A stretch of 59,301 bases of DNA, taken from positions 1-59,301 of the forward strand of contig CAYNND010000004.1 of NCBI GenBank assembly GCA_964398775.1, written 5' to 3'. Under the pieces are notes generated by a model. It was not told the DNA's origin. It ran no database searches and saw nothing but the letters and a program-made list of their open reading frames with translations. This document shows, in pieces, positions 1 through 59,301 of this stretch (within the stretch, counting starts at the first letter, position 1; the number at the start of each line of letters is the position of its first letter). The DNA is from an uncultured Candidatus Saccharibacteria bacterium (GTDB lineage Bacteria; Patescibacteriota; Minisyncoccia; Phycocordibacterales; UBA2100). A program made the position numbers and the translations under genes.

Positions 1-1
1 A

Positions 2-286
2 CAAGAGCACCAGCAAGCGATGCGCACGACTTGCACCGCAGCAGGACAACAGCAGGCACCGAGACTCAGTAGTATGTTCACTGGCCTCAAAAATTTGCAG
101 GGTCGCGCACTTGAGCGTGCCTATCTTGAGCACATGATAGTGTATCGACAAGGGGAAGTAGAGATGGCGCGACTTATTGGGAGTAAGACTACATGGCCTG
201 AGATGAGAACCTTTACCTCAAATATAATTATCTCTCACACTCGAGATATCAAGCTGATGAAAGAGTGGCTTGATTTGTGGTTTTAA
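2..286 (+). CDS. DUF305-like protein, C-terminal fragment (5' end off-window)
   Basis: Frame is open from the window edge. LERAYLEHMIVYRQGEVEMA...IISHTRDIKLMKEWLDLWF aligns with the paralog at 8317-8745 (LEKTFLEDMIVHHQGAVDMS...IITAQSREIEMQKQWLTEWF). The HH pair is YR here. Confidence 0.6.
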   Translation, partial: QEHQQAMRTTCTAAGQQQAPRLSSMFTGLKNLQGRALERAYLEHMIVYRQGEVEMARLIGSKTTWPEMRTFTSNIIISHTRDIKLMKEWLDLWF

Positions 287-383
287 AAACATTCTCCGCT
301 TGAGTTGATGCGAAGCAGCAGCTGCTGTGTCCCTGTGTATCCTTGCATTGCAATTTTGCCATTCAGATTTACACTTGTAGCAT

Positions 384-2570
384 ATGAACCTCGCAACACG
401 CATTTTGTCTGCAGCTGTACTTACTACTTTTTTAGGAGCCGCACTTGTATCCGCTCAAAGTGCAACAGAGCTACAAAAACAATTACAAGATGTCTTGCAG
501 CAGATAAATGGTTTGCGTGGGCAACTGACAACAATGGATGGTCCAAAGAATACTGGCTCATGCGTAACGCTCGCACGCACACTTCGTAAAGGTTCACGAG
601 GCGCTGATGTGCGCTCACTCCAGTCATTCCTTGCTGCAGACCCAAATGTGTACCCAGAGGGTGCTATAACAGGTACTTTTGGCCCAGCAACAGAGCGCGC
701 AGTACAGCGATTTCAAGAGCGAAACGGCATCGTGGCCTATGGTGATCCATTCACGACTGGCTTTGGTGTTGTTGGTGCAAAGACACGCGCAGTTATAAAT
801 GCACAGTGTGGAGGCGGTGAGGATGGTACAGGAACACCAGTCAACCCGACAACCGCTGCAAACGTCGTGAGTTTCAACTTCACTCAGCCGGGGGGCAAGG
901 CACCATTCAATGCATTCCTCAACTTCCAGCTGCTTGATGCTGCATGTGTCTCATACAACGTAGATTGGGGAGACAACACTGAGCCATCAAAGTATGAAGC
1001 ATTCCAGAGTACTAATTGCGGCAATGGTATTACATCACGCTCATTGCAACACGAATTTAAAACAGCTGGTAACTACACGGTGACGCTTCGAGCTGCTAAA
1101 GGTCCTTCTACAAATATGCCGATTATCCTGAAGCGAACAGTCGTAGCAGAGAAGGGTGAGCCATATGTAACTATGGTAACTCCAGCTGCAGGTAGTGCGG
1201 TGCGCCTCGGAGAGTACACAAAAATTAAGTGGGACACTGGTAACTACCCATCAGACTCTGCGATAGCATTTTATATGGTTGGTCCTTCACAAACGTACAG
1301 CTTTGCAAAGCGTTCAATGCGTTCACAAGAGTTTGACTGGATAGTGGGTGATCGCGTTTGTGACGGAAACAGCTGTGAAGTGCAGATGCCTGCAGGACAA
1401 TACAAGATTCGCGCAGTGATGTACACACCAGCAGATGGATGTATTGATTTCTGTGGTGCAGATGACACTCCTGCAAAGACAGTCATAACAAGTGAATCTG
1501 CATACTTCCAAGTCACTGGACTCGGCTCAACAGGCGGCACACCAATCACTATCTCAGGTGCTCGTGGTATTGCACCGTATACAGTTAACGTTCACGTCGA
1601 GCTTGCGCCAACATCTACCGCTTCAAACTTTGAAGTAGACTTTGGTGATGGTTCACAGAAGTACACTATCCACGTACCAGTTGGTGAGACACGCGCAACC
1701 GTTCGAGATGTTACTCACACGTACACAAAGACTGGTACATATTCTGTAGCGCTTCGCCCTGCAGGTGCGGTACAGAACATCGGTGTCGCGATGCTTGTCG
1801 TTGAAGCTCCAAAGTTCACTGTACTTCCAAAGGAGGGCGCCCTAGCACCAGCAACTGTCAAAGCAACGTTTGATGTCGATAACAGCTGCGTACCGCAAGG
1901 TTCAAGTGCTGCATCGCGCCGATACACTATCGATTGGGGAGATAACACTGAGACGCAGGTGCATGAAATCACTCCACAGCCATGTAGTAGTGTTGTTCCT
2001 GGTGCGCAATCTATCAGTCAGCAATCATTCTCACATCCATACCTCGAACCTGGCTCACGTACTGTACGCTTGAGTGTCAGTAACGGCACCATCTCATACA
2101 ATGCTTCAAGCACTGTTAACCTCGGCGCGAATGACTTCACCGTCTCACCAAGCTTCTTCACTCAGGCACCATATAACACAAAGGCGAAGTTTAAGGTAGA
2201 CCAGTCATGTTCTGCTTCAGGTGGGGCAACAGCAACATACACAGTTGATTGGGGAGATGGCTCAGCACCTTCAGTACACAGTGTGACACTTGGTGCATGT
2301 TCAAGTACATTCACTCCGACAGTCGCGGATGTTGAGTTGCCACACGTATACGCATCTGCAGTGGGAGATGTTGAAGCAACACTTACTATCCGACGCTCTG
2401 ATGTACCAAATGGTTCAATCATCAAAAAGAAAGGAGTTGGTGTTCACTCAAGTACAACTTCGTTCCTCTGGAGAAGTATCCAATCACTCATAAACGGTGA
2501 TGCAGAAGGTCTTACAGCAAACGCAAATGCCGCTGCGAGTTCCTTCTACCTCTGGGCAAGCGGAAGATAA
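384..2570 (+). CDS. Secreted surface protein: signal peptide, PG_binding_1-like domain, four PKD-like repeats
   Basis: N-terminal hydrophobic signal (LSAAVLTTFLGAALVSAQS). LRKGSRGADVRSLQSFLA...GTFGPATERAVQRFQ fits the peptidoglycan-binding repeat. Four repeats carry the PKD signature (YNVDWGDNTEPS, FEVDFGDGSQKY, YTIDWGDNTETQ, YTVDWGDGSAPS). Confidence 0.75.
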   Translation: MNLATRILSAAVLTTFLGAALVSAQSATELQKQLQDVLQQINGLRGQLTTMDGPKNTGSCVTLARTLRKGSRGADVRSLQSFLAADPNVYPEGAITGTFGPATERAVQRFQERNGIVAYGDPFTTGFGVVGAKTRAVINAQCGGGEDGTGTPVNPTTAANVVSFNFTQPGGKAPFNAFLNFQLLDAACVSYNVDWGDNTEPSKYEAFQSTNCGNGITSRSLQHEFKTAGNYTVTLRAAKGPSTNMPIILKRTVVAEKGEPYVTMVTPAAGSAVRLGEYTKIKWDTGNYPSDSAIAFYMVGPSQTYSFAKRSMRSQEFDWIVGDRVCDGNSCEVQMPAGQYKIRAVMYTPADGCIDFCGADDTPAKTVITSESAYFQVTGLGSTGGTPITISGARGIAPYTVNVHVELAPTSTASNFEVDFGDGSQKYTIHVPVGETRATVRDVTHTYTKTGTYSVALRPAGAVQNIGVAMLVVEAPKFTVLPKEGALAPATVKATFDVDNSCVPQGSSAASRRYTIDWGDNTETQVHEITPQPCSSVVPGAQSISQQSFSHPYLEPGSRTVRLSVSNGTISYNASSTVNLGANDFTVSPSFFTQAPYNTKAKFKVDQSCSASGGATATYTVDWGDGSAPSVHSVTLGACSSTFTPTVADVELPHVYASAVGDVEATLTIRRSDVPNGSIIKKKGVGVHSSTTSFLWRSIQSLINGDAEGLTANANAAASSFYLWASGR

Positions 2571-2588
2571 TTAGAACTTATCAAAAAT

Positions 2589-2608
2589 AAAACCCCATGT
2601 GGGGTTTT
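2589..2608. terminator. Bidirectional intrinsic terminator between convergent genes
   Basis: aaaacccc-atgt-ggggtttt hairpin flanked by A-run and T-run, between the stop at 2570 (+) and the recG stop at 2627 (-). Confidence 0.75.
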
Positions 2609-2626
2609 ATTTTTGTACGTTACTTT

Positions 2627-4783
2627 TTATTCAAAATGAAGCTCAGCGTCGCGCTGCTGCGCACGTGCTTTCAGGAGAGGATAGCGCGAAAGGCTTGGGT
2701 CGGCTGCGACCATACTCTTTGCCTCGGCTCGTGCTGCCTCAACCATTTTTATGTTCTGTATCGCCTCCATGCCAAGGTCGGTGATGCCCCATTGCTTACC
2801 GCCATAGAGCTGACCTGCACCTCGTAACTGGAGGTCATGTTCTGCGAGTTCAAAGCCATTTTTTGCAGTGGTGAGCGCTTTCATGCGTGCTTTTGTTGCG
2901 TCGCCTTTTGAGCCGCTCACGAGGTAACAGTAGGCTTGGTGTGTGCTGCGAATTACACGACCGCGAAGTTGGTGCAGCTGTGAGAGTCCGAAGCGCTCTG
3001 CACCCTCTATCATAATTACTGTCGCATTGGGGACGTTTACTCCGACCTCAACTACTGATGTAGCAACGAGGACATCTATCTGGTGTCGGGCAAATTGCTC
3101 CATCACAGCATCTTTGTCTTTCTGAGACAGCTTGCTATGCAGTGCTCCGAGTCGCCATGCTCGAAACGGTCCTTTTTTGAGCGAGACCATCGTTTCTTCT
3201 ACTGATGCGGCTTGCAGGGCAAACTCTTCTGTTGGGTCTGGTGCATCGATACGCGGACAGATGACATACGCTTGTCGGCCACTTCGCAACTCCCGGTTCA
3301 TCGCATCATAGACCGTAGTTTTTGCATCGGGAGTAATGACTTCAGTGATGATGGGTTTTCTTCCGGGAGGCATAGCATCAAGGAGGGTAAGGTCGAGGTC
3401 GCCATACATAGTGAGTGCGAGTGTGCGCGGGATAGGAGTTGCGGTCATCGAAAGCAAGTGCGGCGCTGCATGTTTTTTGGTGAGTGCCATACGCTGCCGT
3501 GTTCCAAAGCGGTGTTGCTCGTCGATGATAACGAGAGCAAGGTTGCGAAATGCAACCGTCTTTTGAATGAGTGAATGTGTACCTATCAAGATGTGCACAT
3601 CACCATCTTGTGTCGATTTGAGTAATTGCGCACGAGAGAGTGGTGTCGATTTTGACGGGTCGACTTTCGAAGGAAAACGGAGAATAGTATTTGATGTGAG
3701 GAGACCTATCTTAATTGGAAGGTGTTTGAAGTACGTGACAAATGATTCGTACAATTGCCGTGCGAGCACTTCAGTCGGTGCCATATACGCTATCTGAGTA
3801 AACTGATGTGCTTTGCGCGAGTCACGCGACATGATAGCAGCGTAGCTGATTGTCGCAGCAACAGCTGTCTTTCCAGAGCCGACATCACCTTCGAGGAGTC
3901 GAGACATCGGCTCTGTCTTAGCCATATCAGACATTATCGTTTCAATCGCACGCTTTTGTGCATCGGTAAGTGGGAAAGGGAATCGGTCAGTAAATGCTTT
4001 GATGTCATCAAGTGAAAGCTTCACAGGGATTGCCCCTGCTTCTTTTCGCTCAGCACGTCGCACCTGCGCCATGAGTTGTACGGAGAGTACCTCTTCAAAT
4101 GCAAACCGTTTGCGAGCTACAGTTGCGTCATTTTCTTTTTGGGGTGTATGAATATACAAGAGTGCGTCACTGAGTGTCGGTAAATGATACTTCTGTAACA
4201 GCTCAGCGGGGAGTGGGTCAGCAAGTCCTTCAAATAGCTCAGGTGCGAAGACTCGCTTGATGGCATGATGAAACCACAAACTCGTGATGCCTTTTGTTTC
4301 TGGATAGACGGGGGTCATACTCGGATCGGTCACCTCAGCCTGCTCCATGAGGAGTTGTGACTCGGCTGCGGGGAGTGAAGTCAGTGGTTCGGTCTTTGGA
4401 TTTGCAACGTACTTTTTATCAGCAGTGCCAGCTATTTTCCCCGTCAGCTTCATGGGAGCATTGAGGGTCAGCATCTTTGCGATATATGGCTGGTGAAACC
4501 ACATCGTCTTGATTCTGCCACTGCCATCTTCAAACGTTCCTTCAGCTACGGGCACTTTTCGCTTCCACGACTTTTTAATTTCAAGTTTTATAAATTGGCC
4601 ATATAGGGTGACGTCACTCCCAACGGGCGCGTCGGTGATATATGTTCGCGTGCCACCTGCTTCATATCGAGTAGGGAAATGGTAGAGCAAGTCGTGCACT
4701 GTTATGATGCGCAGACGTTTCAGTGCACTCTTTTGTGCGGGTGTTAGCCTAAAATGCTCGGTGATGAGGTCGTGCGTATTCAT
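2627..4783 (-). CDS. recG: ATP-dependent DNA helicase RecG
   Basis: 718 aa from the internal ATG at 4783 (MNTHDLITEHFRL). Has the wedge-domain region, Walker A GDVGSGKTAVAA, IIDEQHRFG and a helicase C-terminal domain. The start overlaps the upstream stop as ATGA. Confidence 0.9.
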   Translation of the reverse strand: MNTHDLITEHFRLTPAQKSALKRLRIITVHDLLYHFPTRYEAGGTRTYITDAPVGSDVTLYGQFIKLEIKKSWKRKVPVAEGTFEDGSGRIKTMWFHQPYIAKMLTLNAPMKLTGKIAGTADKKYVANPKTEPLTSLPAAESQLLMEQAEVTDPSMTPVYPETKGITSLWFHHAIKRVFAPELFEGLADPLPAELLQKYHLPTLSDALLYIHTPQKENDATVARKRFAFEEVLSVQLMAQVRRAERKEAGAIPVKLSLDDIKAFTDRFPFPLTDAQKRAIETIMSDMAKTEPMSRLLEGDVGSGKTAVAATISYAAIMSRDSRKAHQFTQIAYMAPTEVLARQLYESFVTYFKHLPIKIGLLTSNTILRFPSKVDPSKSTPLSRAQLLKSTQDGDVHILIGTHSLIQKTVAFRNLALVIIDEQHRFGTRQRMALTKKHAAPHLLSMTATPIPRTLALTMYGDLDLTLLDAMPPGRKPIITEVITPDAKTTVYDAMNRELRSGRQAYVICPRIDAPDPTEEFALQAASVEETMVSLKKGPFRAWRLGALHSKLSQKDKDAVMEQFARHQIDVLVATSVVEVGVNVPNATVIMIEGAERFGLSQLHQLRGRVIRSTHQAYCYLVSGSKGDATKARMKALTTAKNGFELAEHDLQLRGAGQLYGGKQWGITDLGMEAIQNIKMVEAARAEAKSMVAADPSLSRYPLLKARAQQRDAELHFE

Positions 4784-5283
4784 GGAGTGAGTGTATGAAA
4801 CGTAACTGCACGGGTCTCTGTATTGAGTATTGCGCAGCTTGCGGTGCCGAAGCGCGTTCCACAACATTCGCCCGGGTTGATTACCAGCGCAGTTCCAATC
4901 ATTTCTGCGCGTTGTTTATGATCGTGCCCATGGATAAGTACATCATGTGCACTCACATCTTTAGTAAGCTGTGCTGCAACTACTGCAGGGTAGTGTGTCA
5001 TGCATACCTTCAGACCTCCGATAGTTTCGGTCATGAGTTCGCCGTGATTGTGCACACGGGGGTGGAGTAGTAGTGCTGCTTGAAATATAAGGCGTGGAAC
5101 GTCATTGTTACCCCAGATAGTATGTATCTCGCCCGTGAACGCGCAGAGTTCTGCATATATATGTGGCTCATGTGCATCTCCAGCAAAGAGCAGTACTTCA
5201 CAGTGCTCCTCGTGTCCAATCTCAATAGCCTTTGCAAGTTTGTCCCACTGGTTGTGTACATCAGAGACGATGAGGACGTTCAT
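4780..5283 (-). CDS. YfcE/MJ0936-type metallophosphoesterase
   Basis: MNVLIVSDVHNQ, GDAHEP, GNND and HGHDH motifs in the order typical of calcineurin-like phosphoesterases. Confidence 0.8.
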   Translation of the reverse strand: MNVLIVSDVHNQWDKLAKAIEIGHEEHCEVLLFAGDAHEPHIYAELCAFTGEIHTIWGNNDVPRLIFQAALLLHPRVHNHGELMTETIGGLKVCMTHYPAVVAAQLTKDVSAHDVLIHGHDHKQRAEMIGTALVINPGECCGTRFGTASCAILNTETRAVTFHTLTP

Positions 5284-5318
5284 GGGGTAAGTATACAGTG
5301 TTCTGAGTCAACAAAAAA

Positions 5319-5334
5319 CAGCCCATTCGGGCTG
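5319..5334 (-). terminator. Intrinsic terminator (minus strand)
   Basis: cagccc-attc-gggctg hairpin. On the minus strand it is followed by a T-run (ttttttgtt). It separates the 5358-5681 gene from the phosphoesterase-recG pair. Confidence 0.65.
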
Positions 5335-5357
5335 CTTTTGTTTGATACCTGAGACCT

Positions 5358-5681
5358 TTAGACCGCTGCAGGAGGTACTGCTGCAGTTTTGTTGAGGTAC
5401 TGTTTGATGTAGGCAACTGCTGCCATAGCGATTGCTCCGCCGATACCTGAAGTACCGATATCACCAGCAAGTGCATTGTTACCAAGAAGTCCTGTGACGA
5501 GTGTTGTCACGTCGACATTTCCTCCAGTGAGCATAGGGAGGATTTGTGTGATAATTCCACCGCCAACACCCGCAAGTGAGTTTCCGACAGTACCAAGACT
5601 TTTTTCCTTGAGTGCTGCGCCAGCGGCATTACCACCGGCAGCTCCAGTAACGACTGATACAAGTAATGATGCAATATCCAT
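5358..5681 (-). CDS. Glycine/alanine-rich small hypothetical protein
   Basis: 107-aa ORF with repeated G-x-x-G/AGG stretches (TGAAGGNAAGAAL, AGVGGGIITQ, TSGIGGAIAMAA). No family recognised. Lies downstream of the 5716-6800 module on the same strand. Confidence 0.45.
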   Translation of the reverse strand: MDIASLLVSVVTGAAGGNAAGAALKEKSLGTVGNSLAGVGGGIITQILPMLTGGNVDVTTLVTGLLGNNALAGDIGTSGIGGAIAMAAVAYIKQYLNKTAAVPPAAV

Positions 5682-5715
5682 AAATATTTTTTATTGTATG
5701 TAAGTACCGTACGTA

Positions 5716-6237
5716 TTATACATGCTTACCATTCACGAGCTTCACAAGGAGCGCCTCAAATTCAGTCCACTTTCCATCGCGAGCGAGTGCTGCCTGTTGT
5801 GGCCATGTCTCACAATCGTGCATTGCAAACTGTGATCCGGCTGTATCAAGTATTGCCTTCAAGCGTCCCGGCTGAGCGTCTGCCACTTGTGCAAATGAAG
5901 TGATACCTTCAGCGTTCAGAAGTTTTTCAATTGCAGGTCCGATACCCTCAATTTTCTTGAGGTCATCTTTTGTTGAAGCGGCAACTGGTGCAGCAACTGG
6001 CTTCGGTGCTGGTGCAACTGGTGCAGCTACTGCAGGGGCAACATGCGGTTTTGTTGCAGCAACAGCCTGTGGCGCAGCTTTTGCTTGTGGCTTTTTGTCT
6101 GCGCACTCACAGCAACAGTCAGAGCAGCATGAGCAGTACTTGCGAACAAAGTAACCAAAGAGGAATGCACCAACGAGCATGATAAGTATTTCAAGCAGTG
6201 CAGTCTCTCGTGACAATGGGTTCATAGATGAAAACAT
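5716..6237 (-). CDS. Membrane-anchored helix-hairpin-helix-type protein (module gene B, copy 1)
   Basis: N-terminal TM (LEILIMLVGAFLFGYFV), a Cys cluster (CSCCSDCCCEC), an Ala/Pro linker, then KKIEGIGPAIEKLLNAEGITSFAQVA...TWPQQAALARDGKWTEFEAL. Paralog of 26125-26565. Confidence 0.6.
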   Translation of the reverse strand: MFSSMNPLSRETALLEILIMLVGAFLFGYFVRKYCSCCSDCCCECADKKPQAKAAPQAVAATKPHVAPAVAAPVAPAPKPVAAPVAASTKDDLKKIEGIGPAIEKLLNAEGITSFAQVADAQPGRLKAILDTAGSQFAMHDCETWPQQAALARDGKWTEFEALLVKLVNGKHV

Positions 6238-6245
6238 AAACGTAA

Positions 6246-6800
6246 TTAATTACTGATAACTGATATAACTGCGCGGCGATTCAGCGCTTGGTTCTCTGCA
6301 GTTGTTGCAGGCGCAGCGAGTACATACTGTCCTCGACTAAACGTCTGAATTGCAGCAGGGGATGCACCGTATGTCACGAGCAACTCCTTTACCTTCTCTG
6401 CGCGCTCCTTACCAAGGCGAACAGTGTATGCATCATCACGGTGCACGTTTGTGTGACCAGTGACTGCAATGTGAGCGCTCGGGTGTGCCTGCATGTACGC
6501 AACGACAGCTCGAAGCTTTGGTTCAACGTCCTCAGTGAGTACGTTATCGTTGTTTACGCCAAAGTATACGATGAGTGGATCTTGAGTCAGTGATTCCCAT
6601 GTTCCTTCAGGAGTGACTGGTAGCGGCATGCTTACCACCTGAGGCACCTTCGTTTGTGCAGAACAAACGCCTTTAATAGTACACATATACCAGTACGTAC
6701 TGAGTGCACCCCAGAGGAATGCGGCTCCCAGTACCCATAGACACGGTTTATCTTTCAGCATGTTTACAAGTAAATGGCTAATGCGCAGTAGTTGCGCCAT
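6246..6800 (-). CDS. Membrane-anchored OmpA_C-like peptidoglycan-binding protein (module gene A, copy 1)
   Basis: TM segment ending in YWYMCTIKGVCSAQ. The C-terminal part looks OmpA/MotB-like (VYFGVNNDNV...IAVTGHTNVHRDDAYTVRLGKERAEKVKELL...NRRAVISV). The start could be the internal Met at 6761. Confidence 0.65.
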   Translation of the reverse strand: MAQLLRISHLLVNMLKDKPCLWVLGAAFLWGALSTYWYMCTIKGVCSAQTKVPQVVSMPLPVTPEGTWESLTQDPLIVYFGVNNDNVLTEDVEPKLRAVVAYMQAHPSAHIAVTGHTNVHRDDAYTVRLGKERAEKVKELLVTYGASPAAIQTFSRGQYVLAAPATTAENQALNRRAVISVISN

Positions 6801-6880
6801 ATAAGCTTAGCACCAAACATACTTGACTATTTTTGTATTTGTTTTGTTGCGTTTTTGGGAGATACCGGTAGAGTTGCCTG

Positions 6881-7459
6881 ATGTTTACAGGAATCGTTGA
6901 GCAGAAAGCAACAGTGAAGCGAGTGGCACCAGATGGGCTTGGGCGTAAGGTCACTGTGTCTCGACCACAGGGGTGGAGTTTTAAAGTGGGCGACAGTGTT
7001 TCAGTGCAGGGAGTATGTTCGACTGTCATCAGTCAAAGAAAGGGCGAGTTTGTGGTTGCGTATATGAAGGAAACATTAACCAAAACGACATGCGCACACT
7101 TTAGTGCAGGTACAGTAGTAAACCTTGAGCGCTCGCTGCAGTATGGTGCTCGTGTGCACGGGCACCTTGTGCAGGGTCATGTCAGTAGCCTTGGAAACGT
7201 AACGCATGTTGAAGCAAAGAAGCACCAATGGAACATCACTGTACGTGTAGTCGCAGATGAGCGCCGCTTCCTTGTACCCAAAGGTTCCATAACTGTTGAT
7301 GGAGTGAGTCTCACTATTGCGAAAAAAACAAAAGACGGATGCGTGGTCAGTATCATCCCACATACGGCCGCCGTTACGACACTTGGAGCTCTCAAGAAGG
7401 GTGACAAGGTCAATATTGAGACTGATTTTCTCCTCAGGGCATACCTCATGAAATCGTGA
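6881..7459 (+). CDS. ribE: Riboflavin synthase (alpha chain)
   Basis: MFTGIVEQKATV start and two lumazine-binding repeats (GDSVSVQGVCSTV / GSITVDGVSLTI). Confidence 0.9.
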   Translation: MFTGIVEQKATVKRVAPDGLGRKVTVSRPQGWSFKVGDSVSVQGVCSTVISQRKGEFVVAYMKETLTKTTCAHFSAGTVVNLERSLQYGARVHGHLVQGHVSSLGNVTHVEAKKHQWNITVRVVADERRFLVPKGSITVDGVSLTIAKKTKDGCVVSIIPHTAAVTTLGALKKGDKVNIETDFLLRAYLMKS

Positions 7460-7474
7460 TAGGATACTCCCACT

Positions 7475-7933
7475 ATGAGACGCAACGAAGCAGTGCAAGC
7501 AAAGAAATTACAAGGTCTGACTAAAGTAAAGGTAGGAGTTGTCGTGTCTGACTATAACTACGATGTGACACACGGACTCCTCGCTGGGGCACTTGAAGTG
7601 CTTACCGAAGCTGGTGTGCAAAAAAAGCATATTACTCAAATGCATGTCCCTGGTGGTTTTGAAATTCCACTTGCTTGTCGACGATTGCTCGCGTCAAAAA
7701 AAGTTGACGTAATCATCGCGCTTGGGTGTGTCATAAAAGGGGAGACGAAACATGATGAGTATATTTCAATGTCAGTTGCGCACGCACTTCAGACACTCAT
7801 GATTCAGTACGGTAAGCCTGTATCGTTTGGTGTACTTACCCCAAACACGCTCGAACAAGCACTTGAGCGCTCAAAACCAGGTGCCGGCAATAAAGGCAGG
7901 GAAGCTGCAACCGCAGGACTCTCAATGCTCTAG
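7475..7933 (+). CDS. ribH: 6,7-dimethyl-8-ribityllumazine synthase
   Basis: KVGVVVSDYNYDVTHGLLAGA, VPGGFEIPLA and ALGCVIKGETKHDEYI motifs. Confidence 0.9.
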   Translation: MRRNEAVQAKKLQGLTKVKVGVVVSDYNYDVTHGLLAGALEVLTEAGVQKKHITQMHVPGGFEIPLACRRLLASKKVDVIIALGCVIKGETKHDEYISMSVAHALQTLMIQYGKPVSFGVLTPNTLEQALERSKPGAGNKGREAATAGLSML

Positions 7934-7949
7934 GTGCTATACTAGTGTA

Positions 7950-8276
7950 ATGAAGCGAACACTCCATAGTCGTATCGCTATGCTTTTCATAGTAGTGCTT
8001 GCGGGAGCATATCTCCATTTCTTCGGCATGCTGTTTCTGACGACATCACACTGTGCACATGAGGCTTCAGAACACGCTGAGTGTATAGCAACCATGAGTG
8101 GCTTTTCGGTCCCTGATGCAGCGCCAGTACTCCCTCAGATGAGCGTACTCTTTTTTGTTTTTTCGATACTTGCTGCGCATCTGATATCTACAAAGAAACA
8201 AGCACAGTCGGATACACTCGTGCTGCCTCTTGTCGGACTCTTCCGGCGCGGCATTTTGAATCCAAAAGCACCGTAG
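7950..8276 (+). CDS. Small membrane protein with His/Cys patch
   Basis: Taken from the ATG at 7950 (MKRTLHSRIAMLFIVVLAG); the longer ORF from 7827 overlaps ribH. Two hydrophobic segments flank SHCAHEASEHAEC. Sits directly upstream of the DUF305 gene. Confidence 0.45.
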   Translation: MKRTLHSRIAMLFIVVLAGAYLHFFGMLFLTTSHCAHEASEHAECIATMSGFSVPDAAPVLPQMSVLFFVFSILAAHLISTKKQAQSDTLVLPLVGLFRRGILNPKAP

Positions 8277-8316
8277 CATTCTTCTACAGTTTCTTACAAG
8301 TAGTAACTAAAAAAAC

Positions 8317-8745
8317 ATGGACTATAAAATAGCTACATACGTACTCGGAGCGCTTCTTATTCTGTCTCTTGGATGGCACTACCCAGTGCTCCGACTCTTT
8401 GGTGGTGCAGCACCGATGCAGGGCGGCGCGGGCATGATGCAAGGTGGGATGCATATGATGGGGAATGGCTCAATGATGCGTGACGGCGAGATGATGGGCA
8501 TGCAGGGTATGATGATGGATATGACTGCGCGCCTGAAAGGTAAGTCTGGGGCTGAGCTTGAGAAGACATTCCTTGAAGATATGATTGTGCATCATCAAGG
8601 TGCCGTCGATATGTCAAAGGAATTGCTGAAGGGTACAACTCGTCCTGAGCTAGTGCAGTTTGCAAACGATATCATTACTGCACAAAGCAGGGAGATAGAG
8701 ATGCAGAAGCAATGGCTTACTGAATGGTTTGGCGAAAACCGATAG
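8317..8745 (+). CDS. DUF305-type protein with Met-rich N-terminal region
   Basis: TM/signal, then MQGGAGMMQGGMHMMGNGSMMRDGEMMGMQGMMMDM, then FLEDMIVHHQGAVDMS...ANDIITAQSREIEMQKQWL, typical of DUF305. Confidence 0.7.
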   Translation: MDYKIATYVLGALLILSLGWHYPVLRLFGGAAPMQGGAGMMQGGMHMMGNGSMMRDGEMMGMQGMMMDMTARLKGKSGAELEKTFLEDMIVHHQGAVDMSKELLKGTTRPELVQFANDIITAQSREIEMQKQWLTEWFGENR

Positions 8746-8760
8746 CACATCTATCACAAA

Positions 8761-8782
8761 AAAAGCACCCGATAGGGTGCTT
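8761..8782. terminator. Bidirectional intrinsic terminator
   Basis: aaagcaccc-gata-gggtgcttt hairpin with flanking A-run and T-run, between convergent stops at 8745 and 8788. Confidence 0.75.
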
Positions 8783-8787
8783 TTTTG

Positions 8788-9732
8788 TTACCACCAGGTG
8801 TTTGAGTACTGTGGGTACCAGCCACTTTCGTCGTAGTTAAATGAATTGTTGTAGTTGTAGTCGTCGTACTGACCGCCATATGATGAGCCGTAGTAGTCAT
8901 CGTATGAATTATTGTAGTTATAGTTGTCGTAGTAGTCGTTGTAGTCGTACTGTGTGTGTACTTTGCGGCGTGTGGTTGTTGGAGTATGTGAGTATTCCCA
9001 CCAGTAATTCCAATCGTTTATATCGCTATAGTCGGAATTATAGTACTGGTAGTTGTAATTATAGTTGTATGGGTATGGGTTGTACGGAGGGTAATACGGA
9101 GTTGTCGGCGGGTAGTATGGAGTTACGGTATTTGTATAGACTGTTACTGTTGCTGTTGCCTGCGCAACGCGGCCAATAGTGTCACGAGCTGTGATTATGA
9201 TTGTGTATGTGCCTGCGTTTGCATAGCTGTGAGTGAATGTAGTCTGCTGTGTCGTGTAGTTTTGGTATGCCTGCGCGTTTGCGTATGCATAGGTACCTTC
9301 ATCGCCCCAGACGATAGAGTAGGAAAGTGTGCCCGTGCTACTGCCGACGTTGATATACCATGTACCAGTTTCGTTTGTGCGAAGTGTTGTCGGGCCTGTA
9401 AATGATTGTATAGAAGGAGCGCTGCCGTAGTATGGCTGTGGGTTGTATGGGTACGGGTTGTACGGTGTATATGGAGTATACGGAGTGTACGGGTAGTACG
9501 GTGTATATGGATTCTGGTTACAGACACCACTGCTCATATATGTCGCTCCATCTGCATTGAGCTGGCACATATTGCTATATGTGTTGCGAGTAATGCCTGC
9601 ATTTGAATACTTTTGTCCGCAGACAGGGGCGTATTCCTGGGTACAGACAGGAGATGGGGCAATCATTGCGCCAGCATACGCAGGGACTGCAAGGCTTATA
9701 ATAAGCGCTGTTTTGACAAATACACGTTTCAT
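8788..9732 (-). CDS. Secreted Kazal-like + PKD-like protein with Tyr/Pro/Asn-rich tail
   Basis: Signal peptide (ALIISLAVPAYAGA). Kazal-like pattern (CTQEYAPVCGQ...TYSNMCQLNADGATYMSSGVC). PKD-like core (YSIVWGDEGTYAY...HSYANAGTYTIIITARD). Then about 110 aa dominated by Y, N, P and D. Confidence 0.6.
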   Translation of the reverse strand: MKRVFVKTALIISLAVPAYAGAMIAPSPVCTQEYAPVCGQKYSNAGITRNTYSNMCQLNADGATYMSSGVCNQNPYTPYYPYTPYTPYTPYNPYPYNPQPYYGSAPSIQSFTGPTTLRTNETGTWYINVGSSTGTLSYSIVWGDEGTYAYANAQAYQNYTTQQTTFTHSYANAGTYTIIITARDTIGRVAQATATVTVYTNTVTPYYPPTTPYYPPYNPYPYNYNYNYQYYNSDYSDINDWNYWWEYSHTPTTTRRKVHTQYDYNDYYDNYNYNNSYDDYYGSSYGGQYDDYNYNNSFNYDESGWYPQYSNTWW

Positions 9733-9818
9733 GGTGTAACCCTACACCGGAGTGCTTTTAGAGTCAAACGGTGGGCATCTGCGCCTTGTTTTCGCATTTT
9801 TTGCGATATGATGGCGCG

Positions 9819-10160
9819 ATGGCAGTTGACAAGACATTTCTCGAGGTTAAAAAGGCAATTAGTAGTGCTGGAAACTTCACCGCAACGGTTGCCTACGGCA
9901 TGCCAGCATTCAGGTACAAGACAAAAATCGTTGCGTGCTATATGGAATGTAAGGAGCACATCGGATTCTACCCATACAGCAGCAAGGTCACACCACTTTT
10001 TAAGAAAGAGCTCGTAAAATACATCGCAAGTAAGGGGGCTGTGCAATTTCCTAAGGGGAAGAAGGTTCCGGCGCTGCTCATCAAGAAGATGGTTCGTGCA
10101 CGTATGAAGGAGATAGATGTACAACTCGCACAGAAACCAGTAAAGAAGAAAAAAGCATGA
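9819..10160 (+). CDS. DUF1801 (YdhG-like) domain protein
   Basis: From the ATG at 9819 (MAVDKTFLEVKKAI). YGMPAFRYKTKIVACYMECKEHIGFYPYS is characteristic. Lys-rich tail. Confidence 0.6.
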   Translation: MAVDKTFLEVKKAISSAGNFTATVAYGMPAFRYKTKIVACYMECKEHIGFYPYSSKVTPLFKKELVKYIASKGAVQFPKGKKVPALLIKKMVRARMKEIDVQLAQKPVKKKKA

Positions 10161-11461
10161 CTCCTGTTCGCGTGTTTGATTACATACTCATGAATTCACT
10201 TATCGCAAACATCACGAACTTTTTCGTGTGGTTTGCGCTGACTTTCTGGGTGTTCCTTGAGACGCACTCAATACTAGCGACATCGCTCATCGCTGGAATA
10301 TTTGCGATTATAAATGCAGTGACGGGGCTCTTTTTCGGTGCAATCGTAGACCACAACAAGAAAAAGATTGTCATGATGCTCTCAAGTGCAGCGTCACTTC
10401 TTTTGTATGCACTTGGATATATTATTTTCGTCATAGCTCCTACCGATGCATTTACAAACCCGAGCTCGCTGTATCTTTGGGCGCTCATCATCACGCTCAT
10501 GCTCGGAAGTATCATTGGAAACATTCGTGCCATTTCGCTGACGACACTCGTGAGTATCATGTTTACGGATGAAGAGCGTCCGAAGGTTAATGGGCTCGTC
10601 GGGACAGTGCAGGGGGTGACGTTCATGTCTACGTCTATCTTGAGTGGGCTCTCGATTGCATACCTCGGGATGCAGCACTCTATCCTAGCGGCTGTGCTCG
10701 TGACCATGGTCGTTGTGGTGCATTTGGCGACACTTCGTTTTGGCGCGAAAGATATTGTCTATGCAAAAAGAAAGGAGGGGGTAGGTCATGTCGATATCAA
10801 GGGCACCCTTGCACTCTTGCGCGAAACACCTGGGATTATCGCGCTTATTTTGTTCACTTCATTCAACAACTTCTTGGGTGGAGTCTTCATGGCGCTCATG
10901 GATTCATACGCGCTTTCAAATATGTCCGTCGACAAGTGGGGAGTTGCACTGTCAATACTTTCTACAGGGTTCATCATCGGTGGTGTACTCATCAGTAAGT
11001 ATGGGCTCGGTAAGAACCCAATACGCACACTCTTTCAGGCAAATGCAATCGCATGGACTGGTGCGATGCTCTTCACTGTTCCAAACATTACCGTCATATT
11101 TCTCGCGGGGATATTCCTCTGGATGATTATTGGGCCTGTTGCAGAAGCGGCAGAGAGTACCATCTTACAGAAAGTCATACCGCTTGAACGACACGGGCGC
11201 ACCATAGGCTTTGCGCAGACTATAGAGCAGATGGCATCACCGCTTACAGCACTCCTCATCGGACCACTTACTTACTTCGTCTTTATTCCTTTTATGACCA
11301 CCGGGCTTGGGGCGGCAACTATCGGTCCTTGGTTCGGGACGGGAGAAGTACGGGCAATGGCGCTCGTCTTTACATTAACTGGATTCATCGGGCTCATCGC
11401 ATCGTTTATCATGATGCGTTCACGCGCAGCGAAAAATATCACTCGCGAGTATCAAAGCTAA
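10157..11461 (+). CDS. MFS transporter
   Basis: 434 aa with about 12 hydrophobic segments and MFS-like loop motifs. ATGA overlap with the upstream gene. Confidence 0.7.
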   Translation: MTPVRVFDYILMNSLIANITNFFVWFALTFWVFLETHSILATSLIAGIFAIINAVTGLFFGAIVDHNKKKIVMMLSSAASLLLYALGYIIFVIAPTDAFTNPSSLYLWALIITLMLGSIIGNIRAISLTTLVSIMFTDEERPKVNGLVGTVQGVTFMSTSILSGLSIAYLGMQHSILAAVLVTMVVVVHLATLRFGAKDIVYAKRKEGVGHVDIKGTLALLRETPGIIALILFTSFNNFLGGVFMALMDSYALSNMSVDKWGVALSILSTGFIIGGVLISKYGLGKNPIRTLFQANAIAWTGAMLFTVPNITVIFLAGIFLWMIIGPVAEAAESTILQKVIPLERHGRTIGFAQTIEQMASPLTALLIGPLTYFVFIPFMTTGLGAATIGPWFGTGEVRAMALVFTLTGFIGLIASFIMMRSRAAKNITREYQS

Positions 11462-11462
11462 T

Positions 11463-11981
11463 ATGAAGTACGTTGCACTGCTTCGGGGTATCAATGTCGG
11501 TGGGAATAAAAAAGTCGAGATGAAAAAGCTTGCTGCAGTGTTCACTGAACTGGGCTATGCAGACGTGCGCACCTACATAAACAGCGGCAACGTTATCTTC
11601 TCGTCACCAAAAAAAGATTTTGCACGCATCGGGCCCGCGTTGAAACACACCTTTGGTTTTCCGATAGAAGTGATTGTCCGTGACGCCAAAAATATTGCTT
11701 CACTCGTGCAGAAGATTCCCAAAGAGTGGGGCAATGATACAAAGCAAAGAACCGATGTCATCTTCTTGTGGGAAGGGTATGACAGTAAGCGGTCACTCTC
11801 ACTCATCAAGCAAAAACCGGTCGATACGCTCGTATACATCGACGGCGCAATCGTCTGGAATCTTGCACGGAAGAACGTCAACAAAAGTGGCATGCGCGAC
11901 TTCATCGGCACAGACGTGTATAAACACATGACTGCACGCAATATAAACACAGTCCGCAAGCTCAGTGAGCTCCTTTCTTAG
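11463..11981 (+). CDS. DUF1697 domain protein
   Basis: MKYVALLRGINVGGNKKVEMKKLAAVFTELGYADVRTYINSGNVIF is the hallmark N-terminus of the family. Confidence 0.75.
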   Translation: MKYVALLRGINVGGNKKVEMKKLAAVFTELGYADVRTYINSGNVIFSSPKKDFARIGPALKHTFGFPIEVIVRDAKNIASLVQKIPKEWGNDTKQRTDVIFLWEGYDSKRSLSLIKQKPVDTLVYIDGAIVWNLARKNVNKSGMRDFIGTDVYKHMTARNINTVRKLSELLS

Positions 11982-13027
11982 AGCTCTATCTGCAATCCGT
12001 TTCGCATGGTGGGAACGAGAAATGTATTTCCATACGGTCGCTCACTGAGTATCTCCTTCGTATTCATCTCTGGGTCGTGTCGTCCTTCGTTGGTGAGCTT
12101 GAATGTGCCAAAGTGGATACCCATTACCTGTGGACTGCCCAAGTCTTCAGCTGCACTGCGCGCGTCACTTGGATTCATATGCATTTGTTCCATAAACCAG
12201 CGCGGCTCGTATGCGCCAATAGGGAGGAGCGCCATATCTATCTGCCCATACTTTTCCTGCAGTGCCTTGAAGTGTGTACCATAGCCTGTGTCACCTGCGA
12301 AGTAGATACGTGCTTCAGGTGTTTCAATCATAAACGAGCCCCAGAGGTAACGGTTGCGGTCGCGAAAGCCGCGTGCGCTCCAGTGTCGGGCTGGTTCGAG
12401 TGTCACACGTGTTTCACCTAGTACTTTTGATGCTGTGATATCAAGCTCGGTAATGCGCTCCTGAGGGACACCAGCGCGCGCGATAAACTGTCCGTTGTTG
12501 AGTGGAACGATGTACTGTGGCTTGAATCGTTCCTCAATCATCTCAATACTTTCTATCGACAGGTGGTCGTAGTGGTTGTGTGAAATGAGTACGACATCAA
12601 GTTTTGGAATATCAGCAAGGCGTATGTAGGGGTCATGGTGTCGTGCAGGGCCAGCAAAAGAGACTGGAGATGCTCTCTCTGCAAACTGCGGGTCAGTTAT
12701 AAAAGTGAGTTTCGGAGTTTCGATGAGTACCGTCGCGTGGTTGATGAATGTCGCACGTGCTGTACCTGAGAACGGTTTCAGTGTACTGGTATCTGTGGTG
12801 TATGGCTCGTTCCATGGAACACGCACATCGTTTCCGAAACTCCACTTGAAAAAGTCTCGTGAGCTTTTCTCATCGACTGCGACAGTATCGACAGTGAAAA
12901 CTCCGTCTTTGAAGTGTGAGCTCGTACCATGATAGACAGAGCCTGCGACGAAAAAGTATCCATAGATATAGATACCGACAAAAAAGCACAGTGCACCAAG
13001 CAGAAGTATCATCATGAGTCTTCGCAT
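11978..13027 (-). CDS. Membrane-anchored MBL-fold metallohydrolase
   Basis: N-terminal TM, then VLISHNHYDHL (HxHxDH) and later His/Asp ligand positions. NAPE-PLD-like layout. Confidence 0.7.
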   Translation of the reverse strand: MRRLMMILLLGALCFFVGIYIYGYFFVAGSVYHGTSSHFKDGVFTVDTVAVDEKSSRDFFKWSFGNDVRVPWNEPYTTDTSTLKPFSGTARATFINHATVLIETPKLTFITDPQFAERASPVSFAGPARHHDPYIRLADIPKLDVVLISHNHYDHLSIESIEMIEERFKPQYIVPLNNGQFIARAGVPQERITELDITASKVLGETRVTLEPARHWSARGFRDRNRYLWGSFMIETPEARIYFAGDTGYGTHFKALQEKYGQIDMALLPIGAYEPRWFMEQMHMNPSDARSAAEDLGSPQVMGIHFGTFKLTNEGRHDPEMNTKEILSERPYGNTFLVPTMRNGLQIEL

Positions 13028-13029
13028 TG

Positions 13030-13317
13030 TTATTTTTGGATACTCTTGAGCTGATAGTATGAGCCAATAGCGAAGAGGATGGCTGCAGCAGCGTAGAGAT
13101 AGTTGGGGATATTAGAATAGGGTACAGCTTTCAGTACTTGGAAGATGACCCATGACTGAGCAGTCGCGTAGAGCATGAAGCACAGCGAGAAGAGTCGGGC
13201 CGCTTTTTTCGCTGGGCCGCTGACATTGTCACCTATGGCAAGCCACTGCAGGAGTGCGAAACAAAGTGCGAGCACAACGACAGTGCTACTGATGGTAAAA
13301 ATAAGCAGTGGGTCCAT
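13030..13317 (-). CDS. Small hypothetical membrane protein
   Basis: 95 aa with three hydrophobic segments. Two-nt gap to the downstream MBL gene. Confidence 0.45.
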   Translation of the reverse strand: MDPLLIFTISSTVVVLALCFALLQWLAIGDNVSGPAKKAARLFSLCFMLYATAQSWVIFQVLKAVPYSNIPNYLYAAAAILFAIGSYYQLKSIQK

Positions 13318-13352
13318 GGGGGAAGTATAGCAAAGCCTCGTCGGAGCGCACC

Positions 13353-14039
13353 TTACGCCTTCTGAAGCAGCGCCAAGAAGTAATTGCGCTTGTATGACTT
13401 ACCGTCAAAGTGTGCGTAGTTACTCTTCTTTTCAAATGTATCTATCGTGAAGTACTGACCGTAAAGCGCTCGAAAGTCACTCTCAGTAAAGACACGCTCA
13501 GTGAGTCCCATCTTCGGCATCACATACGTGTCGTGTTCTTTTCCTGGAAACATCTTGATGAGATTCTTTGCGTTACTGTCACCATCCTTGCAGAGTCCAC
13601 GACAGAAGATGTACCCGCCACTTTTGAGTACGCGCTGCATTTCTTTCAAGTACATATCACGCTCGCGCTCTGTCAGAGAGTTTGACGCCATGACATCCAA
13701 GATGAGGTCAAAGGAGTTGTCAGCAAAGGGAAGTGGTGCGCCCATATCGCCGACACGGTAGTCGATAGAGACTCCCGCTTCTCGTGCGCGTGTCTGTGCA
13801 ATGTCGATTGCCGTGGGTGAGATGTCGATACCTGCGACAGTCGCACCGTACTCAGCAAGGTAGAGTGCATTTGGTCCGACACCACAGCCGAGGTCGAGAG
13901 CTGAGATGCTGCCGAGGTCGAGGTTACGCTTGCGGCGGAGTTCTTTCAAGATATCGCGCACATCTTTGCGTGCTTCGTCACCGAGGGTAACAAGCTGAGG
14001 GTTTTGGTATTCGCGGTCCCAGACATGTTTTTGCGCCAT
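13353..14039 (-). CDS. Class I SAM-dependent methyltransferase
   Basis: Motif I ALDLGCGVGPNALYLAE, then ILDVMASNS and GGYIF segments. Confidence 0.75.
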   Translation of the reverse strand: MAQKHVWDREYQNPQLVTLGDEARKDVRDILKELRRKRNLDLGSISALDLGCGVGPNALYLAEYGATVAGIDISPTAIDIAQTRAREAGVSIDYRVGDMGAPLPFADNSFDLILDVMASNSLTERERDMYLKEMQRVLKSGGYIFCRGLCKDGDSNAKNLIKMFPGKEHDTYVMPKMGLTERVFTESDFRALYGQYFTIDTFEKKSNYAHFDGKSYKRNYFLALLQKA

Positions 14040-14117
14040 TGTTGTAGTCTAGCGAAAAACGGATGAAATGCGAGTGTCTCGTATGAGTGAGCCATGCACA
14101 AGTGATATACTGAGTGC

Positions 14118-14684
14118 ATGCGCACGATACACTCGACAGATCCACTGCAGCCTGGATACAGCTACACACTCACTGCCGCAGAAGGGAAAGATTTCGCGCA
14201 GGAATTTAAGCCGCAGCTCACACCGCAGCAGATGCTTGAGATGGGAGTCTTTGGCGGTAACTATTTTGAAGGTGCTATCAGTGAGTATCCGAAGGCATGG
14301 TTTCAGCATGCGAAACTCTTTACACCCATCTTTGAACAACGTTTTCTTGGAGAGCAGGTGAACAAAAAACGTGACCATATCCGCTACGGTCGCGGGTACG
14401 ATGAAGCACTCAATTTTTTCCATGTTGATGCGAGTCAGTCACGTGAAGAGTGGCAGCGAAAAGGGTGGATACACAAGGATGACCCACGTGGCTGGTTTCA
14501 GTGGTATTGCCGCTACTATATGGGGAGAAGACATGCAGATGATGCGCGGCAGATAGAGCGCTGGAGGAAGATGGCGCGCCATGTCATGTGGCTGCACGGT
14601 GCGTGCAGTGTCGGAGACTTACATTGCAGACCGCGGCAGCGACAGGCGCTGCTTCACTGGGCGTATGATAGTACGAAGTTGTAA
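14118..14684 (+). CDS. Conserved hypothetical protein (Trp/Arg-rich motif)
   Basis: 188-aa ORF with a distinctive GWFQWYCRYYMGRRHADDARQIERWRKM segment. I cannot name the family. Confidence 0.5.
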   Translation: MRTIHSTDPLQPGYSYTLTAAEGKDFAQEFKPQLTPQQMLEMGVFGGNYFEGAISEYPKAWFQHAKLFTPIFEQRFLGEQVNKKRDHIRYGRGYDEALNFFHVDASQSREEWQRKGWIHKDDPRGWFQWYCRYYMGRRHADDARQIERWRKMARHVMWLHGACSVGDLHCRPRQRQALLHWAYDSTKL

Positions 14685-14711
14685 ATACATGACCGTACTA
14701 CTGCGTTAATT

Positions 14712-14738
14712 GCAAAGAAAAACACCTTTGTGGGTGTT
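14712..14738 (-). terminator. Intrinsic terminator ending the tRNA-Ser + trailer unit
   Basis: On the minus strand: aacacc-cacaaa-ggtgtt followed by tttttcttt. Confidence 0.6.
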
Positions 14739-14750
14739 CTTCAGCGATAG

Positions 14751-14764
14751 CGGAAAAGGAGGGA
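14751..14764 (-). repeat. Direct partial copy of the tRNA-Ser(GCU) 3' end
   Basis: cggaaaaggaggga matches cggagaaggaggga at 14901-14914 at 13 of 14 positions, same orientation, 150 nt apart. Confidence 0.8.
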
Positions 14765-14836
14765 GCGAGTCTTACAGACTCAGTACCCAAGTTGGATATA
14801 ATTGTTCGCCGTGCTCCAATTCTATCTCAACACGGC

Positions 14837-14846
14837 TTCGAATCCC
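14837..14846 (-). repeat. Inverted copy of the tRNA-Ser(GCU) T-arm
   Basis: ttcgaatccc is the exact reverse complement of 14911-14920. An 8-bp hairpin (14851-14872, gcatgtgc/gcacatgc) lies between the arms. Confidence 0.7.
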
Positions 14847-14900
14847 GTACGCATGTGCACCCCGGCACATGCTCCCTTCCCGTACTCGCTTCGCTCAGTG

Positions 14901-14989
14901 CGGAGAAGGAGGGATTCGAACCCTCGAGGGACTTTTACATCCCTGCCTCTTTAGCAAAGAGGTACGTTCAACCACTCCGCCACTTCTCC
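14901..14989 (-). tRNA. tRNA-Ser (anticodon GCU), type II, no encoded CCA
   Basis: Hand-folded. Acceptor GGAGAAG/CTTCTCC, anticodon arm CCTCT-TTGCTAA-AGAGG, long variable arm, T-arm GAGGG-TTCGAAT-CCCTC, discriminator G. Confidence 0.9.
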
Positions 14990-15172
14990 AATTAGCGAAA
15001 GATAGCATAGTTATATTCTGCTCGAAAGGCAGAGAGGAGGGGATTTTGCACGAGAATCTGTTGCTTCACCCGTCTTTTTGTGTTGAAAGTGGATATTTTG
15101 GGTAGTGTGGATAGAAATTATAATAATTTGATATATATTTATAGTAATTATTGGTATTTTTAATATAAATAT

Positions 15173-16603
15173 ATGAACACAAGTGCATTGCGTGAGTTCT
15201 TGGAGATTCCGTATGACGAGCTTGAGGAGATGAACCTGACTGCGGCCTCGGATGGGCAGAAAGATACTGAGGCGCAGCTCCAGAAGAAGGCGACTGACTA
15301 CTTGAAGAAAGAAAAGCGCATCAAGGCAGTGACATTGTGTTTCTCAGATATTGAAGGCCGTCTGCACATGCTCGACTACGATAAGAAGTTCTTGCTCGAC
15401 TCAGTCGAGAACCTTACTTTTGACGGCTCGTCAATCAGAGGGTTTACACCACAGCATGAGAGTGACCTCCGTCTTGAAATCGACTGGGGGAGTATTCGGC
15501 ATCTTCCTTCAGATGTCTTCGGTCCTGGGAAAGTCATCTTCTTTGCTTCAGTCTTGAACCGTGACCGCACACCGTATCACTCTGATTTCCGAGGACGCTT
15601 GAAGGCATTCACAGCAGAGCTCAAGAAGAAGCAGGGAATTGTCGCGCACGCTGCGTCAGAAATCGAAGGATTTGTCGTCGAGGGTGAAAACGCAGAGCAG
15701 CAATTTGCGCAGAAGGGCTTCACCATGGTCTCAACTGGTGGCTACTACCACTCACTGCCGATGGACAAGCTCAGACAATTTATAGACGCCGCAGCAGAGG
15801 CGCAGCGTGCAATGGGCTTTAAGAATGAGAAGGACCATCCAGAAGTTGCGCCATCACAGTTTGAGATGAACTTCTCATACGCTGAGGTCGTGCGAGCAGC
15901 GGATAATGTGCAGCTCTACAAGCTTGTCTGCCGACAGGTCGCGCGCAGTATGGGCCTCACCGCGACATTTCTCCCGAAGCCATTTGTCGGAATCAACGGC
16001 TCGGGCATGCACACGAACTTCTCGCTCTCAAAGAATGGTAAAAACATTTTCTTTGATGCAAAGGGTGAAGAGGGGATTTCAAGTCATGCATGGGACTTTG
16101 TCTCGCGACTTTTGAATCACGCACCAGAAATCTGTCTCATATTGAACTCCTCGGTCAATGCATATCGCCGTCTCGACCCACACTATGAAGCACCAAACCA
16201 GATAAAGGTCTCAGCGGTTGACCGTGGTTCGATGATTCGTATTCCACTTGGAAACGAAAAGACTGCGCGCATTGAGCTGCGCTCAGTGGGGCCAGATGCA
16301 AACCCGTACCTCGTACTCTTCACGATGCTCAAGGTGGGGCTTGAAGGAAAGAAACTGGAGAAAGATGAAAGTAAACGCGACCGTGTGCGCTTCTTGCCGG
16401 ACAACATCAACGACGCTATCGCGCTCATGAAGCCGTCAAAATTCTTGGATGGCGCACTCGGGGAGGAAAGTAAGGAAAAGTTTATCGCCTTCAAACAAGC
16501 AGCCGCAGACCGAGCTCCAAAAGCGCTCGGTACTATCGTCAAAGAAAGTGAGGTTGTGTATCACCATGAAGTAACTAACCAATTCCTATGGAACAAGTTC
16601 TAA
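15173..16603 (+). CDS. glnA: Glutamine synthetase
   Basis: HPEVAPSQFEMNF, NGSGMHTNFSL and a C-terminal catalytic region typical of GlnA-family ligases. A/T-rich leader upstream. Confidence 0.85.
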   Translation: MNTSALREFLEIPYDELEEMNLTAASDGQKDTEAQLQKKATDYLKKEKRIKAVTLCFSDIEGRLHMLDYDKKFLLDSVENLTFDGSSIRGFTPQHESDLRLEIDWGSIRHLPSDVFGPGKVIFFASVLNRDRTPYHSDFRGRLKAFTAELKKKQGIVAHAASEIEGFVVEGENAEQQFAQKGFTMVSTGGYYHSLPMDKLRQFIDAAAEAQRAMGFKNEKDHPEVAPSQFEMNFSYAEVVRAADNVQLYKLVCRQVARSMGLTATFLPKPFVGINGSGMHTNFSLSKNGKNIFFDAKGEEGISSHAWDFVSRLLNHAPEICLILNSSVNAYRRLDPHYEAPNQIKVSAVDRGSMIRIPLGNEKTARIELRSVGPDANPYLVLFTMLKVGLEGKKLEKDESKRDRVRFLPDNINDAIALMKPSKFLDGALGEESKEKFIAFKQAAADRAPKALGTIVKESEVVYHHEVTNQFLWNKF

Positions 16604-17949
16604 AAAGTTTGTCACGTTCGCGCCTCCTTACCCATGCCGCTATCTGGGGAGTCGTCGCGCTGGTTATATCTGTCGCAGCCATGAGTGGAATCGGGACTGA
16701 AAGTGTCACCTATGATGCTGCAGTCATAAACACTGGTGACACAGCGTGGATGCTCGTTGCAACAGCGCTCGTCATGCTCATGACTCCTGCTGTCGGGTTC
16801 TTCTACGGCGGAATGGTCTCAGCGAAAAACGTCATCTCTGTTTTGCAGCAGTCGTTCTTGATTCTTGCACTTATCTCGGTGCAGTGGGTACTCATCGGCT
16901 ACACACTCGCGTTTGGTCCGACAATGGGAGGCTTTATTGGCGATCTTTCGTATCTCGGGCTTGCTGGTGTCGGGTTTGCGCCACTTACAGACTACGCAGC
17001 GACAATCCCAGGCTATCTCTTCGTTTCGTATCAAGCGATGTTTGCAATCGTCACTCCTGCGCTCATCATCGGTGCATTTGTTGGACGTATGCGTTTCGTC
17101 ACGCTCATCGTCTTTACGCTTCTTTGGACTACGCTCGTCTATGATCCGATTGCGCACTGGGTGTGGGCGGTAGGTGGATGGTTGCGCACTTTGGGCGCAC
17201 TCGACTTTGCAGGTGGTGCAGTCGTGCACATGAGCGCAGGCTTCGGTGCACTTGCCGCAGCGATGCTCATCGGGAAGCGAGCAGAAGCGACACATCCTGC
17301 AGAGACTGCAAACAACGTACCGTTCGTGATTCTCGGTGCTGCACTCTTGTGGTTCGGATGGTTTGGATTTAATGCAGGTTCAGCACTTGGTGCAGGCGCA
17401 CTCGCGGCGAGTGCATTTCTCACGACAAACACTGCTGCTGCGGCAGCTGCACTCGTGTGGGTCGCACTATCATATGTTGAAACGAAAAAGTTTTCTGCAC
17501 TTGCTGCGGCAACTGGTGCTGTCTGCGGACTTGTCACCATTACCCCTGCCGCAGGTTTCGTGAGTCCACTTTCTGCAATCGTGATTGGTCTTATCGGTGG
17601 TATCGTCACGTTCCTCGCAGTACACATTCGTACCAATCATATTGCAATCGATGACACACTTGATGCATGGGCTGCGCATGGTATCGGCGGATTGACCGGA
17701 GCAATCTTGACCGGTGTCTTTGCAGAAAAGGCAATCAACGGCGCAGGGAACAACGGTGCACTCTTTGGTGACCCGTACCAGCTCGTGACCCAGCTTATTG
17801 TTGTTGCGGTCACAGCGTTGTATGCATTCGCGATGACGTGGCTCATCATCAAGGGCATTTCATACTTCATGCCGCTACGTGTGTCAGAGGATGAAGAATC
17901 AGAAGGACTTGATATGTCAGTACACGGAGAAGCGGGCTACCGTATATAG
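16588..17949 (+). CDS. amt: Ammonium transporter
   Basis: DTAWMLVATALVMLMTPAVGFFYGGM, DFAGGAVVHMSAG and AWAAHGIGGLTG motifs. Overlaps the glnA end by 16 nt. Confidence 0.9.
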   Translation: MEQVLKSLSRSRLLTHAAIWGVVALVISVAAMSGIGTESVTYDAAVINTGDTAWMLVATALVMLMTPAVGFFYGGMVSAKNVISVLQQSFLILALISVQWVLIGYTLAFGPTMGGFIGDLSYLGLAGVGFAPLTDYAATIPGYLFVSYQAMFAIVTPALIIGAFVGRMRFVTLIVFTLLWTTLVYDPIAHWVWAVGGWLRTLGALDFAGGAVVHMSAGFGALAAAMLIGKRAEATHPAETANNVPFVILGAALLWFGWFGFNAGSALGAGALAASAFLTTNTAAAAAALVWVALSYVETKKFSALAAATGAVCGLVTITPAAGFVSPLSAIVIGLIGGIVTFLAVHIRTNHIAIDDTLDAWAAHGIGGLTGAILTGVFAEKAINGAGNNGALFGDPYQLVTQLIVVAVTALYAFAMTWLIIKGISYFMPLRVSEDEESEGLDMSVHGEAGYRI

Positions 17950-17971
17950 TACGCTTCACGTCTGCGAAACT

Positions 17972-17996
17972 AACGCGCGCCCCATGGGCGCGCGTT
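17972..17996 (+). terminator. GC-rich hairpin after amt
   Basis: aacgcgcgccc-cat-gggcgcgcgtt (11-bp stem) with a weak T-tail. Confidence 0.5.
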
Positions 17997-18012
17997 GTGG
18001 TATATTCTGAAT

Positions 18013-18564
18013 ATGCTACCGACAAAAGAACAAGCGCAAGAATTACTATTCGAACATGTCGCTGATACCTATCAGCGACACCATGCACTCATAGTGGGGA
18101 CTGCGCTCCAAGGATATGCGGAAAAGCTCGGCGAAGATGCGCACCTCTGGTTTCTCACAGGTTACCTACACGATATTGATTTTCAAGAGTATCCCGACAA
18201 ACATCCTGCAGAATCACTCAAGTGGTTTAAAGAATGGGGCTACCCTGAAGCGCTGATTCATGCAGTTGAAGCGCATGCATTTGGGTTTAATGGATTTACC
18301 ACAGAGCCGCAGACAAAGCTCGCATCAGCGCTCATTGCCTGTGACGAAGTGTGCGGCATCTTCTATGCCTATAGCAAAGTAAATCCAACTCCGTATGGTG
18401 AGATGAAAGCCTCATCTATCTTGAAGTGTATCCGCAAGGAAGGATTTGCTCCAAAGATTTCTCGCAAAGATATCACCTATGGATGTGAGAAGCTCGGCGT
18501 GACGCTTGAAGAGCATATTGCGAATCTTATTTCTTTTTTTGCTGCTCAGCCGATTACTGCATAA
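18013..18564 (+). CDS. HD-domain phosphohydrolase
   Basis: From the ATG at 18013; the 17995 start lies inside the hairpin. HHALIVG...GYLHDIDF provides the H...HD signature. Confidence 0.7.
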   Translation: MLPTKEQAQELLFEHVADTYQRHHALIVGTALQGYAEKLGEDAHLWFLTGYLHDIDFQEYPDKHPAESLKWFKEWGYPEALIHAVEAHAFGFNGFTTEPQTKLASALIACDEVCGIFYAYSKVNPTPYGEMKASSILKCIRKEGFAPKISRKDITYGCEKLGVTLEEHIANLISFFAAQPITA

Positions 18565-18573
18565 AATATATAC

Positions 18574-18957
18574 ATGCCAGTCACCACACTTACACTCATA
18601 GCTCTTACGCCCCTTTTTCTGTTTCTTTCTTTTAAAACTATCCATACACGAACAAAAAAGAAGATAAGTCTTGGACATGGTAATGATGATGTGCTCCAGA
18701 AGATGATTCGGGCACACGCAAACTTTACTGAGTATGTACCATTTATAGTTCTACTTATCTTGGCTGCTGAATACCGACAGATGCCGCAGTTGTTCCTCGT
18801 GTTTATCGGGGTACTTCTCGTGTCTGGAAGATATATTCACGCATATCACTTTTACACACATCAAAATGGCTACACGCTGAGAGTGCTCGGGATGGTGCTT
18901 ACCTTAACAGCCTGTATTTGCGGAATGTTCGGACTGCTGACAAGTTTCTTTTACTAA
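18574..18957 (+). CDS. MAPEG-family membrane protein (YecN-like)
   Basis: 127 aa with four TM segments. GHGNDDVLQKMIRAHANFTEYVPF and LVSGRYIHAYHF resemble YecN. Confidence 0.6.
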   Translation: MPVTTLTLIALTPLFLFLSFKTIHTRTKKKISLGHGNDDVLQKMIRAHANFTEYVPFIVLLILAAEYRQMPQLFLVFIGVLLVSGRYIHAYHFYTHQNGYTLRVLGMVLTLTACICGMFGLLTSFFY

Positions 18958-19283
18958 GCTTTCTTTTTCTTTGGTTTCTTAGCAGGAAGGGAAGCGGCGA
19001 TATCTATCAGTATCTCCGCGATGCGCCCTCCATCTCTAAGCATATCTTCGGGAACGATGTAGTATGGCTTTGAGCCGGGGTATGCCTCACCTTGTTCGCA
19101 CTCATCAGCAAGTGCTGCACTTGCGGGAAGTATCTTTACAAAGAATGTATCGTCGCAGATAAGTGCTACAACTTTTCCATTGCAGTAGAGTGCATACTCA
19201 CCAAACATCGCGCGTGTGGTGAAGGTCTTCGGGTCATCGAGTTTCTGAGTTATAAACTCGATTGTCTCTTTTTGTGTAGCCAT
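18954..19283 (-). CDS. TfoX/Sxy N-terminal domain protein
   Basis: RAMFGEYALYCNGKVVALICDDTFFVK core with a Lys-rich tail. Confidence 0.6.
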   Translation of the reverse strand: MATQKETIEFITQKLDDPKTFTTRAMFGEYALYCNGKVVALICDDTFFVKILPASAALADECEQGEAYPGSKPYYIVPEDMLRDGGRIAEILIDIAASLPAKKPKKKKA

Positions 19284-19318
19284 GCCCTTATGATACTATG
19301 CCGAGCGTTAGCTCAACA

Positions 19319-19405
19319 GGAGGGATGGATGAGTGGTTTAAATCAACGGTTTACTAAACCGTCGCTTGGGAAACCTTGCCGCGAGTTCGAATCTCGCTCC
19401 CTCCG
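19319..19405 (+). tRNA. Type II Ser-like tRNA with anticodon ACU (unusual), no encoded CCA
   Basis: Hand-folded. Acceptor GGAGGGA/TCCCTCC, 3-bp D stem with a GG loop, anticodon arm ACGGT-TTACTAA-ACCGT, long variable arm with two U-U mismatches, T-arm GCGAG-TTCGAAT-CTCGC, discriminator G. Confidence 0.7.
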
Positions 19406-19414
19406 CAATCGCCG

Positions 19415-19440
19415 AAAAGCAGCCGAATGGGTGCTTTTCT
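19415..19440 (+). terminator. Intrinsic terminator after the tRNA
   Basis: aaaagcagcc-gaat-gggtgctttt (one mismatch) followed by tttct. Lies at the centre of the 19386-19471 palindrome. Confidence 0.65.
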
Positions 19441-19453
19441 TGCGAATTGCGTT

Positions 19454-19471
19454 GAGGGAGCGAGATTCGAA
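19454..19471 (+). repeat. Inverted copy of the tRNA T-loop/3' acceptor
   Basis: gagggagcgagattcgaa is the exact reverse complement of 19386-19403 (18 nt). Similarity continues into the trailer (cgcaatcg vs cgcaattcg). Confidence 0.9.
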
Positions 19472-19472
19472 A

Positions 19473-19513
19473 GCTTGCGCGGCTACGCGCACAGCAGTGC
19501 GTGTCGCGCAAGC
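19473..19513 (+). repeat. Long GC-rich hairpin
   Basis: gcttgcgcg(gct)acgcgcac-agca-gtgcgtgtcgcgcaagc: 17 pairs including one G-U, with a 3-nt bulge. Confidence 0.7.
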
Positions 19514-19557
19514 GTGGTCAGGCGGAGCACTGAGCGACGGCGAAGCGCGAGCGCTTG

Positions 19558-19572
19558 ACCGAATCTCGCTCC
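19558..19572 (+). repeat. Direct copy 1 of the tRNA 3' segment
   Basis: accgaatctcgctcc. Positions 19560-19573 match tRNA positions 19388-19401 exactly (14 nt). Confidence 0.85.
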
Positions 19573-19589
19573 CGGGTCTTTGTTTCTTA

Positions 19590-19604
19590 ACCGAATCTCG
19601 CTCC
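19590..19604 (+). repeat. Direct copy 2 of the tRNA 3' segment
   Basis: accgaatctcgctcc is identical to 19558-19572. 13 nt match the tRNA. Confidence 0.85.
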
Positions 19605-19641
19605 TTTTTGCAATACCCATCATATCTGTCACAATGATTAT

Positions 19642-20355
19642 GTGACTCCAAAAACTAACCCACTCCTCTCTATATTTCGTGAGCTCATCACTCTACGGTA
19701 TATATTTTGCTACGCGTTTGCTGCACTACTTACATATTGTATCGTCGCAAGTGGCGCTGACTGGAATTACAACTGGTATGTACATACGTATATAAATACT
19801 CGCGTCGATATACTTGGGTTTGCTGATGGACTCGGGTTTTTTGCAGCACTTTCTTTCTGTCTCATTCCTGCACTTGCGTACTTCTTTACTCGGCGCGTGC
19901 ATTATAAGCAGCTCACCGTCGTCGTCTTGTACGTACTTCTCGTAGGGCTCTCAGTATCGACAGCTATCAAAGTATTTGCTGGACGTGAGTCACCACCGCA
20001 TTTTCATCCATCATATGCAGCAGAGGGACTATTGAAGATGGATACATGGGAAGACAATAGCACTCATTTTCAGTTTGGATTTATGAGAGAGCAGGTCTTC
20101 GGTGGCTACCCATCTTCACATGCAACACTCTTTTTTGCGTTTGCATCGACATATCTTTTGTATCTGCGAGCGCGGCGTCGACATGTACGTGCCCAAGAGG
20201 TCATCCTCGTCTGCATCTTGTATGCGCTTGCGCTCTTCATCAGTATCGGCGTGTCATTTGGTCACCACTGGCTGAGTGAATCTGTTGCAGGTGCAGTACT
20301 CGGTGTATGTATTGGGCATGCAGTTGCAAAACATATTCGCTTCGAGCAGAACTAG
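19642..20355 (+). CDS. PAP2-family membrane phosphatase
   Basis: GTG start. KVFAGRESPP, GYPSSHAT and HHWLSESVAG correspond to the three PAP2 motifs. Multiple TM segments. Confidence 0.7.
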   Translation: MTPKTNPLLSIFRELITLRYIFCYAFAALLTYCIVASGADWNYNWYVHTYINTRVDILGFADGLGFFAALSFCLIPALAYFFTRRVHYKQLTVVVLYVLLVGLSVSTAIKVFAGRESPPHFHPSYAAEGLLKMDTWEDNSTHFQFGFMREQVFGGYPSSHATLFFAFASTYLLYLRARRRHVRAQEVILVCILYALALFISIGVSFGHHWLSESVAGAVLGVCIGHAVAKHIRFEQN

Positions 20356-20369
20356 TGTAGACTGTCTCT

Positions 20370-20756
20370 ATGAAAGCAGATATTCGGGCGTATAACGCAA
20401 AACTTATAAAAGAAGATAAGGCAATCGCACTTGTCTTGGGAAAAGAGTTCGACACCGCACTCAAAGGTGCTGAGAGTAAGGTCTGGCATGGTCATCCAGT
20501 ATGGTTTCTCGATGGGAATCCAATCGTTGGCTACCACCGTCTGAAGGACGGTATGCGCGTACTGTTCTGGAGTGGGCAATCATTTACAACACCAGGACTT
20601 TCAAAAGAAGGGAACTTTAAGGCAGCAGAAGTTCGCTACACTGACAAAGCTTCGGTGAAAGTGACAACATTGAGAAAATGGCTGAAGGAATCACGCATGA
20701 TTCAGTGGGACTATAAAAACATCGTAAAGAACAAAGGAAAGCTTGATAGAATATAG
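20370..20756 (+). CDS. DUF1801-like domain protein
   Basis: 128 aa. KVWHGHPVWFLDGNPIVGY...RVLFWSG resembles the YdhG-like fold family. Second such gene in the window. Confidence 0.45.
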   Translation: MKADIRAYNAKLIKEDKAIALVLGKEFDTALKGAESKVWHGHPVWFLDGNPIVGYHRLKDGMRVLFWSGQSFTTPGLSKEGNFKAAEVRYTDKASVKVTTLRKWLKESRMIQWDYKNIVKNKGKLDRI

Positions 20757-20763
20757 TATATCT

Positions 20764-21177
20764 ATGTTCCCAAACGCAATTACATTTCAAAAATTGACTC
20801 GCACTGCAGCTGTGGCCGCAGAGCAGATCGGCTGCACTGAAGCACAGATTTGTAAGTCAATTGTCTTTAAAAGCGGAGATGGTGTCGTACTGATTCTCAC
20901 CAGTGGTGGTAATCGAGTAAACACAGATGCGGTGAGTACACGCATCGGTATGCCACTTGAAAAAGCAAATGCAGATTTCGTGAAAGAGAAGAGTGGGTAT
21001 GTGATAGGTGGAGTAGCCCCGTGGGGTCACAAAACAACACCAATAGTTTTTCTTGATGAAACGCTTGCGCACTATGATGCACTCTGGGCTTCAGCAGGCA
21101 CTGCAAACTCAGTATTTCCAACAACATTTGCTGAGCTCAAAGAGAAAACAGGTGCTGTAGTTATCTCTGTGCTCTAG
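20764..21177 (+). CDS. YbaK/EbsC-type aminoacyl-tRNA deacylase domain protein
   Basis: From the ATG at 20764. ICKSIVFKSGDGVVLILTSGGNRVN...GYVIGGVAPWGH. Confidence 0.7.
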   Translation: MFPNAITFQKLTRTAAVAAEQIGCTEAQICKSIVFKSGDGVVLILTSGGNRVNTDAVSTRIGMPLEKANADFVKEKSGYVIGGVAPWGHKTTPIVFLDETLAHYDALWASAGTANSVFPTTFAELKEKTGAVVISVL

Positions 21178-21201
21178 AGTGCTCGGTGGTATACTTTGCT
21201 T

Positions 21202-22422
21202 ATGCCGGATATCCCGCAGTTTTATCCACTTGAATCAGGAACTCGTCCTGAAGGGTTGAAGCGTTTTCTAAATCTGCTTCCACAGTTTATTAAGCGACTT
21301 GACCCTACAGAACCAAATCATCTTTCGACAGTAGATGGCATAAAGTTGGCGCATCGCATCATGACGTACAACAGTACAAAGCCATGGCCAAATCCATTTC
21401 CGCTGGATGCTGCAGTTAAATTAGCGGTATATGACAATCCACATGTGCAGACACACGCTGATTCACGCGCAGCAACGGCTGCAGTTGAGACAAAGTTTCG
21501 TGTGCTTGAGCGGCAAGCGCGCTCAGCAAAGGATGCGGCTGACCCACATAAAAAACCATTTTGGCGAGGACCGATTGAAGTGAAGTTTTCTTCATCTGTG
21601 CTTGGAGGTAAGGCAACATCTGCGCGGTTTACGCTCGACATGAGAAGGAGAGGTGCATTTCGCTCACTTGGTGAGCGCGAACTTCCTGATGGTTCAAAAC
21701 AAAAAATGCCTGCAGTACATACTGTTGAAATATTTGACCAGTTTGAGCAGAGCGCTCGTGAGCCGGAGTTCTATCTTGGCATGCTCGATGATGTTGAAGA
21801 CTTAATGCAGCGACTGTGTGCATGGCGAGATGAGGCCATACGGCAAGCAAAAAATATCGATGAGTATCTCGCTACGATAGTCTTTTTCTCCATACTCGGA
21901 GCAAAGGTGGTTCATCCCTTTTTTGACGGTAATGGGAGAGCATTTGAGGCGCAGATGATAAAGGACCTACATGTGATTGGCTATCCAGTTACCGGCATGC
22001 CAGGACTTTCTGAATCTGAGGTGCTTTCTGATAATGTCCTCGCAGGAATCAGTAATATATTTCTTGACCAAATGATGCAAGACAATAAAATTCCATATAT
22101 TCCAAAATCAAAACTCGCTGAAGTAGAAGCGCATCCTGGTCTGAGTAAGTCATATACCCGTATGTTGAGTGGCGCGATTCGAAACCATATCAATCAAGGT
22201 ATCCCAAAACGTGGCGATTACGCTCACATGATTGCCTCAGGCGTAACGCTTATGAAGATGTCCCTGTCTCGCCAGATTGCTGAGCATGCTGCTCGTGGTA
22301 TAGGGTGGGGACCGCAAGCTGACAGTCCATTTGCAATCCCAAAAGATTTTTATCAAGAGAATCTTCAAATGTTACGTGATTCGATTGCACAAGCGGGTGA
22401 GCCAGTGCGCAAAAGAAGTTAG
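21202..22422 (+). CDS. Fic/Fido-domain protein with a long unassigned N-terminal region
   Basis: HPFFDGNGRAFE matches the HxFx(D/E)GNGRxxR core except at the last position (E instead of R). About 230 aa upstream have no recognisable domain. A TTG at 21196 is an alternative start. Confidence 0.7.
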   Translation: MPDIPQFYPLESGTRPEGLKRFLNLLPQFIKRLDPTEPNHLSTVDGIKLAHRIMTYNSTKPWPNPFPLDAAVKLAVYDNPHVQTHADSRAATAAVETKFRVLERQARSAKDAADPHKKPFWRGPIEVKFSSSVLGGKATSARFTLDMRRRGAFRSLGERELPDGSKQKMPAVHTVEIFDQFEQSAREPEFYLGMLDDVEDLMQRLCAWRDEAIRQAKNIDEYLATIVFFSILGAKVVHPFFDGNGRAFEAQMIKDLHVIGYPVTGMPGLSESEVLSDNVLAGISNIFLDQMMQDNKIPYIPKSKLAEVEAHPGLSKSYTRMLSGAIRNHINQGIPKRGDYAHMIASGVTLMKMSLSRQIAEHAARGIGWGPQADSPFAIPKDFYQENLQMLRDSIAQAGEPVRKRS

Positions 22423-22460
22423 GTTGTACTTTGGAGCGCTGCTTCATTCATGCCCTGAAA

Positions 22461-23093
22461 TTAGTCACGTTCTATAAACGTCACCCACATATCGCTGTGG
22501 TGCTCAAATACACGCAGTATTGAGTAGAATAATGTGTGCACAGAAAATGCTACGAACGGAGCAGTGAGTGGCGTATAGATAAACAGAACAGGGAAGAGTA
22601 TCCCTCCACAGAGTGATGCAAGGAAGAATGTCCATGCAATCGTGCGCGGCATAGTGAAAAAGACAGGTAGATGGAGAGCGCTAAAAATACTCGCGAAGAG
22701 TGCAATTCCTTCGGTCCCTGTGCCTACATACGCAGAGCAGCTCATGAAGAGTAAAAAGATAAGCAGCTGCTGAAACAGAATGTCTGAATATTTAACCAGT
22801 GTTGAATTCCAGACCCAGTGACGGTCTTGCTCGGAGTACGTGTGAGCAATTTCCCAGTCGATACCTGCGATGACCGCAAGTATCGCAGCAAGTATGAGCA
22901 TGTGGAGTGGCGCAACAAAGCTCCACGAAAGGCTCAGTGGTGCAAACACCACTAACGTAAGGGCAGTACTTAGTATGTAGAAGAGTGCAGTCTTTCGCGG
23001 GGTACCACCGTATGTGAATCCGTGCTTGCGCAACACTGTATTAAATCCTCCTATAAGGATAGACCACCAGAGTGTAGTAAACACTATGAGCAT
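22461..23093 (-). CDS. Polytopic hypothetical membrane protein
   Basis: 210 aa with about 6 TM segments. Only faint resemblance to the CPBP layout (QQLLIF where EExxFR would be; later His residues). Not assignable. Confidence 0.45.
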   Translation of the reverse strand: MLIVFTTLWWSILIGGFNTVLRKHGFTYGGTPRKTALFYILSTALTLVVFAPLSLSWSFVAPLHMLILAAILAVIAGIDWEIAHTYSEQDRHWVWNSTLVKYSDILFQQLLIFLLFMSCSAYVGTGTEGIALFASIFSALHLPVFFTMPRTIAWTFFLASLCGGILFPVLFIYTPLTAPFVAFSVHTLFYSILRVFEHHSDMWVTFIERD

Positions 23094-23184
23094 CGCAACA
23101 TCATACTATGAAATGTATTGCGGATAAGATATGAGTACACAAATAGTGTGATACGATTGCAGTATTATAGTTTAAATAGTAATA

Positions 23185-23670
23185 ATGGACCCACTACAAC
23201 AGGGCAGTACACAACTCCCACCGCTTCCAGTAAAGTCAGGTGATACATACAGCTACAAAGGCTGGCTTATCAGTGATTCATTTATAAAGCGTGCCTTTGC
23301 GGTCTTGGGATACAACATGGTAGCGGGTCTCATACTCTATATACCGTTTGTCATCTTCATGTTCTTCGTTGTCGGCTCAATGTTTTCAGCGATGGGACCA
23401 TCACTCATGCAACAGCAGATAAACAACGACATGATGATGCGGCAGATGCCACCACCGATGCCGATGGGAGAAACGATGAGCCCAGGCATGGCAGGCAAGA
23501 TTGATGTTAATGAGATTTGCAATGGCGCACTTGCGTCCATGACTTTTACTGATGGCGCTGCAGCTGATGCATTCGTACAAGAATGTATTGACGGACAGCA
23601 CCCAGAAGTAATTCAAAATTACATGCAGCAGCTCCAGTCAAATAACGGCATGGACGGCGCAGCAATCTAA
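23185..23670 (+). CDS. Hypothetical membrane protein with Met/Pro-rich stretch
   Basis: 161 aa with two TM segments, then MMMRQMPPPMPMGETMSPGMAG and a Cys-containing C-terminal part. Confidence 0.45.
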   Translation: MDPLQQGSTQLPPLPVKSGDTYSYKGWLISDSFIKRAFAVLGYNMVAGLILYIPFVIFMFFVVGSMFSAMGPSLMQQQINNDMMMRQMPPPMPMGETMSPGMAGKIDVNEICNGALASMTFTDGAAADAFVQECIDGQHPEVIQNYMQQLQSNNGMDGAAI

Positions 23671-23679
23671 TACTCTCAT

Positions 23680-24093
23680 ATGGAACTCAATTATCTCGCG
23701 ATTCTTGCAGCTGCGTTTGCACAATTTGTTCTCGGAGCAGTGTGGTACTCAGCGCTCTTCGGTAAGCAGTGGATGGATATCATGGGCGTCAGTCAGTTGT
23801 CTATGGAAGAAATCAAAAAAATGCAGAAAGAGATGGGCCCTTTCTATGCAGTACAGTTTGCACTGACGATACTCTTCACGATTGCACTTGCGTGCATTGT
23901 AGTCGCATGGCCTGAGAACTACGGTATTCCTGCTGCGCTCAAGATTTGGGCAGGGTTTATCGTCCCTACACAAATCGCAGGTGTGATTTGGGGGAACACC
24001 AAGAAAGACAAGTGGCTCAAGCAGATACTCATCATGACAAGCTACCAACTTGTCGGGATTGTCATTGCTGCGTACATTCTTTCAGTGATGTAA
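23680..24093 (+). CDS. DUF1761 membrane protein
   Basis: MELNYLAILAAAFAQFVLGAVWYSALFGKQWM is the typical N-terminus of the family. Confidence 0.65.
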   Translation: MELNYLAILAAAFAQFVLGAVWYSALFGKQWMDIMGVSQLSMEEIKKMQKEMGPFYAVQFALTILFTIALACIVVAWPENYGIPAALKIWAGFIVPTQIAGVIWGNTKKDKWLKQILIMTSYQLVGIVIAAYILSVM

Positions 24094-24123
24094 GGAAGTA
24101 CTTACCAAACTCAAACAAGAACT

Positions 24124-24148
24124 GCTGCCGCGAGGCAGCTTTTCTTTT
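24124..24148 (+). terminator. Intrinsic terminator
   Basis: gctgcc-gcga-ggcagc followed by ttttctttt. Confidence 0.7.
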
Positions 24149-24212
24149 GTGCTATGCACGGGATGAGTCGCTGCGGGGTTGCCGATTTAAGTCGCCATGC
24201 AATACTAGTTCC

Positions 24213-25220
24213 ATGAATCGTCAGACCCTATGTGCAACTATTCTTGCGCTTTCACTTTGTGCAAGTGCTGCGTATGCCCAAAGTGTAAAGTCAACGAAAG
24301 TTGTTGAGAAGAAGTCTGACAGCGCGAGCGATAAAAAAGAGTGTCCAAAGTTTACCGAGCTTTTATACTTTGGTGTGACAGATAAGGAAACAAAAGGACA
24401 GGTAACACAGCTGCAAGAATGGCTCCGTAACTACCCCGCAATTTATCCAAGTGGTACTGTCTCAGGGACATACACAGAAGAAGTGGAACTTGCGATACGA
24501 AAACTCCAGAAGCAGAAAGCACTTGTTACTCCGGGGCTTTCGTGTAAAACAGGCTACGGACTTGTCGAAGAGAAAACACGGAAGTATCTCAATGATAATC
24601 TCTGGTGTGAACCTATCATCCCTCGTGAAAAAGTTGCCTGTGGTAGTGTGACCTGTCCGACATTGACGCGTACACTCGCGCGCGGCATGGCAGATCCTGA
24701 AGGTGTACTCGGTGAAATTGCAATGCTGCAATGCTTCCTTGCTCGTGAGGGAACACTCAATCCAGCCTTGGTAAACGGCGCATATGGTCCTTCGACAGAG
24801 CGAGCGCTCTTGCAGTATCAGGCGCGTATCGGTGTCGCGCAGACTGGTTCAGTCGGTGCACAGACACGAAGTGCAATCGCAAAATGTGGCAAGGCAAATA
24901 CAACTACAGGAGCGCAGTCAAAGTCACAACGCTACTCATTCTTCATCAAGCCTGCTTCAGGTGATGCGCCGCTTGAGATAGCACTTTCGTTTGCACTCAA
25001 TGGAACGACTTGCTCATCGTATTCAGTCGACTGGGGTGATGGTACTGCACCACTTGCATACGATGCTGGTCGACCAGCAACATGTGCTCAGCAGCCGATT
25101 ACGCTGTTTGAAAAACATACCTACACAAAACCAGGACTCTACACGGTGACACTTAAGCATGGCCAAGATACACTCGGCCGCATCCCTGTGGTGAACCAGG
25201 CACAGATTACTGTGCGGTAA
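24213..25220 (+). CDS. Secreted protein: two PG_binding_1-like domains + one PKD-like domain
   Basis: From the ATG at 24213 (MNRQTLCATILALSLCASAAYAQ signal). Has GQVTQLQEWL...GTYTEEVELAIRKLQ and IAMLQCFLA...GAYGPSTERALLQYQ, plus YSVDWGDGTAPLAY. Confidence 0.7.
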   Translation: MNRQTLCATILALSLCASAAYAQSVKSTKVVEKKSDSASDKKECPKFTELLYFGVTDKETKGQVTQLQEWLRNYPAIYPSGTVSGTYTEEVELAIRKLQKQKALVTPGLSCKTGYGLVEEKTRKYLNDNLWCEPIIPREKVACGSVTCPTLTRTLARGMADPEGVLGEIAMLQCFLAREGTLNPALVNGAYGPSTERALLQYQARIGVAQTGSVGAQTRSAIAKCGKANTTTGAQSKSQRYSFFIKPASGDAPLEIALSFALNGTTCSSYSVDWGDGTAPLAYDAGRPATCAQQPITLFEKHTYTKPGLYTVTLKHGQDTLGRIPVVNQAQITVR

Positions 25221-25274
25221 GGTAATCCACTCGAGCTCCTAGCGGGTATGGGTTCTCGTTTGTATACTAGCCCT

Positions 25275-26084
25275 ATGAAGCGAACACTAGCCACACTTGC
25301 AATTGCATGTGCATGTATTGCACCACTTACTACTTCAGCCCTCACTCGTGATGAGATTCTTGCAGAGATAGCACGACTCACCAAGGTAGTCGATGCAATC
25401 AAAGCGCAGTTGCGCGCGATTGGTGTTGACGTTGATTCAGTTGACCCTGGTGTACCAAACACACCGTTGCCGACGGTTACTTCAGGCTGCCTGAACTGGT
25501 TCCGTACGATGAGTCTTGGTATGCAGGGAAGCGATGTGACACAGCTTCAAACATTTCTCGTGAGACAAGGAGTACTTGATGCTGAGCCGACAGGCTACTA
25601 TGGCTCACTCACTCGTGGTGCTGTCTATAAGTGGCAACTCGCTGCAACGCTCGATGGAACAGGAAATGTAGATAGAAATACTGCAGATACAATGAATGCA
25701 TACTGTAGCACTGGCAGAACGCCAGTGACTGGAACCACCGGTACGACTGGTACAACAGGTACGACAAATCCTCGACTCCCTGTAGCGCCTGTTGATAGAT
25801 TCTCATTCACTATAGAACCAAAGACAGGTACAGCTCCGCACCAAGTTTCTGCATTCTTTGCTATCAGTGGTACTACGTGTACTGCATACGCGCTTGATTG
25901 GGGAGATGGCACGACTGGAGTGAGTCGCGAGGGAAGTACATCGACATGTGATCCAGATAGTATCAATCGTCAGCTCACGCACGTCTATCAGAGTCGTGGT
26001 ACATACACAGTCACCTTCAAGACAATCCGCGGGTATCTCTCAAGTGCACCAATCGTCTCGCAAGGTACCGTAGTTGTCCAGTAG
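25275..26084 (+). CDS. Secreted protein: coiled N-terminus, PG_binding_1-like domain, TG-repeat linker, PKD-like domain
   Basis: From MKRTLATLAIACACIAPLTTSA. Has GSDVTQLQTFLVRQGVL...GSLTRGAVYKWQ, TGTTGTTGTTGTT and YALDWGDGTTGVS. Confidence 0.7.
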   Translation: MKRTLATLAIACACIAPLTTSALTRDEILAEIARLTKVVDAIKAQLRAIGVDVDSVDPGVPNTPLPTVTSGCLNWFRTMSLGMQGSDVTQLQTFLVRQGVLDAEPTGYYGSLTRGAVYKWQLAATLDGTGNVDRNTADTMNAYCSTGRTPVTGTTGTTGTTGTTNPRLPVAPVDRFSFTIEPKTGTAPHQVSAFFAISGTTCTAYALDWGDGTTGVSREGSTSTCDPDSINRQLTHVYQSRGTYTVTFKTIRGYLSSAPIVSQGTVVVQ

Positions 26085-26104
26085 AGATTTCTTATCAATA
26101 AAAA

Positions 26105-26120
26105 AGACCCCGAGGGGTCT
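26105..26120. terminator. Bidirectional intrinsic terminator
   Basis: agaccc-cgag-gggtct flanked by aaaaa and ttttttt, between convergent genes. Confidence 0.75.
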
Positions 26121-26124
26121 TTTT

Positions 26125-26565
26125 TTATCGGAGTCTTCCGCCAGGGAGGAGTACTTGGTATTCCTCGAGTTCTGCCCATTTACCTTCTATTGCAAGCGCC
26201 GCTTGATCAGGCCATGAGCTTGGGTCGTGCATTTGGAATCGCTCACCACCTTTCTGCAAGATTGCCTTGAGTGATTCTGCGGTTGCAGTTGCAAGCATGT
26301 GCCAGTTCATAATGCCGTTGTTCTTCAAAAGCTCTTCGATTTTTGGGCCGATTCCTTCCACAACTTGGAGACTTTCCTCAGTGAATTTTCGGTACTTTTC
26401 TGGACGTGGATCTTCTTGCACAATAATCACTGGGTTTTCTGAGTGGTCCCACAACCATCGGAAGAACCATCCGAGCAAGAAGGAGATGAGCAACATGATG
26501 ATGACCTCCCACGTAGCGTCGGTCAGGTCGTATGCTTGTGTGACTGGTTGTGTAAACATAATCAA
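26125..26565 (-). CDS. Membrane-anchored helix-hairpin-helix-type protein (module gene B, copy 2)
   Basis: TM (WEVIIMLLISFLLGWFF), then QVVEGIGPKIEELLKNNGIMNWHMLA...SWPDQAALAIEGKWAELEEY. Collinear with 5716-6237 but lacks the Cys cluster and AP linker. Confidence 0.6.
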   Translation of the reverse strand: MIMFTQPVTQAYDLTDATWEVIIMLLISFLLGWFFRWLWDHSENPVIIVQEDPRPEKYRKFTEESLQVVEGIGPKIEELLKNNGIMNWHMLATATAESLKAILQKGGERFQMHDPSSWPDQAALAIEGKWAELEEYQVLLPGGRLR

Positions 26566-26590
26566 AAATAAACGTAATTAAATAAATGTA

Positions 26591-27064
26591 TTACTGCTTC
26601 ACCACACTGCTACAGTAGAGCGTATTGATGACATAGAGTGTTGACTCTTGCACGCGGCCAGTTGGCTGTGAAAGTCCGTATGGTGTGAGAATTGTTGTTC
26701 GGTATTTTTGCTGAAAGCGTTTCACTGCAGCGATATCAGAAGTGCCGTAGACTCCGTCCATACTGATATCCTCTCCTTCAAACGTGTAGAGGAAGTATTC
26801 AAGTGCCTTTACAGCTGCCGGGTCATTTTGTGCACCAGGGATAACATACTGGTACATCAGTCCTGCGCACTCCTCAACTGCGGGTGTTTGAACACCTTGT
26901 CCACCTTTTGCATGACCTCCACCTTGAGAGACAACTGCTACGGGCTCAGCTTGAGCGCAGAATCCTTTAATGCCACAGGTATACCAATAGAAGGAGATTC
27001 CACCCCAGATAAAAAAGAGACCAAGGACGACGAGCGCGTACTTTCTGTGTTCAGTGAGTTCCAT
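26591..27064 (-). CDS. Membrane-anchored PG_binding_1-like protein (module gene A, copy 2)
   Basis: TM ending in YWYTCGIKGFCAQA (compare YWYMCTIKGVCSAQ at 6246-6800), then VKALEYFLYTFEGEDISMDGVYGTSDIAAVKRFQQKY. Confidence 0.6.
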   Translation of the reverse strand: MELTEHRKYALVVLGLFFIWGGISFYWYTCGIKGFCAQAEPVAVVSQGGGHAKGGQGVQTPAVEECAGLMYQYVIPGAQNDPAAVKALEYFLYTFEGEDISMDGVYGTSDIAAVKRFQQKYRTTILTPYGLSQPTGRVQESTLYVINTLYCSSVVKQ

Positions 27065-27161
27065 AGATATGCTCTATATGAGCTAAAAGCACCCTACGAT
27101 AGAAGTAGTGCCTTGTCAACAATGAGCCGCCTTAAGAGCCGTAAAATCAATACTTTGGTGA

Positions 27162-27866
27162 TCACCGCCCAGCAAAGGCAAATACATGTACTGCAGATGC
27201 ACCTGCATGCAAGAGTGACCGCTGTGCGGAGAGAAGCGTTGCTCCCGTCGTGACGACATCATCAATCAGTAAGATTCGTTTCCCAGTGATATCAGTCTCG
27301 CATACAAATGCATCAGATACATTTGAGATTCGTTCGGTACGACCGAGATTTGTTTGCGGGAGTGTATTTCGAGTACGTTTCAGGAGTGTCGGGAAGAGGA
27401 GCGCGCTTAGTGTCGGCTCTCTCTGCGCGATACGCTCGCAGGCAAAAGTGACTTGGTTAAAACCACGCTCGCGAAGTCGCTGCGCAGATAGAGGAATTGG
27501 CACGATATAGTCGATACGCTCATTCGCGCAGATATTTTGCACATGCGCTGCAAGAAGTGATGCAATACGTTCAACTGACTCAACACTCCCGTGATATTTG
27601 AGTGTATGAATGAGCGCACGAACTGACGGTTCGTTTACTGGCAGGGCATAGGTGATTGGGCTACCACCTTTGCGAACTTGCTGGATGTGTACGTATGTAG
27701 AGTCTACAGTGCGTGCAAGTTCCTCATCAGTAGTGAGTGGGGTAACAAAACGCAGTGCCTTGAACACGAGGTGCGAACAGACACGCACTCGGTGCATAAA
27801 ATACTGTATTATCACGATGCTTTTCATGATATCATAGGCATACATGGGATTGTTTGACATCATCAC
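27162..27866 (-). CDS. comFC: ComF-family phosphoribosyltransferase-like protein
   Basis: ILLIDDVVTTGATL PRPP-binding loop and ComF-like upstream region. Start uncertain: alternative Met codons at 27845, 27827 and 27797. The longest ORF overlaps divergent pilM. Confidence 0.7.
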   Translation of the reverse strand: MMMSNNPMYAYDIMKSIVIIQYFMHRVRVCSHLVFKALRFVTPLTTDEELARTVDSTYVHIQQVRKGGSPITYALPVNEPSVRALIHTLKYHGSVESVERIASLLAAHVQNICANERIDYIVPIPLSAQRLRERGFNQVTFACERIAQREPTLSALLFPTLLKRTRNTLPQTNLGRTERISNVSDAFVCETDITGKRILLIDDVVTTGATLLSAQRSLLHAGASAVHVFAFAGR

Positions 27867-29007
27867 AAAAAGCCTCGGGTCGGTACCTTCGCTCGGAGGT
27901 TCTCAAAGTGTGGTAGGTATCGACATCGGCTCATCATCTATCAAGATGGTGCAGCTGCGACGTGAACATGGGAAAGCAGTGCTTGAAACCTACGGCGCTA
28001 TTTCACTTGGTCCCTACGCAGATTTGCATGCAGGCCAAGTCGCGCGCCTCCCAGCTCAGCGTCTTGCTGATGCACTCCGTGATTTGATGCGCGAATCAAA
28101 CATCACTGCGAAGACTGCGGGTGTTGCTATACCGTTCACTTCAAGTCTCACCTCTATTATTGAGATTCCACCGATGAGTAAGGACCAGCTCCAGCGAGTC
28201 ATCCCGCTTGAAGCACGAAAATATATTCCGGTACCAATGAATGAAATTACACTTGATTGGTTTGTCATTCCGAAAGATGAATTTTCAGAGAACATGGACC
28301 CAAGCAGTGGGGAAAAGAAAAAAGATGTCATGGAAGTGCTGCTTGTTGCGATACATAACGATATCCTCAATACGTTTCAATCAGTCATGACTGATATACA
28401 GATTCAGCCGCAATTTTATGAACTGGAGGTATTTAGTGCAGCTCGTTCATCACTCGGTCACGGCGTTGCACCAGTGATGCTCGTCGATATTGGTGCATCC
28501 ACAACAAAAGTGTCTATCATTGAGCGAGGCATCGTGCGCATGTCGCATATCATAAACCAGGGTGGTCAAGAGATGACACTTTCTATTACCCGAGCCATGA
28601 ATTGGGACTTCGAAAAGGCGGAGCGAGTGAAGCGAGAACAGGGAATGCAGCTTTCAGGTGACATAGCTGGTGCACCGACTGGTCCTGGTGCATTGCCGCC
28701 TCCGTCGATTCGTACCGCATTGTTATCAACACTCGGTCGTATAATACCTGACACACATAAAGTATTATTGAACTACGGGAAGAAGTATCAGAAGAATGTA
28801 CCGCACATTATCTTTACCGGTGGTGGCGCGACTGTGAAGGAGATACTCCCGTATGCACAAGAGAGACTTGGTGCTGAAGTGTTAATCGCACATCCATTTG
28901 AAAAAGTGGAAGCGCCAGCATTTCTTATCGATGTCTTGAAAGAGGTAGGTCCTGAGTTTGCAGTGGCAGTCGGAGTTGCACTTCGACAAATCCAGAACTC
29001 AGGTTGA
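27844..29007 (+). CDS. pilM: Type IV pilus assembly protein PilM (actin-like ATPase fold)
   Basis: VVGIDIGSSSIKMVQL, VDIGASTTKVSI and IIFTGGGA motifs. Confidence 0.85.
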   Translation: MGLFDIITKSLGSVPSLGGSQSVVGIDIGSSSIKMVQLRREHGKAVLETYGAISLGPYADLHAGQVARLPAQRLADALRDLMRESNITAKTAGVAIPFTSSLTSIIEIPPMSKDQLQRVIPLEARKYIPVPMNEITLDWFVIPKDEFSENMDPSSGEKKKDVMEVLLVAIHNDILNTFQSVMTDIQIQPQFYELEVFSAARSSLGHGVAPVMLVDIGASTTKVSIIERGIVRMSHIINQGGQEMTLSITRAMNWDFEKAERVKREQGMQLSGDIAGAPTGPGALPPPSIRTALLSTLGRIIPDTHKVLLNYGKKYQKNVPHIIFTGGGATVKEILPYAQERLGAEVLIAHPFEKVEAPAFLIDVLKEVGPEFAVAVGVALRQIQNSG

Positions 29008-29020
29008 TATACGAACTTTT

Positions 29021-29839
29021 ATGGAATCACCAATCAACTCATCATTCATTCCAACGAAAATCTCACTCGGTGAGCGTCCTCGTGAAGAGTATGGCTCTGA
29101 TGCGTTTGATGTGATGGTGCTACTCGGAGTGATAGCACTTGTTGTCGCTGGTACGATGGCTGCCGGAGTCTTTCTCTACAAACAATTTCTCGCGAACGAT
29201 TTGGCGGCGAAAAAAGAACAGCTCAATAAAGCAAAAAAAGCATTTCAGCCTGACTTGGTGCGTGACCTGACTCGACTCGATGAACGCATCTCAATTGCGG
29301 AAGGAGTCTTGCAGTCTCATATTGCACCTTCAGCATTTTTTGATGTATTGAGTCAGATTACACTCAAAACGATTGAGTATAAGGGGCTCGAATACGAATT
29401 CACCGGCACTGACTCACTCCACGTCGTTATGAATGGTCGCGCTGCAAGTGTAAACGGTATTGCATATCAGGCGCGTGTCATGAGTACACATCCTGCCATT
29501 AAGAATCCAATCTTTTCAATCGGTAACATTACGAAAGATGGTGTTGAGTTTACTGTTGAGCTCGATATAAATCCTGAAGCGGTCAACTTCGCCTCACTTA
29601 TTTCAGCCGCAGCAGTAAATAACCAAGATACCGAACAAGGTTTTATTCCGAACGAAGAAGGAGCTGCGCCAGCAGATGGTGAGGAGGGGGCAATTGAGGA
29701 AGAAGCAACAGATGGCCAACCTGCTGCACAACGTGGTGTGCCACGAGGGGGGGCTGATGTAGGTACACCGACAAAGCAGCGCCCAGCATCCCAGAACAAG
29801 AAGACCGCACCTGATGAGCTATTCGGTAACTTTGAATAA
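29021..29839 (+). CDS. PilN-like bitopic pilus assembly protein with acidic low-complexity tail
   Basis: From the ATG at 29021. Single TM (VMVLLGVIALVVAGTMAAGVFLY) followed by a coiled segment. Position between pilM and pilO. Confidence 0.55.
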   Translation: MESPINSSFIPTKISLGERPREEYGSDAFDVMVLLGVIALVVAGTMAAGVFLYKQFLANDLAAKKEQLNKAKKAFQPDLVRDLTRLDERISIAEGVLQSHIAPSAFFDVLSQITLKTIEYKGLEYEFTGTDSLHVVMNGRAASVNGIAYQARVMSTHPAIKNPIFSIGNITKDGVEFTVELDINPEAVNFASLISAAAVNNQDTEQGFIPNEEGAAPADGEEGAIEEEATDGQPAAQRGVPRGGADVGTPTKQRPASQNKKTAPDELFGNFE

Positions 29840-29841
29840 TT

Positions 29842-30525
29842 ATGGCAAAACTTATACTCGCAATCATAATGTTCATCGGTGCAGGCGCGCTCATCTTTAT
29901 CTATGTGTCACCGACATATAGTGAGACTGCAAAAGTGAAGGCAGAGATTGCAACCTACCAACAAGCGCTCGAGAAGGCGACAGAGGTACAAGAATTGAAG
30001 CGCGGCCTCCTCGCTAAACTCAATGATTTCAGTGGTGCAAATGTCGAGCGTCTTGAAAAGATGCTTCCTGACCATATCGATAACATTCACCTCGTACTTG
30101 ATTTGGATGGTATGGCAACAGCCCGTGGACTCAGTTTAAGTACAGTTAATGTGCAACGCGAAGGTGGGGCAACAAAAGAAAAGAAAGACCAAGGCGTAGT
30201 GCTTGCAGGTGCCCTGCAAGAGCAAAGAAAGTACCAGTCAGTAGTGCTTGAGTTCGGAGTCGTTGCAACATATCCAGATATGCTCGCATTCATGAGAGAC
30301 ATTGAGCGCAGTTTGCGATTGGTTGACTTGGTGAAGCTCAAGATTGGAAGTGCACAAACACAACAGCAGCAGCTTGAATTTTCTCAGATTCCAGCTGAGC
30401 TTTCACGCTTCGGTGCACAGACCCGGGGACAAACAGGTACACAAGCTGGCCTGCTTCAGACAGGAAGTGGTTTTGAGCCTACATACACATTCAATGTAAA
30501 TATAAGAACGTACTGGCTCCCTTAA
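29842..30525 (+). CDS. pilO: PilO-like pilus assembly protein
   Basis: N-terminal TM, coiled coil (AEIATYQQALEKATEVQELK), then LPDHIDNIHLVLDLDGMA, typical of PilO. Confidence 0.65.
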   Translation: MAKLILAIIMFIGAGALIFIYVSPTYSETAKVKAEIATYQQALEKATEVQELKRGLLAKLNDFSGANVERLEKMLPDHIDNIHLVLDLDGMATARGLSLSTVNVQREGGATKEKKDQGVVLAGALQEQRKYQSVVLEFGVVATYPDMLAFMRDIERSLRLVDLVKLKIGSAQTQQQQLEFSQIPAELSRFGAQTRGQTGTQAGLLQTGSGFEPTYTFNVNIRTYWLP

Positions 30526-30535
30526 TCTATATTGT

Positions 30536-30943
30536 ATGGAATTACTTAAAAAAAACTTAACACTCATAGGAATCATATTCATGGTTATCTTGGGTGCAGT
30601 ATGGTACGCACTCTCAGCTGGGAGCGGCACTTCTGCAGCAGTAGAAGTAACTGAGGGTGGTGTTCTTGTTGCAACAGCGGGGGATCCAGAAGCAGAGGCA
30701 GACCCTGATGTGCTCAAGTTACTCCTCGATATGCGAGCAATTAAACTCGATGGACGTCTCTTTAAGTCACCAGCATTTCGCGCATTGCAAGACACCGGCA
30801 GACAAATCTTGAAAGAGCCACAAGGTCGTGTAAACCCATTTGCACCAGCAGGGTCTGACGCAGACGCAAGCTTTGGGGATGGAGCAGAGAATCAACAGGA
30901 TGAAGCAGGAGCATCTGGTAATATTCCTCAACTCACTGAATAA
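30536..30943 (+). CDS. Small bitopic protein of the pilus cluster
   Basis: 135 aa with one TM, in the operon between pilO and pilB. No family recognised. Confidence 0.45.
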   Translation: MELLKKNLTLIGIIFMVILGAVWYALSAGSGTSAAVEVTEGGVLVATAGDPEAEADPDVLKLLLDMRAIKLDGRLFKSPAFRALQDTGRQILKEPQGRVNPFAPAGSDADASFGDGAENQQDEAGASGNIPQLTE

Positions 30944-30945
30944 TA

Positions 30946-32772
30946 GTGAACATGGAGGATCCACTCACTATATTGATTGCACAGGGAAGCCTAACCGAAG
31001 CGCTTGCGCGGGAAATTCGTAATGAAATAGAGCGAAAAAGCATTACCGTTGAAGAGGCGCTCAAGCAGCATGGCTTCAGTGATGAGGAGATTCTTGCTGC
31101 ACAACAGGGCGGAACAATACGTGTGCCAACGAGATCTATTCGACAAGATGAAAAAGTTCCACTAGAAGTGTTGCAGTACATTCCAGAAGAATCTGCAAAG
31201 CACTACAGCGTTATTGCACTCGGACTCGAGGAGGGGATTTTGCAGGTAGGGATGATAAACCCAGATGATATTGAGGCGTTGGATGCTCTCAACTTCATTA
31301 CGCGAAAGATTGGTATTCCATACAAGATTTTCCACATCACAAAGGCTGATTTCGAGCGAGTGCTTGAAATGTATCGAGGTTTGACGGGAGATGTCGGTAC
31401 AGCACTTGACGAGCTTGCAACTGAAGTGGGTACTGACCAGGCTGATATGCAAGACGAGCTGAACAAAGTTCAGACAACTCCGAATAAACCTGATGCGACA
31501 ATCCAGGAGGATGCACCAATCATCAAGATTGTAGCGACAATACTTCGCTATGCAGTTGATGGAGGAGCATCTGATATTCATATTGAGCCTGCTGAGTCAG
31601 GGGTACGAGTGCGTTTCCGTCTCGATGGTTCACTCCATACGAGTCTCGTGTTGCCACGAAATACACATCAAGCGGTGATAGCGCGTATAAAAGTGCTCTC
31701 TGCGATGCGACTTGATGAGCGAAGAAAACCGCAAGATGGACGTTTCGGTGCTTCAATAAACAATCGCAAAATCGACTTTCGTGTTTCAACATTTCCAACA
31801 CCTGACGGAGAAAAGGTGGTGATGCGTATTCTCGATAGAAGTAAAGGGTTTGTGCCGCTCGGCGACCTCGGTCTTTCTGAAAAGAGTAAGACACTCATAA
31901 AAGCTGCGCTTGATAGGCCATATGGGCTCATACTTGTTTCTGGTCCAACTGGTTCCGGTAAATCCACAACACTCTACTCGATGCTCAATGAGCTCGATCG
32001 AGATACAGAAAACGTGATGTCACTTGAAGACCCGGTGGAATATCGTATGGAAGGAGTTAACCAGTCACAAGTACGAGCTGAGATTGGGTATAGTTTTGCA
32101 AGTGGTCTTCGCACTGCTTTGCGCCAAGACCCAGACGTGATAATGGTGGGAGAAATCCGAGATGGCGAAACTGCAAAGCTTGCGGTGCAGGCCGCACTTA
32201 CTGGTCACTTGGTGCTCTCGACAATTCACACCAACGATTCTACTGGTGTTATCCCACGTCTTATTGATATGGGTGTAGACCCATATTTGATTGCACCGAC
32301 ACTTACACTAGTTGTTGCGCAACGTCTTGTACGTAAGCTCAACCCAGGCACTGGAAAACCAATCGATGTTACCCCGAGTATGCGCGCAATGATGGAAGAG
32401 ACTATCAAGGATTTACCACCACAGTTTAGACCAACGTTTGGCAATATTGTGTACGAGCCTGAGCCAACACAAGGGTGTGCGACTGGTATGCGAGGTCGTG
32501 TTGCTGTGACAGAGATGTTTGGTATGAGTTCTGAGATTGAAAAAGCAATTCTTGCGCGAAAGGGTGATAATGAAATCTACGCACTCGCTCGCAAGCAGGG
32601 AATGCTCACCTTGCGAGAGGATGCTATACTGAAGGCGACGAGCAAGGTTATTCCATTCTCAGAAGTGGGCACGCTCGGTGGCGTACTTCTTGCCGAAGAA
32701 GTACAGCTTATACAGGATAGTGCTGATGAAGCAGAAAAGGTAGCGGCAGAACTAGCAACACACGTATCATGA
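30946..32772 (+). CDS. pilB: Type IV pilus assembly ATPase PilB/GspE family
   Basis: GSPII_E N-terminal domain, Walker A GPTGSGKST, Asp/His boxes and a tetracysteine-region equivalent. Confidence 0.9.
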   Translation: MNMEDPLTILIAQGSLTEALAREIRNEIERKSITVEEALKQHGFSDEEILAAQQGGTIRVPTRSIRQDEKVPLEVLQYIPEESAKHYSVIALGLEEGILQVGMINPDDIEALDALNFITRKIGIPYKIFHITKADFERVLEMYRGLTGDVGTALDELATEVGTDQADMQDELNKVQTTPNKPDATIQEDAPIIKIVATILRYAVDGGASDIHIEPAESGVRVRFRLDGSLHTSLVLPRNTHQAVIARIKVLSAMRLDERRKPQDGRFGASINNRKIDFRVSTFPTPDGEKVVMRILDRSKGFVPLGDLGLSEKSKTLIKAALDRPYGLILVSGPTGSGKSTTLYSMLNELDRDTENVMSLEDPVEYRMEGVNQSQVRAEIGYSFASGLRTALRQDPDVIMVGEIRDGETAKLAVQAALTGHLVLSTIHTNDSTGVIPRLIDMGVDPYLIAPTLTLVVAQRLVRKLNPGTGKPIDVTPSMRAMMEETIKDLPPQFRPTFGNIVYEPEPTQGCATGMRGRVAVTEMFGMSSEIEKAILARKGDNEIYALARKQGMLTLREDAILKATSKVIPFSEVGTLGGVLLAEEVQLIQDSADEAEKVAAELATHVS

Positions 32773-33200
32773 CAACACCTGCACAACGAACAATCCTATT
32801 TCTCGACGATGACCCGTTCATGATTGACGTGTATTCAATTAAAATACACGAACGTGGACATACTGTAATTCCTATGACAAGTGCACAAGATGCGCTCAAG
32901 AAATTACGTGAAGGCCTCAAGCCAGATGTTATAGCGTTTGATATACGCATGCCAGGGATGGACGGATTTCAATTTGTAGAAGCACTTCGAAAAGAGCACC
33001 TCGCAGATACTATCCCGCTCATCGTGCTCTCAAACCAGTCAGAACCAGAAGATTTTAAACGAATGAAAGAGTTTGGCGTCGCAGCACAATTTATAAAAGC
33101 ACATATGCTTCCTGATGAAATGGTCACTAAGTTTGAACAAGTGATTGGTACATGGATTCCTCCACAGGGCGGCGTGCAGTTTGCTCAGCCTAAGCTATAG
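32769..33200 (+). CDS. Stand-alone response-regulator receiver domain
   Basis: LFLDDDP, VIAFDIRMPGMDG, LIVLSNQ and FIKAH supply the acidic pocket, phospho-Asp, Ser/Thr and Lys positions. ATGA overlap with pilB. Confidence 0.8.
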   Translation: MTTPAQRTILFLDDDPFMIDVYSIKIHERGHTVIPMTSAQDALKKLREGLKPDVIAFDIRMPGMDGFQFVEALRKEHLADTIPLIVLSNQSEPEDFKRMKEFGVAAQFIKAHMLPDEMVTKFEQVIGTWIPPQGGVQFAQPKL

Positions 33201-33207
33201 TGGTGGT

Positions 33208-34275
33208 ATGGCGATGCAATACGATAAAGAGCTACAAAAATATCTTACGATAGTAACGCATGAAGGTGCATCCGACTTGCATCTTTCTGCTGATTCGCGC
33301 CCGACACTTCGTGTCGACGGTTCTTTGGTGCCCATGATGAACGAGCCGGTACTAAACGGTGAGGACATTATGGGTTTTGTTACCGCGCTGACCAACCCAG
33401 AACAAAAGCAGCGCTTCCTCGCGCAGCAAGAACTGGATTTCTCTTTCCAGCTTCCAGGCAGTGAGCGTTTCCGTGGTAATGCATTTTTCCAACGCAATAA
33501 TGCAGCGGTGGTGTTGCGACGTATTCCAAAAGTTATCCGTACGCTCGACGAGCTGACACTACCACCGACACTTGCAAACTTTGCTCGTAAGCGACAGGGA
33601 TTTTTCCTCGTTGTGGGGCCGGTAGGTCAGGGAAAGACTACGACGCTTGCGGCACTCATCGATCTCATCAACACAGAGCGAGCTGCGCATATTGTGACAA
33701 TCGAAGACCCAATTGAATACGTACATGACCCGAAGCAATCACTTGTTGACCAGCGTGAAGTTGGTATCGATACTCACGATTTTCCTTCCGCACTTCGTAG
33801 TGCATTCCGACAAGACATCGATGTGATGCTTGTTGGTGAAATGCGCGGTTCTGAAACGATGGGAGCAGCAGTGACTGCCGCTGAAACTGGACACTTGGTA
33901 TTTTCAACATTGCACACAAACAACGCTGCACAGACGATTGACCGTATCATCGATACGTTTCCAGCTGAACAGCAAGACCAGATTCGCTTGCAGCTTTCAG
34001 CATCGCTTGCAGGTATATTCTCGCAACGTCTCATCCCACGTGTATCAGGTGGTATGGTGCCTGCATATGAATTGCTCATCAACAACAAAGCAGTTGCAAA
34101 CCTGATTCGAGAGCGAAGAACGCATGAAATCAACACAATCATCGAAACAGGCTCAGAGGATGGAATGATTGATATGAACCGCACACTTGCTGACCTCGTC
34201 TCCCGAGGTGAAATCACTATTGAAAGTGCGTATGAGCATTCACTCAACCCGCAAATGCTTGAACGACTTCTGTAA
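33208..34275 (+). CDS. pilT: Twitching-motility/retraction ATPase PilT
   Basis: From the ATG at 33208. Has ASDLHL, Walker A GPVGQGKTT, IEDPIEY and AHLVFSTLHTN-type motifs. Confidence 0.9.
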   Translation: MAMQYDKELQKYLTIVTHEGASDLHLSADSRPTLRVDGSLVPMMNEPVLNGEDIMGFVTALTNPEQKQRFLAQQELDFSFQLPGSERFRGNAFFQRNNAAVVLRRIPKVIRTLDELTLPPTLANFARKRQGFFLVVGPVGQGKTTTLAALIDLINTERAAHIVTIEDPIEYVHDPKQSLVDQREVGIDTHDFPSALRSAFRQDIDVMLVGEMRGSETMGAAVTAAETGHLVFSTLHTNNAAQTIDRIIDTFPAEQQDQIRLQLSASLAGIFSQRLIPRVSGGMVPAYELLINNKAVANLIRERRTHEINTIIETGSEDGMIDMNRTLADLVSRGEITIESAYEHSLNPQMLERLL

Positions 34276-34284
34276 TCGAATACT

Positions 34285-35493
34285 ATGGCACTTTTTGGAT
34301 ATAAAGCAGTAGATAAAGAAGGACGAGCAGCCGACGGTACAATCGACGCTGTTTCAGTAGATGTCGCGGTCGCGAGCTTGCAGCGACGAGGCTTGATTGT
34401 GCAGTCAATCGACCCCGTAAAATCAGGAGGGAAACTCTCGATGAACCTCAGCTTCTTTGAACGCATCAAGACCAAGGATGTTGTGATGCTCTCCCGACAA
34501 ATCGCAACTCTGTTTGAAGCGCAAGTCTCCGCTCTGCGTGCGTTTCGTTTGCTTGCAACTGAGACCACAAACCCTGCACTTCAAGATCGACTAACACAAA
34601 TCGCAAACGATATCCAAGCAGGTGCACCGATGTCACGCGCACTCGCAAAGCACCCAACCGTTTTCGATAACTTCTATGTTCAGATGGTGCGCACAGGTGA
34701 GGAAACAGGAAAGCTTGATGACGTGTTCAACTTCCTTGCTGACTATCTTGATCGAAACTATGAAATAAGTTCAAAAGCAAAAAACGCACTCATCTATCCT
34801 GCGTTCGTGATTGTTGTCTTCTTCACTGTGATGATTTTGATGATGACAATGGTCATTCCAAAGATGACTGGTATCCTCGTGGAGACTGGGCAGACGCTCC
34901 CGATCTACACACGCATCATCATGGCGATGAGTAATTTCTTGGTGCACTACTTCTATCTGTTTATCGCTGGAATTGTACTCACCGTTGTCATGGTAAGTCG
35001 TGTGCTCAGTAGTGAGTCAGGTAAAGAGGCATTCTCAAAACTAAAACTGACCGTTCCGTATGTTGGTTCACTCTACCAAAAACTATTCCTCTCACGAATC
35101 TCAGACAACTTAAGTACAATGCTTACTTCAGGAATCCAGATGGTTCGAGCACTTGAAATGTCAGGGCAGGTAGTAGGAGACCCCTCATATGAGCGTGCGC
35201 TTATGACTATAACAAAAGATGTGCAGACAGGTATACATACGTCAGATGCGATGGCGAAACACAAAGAGTTCCCGAGCATCATGGTTGCGATGGTTCGTGT
35301 CGGAGAAGAGACTGGTGATATGGGTAAGATACTTGCTACGATGGCAAAGTTTTATCGACGAGAAGTGGGCACTGCGGTGGATACTCTGGTCTCGATGATT
35401 GAGCCGCTCATGATTGTGATGCTCGCACTTGGTGTCGGTATTTTGTTGACGTCAGTGTTGGTCCCTATCTACAACATCTCTTCTGGAATCTAA
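34285..35493 (+). CDS. pilC: Pilus platform protein PilC/GspF family
   Basis: 402 aa with two T2SSF repeats and three TM segments. Confidence 0.9.
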   Translation: MALFGYKAVDKEGRAADGTIDAVSVDVAVASLQRRGLIVQSIDPVKSGGKLSMNLSFFERIKTKDVVMLSRQIATLFEAQVSALRAFRLLATETTNPALQDRLTQIANDIQAGAPMSRALAKHPTVFDNFYVQMVRTGEETGKLDDVFNFLADYLDRNYEISSKAKNALIYPAFVIVVFFTVMILMMTMVIPKMTGILVETGQTLPIYTRIIMAMSNFLVHYFYLFIAGIVLTVVMVSRVLSSESGKEAFSKLKLTVPYVGSLYQKLFLSRISDNLSTMLTSGIQMVRALEMSGQVVGDPSYERALMTITKDVQTGIHTSDAMAKHKEFPSIMVAMVRVGEETGDMGKILATMAKFYRREVGTAVDTLVSMIEPLMIVMLALGVGILLTSVLVPIYNISSGI

Positions 35494-35559
35494 GCCTACC
35501 TTCGTTCTGTCCACACGCTCAAAGTAGGGTATTTGTTTGAAACGGGCTATCATAGGTAC

Positions 35560-36042
35560 ATGCGTCGCACTACACACAATTCACAGCAAGCATTTACTCT
35601 TATTGAACTCCTTGTCGTAATTGCAATTATCGGCATCCTTTCTTCTGTCGTGCTTGCCTCAGTGAATACTGCCCGTAAGCGCGCACGAGACACGCGTCGA
35701 CAGGAAGATATGAAATCAATCCAGTCTGCGCTTGAGTTGTACTATAGCGGAGCAGGGAGCGAGAAGTACATTATCCAGACAACAACGACCACTGTAGCCG
35801 CGAATGCAACATCGGCGCTCGCTTCTTTGGTGAGTAATGGCCTGATTGCGAGTGTCCCGGTTGATCCAAGGGGTTCTGCGACACCGTACTACTATGTCAC
35901 AAACTCTACTGGTAGTTCGTATTGTATCGCAGCTGAAATGGAAGGTTCTGGAACAAATGACGGATGCATCAGTTCGCTCAACACCGCGATGGATACTATT
36001 ACTGGTGCCTCCACCACGAACGACTATCGGGTCGGGCCATAA
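35560..36042 (+). CDS. Type IV pilin (candidate major pilin 1)
   Basis: From the ATG at 35560. Leader ...NSQQA then FTLIELLVVIAIIGILSSVVLAS (class III signal, with Ala rather than Gly at -1). Has its own terminator. Confidence 0.85.
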   Translation: MRRTTHNSQQAFTLIELLVVIAIIGILSSVVLASVNTARKRARDTRRQEDMKSIQSALELYYSGAGSEKYIIQTTTTTVAANATSALASLVSNGLIASVPVDPRGSATPYYYVTNSTGSSYCIAAEMEGSGTNDGCISSLNTAMDTITGASTTNDYRVGP

Positions 36043-36057
36043 AACGCCTTCAGAAGA

Positions 36058-36083
36058 TTGCACCACAGCGGTGCAATTTTTTT
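36058..36083 (+). terminator. Intrinsic terminator after pilin 1
   Basis: ttgcacc-acagc-ggtgcaa followed by ttttttt. Confidence 0.8.
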
Positions 36084-36222
36084 AATTCAACTGCTATCGG
36101 TAGAAAGTCATATCTTGTCCACAGGGAGATATAACAGAAAGCACTATCTGCGTTACAATCTATGCACAGGACTCCGGAGATGGTCCTATTAATAATTATC
36201 ATTTTAATTGTCTATCATACGT

Positions 36223-36714
36223 ATGACAAAGCAAAAAGGTTTTACACTGATTGAGCTTCTCGTGGTCATTGCGATCATCGGAATCCTCTCATCAGTTGTA
36301 CTTGCATCAATGAACACTGCTCGTAAGAAGAGTCGTGACGCGCGCCGCCAGCAGGATCTTAAGTCTATGCAGGTTGCTCTTGAGCTCATGTTCGATGCAA
36401 ACAACACATACCCAGTTACTGTATCAGGAACTGAAGTTGTTGTTTCATCAACTCAGATTACAGCAGCGTACATGACAACGATTCCAAAGGATCCGTCATC
36501 ACCAGCTTCACCAGCAGCTACTGACAGACAGTACTGGTACGCAGGTACAGCAACTACATATTGTCTTGGTACAGTACTCGAGGGTACACCAGGTGCAATT
36601 GACGGTTGTTCAGGTACTCCATCAACAGACGTCACAGACGGTCTTGATGGAATCACTGGCTACAGTGCGTCAACAACTGTTGGTACAGGAAACGTCTTGA
36701 AGGTTGCTCCGTAA
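36223..36714 (+). CDS. Type IV pilin (candidate major pilin 2)
   Basis: MTKQKG then FTLIELLVVIAIIGILSSVVLAS. The first ~55 mature residues are nearly identical to pilin 1; the C-terminal part is unrelated. A TTG at 36208 is an alternative start. Confidence 0.85.
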   Translation: MTKQKGFTLIELLVVIAIIGILSSVVLASMNTARKKSRDARRQQDLKSMQVALELMFDANNTYPVTVSGTEVVVSSTQITAAYMTTIPKDPSSPASPAATDRQYWYAGTATTYCLGTVLEGTPGAIDGCSGTPSTDVTDGLDGITGYSASTTVGTGNVLKVAP

Positions 36715-36740
36715 TCTTCTGTCCTACACATATGTGTTAC

Positions 36741-36770
36741 AAAACCCCGCACAGCGGGGTTTTGTTTTGC
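36741..36770 (+). terminator. Intrinsic terminator after pilin 2
   Basis: aaaaccccgc-aca-gcggggtttt followed by gtttt. Confidence 0.8.
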
Positions 36771-36859
36771 ATTGAAAATGCATAAATGACAGAGTATGTT
36801 TTATTCAAGAAAAGTACATGCACAGTATGCAGAAATATTGCAGATGATATACTTGCGCC

Positions 36860-37648
36860 ATGGATTTCATCATGCCTGTGTATGTATTTTTCTTAGGAAC
36901 GATCATTGGAAGTTTTTTAAATGTTGTTATTTTCCGTGCGTATACGGGCAGAGGCTTGCACGGAAGAAGTAGCTGCGGGTCATGTGCGCGTGTCTTAGGT
37001 GCGATTGACCTCGTTCCACTGTTCTCATACTTTTTCCTACGAGGGCGTTGCAGAACATGTGGTTCAAAGATTTCATTGCAATATCCACTTGTAGAATTGG
37101 CAACAGGTGTTCTGTTTTATCTGTCATATGCGCATGCTCATACATCGTATGAACTTGTGACATTGCTCACGCTCTCAGTCCTCGGTGTGCTGATTTCTAC
37201 ATATGATATTCGACATACGGTTATCCCTGATGCGTGGAGTATCTTGTTCTCAATTACTGCGGTCGGCTGGCGTATCCCTGAGATTTTGAGTGGCGCGCTC
37301 TCCCTAGGGGATGTACTCCTTGCTGGTGCTGTCATGAGCGGTACTCTGTGGGCGGTCTGGTTTCTCAGTGACGGTAGATGGATTGGGTTTGGGGATGTAA
37401 AACTTATTTTTGGTGTCGGAGCACTCCTTGGAGTATTTGGTGGCTTCATGACGTTGTGGCTTTCGTGCATCATCGGCTCGCTTGTTGGTATGGCGATACT
37501 TGCTCGGCAGTATCTCACTGGGCGCTCAAAATATATAACCATGCAGACACAGCTCGCATTCGGCCCATTCATCCTTGCCTCAGTTGGGCTTATCCTCTTT
37601 GAGTATATCTCGCTCACACAACTGTGGAATCTCCTGTATATTGTGTAG
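36860..37648 (+). CDS. pilD: Prepilin peptidase (A24 family)
   Basis: CGSC...CRTCG zinc-finger region, SLQYPLVE and polytopic Asp-containing segments. Confidence 0.85.
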   Translation: MDFIMPVYVFFLGTIIGSFLNVVIFRAYTGRGLHGRSSCGSCARVLGAIDLVPLFSYFFLRGRCRTCGSKISLQYPLVELATGVLFYLSYAHAHTSYELVTLLTLSVLGVLISTYDIRHTVIPDAWSILFSITAVGWRIPEILSGALSLGDVLLAGAVMSGTLWAVWFLSDGRWIGFGDVKLIFGVGALLGVFGGFMTLWLSCIIGSLVGMAILARQYLTGRSKYITMQTQLAFGPFILASVGLILFEYISLTQLWNLLYIV

Positions 37649-37649
37649 T

Positions 37650-38249
37650 ATGAAGCGGCGTATACAGCAACGAGGATTTACTTTGATTGAGTTGCTTCTT
37701 GTGATGGGTATTCTTTCTATGGTCATGGCGACAGTCGTAAGCAATCACTCTCGCTTCGGTGGTAAAGTGTTGCTTCGTACATTAACCTACGACACAGCAC
37801 TCACCATACGCCAAGCACAGACATACGGTATTTCGGTGCGACAATCGACTACAACGTCAAGTCAAGAGTTCTTGGCAGGATACGGTATCAATTTTGAAAC
37901 AACAACACCGACATCATTTCGAATGTTTGCTGACACGTATTCAGATGGCGGTGTCTATACTGCGGGGAGTGACACAGTAATACAGACATACAATATCGGA
38001 AGAGGATATATCATCAGTGATTTGTGTGTCACAAATGGTCCGCTCTCAAGCCCGACTGCAAATGACTACGATTGTACAACTCCGAACCGCATCGACCTGT
38101 TGTTCAAGCGTCCGGAGCCGGATGCTGAAATACGTGTAAACCAAGTCAGTGGTACGCTGTATCCGAAAGCAAAGATTGAGCTGCGTTCTCCACGAGGAGA
38201 TATTCAAAGTATAATCGTCGAGGTGTCGGGTCAAATGTCAGTACAATAA
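37650..38249 (+). CDS. Minor pilin/pseudopilin
   Basis: From the ATG at 37650. QQRG then FTLIELLLVMGILSMV. Confidence 0.75.
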   Translation: MKRRIQQRGFTLIELLLVMGILSMVMATVVSNHSRFGGKVLLRTLTYDTALTIRQAQTYGISVRQSTTTSSQEFLAGYGINFETTTPTSFRMFADTYSDGGVYTAGSDTVIQTYNIGRGYIISDLCVTNGPLSSPTANDYDCTTPNRIDLLFKRPEPDAEIRVNQVSGTLYPKAKIELRSPRGDIQSIIVEVSGQMSVQ

Positions 38250-38257
38250 TAATCATC

Positions 38258-38881
38258 ATGGCAACACAGAGCACATATCGCAGGAGAGATACGAGAGGAT
38301 TTACTCTCATCGAGATGCTTGTGTCTGTTGCAATATTTACTGTAGTGATGGCTGTATCAACCATAGCGCTTCTTTCGATGGTGGATGCAAGTAAAAAAGC
38401 ACATGCACTCCAGTCTGTGATGTTCAACTTGAATGTTGCGGTTGATGGTATGGTGCGCTCGATTCGTATGGGTAGTGACTATCGACTCACAGCTGGGGGT
38501 ACGAGTGGGTCTTCATTTGAATTTTGCCCATTCGGCCGCCCAAACTGCTTCACAAGTGGTCACGCTGATGAGCCATATAAGATTCGCTACTATTGGGTGA
38601 ACAATATAGCTGATGCAAACCACCAACGAATCATGAAAGTGTATAAGCCTGCTGGTTTTGGAAGTTCTGTTACACTCCCGATCACTGCATCTGAAGTAAA
38701 AATTACATCACTCACGTTCTACTTAACTGGTACAACAGGGACAGGTGATAATACAACCCCGACGAACTATCAACCTCGTGTCATGATGATTATCCGAGGT
38801 ACTGCAGGTGATCAAAAGGTAAAAACAACCACAAACTTTGATATTCAGGCGAGCGCAACGCAGCGATTAATTGATATATGA
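38258..38881 (+). CDS. Minor pilin/pseudopilin
   Basis: DTRG then FTLIEMLVSVAIFTVVM. Confidence 0.75.
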   Translation: MATQSTYRRRDTRGFTLIEMLVSVAIFTVVMAVSTIALLSMVDASKKAHALQSVMFNLNVAVDGMVRSIRMGSDYRLTAGGTSGSSFEFCPFGRPNCFTSGHADEPYKIRYYWVNNIADANHQRIMKVYKPAGFGSSVTLPITASEVKITSLTFYLTGTTGTGDNTTPTNYQPRVMMIIRGTAGDQKVKTTTNFDIQASATQRLIDI

Positions 38882-39495
38882 GCATGAAACCACTTACACA
38901 GAAAGTACAGAAGGGTACGCGAGGTTTCTCAATGATTGAGACCTTGGTTGCAATTACGATGCTCACACTCGCGGTTTCAGCGCCACTTACACTTGCAGGA
39001 AGAAGTCTCATTGCGGCTAACTATGCGAAAGACCAAGTGACTGCTTTCAACCTCGCACAAGAGGCAATTGAAGTAGTACGTTCGCTCCGAGATAGACAGC
39101 TTATTTGTATCGCGCATGGCACAACAGTCGCTGGTGTATGCGCGCCAACTGACGATTGGCTCACGCATATAAAAGACGGCACAGGTACACTTGTCGGCAC
39201 AACAGCAAGTCCTATTATCTTTACTGTAAACACAAACACTGGCACGCTCTTGCGATGTAGTGGTTCATGTTCTCCGCTGAACTTTCAAGCAAGTACAGGT
39301 TTCTACACCTATGACAGTGGAGTAGGGTATACGGCATCACGGTTTACACGAACGGTGACCGTTACACGTCGTGACGCACCAGCTACGGGACAGGCAACCA
39401 TCCGCTCAGTGGTTACGTGGACATCAGGAGGTCTCGGTACACTTCGAACGGTCAGTATTGAGGAAGATATTTTGCAATGGGTACCTTCTATATAA
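38878..39495 (+). CDS. Minor pilin/pseudopilin
   Basis: GTRG then FSMIETLVAITMLTLAV. 4-nt overlap with the upstream gene. Confidence 0.75.
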   Translation: MSMKPLTQKVQKGTRGFSMIETLVAITMLTLAVSAPLTLAGRSLIAANYAKDQVTAFNLAQEAIEVVRSLRDRQLICIAHGTTVAGVCAPTDDWLTHIKDGTGTLVGTTASPIIFTVNTNTGTLLRCSGSCSPLNFQASTGFYTYDSGVGYTASRFTRTVTVTRRDAPATGQATIRSVVTWTSGGLGTLRTVSIEEDILQWVPSI

Positions 39496-39501
39496 GTCAG
39501 C

Positions 39502-40029
39502 ATGAAAACACAATTTAAAAAAAGAAAGGTACAACAGAGAGGGTTCACACTCTTTATTGCAGCCCTCGTGTCATCAGTTCTTCTTTCGCTTGCGATTTAC
39601 ATGGCAGGTATTGCGCAGAAAGAGTTGCTACTCACGAACCTTGCCCGAGAATCACAATATGCATTTTATGCAGCAGATGCTGGTGCTGAATGCTCTCTCT
39701 ATCTCGATTTTCAGGGACGCTACGAGCCAGGTACCGGACAGACTGCTATCCAGTGCGGTGGAGTACTTCTTACAAATCTCGCTGACAGTACTTCTACGGG
39801 AACGTATTCAACAGCACTCACAACATCTGCAAGTACACCAAGTGTGCGCTTGCAGTACCAACAAGCTGGCCGCTGCATCATTATGCATGTCTACAAGCTC
39901 GATGTAAGTCCGACCGATGGAATACTTGATGCAAATGGGACTATTATTGACTCTCGTGGATATAATACTGCATGTAGTCTTACAAACTCACCTCGACGCC
40001 TTGAGCGTGCTGTGCGTTTGCAGTACTAG
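39502..40029 (+). CDS. PilX/GspK-like minor pilin lacking Glu5
   Basis: QQRG then FTLFIAALVSSVLL. No Glu at +5, as in PilX-type tip pilins. Confidence 0.6.
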   Translation: MKTQFKKRKVQQRGFTLFIAALVSSVLLSLAIYMAGIAQKELLLTNLARESQYAFYAADAGAECSLYLDFQGRYEPGTGQTAIQCGGVLLTNLADSTSTGTYSTALTTSASTPSVRLQYQQAGRCIIMHVYKLDVSPTDGILDANGTIIDSRGYNTACSLTNSPRRLERAVRLQY

Positions 40030-40051
40030 TGTTCGCGGGATATAGTGGGGC

Positions 40052-43012
40052 ATGGAAGCACGCACTGCTGCGCATGCAATTACTGTCTCAACACGACGAG
40101 CATTTCTTACGAGCCACCCACTCCTCAAGAGTGCAGCGCATGTCATACCGCATGCACGCATCACCACTCTCAGTACTGTACAACTCTACGCGGTTGATGG
40201 TGATGTCTCACCTCAAACACTTGAAAAGCTTCGTGATATGGTGACACACCCAATCACAGAAGAGGGGGCAATCAATTCTGTTTCTACAACGCGCACAACT
40301 ACGTGCGCGTTTGTAGTTGGGTTTCTCCCTGGTGTGACTGATAACGTTGGGAAGACAGTCGAATCACTCCTTGCTGATATTGACCCGCGAGCGGCACAGC
40401 GGACACGCATCTACTCAAGTACGCTGTACTGTATTGAAGGGGATTGTAGTCAAGAAGATGCTGCACGACTTGCCGAGACAGTGTTCAATCCAGTCATTCA
40501 GTATGCGAAAGTGCTCACCAGCTCTGAGCTTGCACACTTCATACCCATCCCTGCTCGTGTTGCGCTTCATGAGACTGGAACATATACCGTCGTTGCGCTG
40601 CGCACACTTTCAGACGATGCGCTCACTCAACTTGGGAAACAAGGTATTCCAAATACTGATGGAACCACTCGAGGTCCACTTGCGCTCTCACTGCATGACA
40701 TGAAAACCATTCAGGCATATTTCATACGGGAGCGACGTGACCCAACTGATGTAGAACTCGAATCAATTGCACAAACGTGGTCAGAGCACTGCAAACATAC
40801 AATTTTCAGTGACCCAATCGGTAATATTTCAGAGGGTATCTATAGAAAGTATATTAAGGGTGCAACACAATATATTCGCAAGAAGAAAGGAGTGAAAGAT
40901 ATATGTGTTTCAGTATTTTCTGATAACGCGGGGGGCATCGCTTTTACCAAAGATTACTTGGTAACTCACAAAGTCGAAACACATAACTCGCCATCAGCGC
41001 TCGACCCTTTTGGAGGGGCAATCACAGGAATCGTCGGAGTAAATCGTGACACACTAGGCTTTGGGCTTGGGGCTAAACCAATCGCGAACGTGTATGGTTT
41101 TTGTGTTGGACATCCGCATGATGAGACGATGTACTATCGTGCACCACACAAAGGAAATCCACTGCTCTCTGCGTTGCGTATTCTTGACGGAGTAGTTAAA
41201 GGAGTAGGCTCAGGTGGAAACGAGAGTGGCATACCGACCCCTGTCGGTTTTGTAAGTGTCGATGCGCGGTATCGTGGAAAGCCACTTGTGTTTGCCGGAA
41301 CAGTGGGACTTATCCCACGGCGTATCGGGAAAAAACTTTCACATAAGAAAGCTGCGCAATCAGGTGACTATGTTGTTGTGGCAGGAGGCAGAGTTGGGCT
41401 TGATGGTATCCATGGAGCAACATTCTCATCTGAAGCACTTGAAAGTGGCTCACCAGCGACAGCAGTGCAAATCGGCGACCCTATCACACAGAAAAAACTT
41501 TCCGATGCGATGCTCACTGAGCTGCGTGATGCTGGGCTCTACACCTCCGTCACTGACAACGGTGCGGGAGGAATATCGTGTTCCGTTGCTGAAATGGCAA
41601 AGGAGTGTGGTGGTGCAATCGTCGATCTCAGTAAAGTTCCTACAAAGTACCCTGGGCTTGCGCCGTGGCAAATGTGGATTTCTGAATCACAAGAGCGCAT
41701 GACGTTTTCAGTGCCGAAGCGTTCATGGAGAGCATTTGAACGCATCATGAAGCGCTATGGTGCCGAAGCAGCTGTTATCGGAACTTTTACTAAGGAGAAA
41801 CGGTGTGTTGTCACAGTTGGAAAACGAACAGTGATGAATCTTTCAATGGAATTTTTGCATAATGGGCGTGTACCGCGTCAGCAGGTACTGCGAGAACCAG
41901 AATCTACAACCCCTGTGGCGCTGCCGAAAGATGCGCGCACACACCGTGAATCAATACTCGAATTGCTCAAAACTCCTGGAGTGGGTACCTATCTGCCAAT
42001 AACCGAACAGTATGACCATGAGGTGCAAGCGACGTCGGTAACAAAACCAGTACAAGGACCGGGCCGTGTGAATGCTGATGCAGGAGTACTCAAGCCGTTG
42101 CGGACATCGGAGCGAGGAGTTGTGCTGAGCGCATCACTCAGGCATTCACGAACACCAAAAGATGCATACGCGTTTTCTGCGCTCGCAATTGACGAGGCAA
42201 TCAGTAGTGCAATCGCAGCAGGAGCACATCTTGAAAGTATTGCACTTCTTGATAACTATTGCTGGTCAAGCAGTACACAACCTGAGCGTTTGTGGGAGCT
42301 CGTACAATCAACTCGTGCGTGTTATGAGATTGCAACGACATATCTGACACCGTTCATTTCAGGAAAGGACAGCATGTTCAATGATTTTAGAGGATACACA
42401 AGTGCTGGTGAGCCCATTCATATTGCGGCACCGCCAACACTTCTTATTTCCGCGATAGGTCAGATGGATTCTGTCATCCATGCGCAGACGCTCGATGTAA
42501 AAAACGCAGGTGACAGTATCTTTCTCCTTGGTGAGACGCAGGATGCACTCGCACTCAGTGAATACATGGTGATGCTTGGGGCACGTAGTGATACGTCATA
42601 TAGCGGTGCACGGCTCCCACATGTTGAAGCACAGAAGAATTCCCGACTCTACAGAGTCGCAGAGAGGTGTATCTCAAAAGGTTTCGTCAATGCAGCATAT
42701 GCACCAAACCGCGGCGGGCTCGCAGTCGCTCTTATGAAAATGGCCGTCGCAGGGAAGCGAGGTATCACGGTGCGCATTCCACATGTTACATCTACTGTGA
42801 ACTCACTCTTTGCTGAATGTGGCGGGAGAATTGTAGTCACTGTACCGAAGCGTCACGAAGTACGCTTCATAGCAGCGTGTAAGGGTATTACCTGTACAAA
42901 ACTTGGAACTGTCAGCGATGCTGAGATGTGCATATTTACTACAAAGGAAGGAGATATTCGGATTTCAGTTACAGAAGCGTATGAGTCATATATGAGCGCA
43001 CTAACGATATAA
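40052..43012 (+). CDS. purL: FGAM synthase PurL with ~200-aa N-terminal PurS-like extension
   Basis: 986 aa. Has SEHCKHTIF, two AIR-synthase-like repeats, and an N-terminal region with FLPGVTDNVGKTVESLL resembling PurS or the lgPurL N-domain. No separate purS in the window. Confidence 0.85.
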   Translation: MEARTAAHAITVSTRRAFLTSHPLLKSAAHVIPHARITTLSTVQLYAVDGDVSPQTLEKLRDMVTHPITEEGAINSVSTTRTTTCAFVVGFLPGVTDNVGKTVESLLADIDPRAAQRTRIYSSTLYCIEGDCSQEDAARLAETVFNPVIQYAKVLTSSELAHFIPIPARVALHETGTYTVVALRTLSDDALTQLGKQGIPNTDGTTRGPLALSLHDMKTIQAYFIRERRDPTDVELESIAQTWSEHCKHTIFSDPIGNISEGIYRKYIKGATQYIRKKKGVKDICVSVFSDNAGGIAFTKDYLVTHKVETHNSPSALDPFGGAITGIVGVNRDTLGFGLGAKPIANVYGFCVGHPHDETMYYRAPHKGNPLLSALRILDGVVKGVGSGGNESGIPTPVGFVSVDARYRGKPLVFAGTVGLIPRRIGKKLSHKKAAQSGDYVVVAGGRVGLDGIHGATFSSEALESGSPATAVQIGDPITQKKLSDAMLTELRDAGLYTSVTDNGAGGISCSVAEMAKECGGAIVDLSKVPTKYPGLAPWQMWISESQERMTFSVPKRSWRAFERIMKRYGAEAAVIGTFTKEKRCVVTVGKRTVMNLSMEFLHNGRVPRQQVLREPESTTPVALPKDARTHRESILELLKTPGVGTYLPITEQYDHEVQATSVTKPVQGPGRVNADAGVLKPLRTSERGVVLSASLRHSRTPKDAYAFSALAIDEAISSAIAAGAHLESIALLDNYCWSSSTQPERLWELVQSTRACYEIATTYLTPFISGKDSMFNDFRGYTSAGEPIHIAAPPTLLISAIGQMDSVIHAQTLDVKNAGDSIFLLGETQDALALSEYMVMLGARSDTSYSGARLPHVEAQKNSRLYRVAERCISKGFVNAAYAPNRGGLAVALMKMAVAGKRGITVRIPHVTSTVNSLFAECGGRIVVTVPKRHEVRFIAACKGITCTKLGTVSDAEMCIFTTKEGDIRISVTEAYESYMSALTI

Positions 43013-43013
43013 C

Positions 43014-43802
43014 ATGAAACACCCAAAGCAAAAAAAGGTGCGCGCAATTGTTCTCTCGGGTCTCGGACTTAATTGCGAGCATGAAACCGCGGCGTCTTGG
43101 AAGGACGTTGGTGTGGAGGCAGACATTGTGCATTTGCATGATGTACTCGAACGCCCGACACTCCTTCGCGCATATAACATACTGACAGTGCCCGGTGGAT
43201 TTTCATATGGAGATGATACGGGCTCGGGAAAGGCATATGGTACTCGACTTCGCGAAGTTGTAGGCCCTGAGCTCAGTCGGTTCCTAACACGCGAAACACT
43301 CGCGCTCGGAATTTGTAATGGATTTCAAATACTCACTCATGCGCAGCTCTTGCCAGGCGCACTTGTTCATAATGATGCGAGGCGGTATATCTGTAGATGG
43401 GTTGATGTGCAGGCATCTGGTGCGAGCCCATGGCTCTTTGGGGTAGATACACTTTCACTTCCCATAGCGCATGGTGAAGGTAAATACGTGCACACTGAAG
43501 CAGGCCTTGCCGATGTGCTCAATACGACGACTGAAGGAATGTTGCGCTATGTACAAGGACCCATGAGTACACTCCACAATCTGCCGTACAATCCAAACGG
43601 AGCGCTCCAGGACATCGCTGGACTCACGAGTCACAATGGTCGTGTCCTTGGGCTCATGCCACATCCTGAGCGAGGTTTCTTCTTTACCCATCGACCAGAT
43701 TGGACACGAGAACGTGATGCATACGAACTGGAAGGAAAGCCACTCCCACGGTATGCGGACGGGTATCGACTCTTTGAAAACGCAGCACGATTTTTTACAT
43801 AA
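43014..43802 (+). CDS. purQ: FGAM synthase glutaminase subunit PurQ
   Basis: GGFSYGDD, ICNGFQIL (catalytic Cys) and HGEG/HPE motifs. Confidence 0.85.
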   Translation: MKHPKQKKVRAIVLSGLGLNCEHETAASWKDVGVEADIVHLHDVLERPTLLRAYNILTVPGGFSYGDDTGSGKAYGTRLREVVGPELSRFLTRETLALGICNGFQILTHAQLLPGALVHNDARRYICRWVDVQASGASPWLFGVDTLSLPIAHGEGKYVHTEAGLADVLNTTTEGMLRYVQGPMSTLHNLPYNPNGALQDIAGLTSHNGRVLGLMPHPERGFFFTHRPDWTRERDAYELEGKPLPRYADGYRLFENAARFFT

Positions 43803-43804
43803 GT

Positions 43805-44932
43805 ATGAAACGGATTGGAATTGTTGGCGGCGGGCAGTTAGGGCGGATGCTCTCTGATGCTGCACACACACTTGGGTTTGCGGTTGTTACACTTGATGCG
43901 GGAACAGATGGACCTGCAGCGCAAATATCTGATGAACACATTGATGCGTCTTTCAAAAACGCTGATGCAATACAAAAACTTGCAGATATGGTTGATGTGC
44001 TTACTTTCGAAATCGAGTCAGTTGATGCAGATGCGCTACAATCAATCGCTTCACTTCGTCCAGAGGCAGTTCACCCGTCGCCCACGACACTACTCATCAT
44101 TCGTGACAAGTATGCTCAGAAGGAATACTTGAGAGCGCACGGGATTCCTGTTGCTGCAGCGCAGACTGTAGATTCAATTGAGTCAATCCGTGCTGCAGCC
44201 GAAGAATATGGGTATCCGATAGTTTTAAAATCTCGCTTTGGTGCATACGATGGTCGAGGCAATGCGCTTATTCGCACTGAGGCAGATATTCCTACAGCAT
44301 TTGAAACACTTGGTCGGATGAACCTGTATGTGGAACAGTTCGTGCCGTTTGTGAAAGAGCTCGCTGTGGTTGCTGCGCGAAGTACAACAGGAGAGTGTGC
44401 ACTCTATCCAGTTGTTGAGACAGTACATGAAAATCATATTTGCCATACAGTCACAATGCCAGCCCCAGTCTCGAGTACAATCGCAGAAGAAGCAGAACGA
44501 ATCGCATACAAAGTGCTCACGGCGCTCGGAGGAGCAGGAGTATTTGGTATCGAGTTGTTCCTTTGCGCGGACGATGTGATTCTCGTAAACGAAATTGCCC
44601 CCCGAGTGCACAATAGTGGACACATAACGATGGATGCATCGGCGACCTCTCAGTTTGAGCAGCACATCCGAGCTATTACTGGTATGCCACTTGGGGAAAC
44701 TGCACTGAAGGCCCCAGTTGCTGTCATGATAAACATCCTTGGTGAACGACAGGGCCTAGCAAACCCAGAAGGGATAGCTGAAGCAGAAGCGCTCGGTGAT
44801 GTTCGAGTGCACCTCTATGGAAAGAAAGAGACAAAACCTGCACGAAAAATGGGCCATATTAACGTGAAAGGGAAAAGTCATGCAGAGGCTCATGAAAAGG
44901 CGAAAAAAGCCCGCGCGCGTGTTACCATTTAG
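43805..44932 (+). CDS. purK: N5-carboxyaminoimidazole ribonucleotide synthase
   Basis: [16 protein letters not shown] and ATP-grasp motifs. Confidence 0.85.
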
Positions 44933-44933
44933 T

Positions 44934-45461
44934 ATGAATACATCAGCACCACTTGTAGGAATCGTTATGGGGTCAGATTCTGACCTCCCCGTGATGGCGG
45001 CCGCTGCTCAAATGCTTGAATCTCTATCAGTGCCATTTGAGCTGACTATTGTCTCTGCTCATCGGACACCTGAGCGACTTCGAGAGTATGCACAAGGCGC
45101 ATCAACTCGAGGACTCAAGGTAATTATCGCTGGCGCGGGTGGAGCAGCGCATCTTCCGGGAATGCTCGCTGCATTTTGTCAGCTCCCGATAGTCGGAGTG
45201 CCTGTGCAGACGAAAACACTTTCAGGTGTTGACTCACTGCATTCTATTGTACAGATGCCACCTGGAGTTCCAGTCGCGACCGTTGCGATTAATGGAGCAA
45301 AGAATGCTGGGATTCTCGCTGCGCAAATACTCGCACATGCTGATGCAGAACTTTTCTCGAGAATTGCAGCGTTTCGAGATACACAAGAGCAAGAAGTTAT
45401 GGCAAAAGCACAACGCCTAGAAGCTGAAGGATATACACAGTACTTAACACACCTCTCATGA
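44934..45461 (+). CDS. purE: N5-CAIR mutase
   Basis: From the ATG at 44934. Has [21 protein letters not shown] and [10 protein letters not shown]. Confidence 0.9.
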
Positions 45462-46621
45462 AGCGAAAGCACGTAGAACAGTCAGTGTATGCTCGCGATG
45501 GCGTAAACATAAAACACGAATCTGACTTTTCGTCGGCAGCAGGAAACGTATGTAAGGCATCATATAAAAACTCTAAGTTTGTGAAGGTGCATGACTTGTC
45601 AGCCGGTTCGTTTCGAGGGCCACGACCATTTACACTCCAGAAGCTTCCGGCAGGTTACTTTACGGAAGTATCATCGGACGGTATCGGTACAAAAGGTGTA
45701 CTTGTAGATGCTGCACAGATGCATGAGAGTGCCGCATACGACTTAGTTGCGATGGTTTCAAGTGACATCACTCGCTATGGTGGTGTGCCACTCGTGCTTG
45801 CAAATATTCTCGACGTTGTTGCGGTTGGAGAACCAGGGAGCGCAGTTTCAGCGCAGTATCGAAAACTCCTCATTGGCCTCCATAGTGCAGCGAAGGAGTG
45901 CCGCGTTGTCGTACTGAAAGGCGAGACTGCGCAAATGGGCGTCTGTCTTGGCTCTGAAATACCTGACTCACTAACCCGCTTTAACTGGAGTGCAGTAATG
46001 GTCGGAGCCTACCACCCAAAGAAGATGATTACGGGAAAAACACTGAAAGCAGGGCAAGCCATTATTGCTCTCAAAGAACAAGGTTTTCGCAGTAACGGTA
46101 TAAGCTCGGTCCGTGCGGCATTCCGTGCACAGTATGGAGATGCCTGGTGGAAGAACCCGAAAGCAAAGGAAGATATTGCGCGAGCTGCAGCGCCTAGTAT
46201 CTTGTATGACACGTTCCTCGCAACACTAAATGGCTGGTTTGCACCTGCATGGAAAGCAGAAGTACGCGTGCACGCAATTGCACACCTCTCAGGTGGCGGT
46301 ATTAAAGAAAAACTTGGACATGACATACTCTGCAAGCGAGGACTTTCTGCAGAGTTTGATGGCCTATTTATGCCGCCTGACATCATGCGGCAGTGCAAGG
46401 CATGGCGAGGGATGAGTGACGCAGAGTTTTATACTGCATGGAATGGCGGGCAAGGTATGTTGCTCGTCGTCGATGAGGCAGATGTAAAAAAAGTATGCAG
46501 TCGTGCGAAAACTTTTGGGATTGAGGCACAGCGTGCAGGGCGAATCACAAAAGAAAAAACGCCAACCATCCACATCAAGACACCGTGGAATACAAACGTT
46601 GTTTATAAGCTTACATCATAA
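45458..46621 (+). CDS. purM: AIR synthase-like protein
   Basis: SSDGIGTKG and the AIRS N- and C-domain layout. Somewhat longer than typical PurM. Confidence 0.75.
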
Positions 46622-46623
46622 CC

Positions 46624-47535
46624 ATGTCAGGACTCGATGCCATAGGCACAAAAAAAGAAGTATTTGTCCGAGGTTCTCTTATCGCTGAAGGTAAAACGAA
46701 GAAAATTTTTGCGGTGGAAGGGAATGAAGGTCTTGCTGTTGTTGAGTATAAAAATGATATTACAGCATTTGATAACCCTGACTTTACAAAGCAGTTCGAA
46801 ACAAAAGCCGCCTATTCAAATACAACTAACGCAGCAGTATTTGCAATGCTACACGATGCGGGTATACCAACAGGCTTCAAAAAGAAAATATCAGATACGG
46901 AGTTCGTAACTGAGAAGTGCGCCATGATACCACTTGAAGTTGTTGCACGTCGCTTTGCAGTCGGAAGCTATCTCAATCGTCACCCTGAGTATAAAAAAGA
47001 AACTGGGGAAGAGCCACACCGCTTCGATGATATTGTCGCTGAGTTTTTCTTGAAAACAACAAAAGGTGGACTTGCAGATGCGTCAGGCGCGATTGTCTCT
47101 GGGCTTGACCCACTCAAGGGTGAGGAGGACCCCTACATTGAGAATCCATTTGATGCGGAGTGGAACTTATTGCATCCAAAAAAGGAGGCATCGGAGGCGT
47201 CACTTGGGAGGCGAATAGATGCTACACGCGTCGCACATCCTGAACGTATGAAAGAAATGGAGTCACTTGTAAAGCGAACTTTTGCAGTGCTCGAGTCGTT
47301 TTTCGCGAAGCATGATTTCAAATTCATTGATTTTAAAATTGAGTTCGGCATAACTCCCGAAGGAAGACTTGTTGTTGCAGATGTGATTGATAATGACTCG
47401 TGGCGCCTCCGTGATCAGAACTGGGAGGATTTGAGTAAGCAATCGTTTCGGGACGGTCAGCCACTCTCAGAAGTTGAAGCAAAGTACGGCCGTGTTGCGA
47501 GGCTACTCGAGGGTCACGATGTTGGGTCTCGATAA
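46624..47535 (+). CDS. purC: SAICAR synthetase
   Basis: EGKTKKIF P-loop-like start and the LIDFKIEFG motif. Confidence 0.85.
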   Translation: MSGLDAIGTKKEVFVRGSLIAEGKTKKIFAVEGNEGLAVVEYKNDITAFDNPDFTKQFETKAAYSNTTNAAVFAMLHDAGIPTGFKKKISDTEFVTEKCAMIPLEVVARRFAVGSYLNRHPEYKKETGEEPHRFDDIVAEFFLKTTKGGLADASGAIVSGLDPLKGEEDPYIENPFDAEWNLLHPKKEASEASLGRRIDATRVAHPERMKEMESLVKRTFAVLESFFAKHDFKFIDFKIEFGITPEGRLVVADVIDNDSWRLRDQNWEDLSKQSFRDGQPLSEVEAKYGRVARLLEGHDVGSR

Positions 47536-47563
47536 AGAATACTCACGACTGCTATGGTAGAGT

Positions 47564-49576
47564 ATGCTCATGGCATCGAAAGACCTGCAAGAGCGCGCTG
47601 CACATCTGCGCAGCACCATCAACCACCACCGCTATCTCTATCATGTGCTCAATCAGTCAGAGATATCTGAAGCTGCGCTCGACTCGCTCAAAGATGAACT
47701 CAAAAAACTTGAGAGTGCGCATCCTGAACTGGTGACCCCAGACTCGCCAACGCAGCGTGTAGCAGGGGAAGCGCTCCCTGAATTTCAAAAGATACGCCAT
47801 GCAGTGCCACAATGGTCATTTGATGATGCATTCAACCGTGAAGATCTAGAGCAGTTTGAAACTCGCGCGCGAAACATGCTCAAAAAAGAAGGTCGAGAAC
47901 CAGACCACTTTGCATATATGTGTGAACTCAAAATTGATGGACTGAAAATAATTTTGACCTATGAAAAGGGTCTTCTTAAAACAGCTGCGACACGTGGTGA
48001 CGGAGTTGTGGGGGAAGATGTTACAGCAAATGCAAAAACAATAGAATCAATCCCGCTTACACTTGAGCAACCAGTCTCAGGAGTATTTGAAGGTGAAGTA
48101 TTTCTTTCAAAAACCAACTTCATCGCACTCAATGACCTGATGCGTTCGCGCGGTGAGCCGCTCTATGCAAATCCGCGTAATGTTGCAGCCGGCACTATGC
48201 GTCAACTTGATCCCCGCATTGTTGCTGAACGAAAGCTCGATTGTTTTATCTACGACATCGCACAACTCGATGGGATGGCGCTTCCAGATACACAGGAAGG
48301 TGAGTTACATCTCCTGAAAGAATTAGGTTTTAAAACAAATCCTCACGGACATCTCGCAAAAGGAATTGATGCGGTTTGGAAGTATTATACAAAATGGACT
48401 GAGCGAAGGGAGAAAGAAGATTTCTGGATTGATGGTGTTGTCGTAAAGATAAATGACTGCACCATTCAGGACATACTGGGGTTTACGGGGAAAGGTCCTC
48501 GGTTTGCAATAGCGCTTAAGTTTCCCGCAGAACAGAAAACAACTATCGTTGAATCAATTGATTTTCAGGTGGGGCGCACTGGCGTTATCACTCCTGTGGC
48601 AAATTTAACACCAGTTTCAATCGCTGGAACTACCGTTGCGCGCGCAACGCTTCATAATGAAGACGAAATACGTCGGCTCGACATACGAGTGGGAGATACA
48701 GTCATTATAGAAAAAGCAGGGGACATCATACCAAAGGTAGTACAAGTCCTTACAGAGATGCGCCCCCAAAAATCAAAACCATTTGTCTGGCCAACGCACA
48801 TAGCCCAATGTGGTGGAGATGGGAGTATCGAACGCGTACCTGGTACTGCTGCATGGAGGTGTGTTTCTAAAGATTCAGTTACTCAGGTGGTACGGCGGCT
48901 TGCGTACTTCACATCAAAAAAAGCTTTCGATATCGATGGTGTTGGGGTAAAAGTTATCGAGAAACTTGTTGCGGTGCACGGTATTACGACACCTGATCAA
49001 CTCTTCCATCTCACAAAGGATGATTTTCTCGCACTTCCTGGTTTTGCAGAACTCTCAGCGCAAAATGCTGTTGATGCGATAGCCCGCGCACGAGTGGTCA
49101 CGCTCGATAGAGTACTCGTCGGGCTTTCGATTGATCACGTCGGTGAAGAAGTTGCACGCATGATTGCTGCATCTGTCGGCACAATGGAGCAACTCCTCAG
49201 TACATCGCGAGAAGAACTCGAGGCAATCCAAGGAGTGGGGAGTATCGTTGCTGACTCACTCATACAATTTTTCCAGACAGCGCATACACGTGAGCGTATC
49301 GATGCGCTCATCCCCTTGCTTACAATAGCGACAGTTACGAAAAAAGAGGGTGTGTTTTCTGGTCTCTCATTTGTAGTTACCGGAACCCTTGAGCAGTTTG
49401 GTCGTGAGGCAGTGAAGGAGGTCATTCGCGCTCAGGGTGGTTCTGTGAGTGATAGTGTTTCAAAAAAGACTTCATACTTACTTGCGGGGAGTGATGCAGG
49501 CTCAAAACTAGAGAAAGCCAAATCTCTCGGCGTCAAGGTGATTTCTGAAGCAGAGTTTGTTACTATGCTTGGATAA
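47564..49576 (+). CDS. ligA: NAD-dependent DNA ligase
   Basis: CELKIDGL adenylation lysine, OB fold, Zn-finger Cys residues, HhH repeats and a C-terminal BRCT (FVVTGTL). Confidence 0.95.
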   Translation: MLMASKDLQERAAHLRSTINHHRYLYHVLNQSEISEAALDSLKDELKKLESAHPELVTPDSPTQRVAGEALPEFQKIRHAVPQWSFDDAFNREDLEQFETRARNMLKKEGREPDHFAYMCELKIDGLKIILTYEKGLLKTAATRGDGVVGEDVTANAKTIESIPLTLEQPVSGVFEGEVFLSKTNFIALNDLMRSRGEPLYANPRNVAAGTMRQLDPRIVAERKLDCFIYDIAQLDGMALPDTQEGELHLLKELGFKTNPHGHLAKGIDAVWKYYTKWTERREKEDFWIDGVVVKINDCTIQDILGFTGKGPRFAIALKFPAEQKTTIVESIDFQVGRTGVITPVANLTPVSIAGTTVARATLHNEDEIRRLDIRVGDTVIIEKAGDIIPKVVQVLTEMRPQKSKPFVWPTHIAQCGGDGSIERVPGTAAWRCVSKDSVTQVVRRLAYFTSKKAFDIDGVGVKVIEKLVAVHGITTPDQLFHLTKDDFLALPGFAELSAQNAVDAIARARVVTLDRVLVGLSIDHVGEEVARMIAASVGTMEQLLSTSREELEAIQGVGSIVADSLIQFFQTAHTRERIDALIPLLTIATVTKKEGVFSGLSFVVTGTLEQFGREAVKEVIRAQGGSVSDSVSKKTSYLLAGSDAGSKLEKAKSLGVKVISEAEFVTMLG

Positions 49577-49584
49577 AACTATAT

Positions 49585-49893
49585 ATGGACGACGCAGCAT
49601 TACAGCAATTATTTACACTCGCACGCCTCGAGCCACACGAAGGTGAGTTTGACCGTGTCCGCACTGAACTCCCTGGTATTGTTGCGTTCATGCAAGGCGT
49701 CCAAGGAGCTGCCGCTACATTGAGTACGACACCGCAGCCTGGTTTGTCCACAAACGTCACACGTGATGATGTGGTCACAACAGAGCCAGCTTCATGTACG
49801 GAGCGAATCGCCGCACAGTTCCCAGATCGAGAAGGTGATTACCTCGCGGTGCACCAAGTGATTACCGGAGGAAAGCATAGTGAAGGACATTAG
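49585..49893 (+). CDS. gatC: Asp/Glu-tRNA amidotransferase subunit C
   Basis: LARLEPHEGEF... pattern, small size and position upstream of gatA. Confidence 0.75.
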   Translation: MDDAALQQLFTLARLEPHEGEFDRVRTELPGIVAFMQGVQGAAATLSTTPQPGLSTNVTRDDVVTTEPASCTERIAAQFPDREGDYLAVHQVITGGKHSEGH

Positions 49894-49894
49894 T

Positions 49895-51316
49895 ATGAAC
49901 CCAACTCAACTCACCATCGCTGGTGCTCGAGCACAACTCGACGCAAAAGAAATTTCAGCAGTCGAACTACTTGATGCGCACCTGCAGATAATCAAAGAAA
50001 AAGACGCTGCATTGCATGCATATCTTGAAGTCTTTCATGAGACGGCTCGAACTGAAGCACTGCGCGCAGATGAGTCAATACAGAAAGGGAATGGTGGCGT
50101 ACTCACGGGCATACCACTTGCGTTTAAAGATAATATTTTAATACAAGGTCATCATGCAAGTGGTGGTTCAAAAGTGCTTGAACAGTATGTGGCAACATAT
50201 GATGCAGGTGTTACCGACCTGATAAAAGCATCTGGTGCAGTCATTCTCGGTCGCACAAACATGGATGAATTTGCGCTTGGTTCATCGACTGAGAACTCAG
50301 CGTATGGCCCAACACATAACCCACACGACAGTACTCGAGTTCCTGGTGGTACTTCCGGGGGCTCAGCTGCTGCTGTTGCAGCACATATGGCACTTGGCGC
50401 GCTTGGCTCTGATACTGGGGGGTCCATACGCCAGCCAGCAGCATTTTGCGGAGTTGTGGGCTTGAAAATGACATATGGAAGCGTATCTCGATATGGTCTC
50501 ATTGCGGCAGCGTCATCACTCGACCAGATAGGTCCAATAGGTAAAACAGTAGAAGATGTGCGTATCTTGTCACGAGTCATCCGCGGTCATGACGTGCGCG
50601 ATAACACATCACTTGCGCCAGGTGTGTACCCTCAGCGAACTGCAAAAAAGCGTCTCGGTATTCCGCGCGCATTTCTTGCTTCGGGTTGCGATCCAGATGT
50701 GCTTGCAGCGTTTGAACAAAAAGTACAGGTACTAACAGAGGCGGGGTATGAAATCGTTGACCTTACTATGCCATCCCTTGCGTATTCGCTGAGTGCGTAC
50801 TACATCATAAACCCAGCAGAAGTATCTTCTAACTTGTCTCGTCTTGATGGTATCCGGTACGGCTACTCTTCAAAAGATGCTTCGGATTTTTCTGATATAT
50901 ATCAAAAAAATCGCGGAGAAAGTTTTGGGAAAGAAGCACGACGGAGAATTCTGCTGGGCACGTTTGTGCTCTCTTCAGGGTATGTCGATGCATACTACCG
51001 TAAAGCGCTTGCGGTGCGTGATATGCTCCGTGAAGATTTTGCAAAACAGTTTGAGACTGTGGATGCAATCCTCACACCGACAACTCCAACACCAGCCTTT
51101 GTTATAGGTGAGAAAGAGGACCCGCTTGCAATGTATGCGGGCGACATTTTTACTGTGCCAATTAACCTTGCTGGAGTTCCTGCGGTCTCAGTTCCCATGG
51201 GTACAGTTACGCGAGGTAGTGCAGCACTCCCCGTCGGTATGCAGTTGATAGGTGCTCACGGACAAGAAGAGATGCTCTGTGATATTGCGCTTGTTGTTGA
51301 ACGAGCTACTGCATAA
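49895..51316 (+). CDS. gatA: Asp/Glu-tRNA amidotransferase subunit A
   Basis: Amidase signature GGTSGGSAAAVAA...GSDTGGSIRQPA. ATG at 49895 (GTG alternative at 49880). Confidence 0.9.
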   Translation: MNPTQLTIAGARAQLDAKEISAVELLDAHLQIIKEKDAALHAYLEVFHETARTEALRADESIQKGNGGVLTGIPLAFKDNILIQGHHASGGSKVLEQYVATYDAGVTDLIKASGAVILGRTNMDEFALGSSTENSAYGPTHNPHDSTRVPGGTSGGSAAAVAAHMALGALGSDTGGSIRQPAAFCGVVGLKMTYGSVSRYGLIAAASSLDQIGPIGKTVEDVRILSRVIRGHDVRDNTSLAPGVYPQRTAKKRLGIPRAFLASGCDPDVLAAFEQKVQVLTEAGYEIVDLTMPSLAYSLSAYYIINPAEVSSNLSRLDGIRYGYSSKDASDFSDIYQKNRGESFGKEARRRILLGTFVLSSGYVDAYYRKALAVRDMLREDFAKQFETVDAILTPTTPTPAFVIGEKEDPLAMYAGDIFTVPINLAGVPAVSVPMGTVTRGSAALPVGMQLIGAHGQEEMLCDIALVVERATA

Positions 51317-51342
51317 ATCATTTTTCTTGCTATAGTTTCGCT

Positions 51343-52398
51343 ATGGAGCCCACCTCAAGTGATAACTTGCTGCCAATTCAAGCGGTTGACCGCCTCATTG
51401 GTTCGTACGCGGGTGGGATGAATACAGAAAACTACTACTACGCAGAATATGTCGGGGAACAACCTAAGCAGACTCCGGCAAATTATATTGAAGTAAACGA
51501 AGATGGGATTCCGATTGTGTATATAAATGGCACGAGTATTCCAGCAACAGCGAGTGTCCAAAAGCCGGGACTGACACCACAAGAGGGGGTTGTACAACAG
51601 GGCGCAACAAAGACTGAAACAAGTGCTGGCTCGGGCACAACTGAGCTGCAAATTATGAGTCCTTCAGGTCTCGCCACAACAGTCATCAATGCTGTTTTTT
51701 CAATCGCTGTCACGATAGCGATTATCATGGGTATTGTTGTTACTTACCTTATTATCCGTACTAGACAATTGCACCACCATGAAGAACATGTGCGGGCAGC
51801 TGCTCCTGGGGGTCATGGTGATACCCATGGACATGACACACATGCTCATGATTCACATGGAAGTACTCCTGTCGATACTCATACTCACGATACTCATGCG
51901 GAGACAGTCGAACCACATGCTCCATTTGAGCACCCTGCACCTTCCGTAAGTGAATCGTTTTATACAGGTGCGGCGCATCCTGATGCTCCTGCAGAATATC
52001 CAGGTGTGACACTACTTGAAGAAGGCGATATTGCTCAGGATGTGCAGGTTACTGAGTCTGCTACTCATGGAGACACCTCACTTTCTGATGTGCACAATCG
52101 ATTTTCTGCAATTCGAACGTATGTCGCAGGTGATGACCCCGTTACTTGGAGACATGCACTCATGGATATTGATTTGGTGCTCGAAGATATGCTTGCGCGA
52201 AAAGGTCTTGAAGGGAATAGTACGGCAGAGCGACTCGCGCATGCTGACGCACGTCATCTCACTATGCTCAACGAAGCACTCACTGCACGCGCGTATTATG
52301 AAGAGTTGGTTTCTGGCGTAGAACCGATTACTCATGAATCAATGCAACGCTTGCTTGCGCTCTACACGCCAGTACTCGCTGAGCTTGGTCTCAAATAA
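51343..52398 (+). CDS. Hypothetical bitopic protein with His-rich tract
   Basis: 351 aa with a central TM (VINAVFSIAVTIAIIMGIVVTYLII), then HHHEEHVRAAAPGGHGDTHGHDTHAHDSHGSTPVDTHTHDTHAE. Occupies the position where gatB often sits. Confidence 0.5.
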   Translation: MEPTSSDNLLPIQAVDRLIGSYAGGMNTENYYYAEYVGEQPKQTPANYIEVNEDGIPIVYINGTSIPATASVQKPGLTPQEGVVQQGATKTETSAGSGTTELQIMSPSGLATTVINAVFSIAVTIAIIMGIVVTYLIIRTRQLHHHEEHVRAAAPGGHGDTHGHDTHAHDSHGSTPVDTHTHDTHAETVEPHAPFEHPAPSVSESFYTGAAHPDAPAEYPGVTLLEEGDIAQDVQVTESATHGDTSLSDVHNRFSAIRTYVAGDDPVTWRHALMDIDLVLEDMLARKGLEGNSTAERLAHADARHLTMLNEALTARAYYEELVSGVEPITHESMQRLLALYTPVLAELGLK

Positions 52399-52452
52399 CA
52401 TCAGTGCAGAAGACTATTGCCCTTCATGGGCTGATGGAGTAGTATGCACCGC

Positions 52453-52523
52453 AGCGGGATGGAGGAGTAGTACCTCATCAGGCTCATAACCTGAAGGCGT
52501 TCGTGCAATTCGAACTCCCGCTA
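52453..52523 (+). tRNA. tRNA with CAU anticodon and non-canonical D/T loops (possible initiator or degenerate)
   Basis: Hand-folded, 71 nt. Acceptor AGCGGGA/TCCCGCT (A1-U72), D arm GAGG-AGTAGTA-CCTC (no GG), anticodon arm TCAGG-CTCATAA-CCTGA, T arm GTTCG-TGCAATT-CGAAC (G at position 55). Confidence 0.6.
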
Positions 52524-52526
52524 CAT

Positions 52527-52563
52527 GTTAGAAAAATATGCCGCCCTGCGGCTATTTTTCGTT
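52527..52563 (+). repeat. 37-nt repeat copy 1, containing an intrinsic terminator
   Basis: gttagaaaaatatgccgccctgcggctatttttcgtt, with hairpin gccgc-cct-gcggc plus a T-run. Identical copy at 52721-52757. Confidence 0.9.
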
Positions 52564-52602
52564 ACGTGTAGCAAGGAGAGCACATGACGGGGTAATGCGC
52601 GT

Positions 52603-52614
52603 TTCGAATTGCAC
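52603..52614 (+). repeat. Inverted copy of the 52453-52523 tRNA T-arm
   Basis: ttcgaattgcac is the exact reverse complement of 52503-52514. Confidence 0.7.
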
Positions 52615-52720
52615 ACCGCAGCGAGACCCATGTACTCATGGGTGCGAGGTCGGGGAGGAAGCACTTAGTATTTTTATGTATTCATGAAAACACTTAGTGA
52701 CTTGACCCCAATTCGCGCTC

Positions 52721-52757
52721 GTTAGAAAAATATGCCGCCCTGCGGCTATTTTTCGTT
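52721..52757 (+). repeat. 37-nt repeat copy 2 (terminator)
   Basis: Perfect copy of 52527-52563, 194 nt downstream. Preceded by ccaattcgcgctc, a decayed version of gcaattcgaactcccgctacat. Confidence 0.9.
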
Positions 52758-52809
52758 TTCGGTAAAAGAGTCTTTGAAAATGGTAAAAATAATGATAGTC
52801 TGTCGGCAC

Positions 52810-52883
52810 GTCGGGATAGCTCAGAAGGTTAGAGCGAGGGACTCATAAGCCCTAGGTCGTGAGTTCGATTCTCACTCCCGACA
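52810..52883 (+). tRNA. tRNA with CAU anticodon (elongator Met or Ile2), no encoded CCA
   Basis: Hand-folded, 74 nt. Acceptor GTCGGGA/TCCCGAC, D arm GCTC-AGAAGGTTA-GAGC, anticodon loop CTCATAA (A31-G39 mismatch), T arm GTGAG-TTCGATT-CTCAC. Confidence 0.85.
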
Positions 52884-52926
52884 CACGATAGTGTGGTGGG
52901 AAGTACTGTGCCTGCGCACAGTGCGG

Positions 52927-52938
52927 GTGAGAATCGAA
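52927..52938 (+). repeat. Inverted copy of the 52810-52883 tRNA T-arm
   Basis: gtgagaatcgaa is the exact reverse complement of 52864-52875. A 7-bp hairpin (52905-52922) lies between the arms. Confidence 0.75.
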
Positions 52939-53013
52939 AGCAGCTTGCGTTATGAGCAAAAATATTTTGCATGCCCTTTATCATAAGCACGTACTGGTCT
53001 GTAAGCCAGATGT

Positions 53014-53026
53014 TCACTCCTGACAC
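53014..53026 (+). repeat. Direct partial copy of the tRNA 3' end
   Basis: tcactcctgacac matches tcactcccgacac at 52872-52884 at 12 of 13 positions. Confidence 0.75.
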
Positions 53027-53052
53027 TGTGCACGTCATGATATGCTTCATCC

Positions 53053-53298
53053 ATGGATAGTAATCTTATAATTGGTTGCTTTGGAGCAGCAATTATTCTC
53101 ATAGCATTTATTGCGCTCCAGCTTCACTACATCACAGATGAAGATATTCGGTACGATACTGCAAATGTTGCCGGTTCAGTATTTCTTGTCTGGTATGCTT
53201 ATACAGGAGGAAGCTGGCCGTTTTTTATTCTCAATACAGTCTGGGGTCTTGTATCGCTGCGAGATGTCATTACATACTACACGCGGAGACAGGGTTGA
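53053..53298 (+). CDS. Small three-TM membrane protein
   Basis: 81 aa, hydrophobic. Resembles short CBU_0592-like/PQ-loop-like membrane proteins, but I cannot assign it firmly. Confidence 0.45.
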   Translation: MDSNLIIGCFGAAIILIAFIALQLHYITDEDIRYDTANVAGSVFLVWYAYTGGSWPFFILNTVWGLVSLRDVITYYTRRQG

Positions 53299-53333
53299 AT
53301 CTTTCCTTAATATCTAGTATTGTACCCAGCACT

Positions 53334-53407
53334 GCGGGCGTAGCTCAGCTGGTTAGAGCGTCTCCCTGTCACGGAGAAGGCCGTGGGTTCAAATCCCATC
53401 GCTCGCG
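53334..53407 (+). tRNA. tRNA-Asp (anticodon GUC), no encoded CCA
   Basis: Hand-folded. Acceptor GCGGGCG/CGCTCGC (one G-U), D arm GCTC-AGCTGGTTA-GAGC, anticodon arm TCTCC-CTGTCAC-GGAGA, T arm GTGGG-TTCAAAT-CCCAT. Confidence 0.95.
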
Positions 53408-53415
53408 CAAATAGT

Positions 53416-53442
53416 CAAAACCGAGGCAATGCCTCGGTTTTG
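53416..53442 (+). terminator. Strong intrinsic terminator after tRNA-Asp
   Basis: caaaaccgaggc-aat-gcctcggttttg (12-bp stem) followed by ctttattt. Confidence 0.85.
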
Positions 53443-53453
53443 CTTTATTTGGA

Positions 53454-53473
53454 GCGAGCGATGGGATTTGAAC
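53454..53473 (+). repeat. Inverted copy of the tRNA-Asp T-loop/3' acceptor
   Basis: gcgagcgatgggatttgaac is the exact reverse complement of 53387-53406 (20 nt). With the terminator it forms an ~87-nt near-palindrome. Confidence 0.95.
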
Positions 53474-53645
53474 GGCGCAAGCCTGCGAAGCCGGTTGTAA
53501 TCAACCGTAGGCGCGCCGCGGCCAGCAGCACTTATGTGTACCCACATTAGTGACTGCGGGACAAATCCCAAAGCCTTGAAACTAGTTTTCGTTTCGAGCC
53601 TTTTTCATTTTTTGAAAGAGCATGATAGTGTGATTTATAAGTAAT

Positions 53646-54335
53646 ATGATTGATCAGATTTATTCACACCACGAAATGTGTTCCAACGAAGGAGGTTTTA
53701 TGCTTCAGAAAGGAATGAATTTTAAAGTAAATGGTAAATACTCAATCATTTTGATGTCTCAGAGAGTCAATGCACCTTATCAGGATAAAATTTTGGAGGA
53801 TGGGGTATCAATCGAATACGAGGGGCATGATTGTTCTCGACGGTACTGTTCTGAACCAAAAAATACCAGTCAACCTGAATATACCCCAACAGGCTCACTA
53901 ACTGAGAATGGTAAATTTAAAAAAGCAGTCGATGACTATAAAAATGGATTGACTGAAGTGTCAGTAGTTAAGGTGTACGAAAAATTGCAACCAGGTATTT
54001 GGTCTCTAAAAGGCTACTTTGATTTGTTAGACTATAAGATTGTTATGAGTGGTATGCGCAGTGTGTTTCGCTTTACTTTAAAACTCTCTGAAAGCATGCC
54101 TGAAAATTTTGAGTCAAATAGTCATGATATCGAGCATACTCGACTGATACCATCAAATGTTAAAAGAATCGTGTATAAAAGAGATAGAGGTGTTTGCGTA
54201 ATATGTGGCAGTGCAAAGAATCTGCACTACGATCACGATCTTCCATATTCAAAAGGTGGAGAGAGTACTGACGAAAGAAACATCAGATTGTTATGCGCTA
54301 AACATAATCTAAGTAAATCTGGGAAAATCGAATAA
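53646..54335 (+). CDS. HNH endonuclease with N-terminal SRA/PUA-like domain (candidate modification-dependent restriction enzyme)
   Basis: C-terminal CVICGSAKNLHYDHDLPYSKGG...NIRLLCAKHNLSKS is an HNH motif. The N-terminal QKGMNF...SIILMSQRVNAPYQD...GVSIEYEGHD resembles YDG/SRA-type modules (weaker call). The gene is markedly A/T-rich. Confidence 0.65.
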   Translation: MIDQIYSHHEMCSNEGGFMLQKGMNFKVNGKYSIILMSQRVNAPYQDKILEDGVSIEYEGHDCSRRYCSEPKNTSQPEYTPTGSLTENGKFKKAVDDYKNGLTEVSVVKVYEKLQPGIWSLKGYFDLLDYKIVMSGMRSVFRFTLKLSESMPENFESNSHDIEHTRLIPSNVKRIVYKRDRGVCVICGSAKNLHYDHDLPYSKGGESTDERNIRLLCAKHNLSKSGKIE

Positions 54336-54425
54336 CTTAATGGTTTCCAGGGTAGATTCTTGCTAAATTTTTTCTAAAGGGGATTACCTCGTAGGCTCCT
54401 GCTGCTACCTTGCTATACTTCCAAC

Positions 54426-55697
54426 ATGTCGTTTTTTACTACGTCGTTGAGAAAAATACGAACGTACACATCTATCCTTGGTCCCGGACTCACAACAGGT
54501 GCAGCTGATGATGATCCTTCAGGTATTACAACCTACTCGCAGGCAGCAGCACAGCATGGCTACACATCACTCTGGCTTGCAGCGTACACATTTCCATTCA
54601 TGGGAATGGTGCAGGAGTTTTGTGCGCGCATTGGTATTGTTACTCGGAAAGGGTTGGCAGCGAACATTCGAGCACAGTATGGGGTGGGCACACTCTCAGT
54701 ATTGTGTGTTCTTTTGTTTGCTGCGAACACACTGAATATAGCTGCTGATCTTGCAGCGATGGCGGCCGCTACTGCACTACTCTTCCCGTCGCAGAACCAA
54801 CTCTTCCTCATTGTTTTGTTTGGAATTCTCATAACTTTACTCGAAGTGCATTTGCCATATGAACGATATGCACGGGTCTTGAAATATCTTACACTCGCGT
54901 TGTTCTCATATGTGCTCACTGCGTTTGCAGTTGACATTGATTGGTTTACTGCGCTCTATCATGTTGTTGTGCCTACGTTTTCTTTTACAGCAGATTCGGT
55001 ACTTCTCCTCTGTGCTGTGCTTGGCACAACCATCTCGCCGTATCTTTTTTTCTGGCAGACTTCGCAGGAAGTTGAAGAACGGCACCAGCTTGCACGCGCA
55101 GAACACGCGCCACACCTTTCTGATGAGCCGTCGTTACTCTCAAAAATGCGTGTAGATGTCTGGAGCGGCATGGCTTTTTCAAATATCGTTATGTTCTTCA
55201 TCATGCTGACTTGCGCGGCAACTCTGCACCAGTACGGTATAACGCACATCACTACTGCCGAAACTGCCGCACAGGCTCTTCGCCCAATTGCAGGAGATTT
55301 TGCGTACCTACTTTTTACAGTAGGAATAGTTGGAACTGGCATGCTTGCGATACCTATCCTTGCAGGCTCATCAGCGTACGCATTTGCTGAGGCATACCGA
55401 TGGAGATATGGGCTCAATAAGACTTTTTCTGAGGCATACGCGTTTTATGGAGTCATTATCGTATCAATTTGCCTCGGCATTATGTGTAATGGCTTTGGTT
55501 TTGACCCAATGCATCTACTATTTTATGCCGCAGTCATGAACGGAATTATCGCGCCAGTAATCATATTTTTTATTGTGCGCATCGCGGCGAATTTACCTCG
55601 TCATAAAACCCCATGGTGGGGGACAATTGCTGGCTATGTACTCTTTCTGGTCATGTCATGTGTTGGGGTGGGGGCACTGCTTGCACTTTTCTTCTAA
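54426..55697 (+). CDS. NRAMP-family divalent metal transporter
   Basis: GPGLTTGAADDDPSGITTYSQAAAQHGY and an 11-TM layout. Confidence 0.85.
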   Translation: MSFFTTSLRKIRTYTSILGPGLTTGAADDDPSGITTYSQAAAQHGYTSLWLAAYTFPFMGMVQEFCARIGIVTRKGLAANIRAQYGVGTLSVLCVLLFAANTLNIAADLAAMAAATALLFPSQNQLFLIVLFGILITLLEVHLPYERYARVLKYLTLALFSYVLTAFAVDIDWFTALYHVVVPTFSFTADSVLLLCAVLGTTISPYLFFWQTSQEVEERHQLARAEHAPHLSDEPSLLSKMRVDVWSGMAFSNIVMFFIMLTCAATLHQYGITHITTAETAAQALRPIAGDFAYLLFTVGIVGTGMLAIPILAGSSAYAFAEAYRWRYGLNKTFSEAYAFYGVIIVSICLGIMCNGFGFDPMHLLFYAAVMNGIIAPVIIFFIVRIAANLPRHKTPWWGTIAGYVLFLVMSCVGVGALLALFF

Positions 55698-55748
55698 ACA
55701 TCCACAGGAGTAACTTCATTGTCGGAGTCTCGGTGGTATACTCCATGC

Positions 55749-56102
55749 ATGTCTACTCTATCTAACTATGAAAAAGATATCCGTCCATGGGGTCAGTACG
55801 AGCGATTTACACTAAACGAACTAACAACAGTAAAGCTCATACAGGTAAATCCTGGCGAGGTCTTAAGTTTACAGACTCACAGTAAGCGGGAAGAATTTTG
55901 GCGGACTATTTCAGGGAAGGGAATTGCATCCGTTGATGGCGTTGATATTGAACTCACCGCAGGTGTTGAAGTGCGTATCCCGCTCGGGGCAAAGCATCGA
56001 GTACAGGCAACGACAGAGCAACTCCTTTTTCTTGAAATTGCGTTCGGTGAATTTGATGAAAAAGATATCGTCCGTTTAGAAGACAAATACGGTAGAAAGT
56101 AA
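55749..56102 (+). CDS. Cupin domain protein (type II phosphomannose isomerase C-terminal-like)
   Basis: RPWGQYERFTLNE...KLIQVNPGEVLSLQTHSKREEFWRTISGKG. ATG at 55749 (TTG alternative at 55719). Confidence 0.7.
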   Translation: MSTLSNYEKDIRPWGQYERFTLNELTTVKLIQVNPGEVLSLQTHSKREEFWRTISGKGIASVDGVDIELTAGVEVRIPLGAKHRVQATTEQLLFLEIAFGEFDEKDIVRLEDKYGRK

Positions 56103-56103
56103 T

Positions 56104-57270
56104 ATGGAAGTGCTGTGGCTTCTACTTCCCATAGCAATTGTCTTTATCCTCTTTTTTACAGGGGTACTCCATAGAAAGCCGATTTCGAAGGATGCACCCA
56201 TTGCAACAGGCGAACCAAGTCCTGAATCATTTCAAAAAGGTATACAACTCGAGCGCTCGAAGAAGAACCCACTCATCGCACCTCATCCACACAATAGCTG
56301 GGAGACACATGCAGTCTTTAACCCTGCGGTAATGGTGCATGATGGTGTCGTACACATGCTCTACCGAGCGATGGGTCACGATGGTGTTTCGCGCGTTGGC
56401 TACGCAACAAGTGCTGACGGTATTCACTTTACTCGGCACTACAATCGTCCAGTGTTTGTTCCGCAGCTCGGTAAAGGTATTCCACTTAAAAAAAGCAGAC
56501 TGTCTCGTTTTTTCACTAGAAAGAAGAATGCATCCGGTGGTGGTTGGGCGGGTTGTGAGGATCCACGCATTGTGCAAATCGGTGACATGTTCTACATGAC
56601 GTACGTTGCCTTTGATGGATGGGGCTTCATACGTATGGCTATGACAAGTTTGTCCGAGGCTGATTTTCGTGCGCATCAGTGGAATTGGTCGCCGTCAGTT
56701 CTGCTGTCTCCACCTGATGAAATACACAAAAACTGGCTGCTGTTTCCTGAAAAAATACAAGGCAAGTTTGCAATCGTGCATAGTATTCATCCGAAGATGG
56801 AAATCGAGTACGTTGATTCGCTCGACGAGTTTGATGGTGAGCGATTCATTAAGAGTGGATATAATCGAGGGATCAAGACAAAGGGGCGATGGGATACTTG
56901 GGTACGCGGCGCTGGACCTCCTCCGGTTAAAACTGATGACGGTTGGCTTGTGCTCTACCATGGTATTCAAGAAGGTGAGACACATAAGTACAAACTCGGG
57001 GCTATGTTGCTTGATTTGAACGACCCAACGAAGGTACTTGGTAGATTGCAGTACCCACTCCTTGAGCCAGATACCTGGTATGAAAACCATGGCAAGCCAG
57101 GTATTGTCTACGCAAGTGGTGCTATCGTTTTGCGCGATACGCTCTATGTCTACTACGGGGCAGGAGATACAAGTGTCTGTGTTGGTACGATTCCGCTTAA
57201 GACACTCTGTGATGCCATACGAAATGGAACCGATTTACCAAAGAGCTCACTGAAAGCTGAAATTACATAA
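56104..57270 (+). CDS. Membrane-anchored GH130-family glycoside phosphorylase/hydrolase
   Basis: N-terminal TM, then NSWETHAVFNPAVMVHDGVVHMLYRAMG and GCEDPRIVQIGDMFYMTYVAF, typical of GH130 (DUF377). Confidence 0.75.
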   Translation: MEVLWLLLPIAIVFILFFTGVLHRKPISKDAPIATGEPSPESFQKGIQLERSKKNPLIAPHPHNSWETHAVFNPAVMVHDGVVHMLYRAMGHDGVSRVGYATSADGIHFTRHYNRPVFVPQLGKGIPLKKSRLSRFFTRKKNASGGGWAGCEDPRIVQIGDMFYMTYVAFDGWGFIRMAMTSLSEADFRAHQWNWSPSVLLSPPDEIHKNWLLFPEKIQGKFAIVHSIHPKMEIEYVDSLDEFDGERFIKSGYNRGIKTKGRWDTWVRGAGPPPVKTDDGWLVLYHGIQEGETHKYKLGAMLLDLNDPTKVLGRLQYPLLEPDTWYENHGKPGIVYASGAIVLRDTLYVYYGAGDTSVCVGTIPLKTLCDAIRNGTDLPKSSLKAEIT

Positions 57271-57280
57271 TTTTTTGTAT

Positions 57281-59203
57281 ATGTATACCGTACGACGTTC
57301 ACCGAAAAATCCAATACTTGTCCCATCGCCTGAGCGGCATTGGGAGCTTGTCGCGTTTAACCCATCACCGTATGTACTCAACGGAAAGGTAGAATTGCTC
57401 TATCGCGCACAGGGAAGACCTGACAAAATGCTTAATCCTCCAACAGCACTTTCTATCATTGGTCGTGCAGCGCAAACTCAAGAAGATCATTTTGAAGAAC
57501 GTGAACCATTTGTTGTTCCGACTGAGAGCTGGGACAAGTATGGATGTGAAGACCCACGCGTTACTTTCTTTGAAGGGAGATACTATACCTTTTATACAGC
57601 GCTTGGCGGCATTCCATTTGGGCCAGATAACATAAAGGTTGCGTGTGCGGTTTCAGATGATATGCGAACTATTGCAGAGAAACATCTCGTCACACCGTTC
57701 AACGCAAAGGCGATGGCACTCTTTCCTGAGCGTGTACACGGGAAAGTTACTGTCATCTTTGCCGCACATACTGATGACAAGCCGATACGCCTCGCGATAG
57801 CGCAGGCAGATGCAATTACTGATTTCTGGAAACCAGAGTTTTGGGAAGAATGGCACACTCGACTTGATGAATATTCAATTGAATTGCGACGCAATCAAGA
57901 TGACTTCGTTGAAATCGGTGCAGTACCCCTGAAGACGAAAGAAGGGTGGCTCCTTGTGTACTCATACATTACTGATTATCTCAAAGGCGACTCCCGCACT
58001 TTTGGTATTGAAGCACTGCTGCTTGATAGCGAAAATCCATACTTACTTGCCGCCCGAACAAATGAACCTTTCCTCGTACCTGAAATGCAGTACGAAGGTT
58101 TCGGAATCGTCGGGCGCGTCGCGTTTCCAAGCGGGGCACTTATCGAGGGTGATAGGCTTGACGTGTACTACGGTGGTGCAGATACAGTCTGCTGCAAGGC
58201 ATCACTGCACCTCCCGCACTTAATGCAGGCAATGCTCACCGACCTCGAAGAGATTCATGTACAGCGCTACGAGGGTAATCCAACACTCGTTGCTATCCCA
58301 GAGCATCCATGGGAATCTCGTCTTGCCTTTAATCCTACCGCAGTTGATATCGATGGTACTGCTTACATAGTCTATCGAGCGATGGGCGCTGACAACACAT
58401 CGGTCATGGGGCTTGCTGTCAGTAAGAACGGCATCACCATCGATGAGCGTCTGCCAGAACCTATCTATATTCCACGAAAAGAATTTGAATTAAAGCATGG
58501 TTCACCAACGGGAAACTCAGGCTGCGAAGACCCACGCCTGACGCGTATGAGAGATACGCTCTATATGACATACACCGCGTATGAAGGAGTCGGTAATACT
58601 CGTGTTGCGCTCACCACAATTTCTATCGGCGATTTTGTCGCTCGACGTTTTGAAAAGTGGAGTGAACCGATTCTTATCACACCACCTGGAATCGACGAAA
58701 AAGATGTCTGTATTTTCCCTGAGAAGATTCGCGATAAATACATATTCTTGCATCGTGTCTCGCCAATGATTTGTATTACAGAGTCAGAAGATGAGCATTT
58801 TAATGCTGAGACAATCAATCGATGTCTTGAGCTTATCGGTCCGCGCCCAGGATCATGGGAGAGTGAGAAAGTGGGGATTGCGGGGACGCCGATGAAGACC
58901 GACAAAGGCTGGTTACTTATCTACCATGCAGTCTCACATGAAAAACACTACTCTCTTGGCGCAGCGTTACTCGACCTGCAAGACCCAACTAAAGTATTGG
59001 GAAGGACTATCGAACCAATCCTCTCTCCACGCAGAGAATATGAACTAGTCGGGGAAATACCGAACGTTGTATTTAGCTGTGGGCACATCATACGAGAAGA
59101 CACTCTATACATCTACTACGGTGGAGCTGATACCGTGACTGGTGTTGCTACCTGCTCGCTCTCGTGGCTCCTTGATATCTTGCAGCCAAAGTCGCTACAA
59201 TGA
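57281..59203 (+). CDS. Tandem double GH130-domain protein
   Basis: Two complete GH130-like halves: NPILVPSPERHWELVAFNP...GCEDPRVTFFEGRYYTFYTAL and NPTLVAIPEHPWESRLAFNP...GCEDPRLTRMRDTLYMTYTAY. A TTG at 57275 is an alternative start. Confidence 0.75.
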   Translation: MYTVRRSPKNPILVPSPERHWELVAFNPSPYVLNGKVELLYRAQGRPDKMLNPPTALSIIGRAAQTQEDHFEEREPFVVPTESWDKYGCEDPRVTFFEGRYYTFYTALGGIPFGPDNIKVACAVSDDMRTIAEKHLVTPFNAKAMALFPERVHGKVTVIFAAHTDDKPIRLAIAQADAITDFWKPEFWEEWHTRLDEYSIELRRNQDDFVEIGAVPLKTKEGWLLVYSYITDYLKGDSRTFGIEALLLDSENPYLLAARTNEPFLVPEMQYEGFGIVGRVAFPSGALIEGDRLDVYYGGADTVCCKASLHLPHLMQAMLTDLEEIHVQRYEGNPTLVAIPEHPWESRLAFNPTAVDIDGTAYIVYRAMGADNTSVMGLAVSKNGITIDERLPEPIYIPRKEFELKHGSPTGNSGCEDPRLTRMRDTLYMTYTAYEGVGNTRVALTTISIGDFVARRFEKWSEPILITPPGIDEKDVCIFPEKIRDKYIFLHRVSPMICITESEDEHFNAETINRCLELIGPRPGSWESEKVGIAGTPMKTDKGWLLIYHAVSHEKHYSLGAALLDLQDPTKVLGRTIEPILSPRREYELVGEIPNVVFSCGHIIREDTLYIYYGGADTVTGVATCSLSWLLDILQPKSLQ

Positions 59204-59301
59204 GAGCAATCATTGACTTTTAATGAAAGTATTATATAGTTCAACCGTTCGATTATATCTATCTCTCGTCTGACAAGCAGTAGACCTCGGTGTTTGCTAG
59301 A

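Follow-up and report, generated by a model that had tools for sequence, protein, structure and literature searches.

What are the sequences that follow the tRNA genes of this locus? A first-pass annotation of the window (the whole 59,301-nt stretch of DNA analysed here) had suggested that each tRNA gene is trailed by inverted and direct copies of its own 3' end. Below, we examine these copies in the window and in related loci, and weigh whether they belong to insertion elements, to RNAs that serve the host, to remnants of integrated islands or to mutational by-products.

Inverted copies of tRNA 3' ends in the window

ARAGORN and Rfam were concordant on five tRNAs in the window, the same five that the first-pass annotation had folded: tRNA-Ser(GCU) on the minus strand (14900-14989) and, on the plus strand, a tRNA-Ser with anticodon 'ACU' (19319-19406), two tRNA-Met(CAU), of which the first, Met1, is initiator-like (52453-52524) and the second is Met2 (52810-52884), and tRNA-Asp(GUC) (53334-53408), whose final 22 nt (53387-53408, named A1) are the sequence copied downstream. 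All the inverted copies of each tRNA's own 3' half listed in the annotation are present where it placed them, with 10-20 nt exact; they derive from the T-arm/acceptor 3' strand and lie downstream in 5/5 tRNAs. Against 500 dinucleotide shuffles of each 300-nt flank, the five downstream matches gave p = 0.014, 0, 0.002, 0 and 0, and the same test on the upstream 300-nt flanks gave no inverted-copy signal (p 0.12-0.99). The copies are also specific to their own tRNA, as had been claimed, with matches of 10-20 nt on the diagonal of the cross matrix and 6-9 nt off it. The rest of the proposed layout was less uniform than described: a direct copy of the tRNA end is clear at Ser-ACU and present at Ser-GCU and Met2, but degenerate at Met1 and Asp, and a terminator-like hairpin comes first at Asp, Ser-ACU and Met1, but Met2 has only a short hairpin in this position and Ser-GCU has none.

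Anatomy of the modules

Across the family, the order of parts on the tRNA strand is tRNA, optional T1, A'acc, hp1, A'T, a multi-helix core, A2 and T2, and a module of this kind is about 130-230 nt long with no ORF inside. T1, the optional part, is a terminator of its own or a duplicated one, A'acc mirrors in antisense the acceptor's 3' strand together with discriminator and genomic spacer, and hp1 is a hairpin. A'T is in nearly all copies the exact reverse complement of tRNA nt 54-65, that is, of the whole T-loop and the T-stem 3' strand; it always stops exactly at nt 54, and its pairs with the T-loop are all Watson-Crick. In type I, the core is a three-way junction that contains GCGAGGCGGGGUCGCG, a G.U pair that hardly varies, and ...GUGACC; type III cores carry GUACUG and a CUGUAAG hairpin. 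A2 repeats, in direct orientation, the final 13-19 nt of the tRNA, and T2 is a displaced or duplicated terminator, a terminator being often present after A2. Intrinsic terminators usually also lie between tRNA and A'; Met2-type modules have none there. There are two insertion topologies, with T1 differing from T2 in some copies and identical to it in others, which cannot here be derived from one mechanism, and L046 Thr is a minimal unit without A'.

A'T pairs with its tRNA through a mean of 11.4 Watson-Crick bp, compared to 6.9 with A2, and the tRNA is the better partner in 27/28 elements. The A'T:A2 helix is longer within than between elements (7.0 versus 5.2 bp, p = 3e-7), with the tRNA still the better partner, and A'T also matches host tRNA nt 54-56, outside the duplicated segment. 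Judged from these matches, A' follows the real tRNA and not A2, including in nucleotides that lie outside the duplicated segment.

At tRNA-Asp, T1 is an intrinsic-terminator hairpin (53416-53442, plus strand, as are all parts at Asp, Met1, Met2 and Ser-ACU) at the tip of a ~43-nt quasi-palindrome made of A1, spacer and T1/A'. A' (53449-53473) is a contiguous antisense of T-loop, T-stem 3' strand and acceptor 3' strand that matches 53387-53411 over 25 nt at 92%, with 20 exact, and hp1 is missing. The core (53474-53557, inside a covariance-model match at 53462-53577) has a GUAAUCA-loop hairpin, with a compensatory change from GGTT/AACC to CTTT/AAAG in the relative L081, and a further hairpin that ends in UUAGUGAC. 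It is followed by A2, a degenerate direct T-arm-like copy GGGACAAATCCCA (53558-53570), and, 3' of the module, by T2, a second terminator-like hairpin (53575-53598).

In the Met1 module, T1 is a 37-nt terminator block (52527-52563) that is identical to T2 (52721-52757) and is also present at the empty site of the relative L089. Imperfect A'acc (GTGTAGCAAGGAG) and a degenerate hp1 (together 52566-52602) precede A'T, the exact reverse complement of T-loop and T-stem 3' strand (52603-52614, 12 exact against 52503-52514). The type I core (52615-52705, inside a covariance-model match at 52603-52724 of 56.8 bits) contains hp2 at 52626-52643, GCGAGGUCGGGG and a P3 helix terminating in UUAGUGAC, and A2 is a decayed direct copy, CCCCAATTCGCGCTC (52706-52720). 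Met2 starts with an imperfect antisense of the acceptor 3' strand, GTGTGGTGGGA (A'acc, 52891-52901), and an hp1 with loop CCUGC(G) (52903-52924) that is kept in L081, L093, L041 and L008. Its A'T is again the exact reverse complement of T-loop and T-stem 3' strand (52927-52938, 12 exact against 52864-52875); the type III core (52939-53013) consists of a long hairpin and then GUACUG with a small CUGUAAG-loop hairpin, and A2, TCACTCCTGACAC (53014-53026), repeats the tRNA 3' end at 12/13 positions.

The Ser-ACU module has a terminator-like hairpin T1 (19414-19439), an A' antisense to the tRNA 3' end (19454-19471, 18 nt exact against 19386-19403) and a type I core (19472-19559, inside a covariance-model match at 19461-19575 of 45.9 bits) with hp2 and a P3 helix with loop GAGCGACGGCGA. 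Two direct copies follow, A2 (19560-19573, 14 nt) and A3 (19592-19604, 13 nt), with a T tract next. The Ser-GCU module lies on the minus strand. Its A'acc (GGGAAGGGA), hp1 (14851-14872) and A'T (14834-14846, GGGATTCGAAGCC) together span 14834-14881, the inverted match of 14911-14923 with 14834-14846 being 13 nt at 92%, with 10 exact; the type III core (14765-14833) has GUACUG and the CUGUAAG hairpin; A2, the direct repeat TCCCTCCTTTTCCGC (14750-14764), is 93% identical to the tRNA end over 15 nt, and the terminator T2 (14717-14739) lies 3' of the module. We also sought the tRNA-Ser loci through their GlnA neighbours in relatives, and because synteny is not conserved there, the Ser modules were compared only with a homologous module, that of Ser-GCU, in L096.

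A family with a conserved fold

Three short strings noticed earlier in several trailers are exact at the positions given for them and prove to be conserved core motifs of the family. The layout recurs in relatives: a covariance model of the main core (R1) gave 32 strong matches (E<0.01) over the first 1.2 Mb searched, and every one lies on the tRNA strand. Most of these (25/32) lie 33-84 nt 3' of a tRNA and 3/32 lie 224-252 nt downstream, two as second tandem units and one, in L069, with an inserted minus-strand tRNA; the remainder includes one match behind an intron-containing tRNA, two behind cargo and one at a contig end, and L028 has an orphan. On the window with speed filters off, R1 found only three matches, each after a tRNA. 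For the type III core, a MAFFT/RNAalifold model aligned poorly and recovered only the CUGUAAG hairpin, so we used a motif enrichment test instead: 10/36 matches of the motif fall at most 250 nt after a tRNA, compared to 0.7 expected (p = 1e-9). In the window and 80 related loci, with 177 tRNAs, an inverted copy of the tRNA's own 3' end of at least 12 nt occurs downstream of 20/177 tRNAs and upstream of 1/177; 16-nt direct copies of tRNA ends, with one mismatch allowed, are confined to the downstream side, and the common layout was found at 37/185 tRNAs. As far as these searches reach, the modules are widespread but patchy in Paceibacteria (Patescibacteria/CPR) and conserved across orders.

The trailers had been described as resembling no known element class. 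This agrees with Rfam (release 15), where the gathering score returned only tRNAs and true group I introns for the window and element-rich loci, and the E-value mode nothing relevant for window 52300-53800 and L008 13500-17500, and with a literature search that found no description of such modules.

In the alignment fitted to the covariance model, compensatory changes occur at 15/18 predicted pairs, and 92% of cells are paired, whereas shuffles reach 63% and slid partners 30-46%; covariation scores 0.71, compared to about 0.09. The tRNA strand folds better in 16/17 elements, with 69 versus 31 G.U pairs. The model-based comparisons thus establish a predicted fold that is conserved and covarying on the tRNA-sense strand, and RNA and single-stranded DNA folding would look alike in sequence. 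The Asp module is 89.5% identical to that of L081 and the Met2 module 79%, while four-fold degenerate sites are 36-50% identical (saturated), which shows, at the level of sequence comparison, intact copies to be under constraint and evolving much more slowly than synonymous sites. Such strong conservation of orthologous copies could equally reflect a host function.

Gain, loss and exchange among relatives

Syntenic comparison uncovered empty sites in close relatives with identical tRNAs: L089 Met1 and L091 Met2 are empty, and the window, L081, L093 and L094 are filled. At L093 Asp, a 180-nt insert lies between perfect 19-nt repeats, AAATCCCATCGCTCGCGCA, and the original terminator is displaced; at L097 Asp the repeat is ~60 nt and includes the terminator; and L094 Met1 has a new T1, its original terminator now lying after A2. 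Decayed module remnants persist in L089 and L091, and the distribution of modules is incongruent with the relatedness of their hosts. Met1 of the window and L093 Asp share one core subtype, with its arms re-matched to each tRNA, and different core types occupy one tRNA in different relatives. Other relatives have replaced variants, tandem units (L082 is a module array) and occasional cargo genes: two ORFs between T1 and A' in L014 and one between units in L041, encoding an inositol monophosphatase-family protein, a 2H phosphoesterase and a protein without a match in Pfam. Together with the remnants, tandem units and cargo, the empty sites and replaced variants show, by sequence comparison, that the module is an insertion.

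Insertion modules or trailer RNAs

Relatives gain, lose and swap modules, which therefore resemble tRNA-specific insertion elements of a kind not yet described. The explanation that we favour, with about even confidence, is that the trailers are non-autonomous insertion modules specific for tRNA 3' ends, which contain a structured single-strand domain but encode no recombinase of their own. In single-stranded form, as RNA or as one of the DNA strands, the module would find the tRNA gene or its transcript through base pairs formed by A', the core would be a protein-binding or catalytic scaffold, enzymes encoded elsewhere would move the module, and A2 would be the junction repeat left by insertion; by duplicating or supplying the 3' end and a terminator, the module would leave the tRNA intact. 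Of the three readings that the first-pass annotation left side by side, that of relics of tRNA-targeting elements is partly borne out: the modules are inserts flanked by tRNA-3'-end repeats and polymorphic among close relatives, but they are not decaying scars, given the conserved covarying core and slow evolution, and no integrase was found. If mobile, the module would be a very small site-specific element that spares the gene it targets and bears an antisense image of that gene. It would hint at base-pairing-guided insertion in CPR, a phylum whose mobile-element biology is almost unknown, and would explain the gene islets that accumulate behind tRNA genes in reduced genomes.

We looked for enzymes and free forms that such a module might need. 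In and beside the modules there was no sign of a recombinase, transposase or reverse transcriptase, nor did a Pfam scan of 45 window ORFs reveal one; tblastn with XerD over 99 loci (1.3 Mb) gave no match and no integrase; the three core patterns retrieved from IMG/VR no free or viral form, only one integrated array; and blastn of a module had no match in PLSDB (plasmids) or INPHARED (phages). An HNH endonuclease ORF next to the Asp module (53646-54335) was considered as the mobility enzyme and rejected: it is absent from syntenic relatives, and its homologues lie in unrelated, often defence-type contexts without tRNAs. The missing recombinase and free form count against the insertion-module reading, as do conservation that would fit a host function equally well, the L046 unit without A', the two topologies, a fold that would look alike for RNA and single-stranded DNA, and pair counts taken from an alignment fitted to the model.

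A serious rival, which we hold to be possible though on balance improbable, is a host-functional trailer RNA. The module would then be a structured part of the 3' external transcribed spacer of the tRNA, co-transcribed by read-through, in which A' would pair with the tRNA 3' third, or with A2 as a tRNA-like minihelix, and it would govern how CCA-less pre-tRNAs mature at the 3' end or are checked for quality, or be released as a tRNA-linked small RNA. The strand-specific, covarying fold with its conserved internal-loop nucleotides and near-invariant G.U pair speaks for it, and so do the constant placement of the module on the tRNA strand, the exactness of A'T as tRNA nt 54-65 in nearly all copies, conservation of orthologues far beyond synonymous sites, the lack of a terminator between tRNA and A' in Met2-type modules and the terminator often found 3' of A2. 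However, good intrinsic terminators usually separate tRNA from A', protein-coding cargo or a minus-strand tRNA can intervene, and the predicted minimum-energy pairing would unfold the tRNA. Moreover, empty sites and decayed remnants beside 100% identical tRNAs in close relatives imply that the module is dispensable, and core types are swapped between relatives at one tRNA and one core type serves different tRNAs. The earlier suggestion of a structure pairing with the tRNA 3' half is partly borne out, in its strand-specific fold and in an A'T that tracks the tRNA in 27/28 elements, but a trailer that must be co-transcribed is hard to square with the terminators, cargo genes and empty sites. If the module is a host RNA, it would represent a new, widespread class of structured RNA tied to maturation of CCA-less tRNAs in organisms whose RNA-processing machinery is minimal. 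Either way, a covariance model now defines a family with strong covariation and can be used to look for it in metagenomes, and tRNA plus module makes a testable construct.

More speculatively, and in our view unlikely, the module may be a self-contained, base-pairing-guided device for insertion or processing, with A' as a programmable guide against the stretch from T-loop to 3' end of the tRNA, the conserved three-way-junction core as scaffold or ribozyme for a trans-encoded enzyme, and A2 as a junction repeat or spare tRNA 3' end. It could then be (a) a site-specific mobile element of a new type, guided by RNA or single-stranded DNA, or (b) a cassette of guide-core-3' exon architecture that acts on the tRNA 3' end, by cutting there or by taking its place. 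This proposal draws on the core subtype that is shared by different tRNAs with re-matched arms, on the match of A'T to nt 54-56 beyond the repeat and on the lack of a recombinase in cis.

Ordinary att scars, left by integrase-bearing islands or prophages after internal deletion, with T1 as the P' arm and A'-core as the P arm, are quite improbable. Direct repeats of tRNA 3' ends begin in the T-loop, a sublocation that is a known class of tRNA integration sites, the L014 cargo genes lie between T1 and A', and tandem units resemble successive integrations as in tycheposons. Yet no integrase was found in the 99 loci, and double-stranded protein-binding arms would lack compensatory stem changes and a G.U strand bias. 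Scars should also decay neutrally, whereas modules are 79-90% conserved where four-fold sites are saturated, and the family is conserved across orders of Paceibacteria.

Finally, a mere mutational by-product, in which quasi-palindromes grow at terminator hairpins by template switching or fold-back synthesis and mirror any sequence upstream, with neither function nor element, would fit the single long palindrome A1-spacer-T1-spacer'-A' at Asp, Ser-ACU and L041 Met, but this reading, raised in the first-pass annotation, is highly improbable and largely refuted by the 12 protein-gene terminators of the window, which show no extended palindrome (arms of 4-9 nt versus 20 nt at tRNA-Asp), and by hp1 and the sequence-conserved core common to different tRNAs and genomes, besides the A'T end point always exactly at tRNA nt 54 and the Met2-type modules without a terminator to fold back on.

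Relation to known systems

The E. coli 3'ETS-leuZ sponge is a tRNA-linked co-transcribed RNA. So are plant tRNA-snoRNA dicistrons, as cited in PMC12045711. Like these, the module would be a structured RNA directly 3' of a tRNA on the same strand, but those are not known to be antisense to their own tRNA, to have a tRNA-end repeat or to be insertion polymorphisms. A pseudo-tRNA or tmRNA on the minus strand was rejected (ARAGORN found none, and the T-stem is broken on that strand), as were TIGR-Tas arrays, which yield 36-nt RNAs and are unrelated.

Tycheposons of Prochlorococcus are tRNA-gene-targeting elements with successive integrations (bioRxiv 10.1101/2020.12.28.424599). Like them and other tRNA-targeting elements, the modules sit at 3' ends of intact tRNAs, flanked by partial tRNA repeats, and show arrays by successive insertion, remnants, presence/absence among relatives and occasional cargo; unlike them, they are only 130-230 nt long, have no integrase, carry an antisense copy of the target and have a covarying folded core conserved well above neutral expectation. 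Of the features that mark tyrosine-integrase islands, tRNA-end repeats and occupied/empty sites were found, and an internal integrase was not.

Integron cassettes with folded attC sites (PMC5027507, PMC4792948) are, like the modules, non-autonomous units in arrays. Each cassette ends in an imperfect palindrome with complementary arms, one strand of which folds, and the recombinase acts in trans, as it would for the module. The strand bias in folding and the longer A'T:A2 helix within elements would point to such a palindrome in the modules, and the better pairing of A'T with the tRNA points away from it. The arms of the modules are tRNA-specific sequences, and no integrase was found nearby. 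The modules sit at tRNA genes rather than at an attI site beside intI, have no GTTRRRY/RYYYAAC boxes and, unlike attC, have a sequence-conserved core and an A' that matches the target better than the partner arm. In CTXphi-type integration, a folded single-stranded attP that mimics dif is used by XerCD (PMC3442271). The modules similarly have two inverted target-like copies ~90-100 nt apart that can form a hairpin, with no element-encoded recombinase, and their order A1-(cargo)-A'-loop-A2 is the expected leftover of such an event. However, their target is a tRNA 3' end and not dif, there is no phage genome, no Xer homologue was found in the loci and the A':A2 duplex is short (mean 7 bp). By target and recombinase, the modules do not match a CTXphi-type IMEX.

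Other comparisons concern elements in or beside host RNA genes. R2 retrotransposons have a 5' ribozyme that pairs with the 28S rRNA lying upstream, and group I ribozymes engineered for trans-splicing are built as guide-core-3' exon. The module shares with both a 5' antisense arm, a structured core and a host 3' copy at its end, but has no reverse transcriptase, no HDV-like or group I match and no evidence of cleavage or splicing. Nor is it a group I intron: RF00028 finds true tRNA introns in L009 and L028, not the modules in those loci, and the U.G pair of the 5' splice site is absent, T-loop:A'T pairs being Watson-Crick throughout. A primer-binding site of a retroviral-type retroelement was rejected as well, since A'acc runs into the complement of genomic spacer and T1, not TGG, and the TGG present at Asp (53450-53452) is followed by a mismatch at the discriminator. 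MITE/REP repeats are small, non-coding, hairpin-rich, multi-copy and non-autonomous, and so are the modules. Unlike those repeats, they are not dispersed, their 'terminal inverted repeats' are copies of the target and their junction repeat is 13-19 nt, or ~60 nt including the terminator; the covariance-model matches never leave the tRNA strand and, with few exceptions, follow a tRNA, and the arms are target-derived.

Copies of tRNA 3' ends in the window

ARAGORN and Rfam both called the five tRNA genes of the window: Ser-GCU (14900-14989, minus strand), Ser-ACU (19319-19406, plus strand) and, also on the plus strand, Met1 (52453-52524), Met2 (52810-52884) and Asp (53334-53408). According to the first-pass annotation, each is followed by an inverted and a direct copy of its own 3' end, and a repeat search of the window recovered all the inverted matches at the same positions. 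These were specific to each tRNA, with 10-20 nt on the diagonal of a tRNA-by-flank matrix and 6-9 nt off it. In the shuffling control that the annotation had proposed (500 dinucleotide shuffles per 300-nt flank), downstream inverted matches were significant for all five tRNAs (p = 0.014 to below 0.002), while the same test revealed no significant inverted own copy in their upstream flanks. The direct copies were clear for Ser-ACU (two copies), Ser-GCU and Met2, but degenerate for Met1 and Asp; three short strings described as common to several loci proved exact. For each tRNA plus trailer, the fold was far more stable than those of shuffles (z-scores -4.2 to -12.6), and in the predicted minimum-energy fold the trailer paired with the 3' third of the tRNA. 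The own-end copies are confirmed as real, and they extend to other loci.

A module family downstream of tRNA genes

Across the window and 80 GatA-anchored loci from other genomes (1.2 Mb, 177 tRNAs; L numbers here and below denote loci of relatives), an inverted copy of the own 3' end of at least 12 nt occurred downstream of 20 tRNAs and upstream of one. Near-exact tRNA-end copies were found downstream of tRNAs only, and no extended palindrome was seen at 12 protein-gene terminators of the window. Occupancy varied by lineage, from all tRNAs in the window (5/5), L008 (4/4) and L041 (3/3) to 0/5 to 0/7 at many loci. The trailers have a common order: tRNA, with its 3' end (A1); an optional terminator (T1); A'acc, antisense to the acceptor 3' strand; a hairpin (hp1); A'T, antisense to the T-loop and T-stem 3' strand; a core; A2, a direct repeat of the last 13-20 nt of the tRNA; and often a second terminator (T2). 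The type I core consists of aGGCCGgAGCGAUG, a hairpin (hp2), GCGAGGCGGGGUCGCG, a long hairpin with loop GAGCGACGGCGAG, and GUGACC at the end.

A type I covariance model, derived from an RNAalifold alignment of 16 cores, gave 32 matches (E<0.01) in the 1.2 Mb, every one on the tRNA strand and 25 of them 33-84 nt after a tRNA. Three matches lay 224-252 nt downstream of a tRNA (two second tandem units and L069), one (L009) behind an intron-containing tRNA missed by ARAGORN, one each in L014 and L041 behind cargo, and one at a contig end (L022); that in L028 was an orphan core. With filters off, the search gave exactly three matches in the window, at Met1, Ser-ACU and Asp. The Met2 and Ser-GCU modules have a second core type (III), with GUACUG and a CUGUAAG hairpin, a motif for which 10 of 36 occurrences lay at most 250 nt after a tRNA, compared to 0.7 expected (p = 1e-9). 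No Rfam family matched modules or cores and a literature search found no description of the family, which appears to be undescribed.

The CUGUAAG hairpin is present in the window at 52995-53010 and 14771-14786, and in L065, L068, L071, L024, L040, L046, L096 and L097. Its loop follows the anticodon-loop pattern Y-U-NNN-R-N, with 'anticodon' GUA, and related cores have a second conserved hairpin with loop GUAAUCA. In L046 (12785-12930), a minimal unit that lacks any antisense arm, tRNA-Thr is followed by a small hairpin, GGUGUAUUG, a UGUAA hairpin and, only 49 nt downstream, a perfect 17-nt copy of the tRNA end; a direct repeat can hence occur in the absence of A' (A'acc plus A'T). Group I introns (RF00028) split tRNA-Met genes at L009 3957-4167 and L028 12129-12349, both missed by ARAGORN, and in L009 the type I module is still present downstream.

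Conserved fold and strand preference

The RNAalifold structure from the 16 aligned cores showed compensatory changes at 15 of 18 pairs. Pairing holds in 92% of the cells of the model-based alignment (compared to 63% in column shuffles and 30-46% with slid partners) and the covariation score was 0.71 versus about 0.09; since this alignment is itself fitted to the covariance model, both figures are biased towards structure. The tRNA-sense strand was the more stable in 16 of 17 complete modules (by a mean of 7 kcal/mol, p = 0.0005) and its folds had 69 G.U pairs, against 31 for the opposite strand; at one pair of the core helix P3, 31 aligned sequences had letters at both positions, and 20 of these had G.U. 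This bias in stability and G.U pairing indicates that one specific strand folds, which on sequence alone could be RNA or DNA.

Pairing of the antisense arm

Pairing of A' was analysed in 28 modules picked via the core, independently of any tRNA match. The mean run of contiguous Watson-Crick pairs was 11.4 for A'T with the real tRNA and 6.9 for A'T with A2, and the tRNA was the better partner in 27 of the 28 (p = 5e-6). A'T is exactly complementary to tRNA nucleotides 54-65 but A2 begins only at nucleotide 56 or 57, and so A' also matches host sequence that was not duplicated. Even so, A'T and A2 form a longer helix within one element than between elements, and A'acc continues as antisense to the genomic spacer rather than to CCA.

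Insertion, turnover and cargo

We compared syntenic contigs with homologues (70-81% identity) of the ORF adjoining Met1. The Met1 and Asp tRNAs were 100% identical to those of the window on all of them, yet the trailers differed. At Met1, L089 has only a terminator and the next promoter, and is hence an empty site, and the window and L093 carry a module behind that same terminator. The 37-nt terminator is exactly duplicated in the window, flanking the module (52527-52563 and 52721-52757), whose A2 has decayed; the identity of these blocks implies that A+T units were recently duplicated or underwent gene conversion. In L081 and L094 the Met1 module has a different T1, the original terminator following A2 in L094, and L091 retains only T1, A'acc, hp1 and one arm. 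At Asp, a 180-nt type I module in L093 lies between perfect 19-nt repeats and has displaced the original terminator, and L089 retains a remnant of this type with an internal deletion. In the window and in L081 and L091, the original terminator is followed by a different module. Module distribution at the two loci does not follow relatedness, and hp2 of the window Met1 module (ACCCATGTACTCATGGGT) is found again in L093 Asp. In L081 (8125-8357), the window-type Asp module runs on into part of a type I core, namely its 3' half (GTGCGAGGCAGGGCAGTGACC...GAGTCACGCC), so that a single tRNA carries a composite of two module types.

Four-fold degenerate sites of the window and L081 were near saturation (36% and 50% identical). 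The Met1 module, at 53% identity, has been replaced, whereas the Asp and Met2 modules were 89.5% and 79% identical, with compensatory stem changes. Identity so far above that of the near-saturated sites is not that of decaying scars.

In L014 (13349-14882 and 15418-15891), two ORFs lie between the T1 of a tRNA-Met and A', followed by two units, and encode an inositol monophosphatase-family protein and a 2H phosphoesterase (of the 2'-5' RNA ligase superfamily). Just past the array, the opposite strand carries another 2H phosphoesterase gene, perhaps by coincidence, perhaps through a link to RNA-end chemistry. An ORF separates units in L041, and L082 is an array of at least three units. At L069 12243-12318, a minus-strand tRNA-Thr lies between the T1 of a tRNA-Met and the hp1/A'T of its module, suggesting that the module tolerates, or attracts, further insertions.

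Nature of the modules

The modules fit non-autonomous, tRNA-3'-end-specific insertions carrying a structured single-strand domain. As to how they move, we infer that the integrated order, A1-T1-(cargo)-A'-core-A2-T2, would be the expected leftover of a folded-strand attachment site, like those of integrons (attC, PMC5027507) and of CTXphi (attP, PMC3442271). Insertions in succession resemble tycheposon islands. That A' tracks the tRNA rather than A2, together with the sequence-conserved core, favours recognition of target or transcript by A' through base pairing. The R2 ribozyme uses upstream rRNA and trans-splicing ribozymes have a guide-core-3'-exon design, and the modules, so read, would resemble either.

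The main rival is a host function for the trailer RNA, but this and an insertion element are not mutually exclusive. Of the origins proposed in the first-pass annotation, relics of integrative elements and a functional pairing RNA were each partly right, and fold-back duplication is rejected. We rate the modules as belonging with tRNA-site insertion elements or structured repeats, and a new mechanism is a genuine possibility.

Neither recombinases nor reverse transcriptases turned up among 45 window ORFs or the cargo ORFs; tblastn gave no XerD-like match in 1.3 Mb, and no free form of the module was found in IMG/VR, PLSDB or INPHARED. An ORF for a 229-aa HNH endonuclease (53646-54335), between the Asp module and Nramp, is missing from the syntenic contigs L089, L091 and L093. 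Its very large family spans CPR and archaea at about 60% identity, with members often in defence-type neighbourhoods (e.g. CBASS/Abi in L101). Specific to the window, and with homologues unlinked to tRNAs, it is rejected as the mobility enzyme of the modules.

Host and neighbouring genes

The window encodes LigA, GatCA, GlnA, Amt, purine-synthesis enzymes, type IV pilus/competence proteins and Nramp, and its closest GatA relatives are from Paceibacteria/Kaiserbacteria MAGs (up to 64% identity); its source is a CPR bacterium, not a phage. Competence-type genes (27162-35493) code for a ComFC-like phosphoribosyltransferase, PilM, PilO, PilB/PilT-type ATPases and PilC, and we count with them a TfoX-N protein (18954-19283) adjoining Ser-ACU. 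This set makes single-stranded DNA uptake plausible in the host, a consideration for any model based on folded ssDNA. A metallo-beta-lactamase-fold protein (Lactamase_B_2, 349 aa; 11978-13027, minus strand), 1.9 kb from Ser-GCU, could be an enzyme of the RNase Z/RNase J type and would then matter for the 3' processing of CCA-less tRNAs. A34 is unusual in bacterial tRNAs except Arg-ACG. The tRNA-Ser at 19319-19406, 4.3 kb from the ordinary Ser-GCU, has anticodon ACU (A34) on a clean 5-bp stem with a 7-nt loop (UUACUAA), and could be an inosine-modified tRNA, a recoding tRNA or a decaying paralogue.
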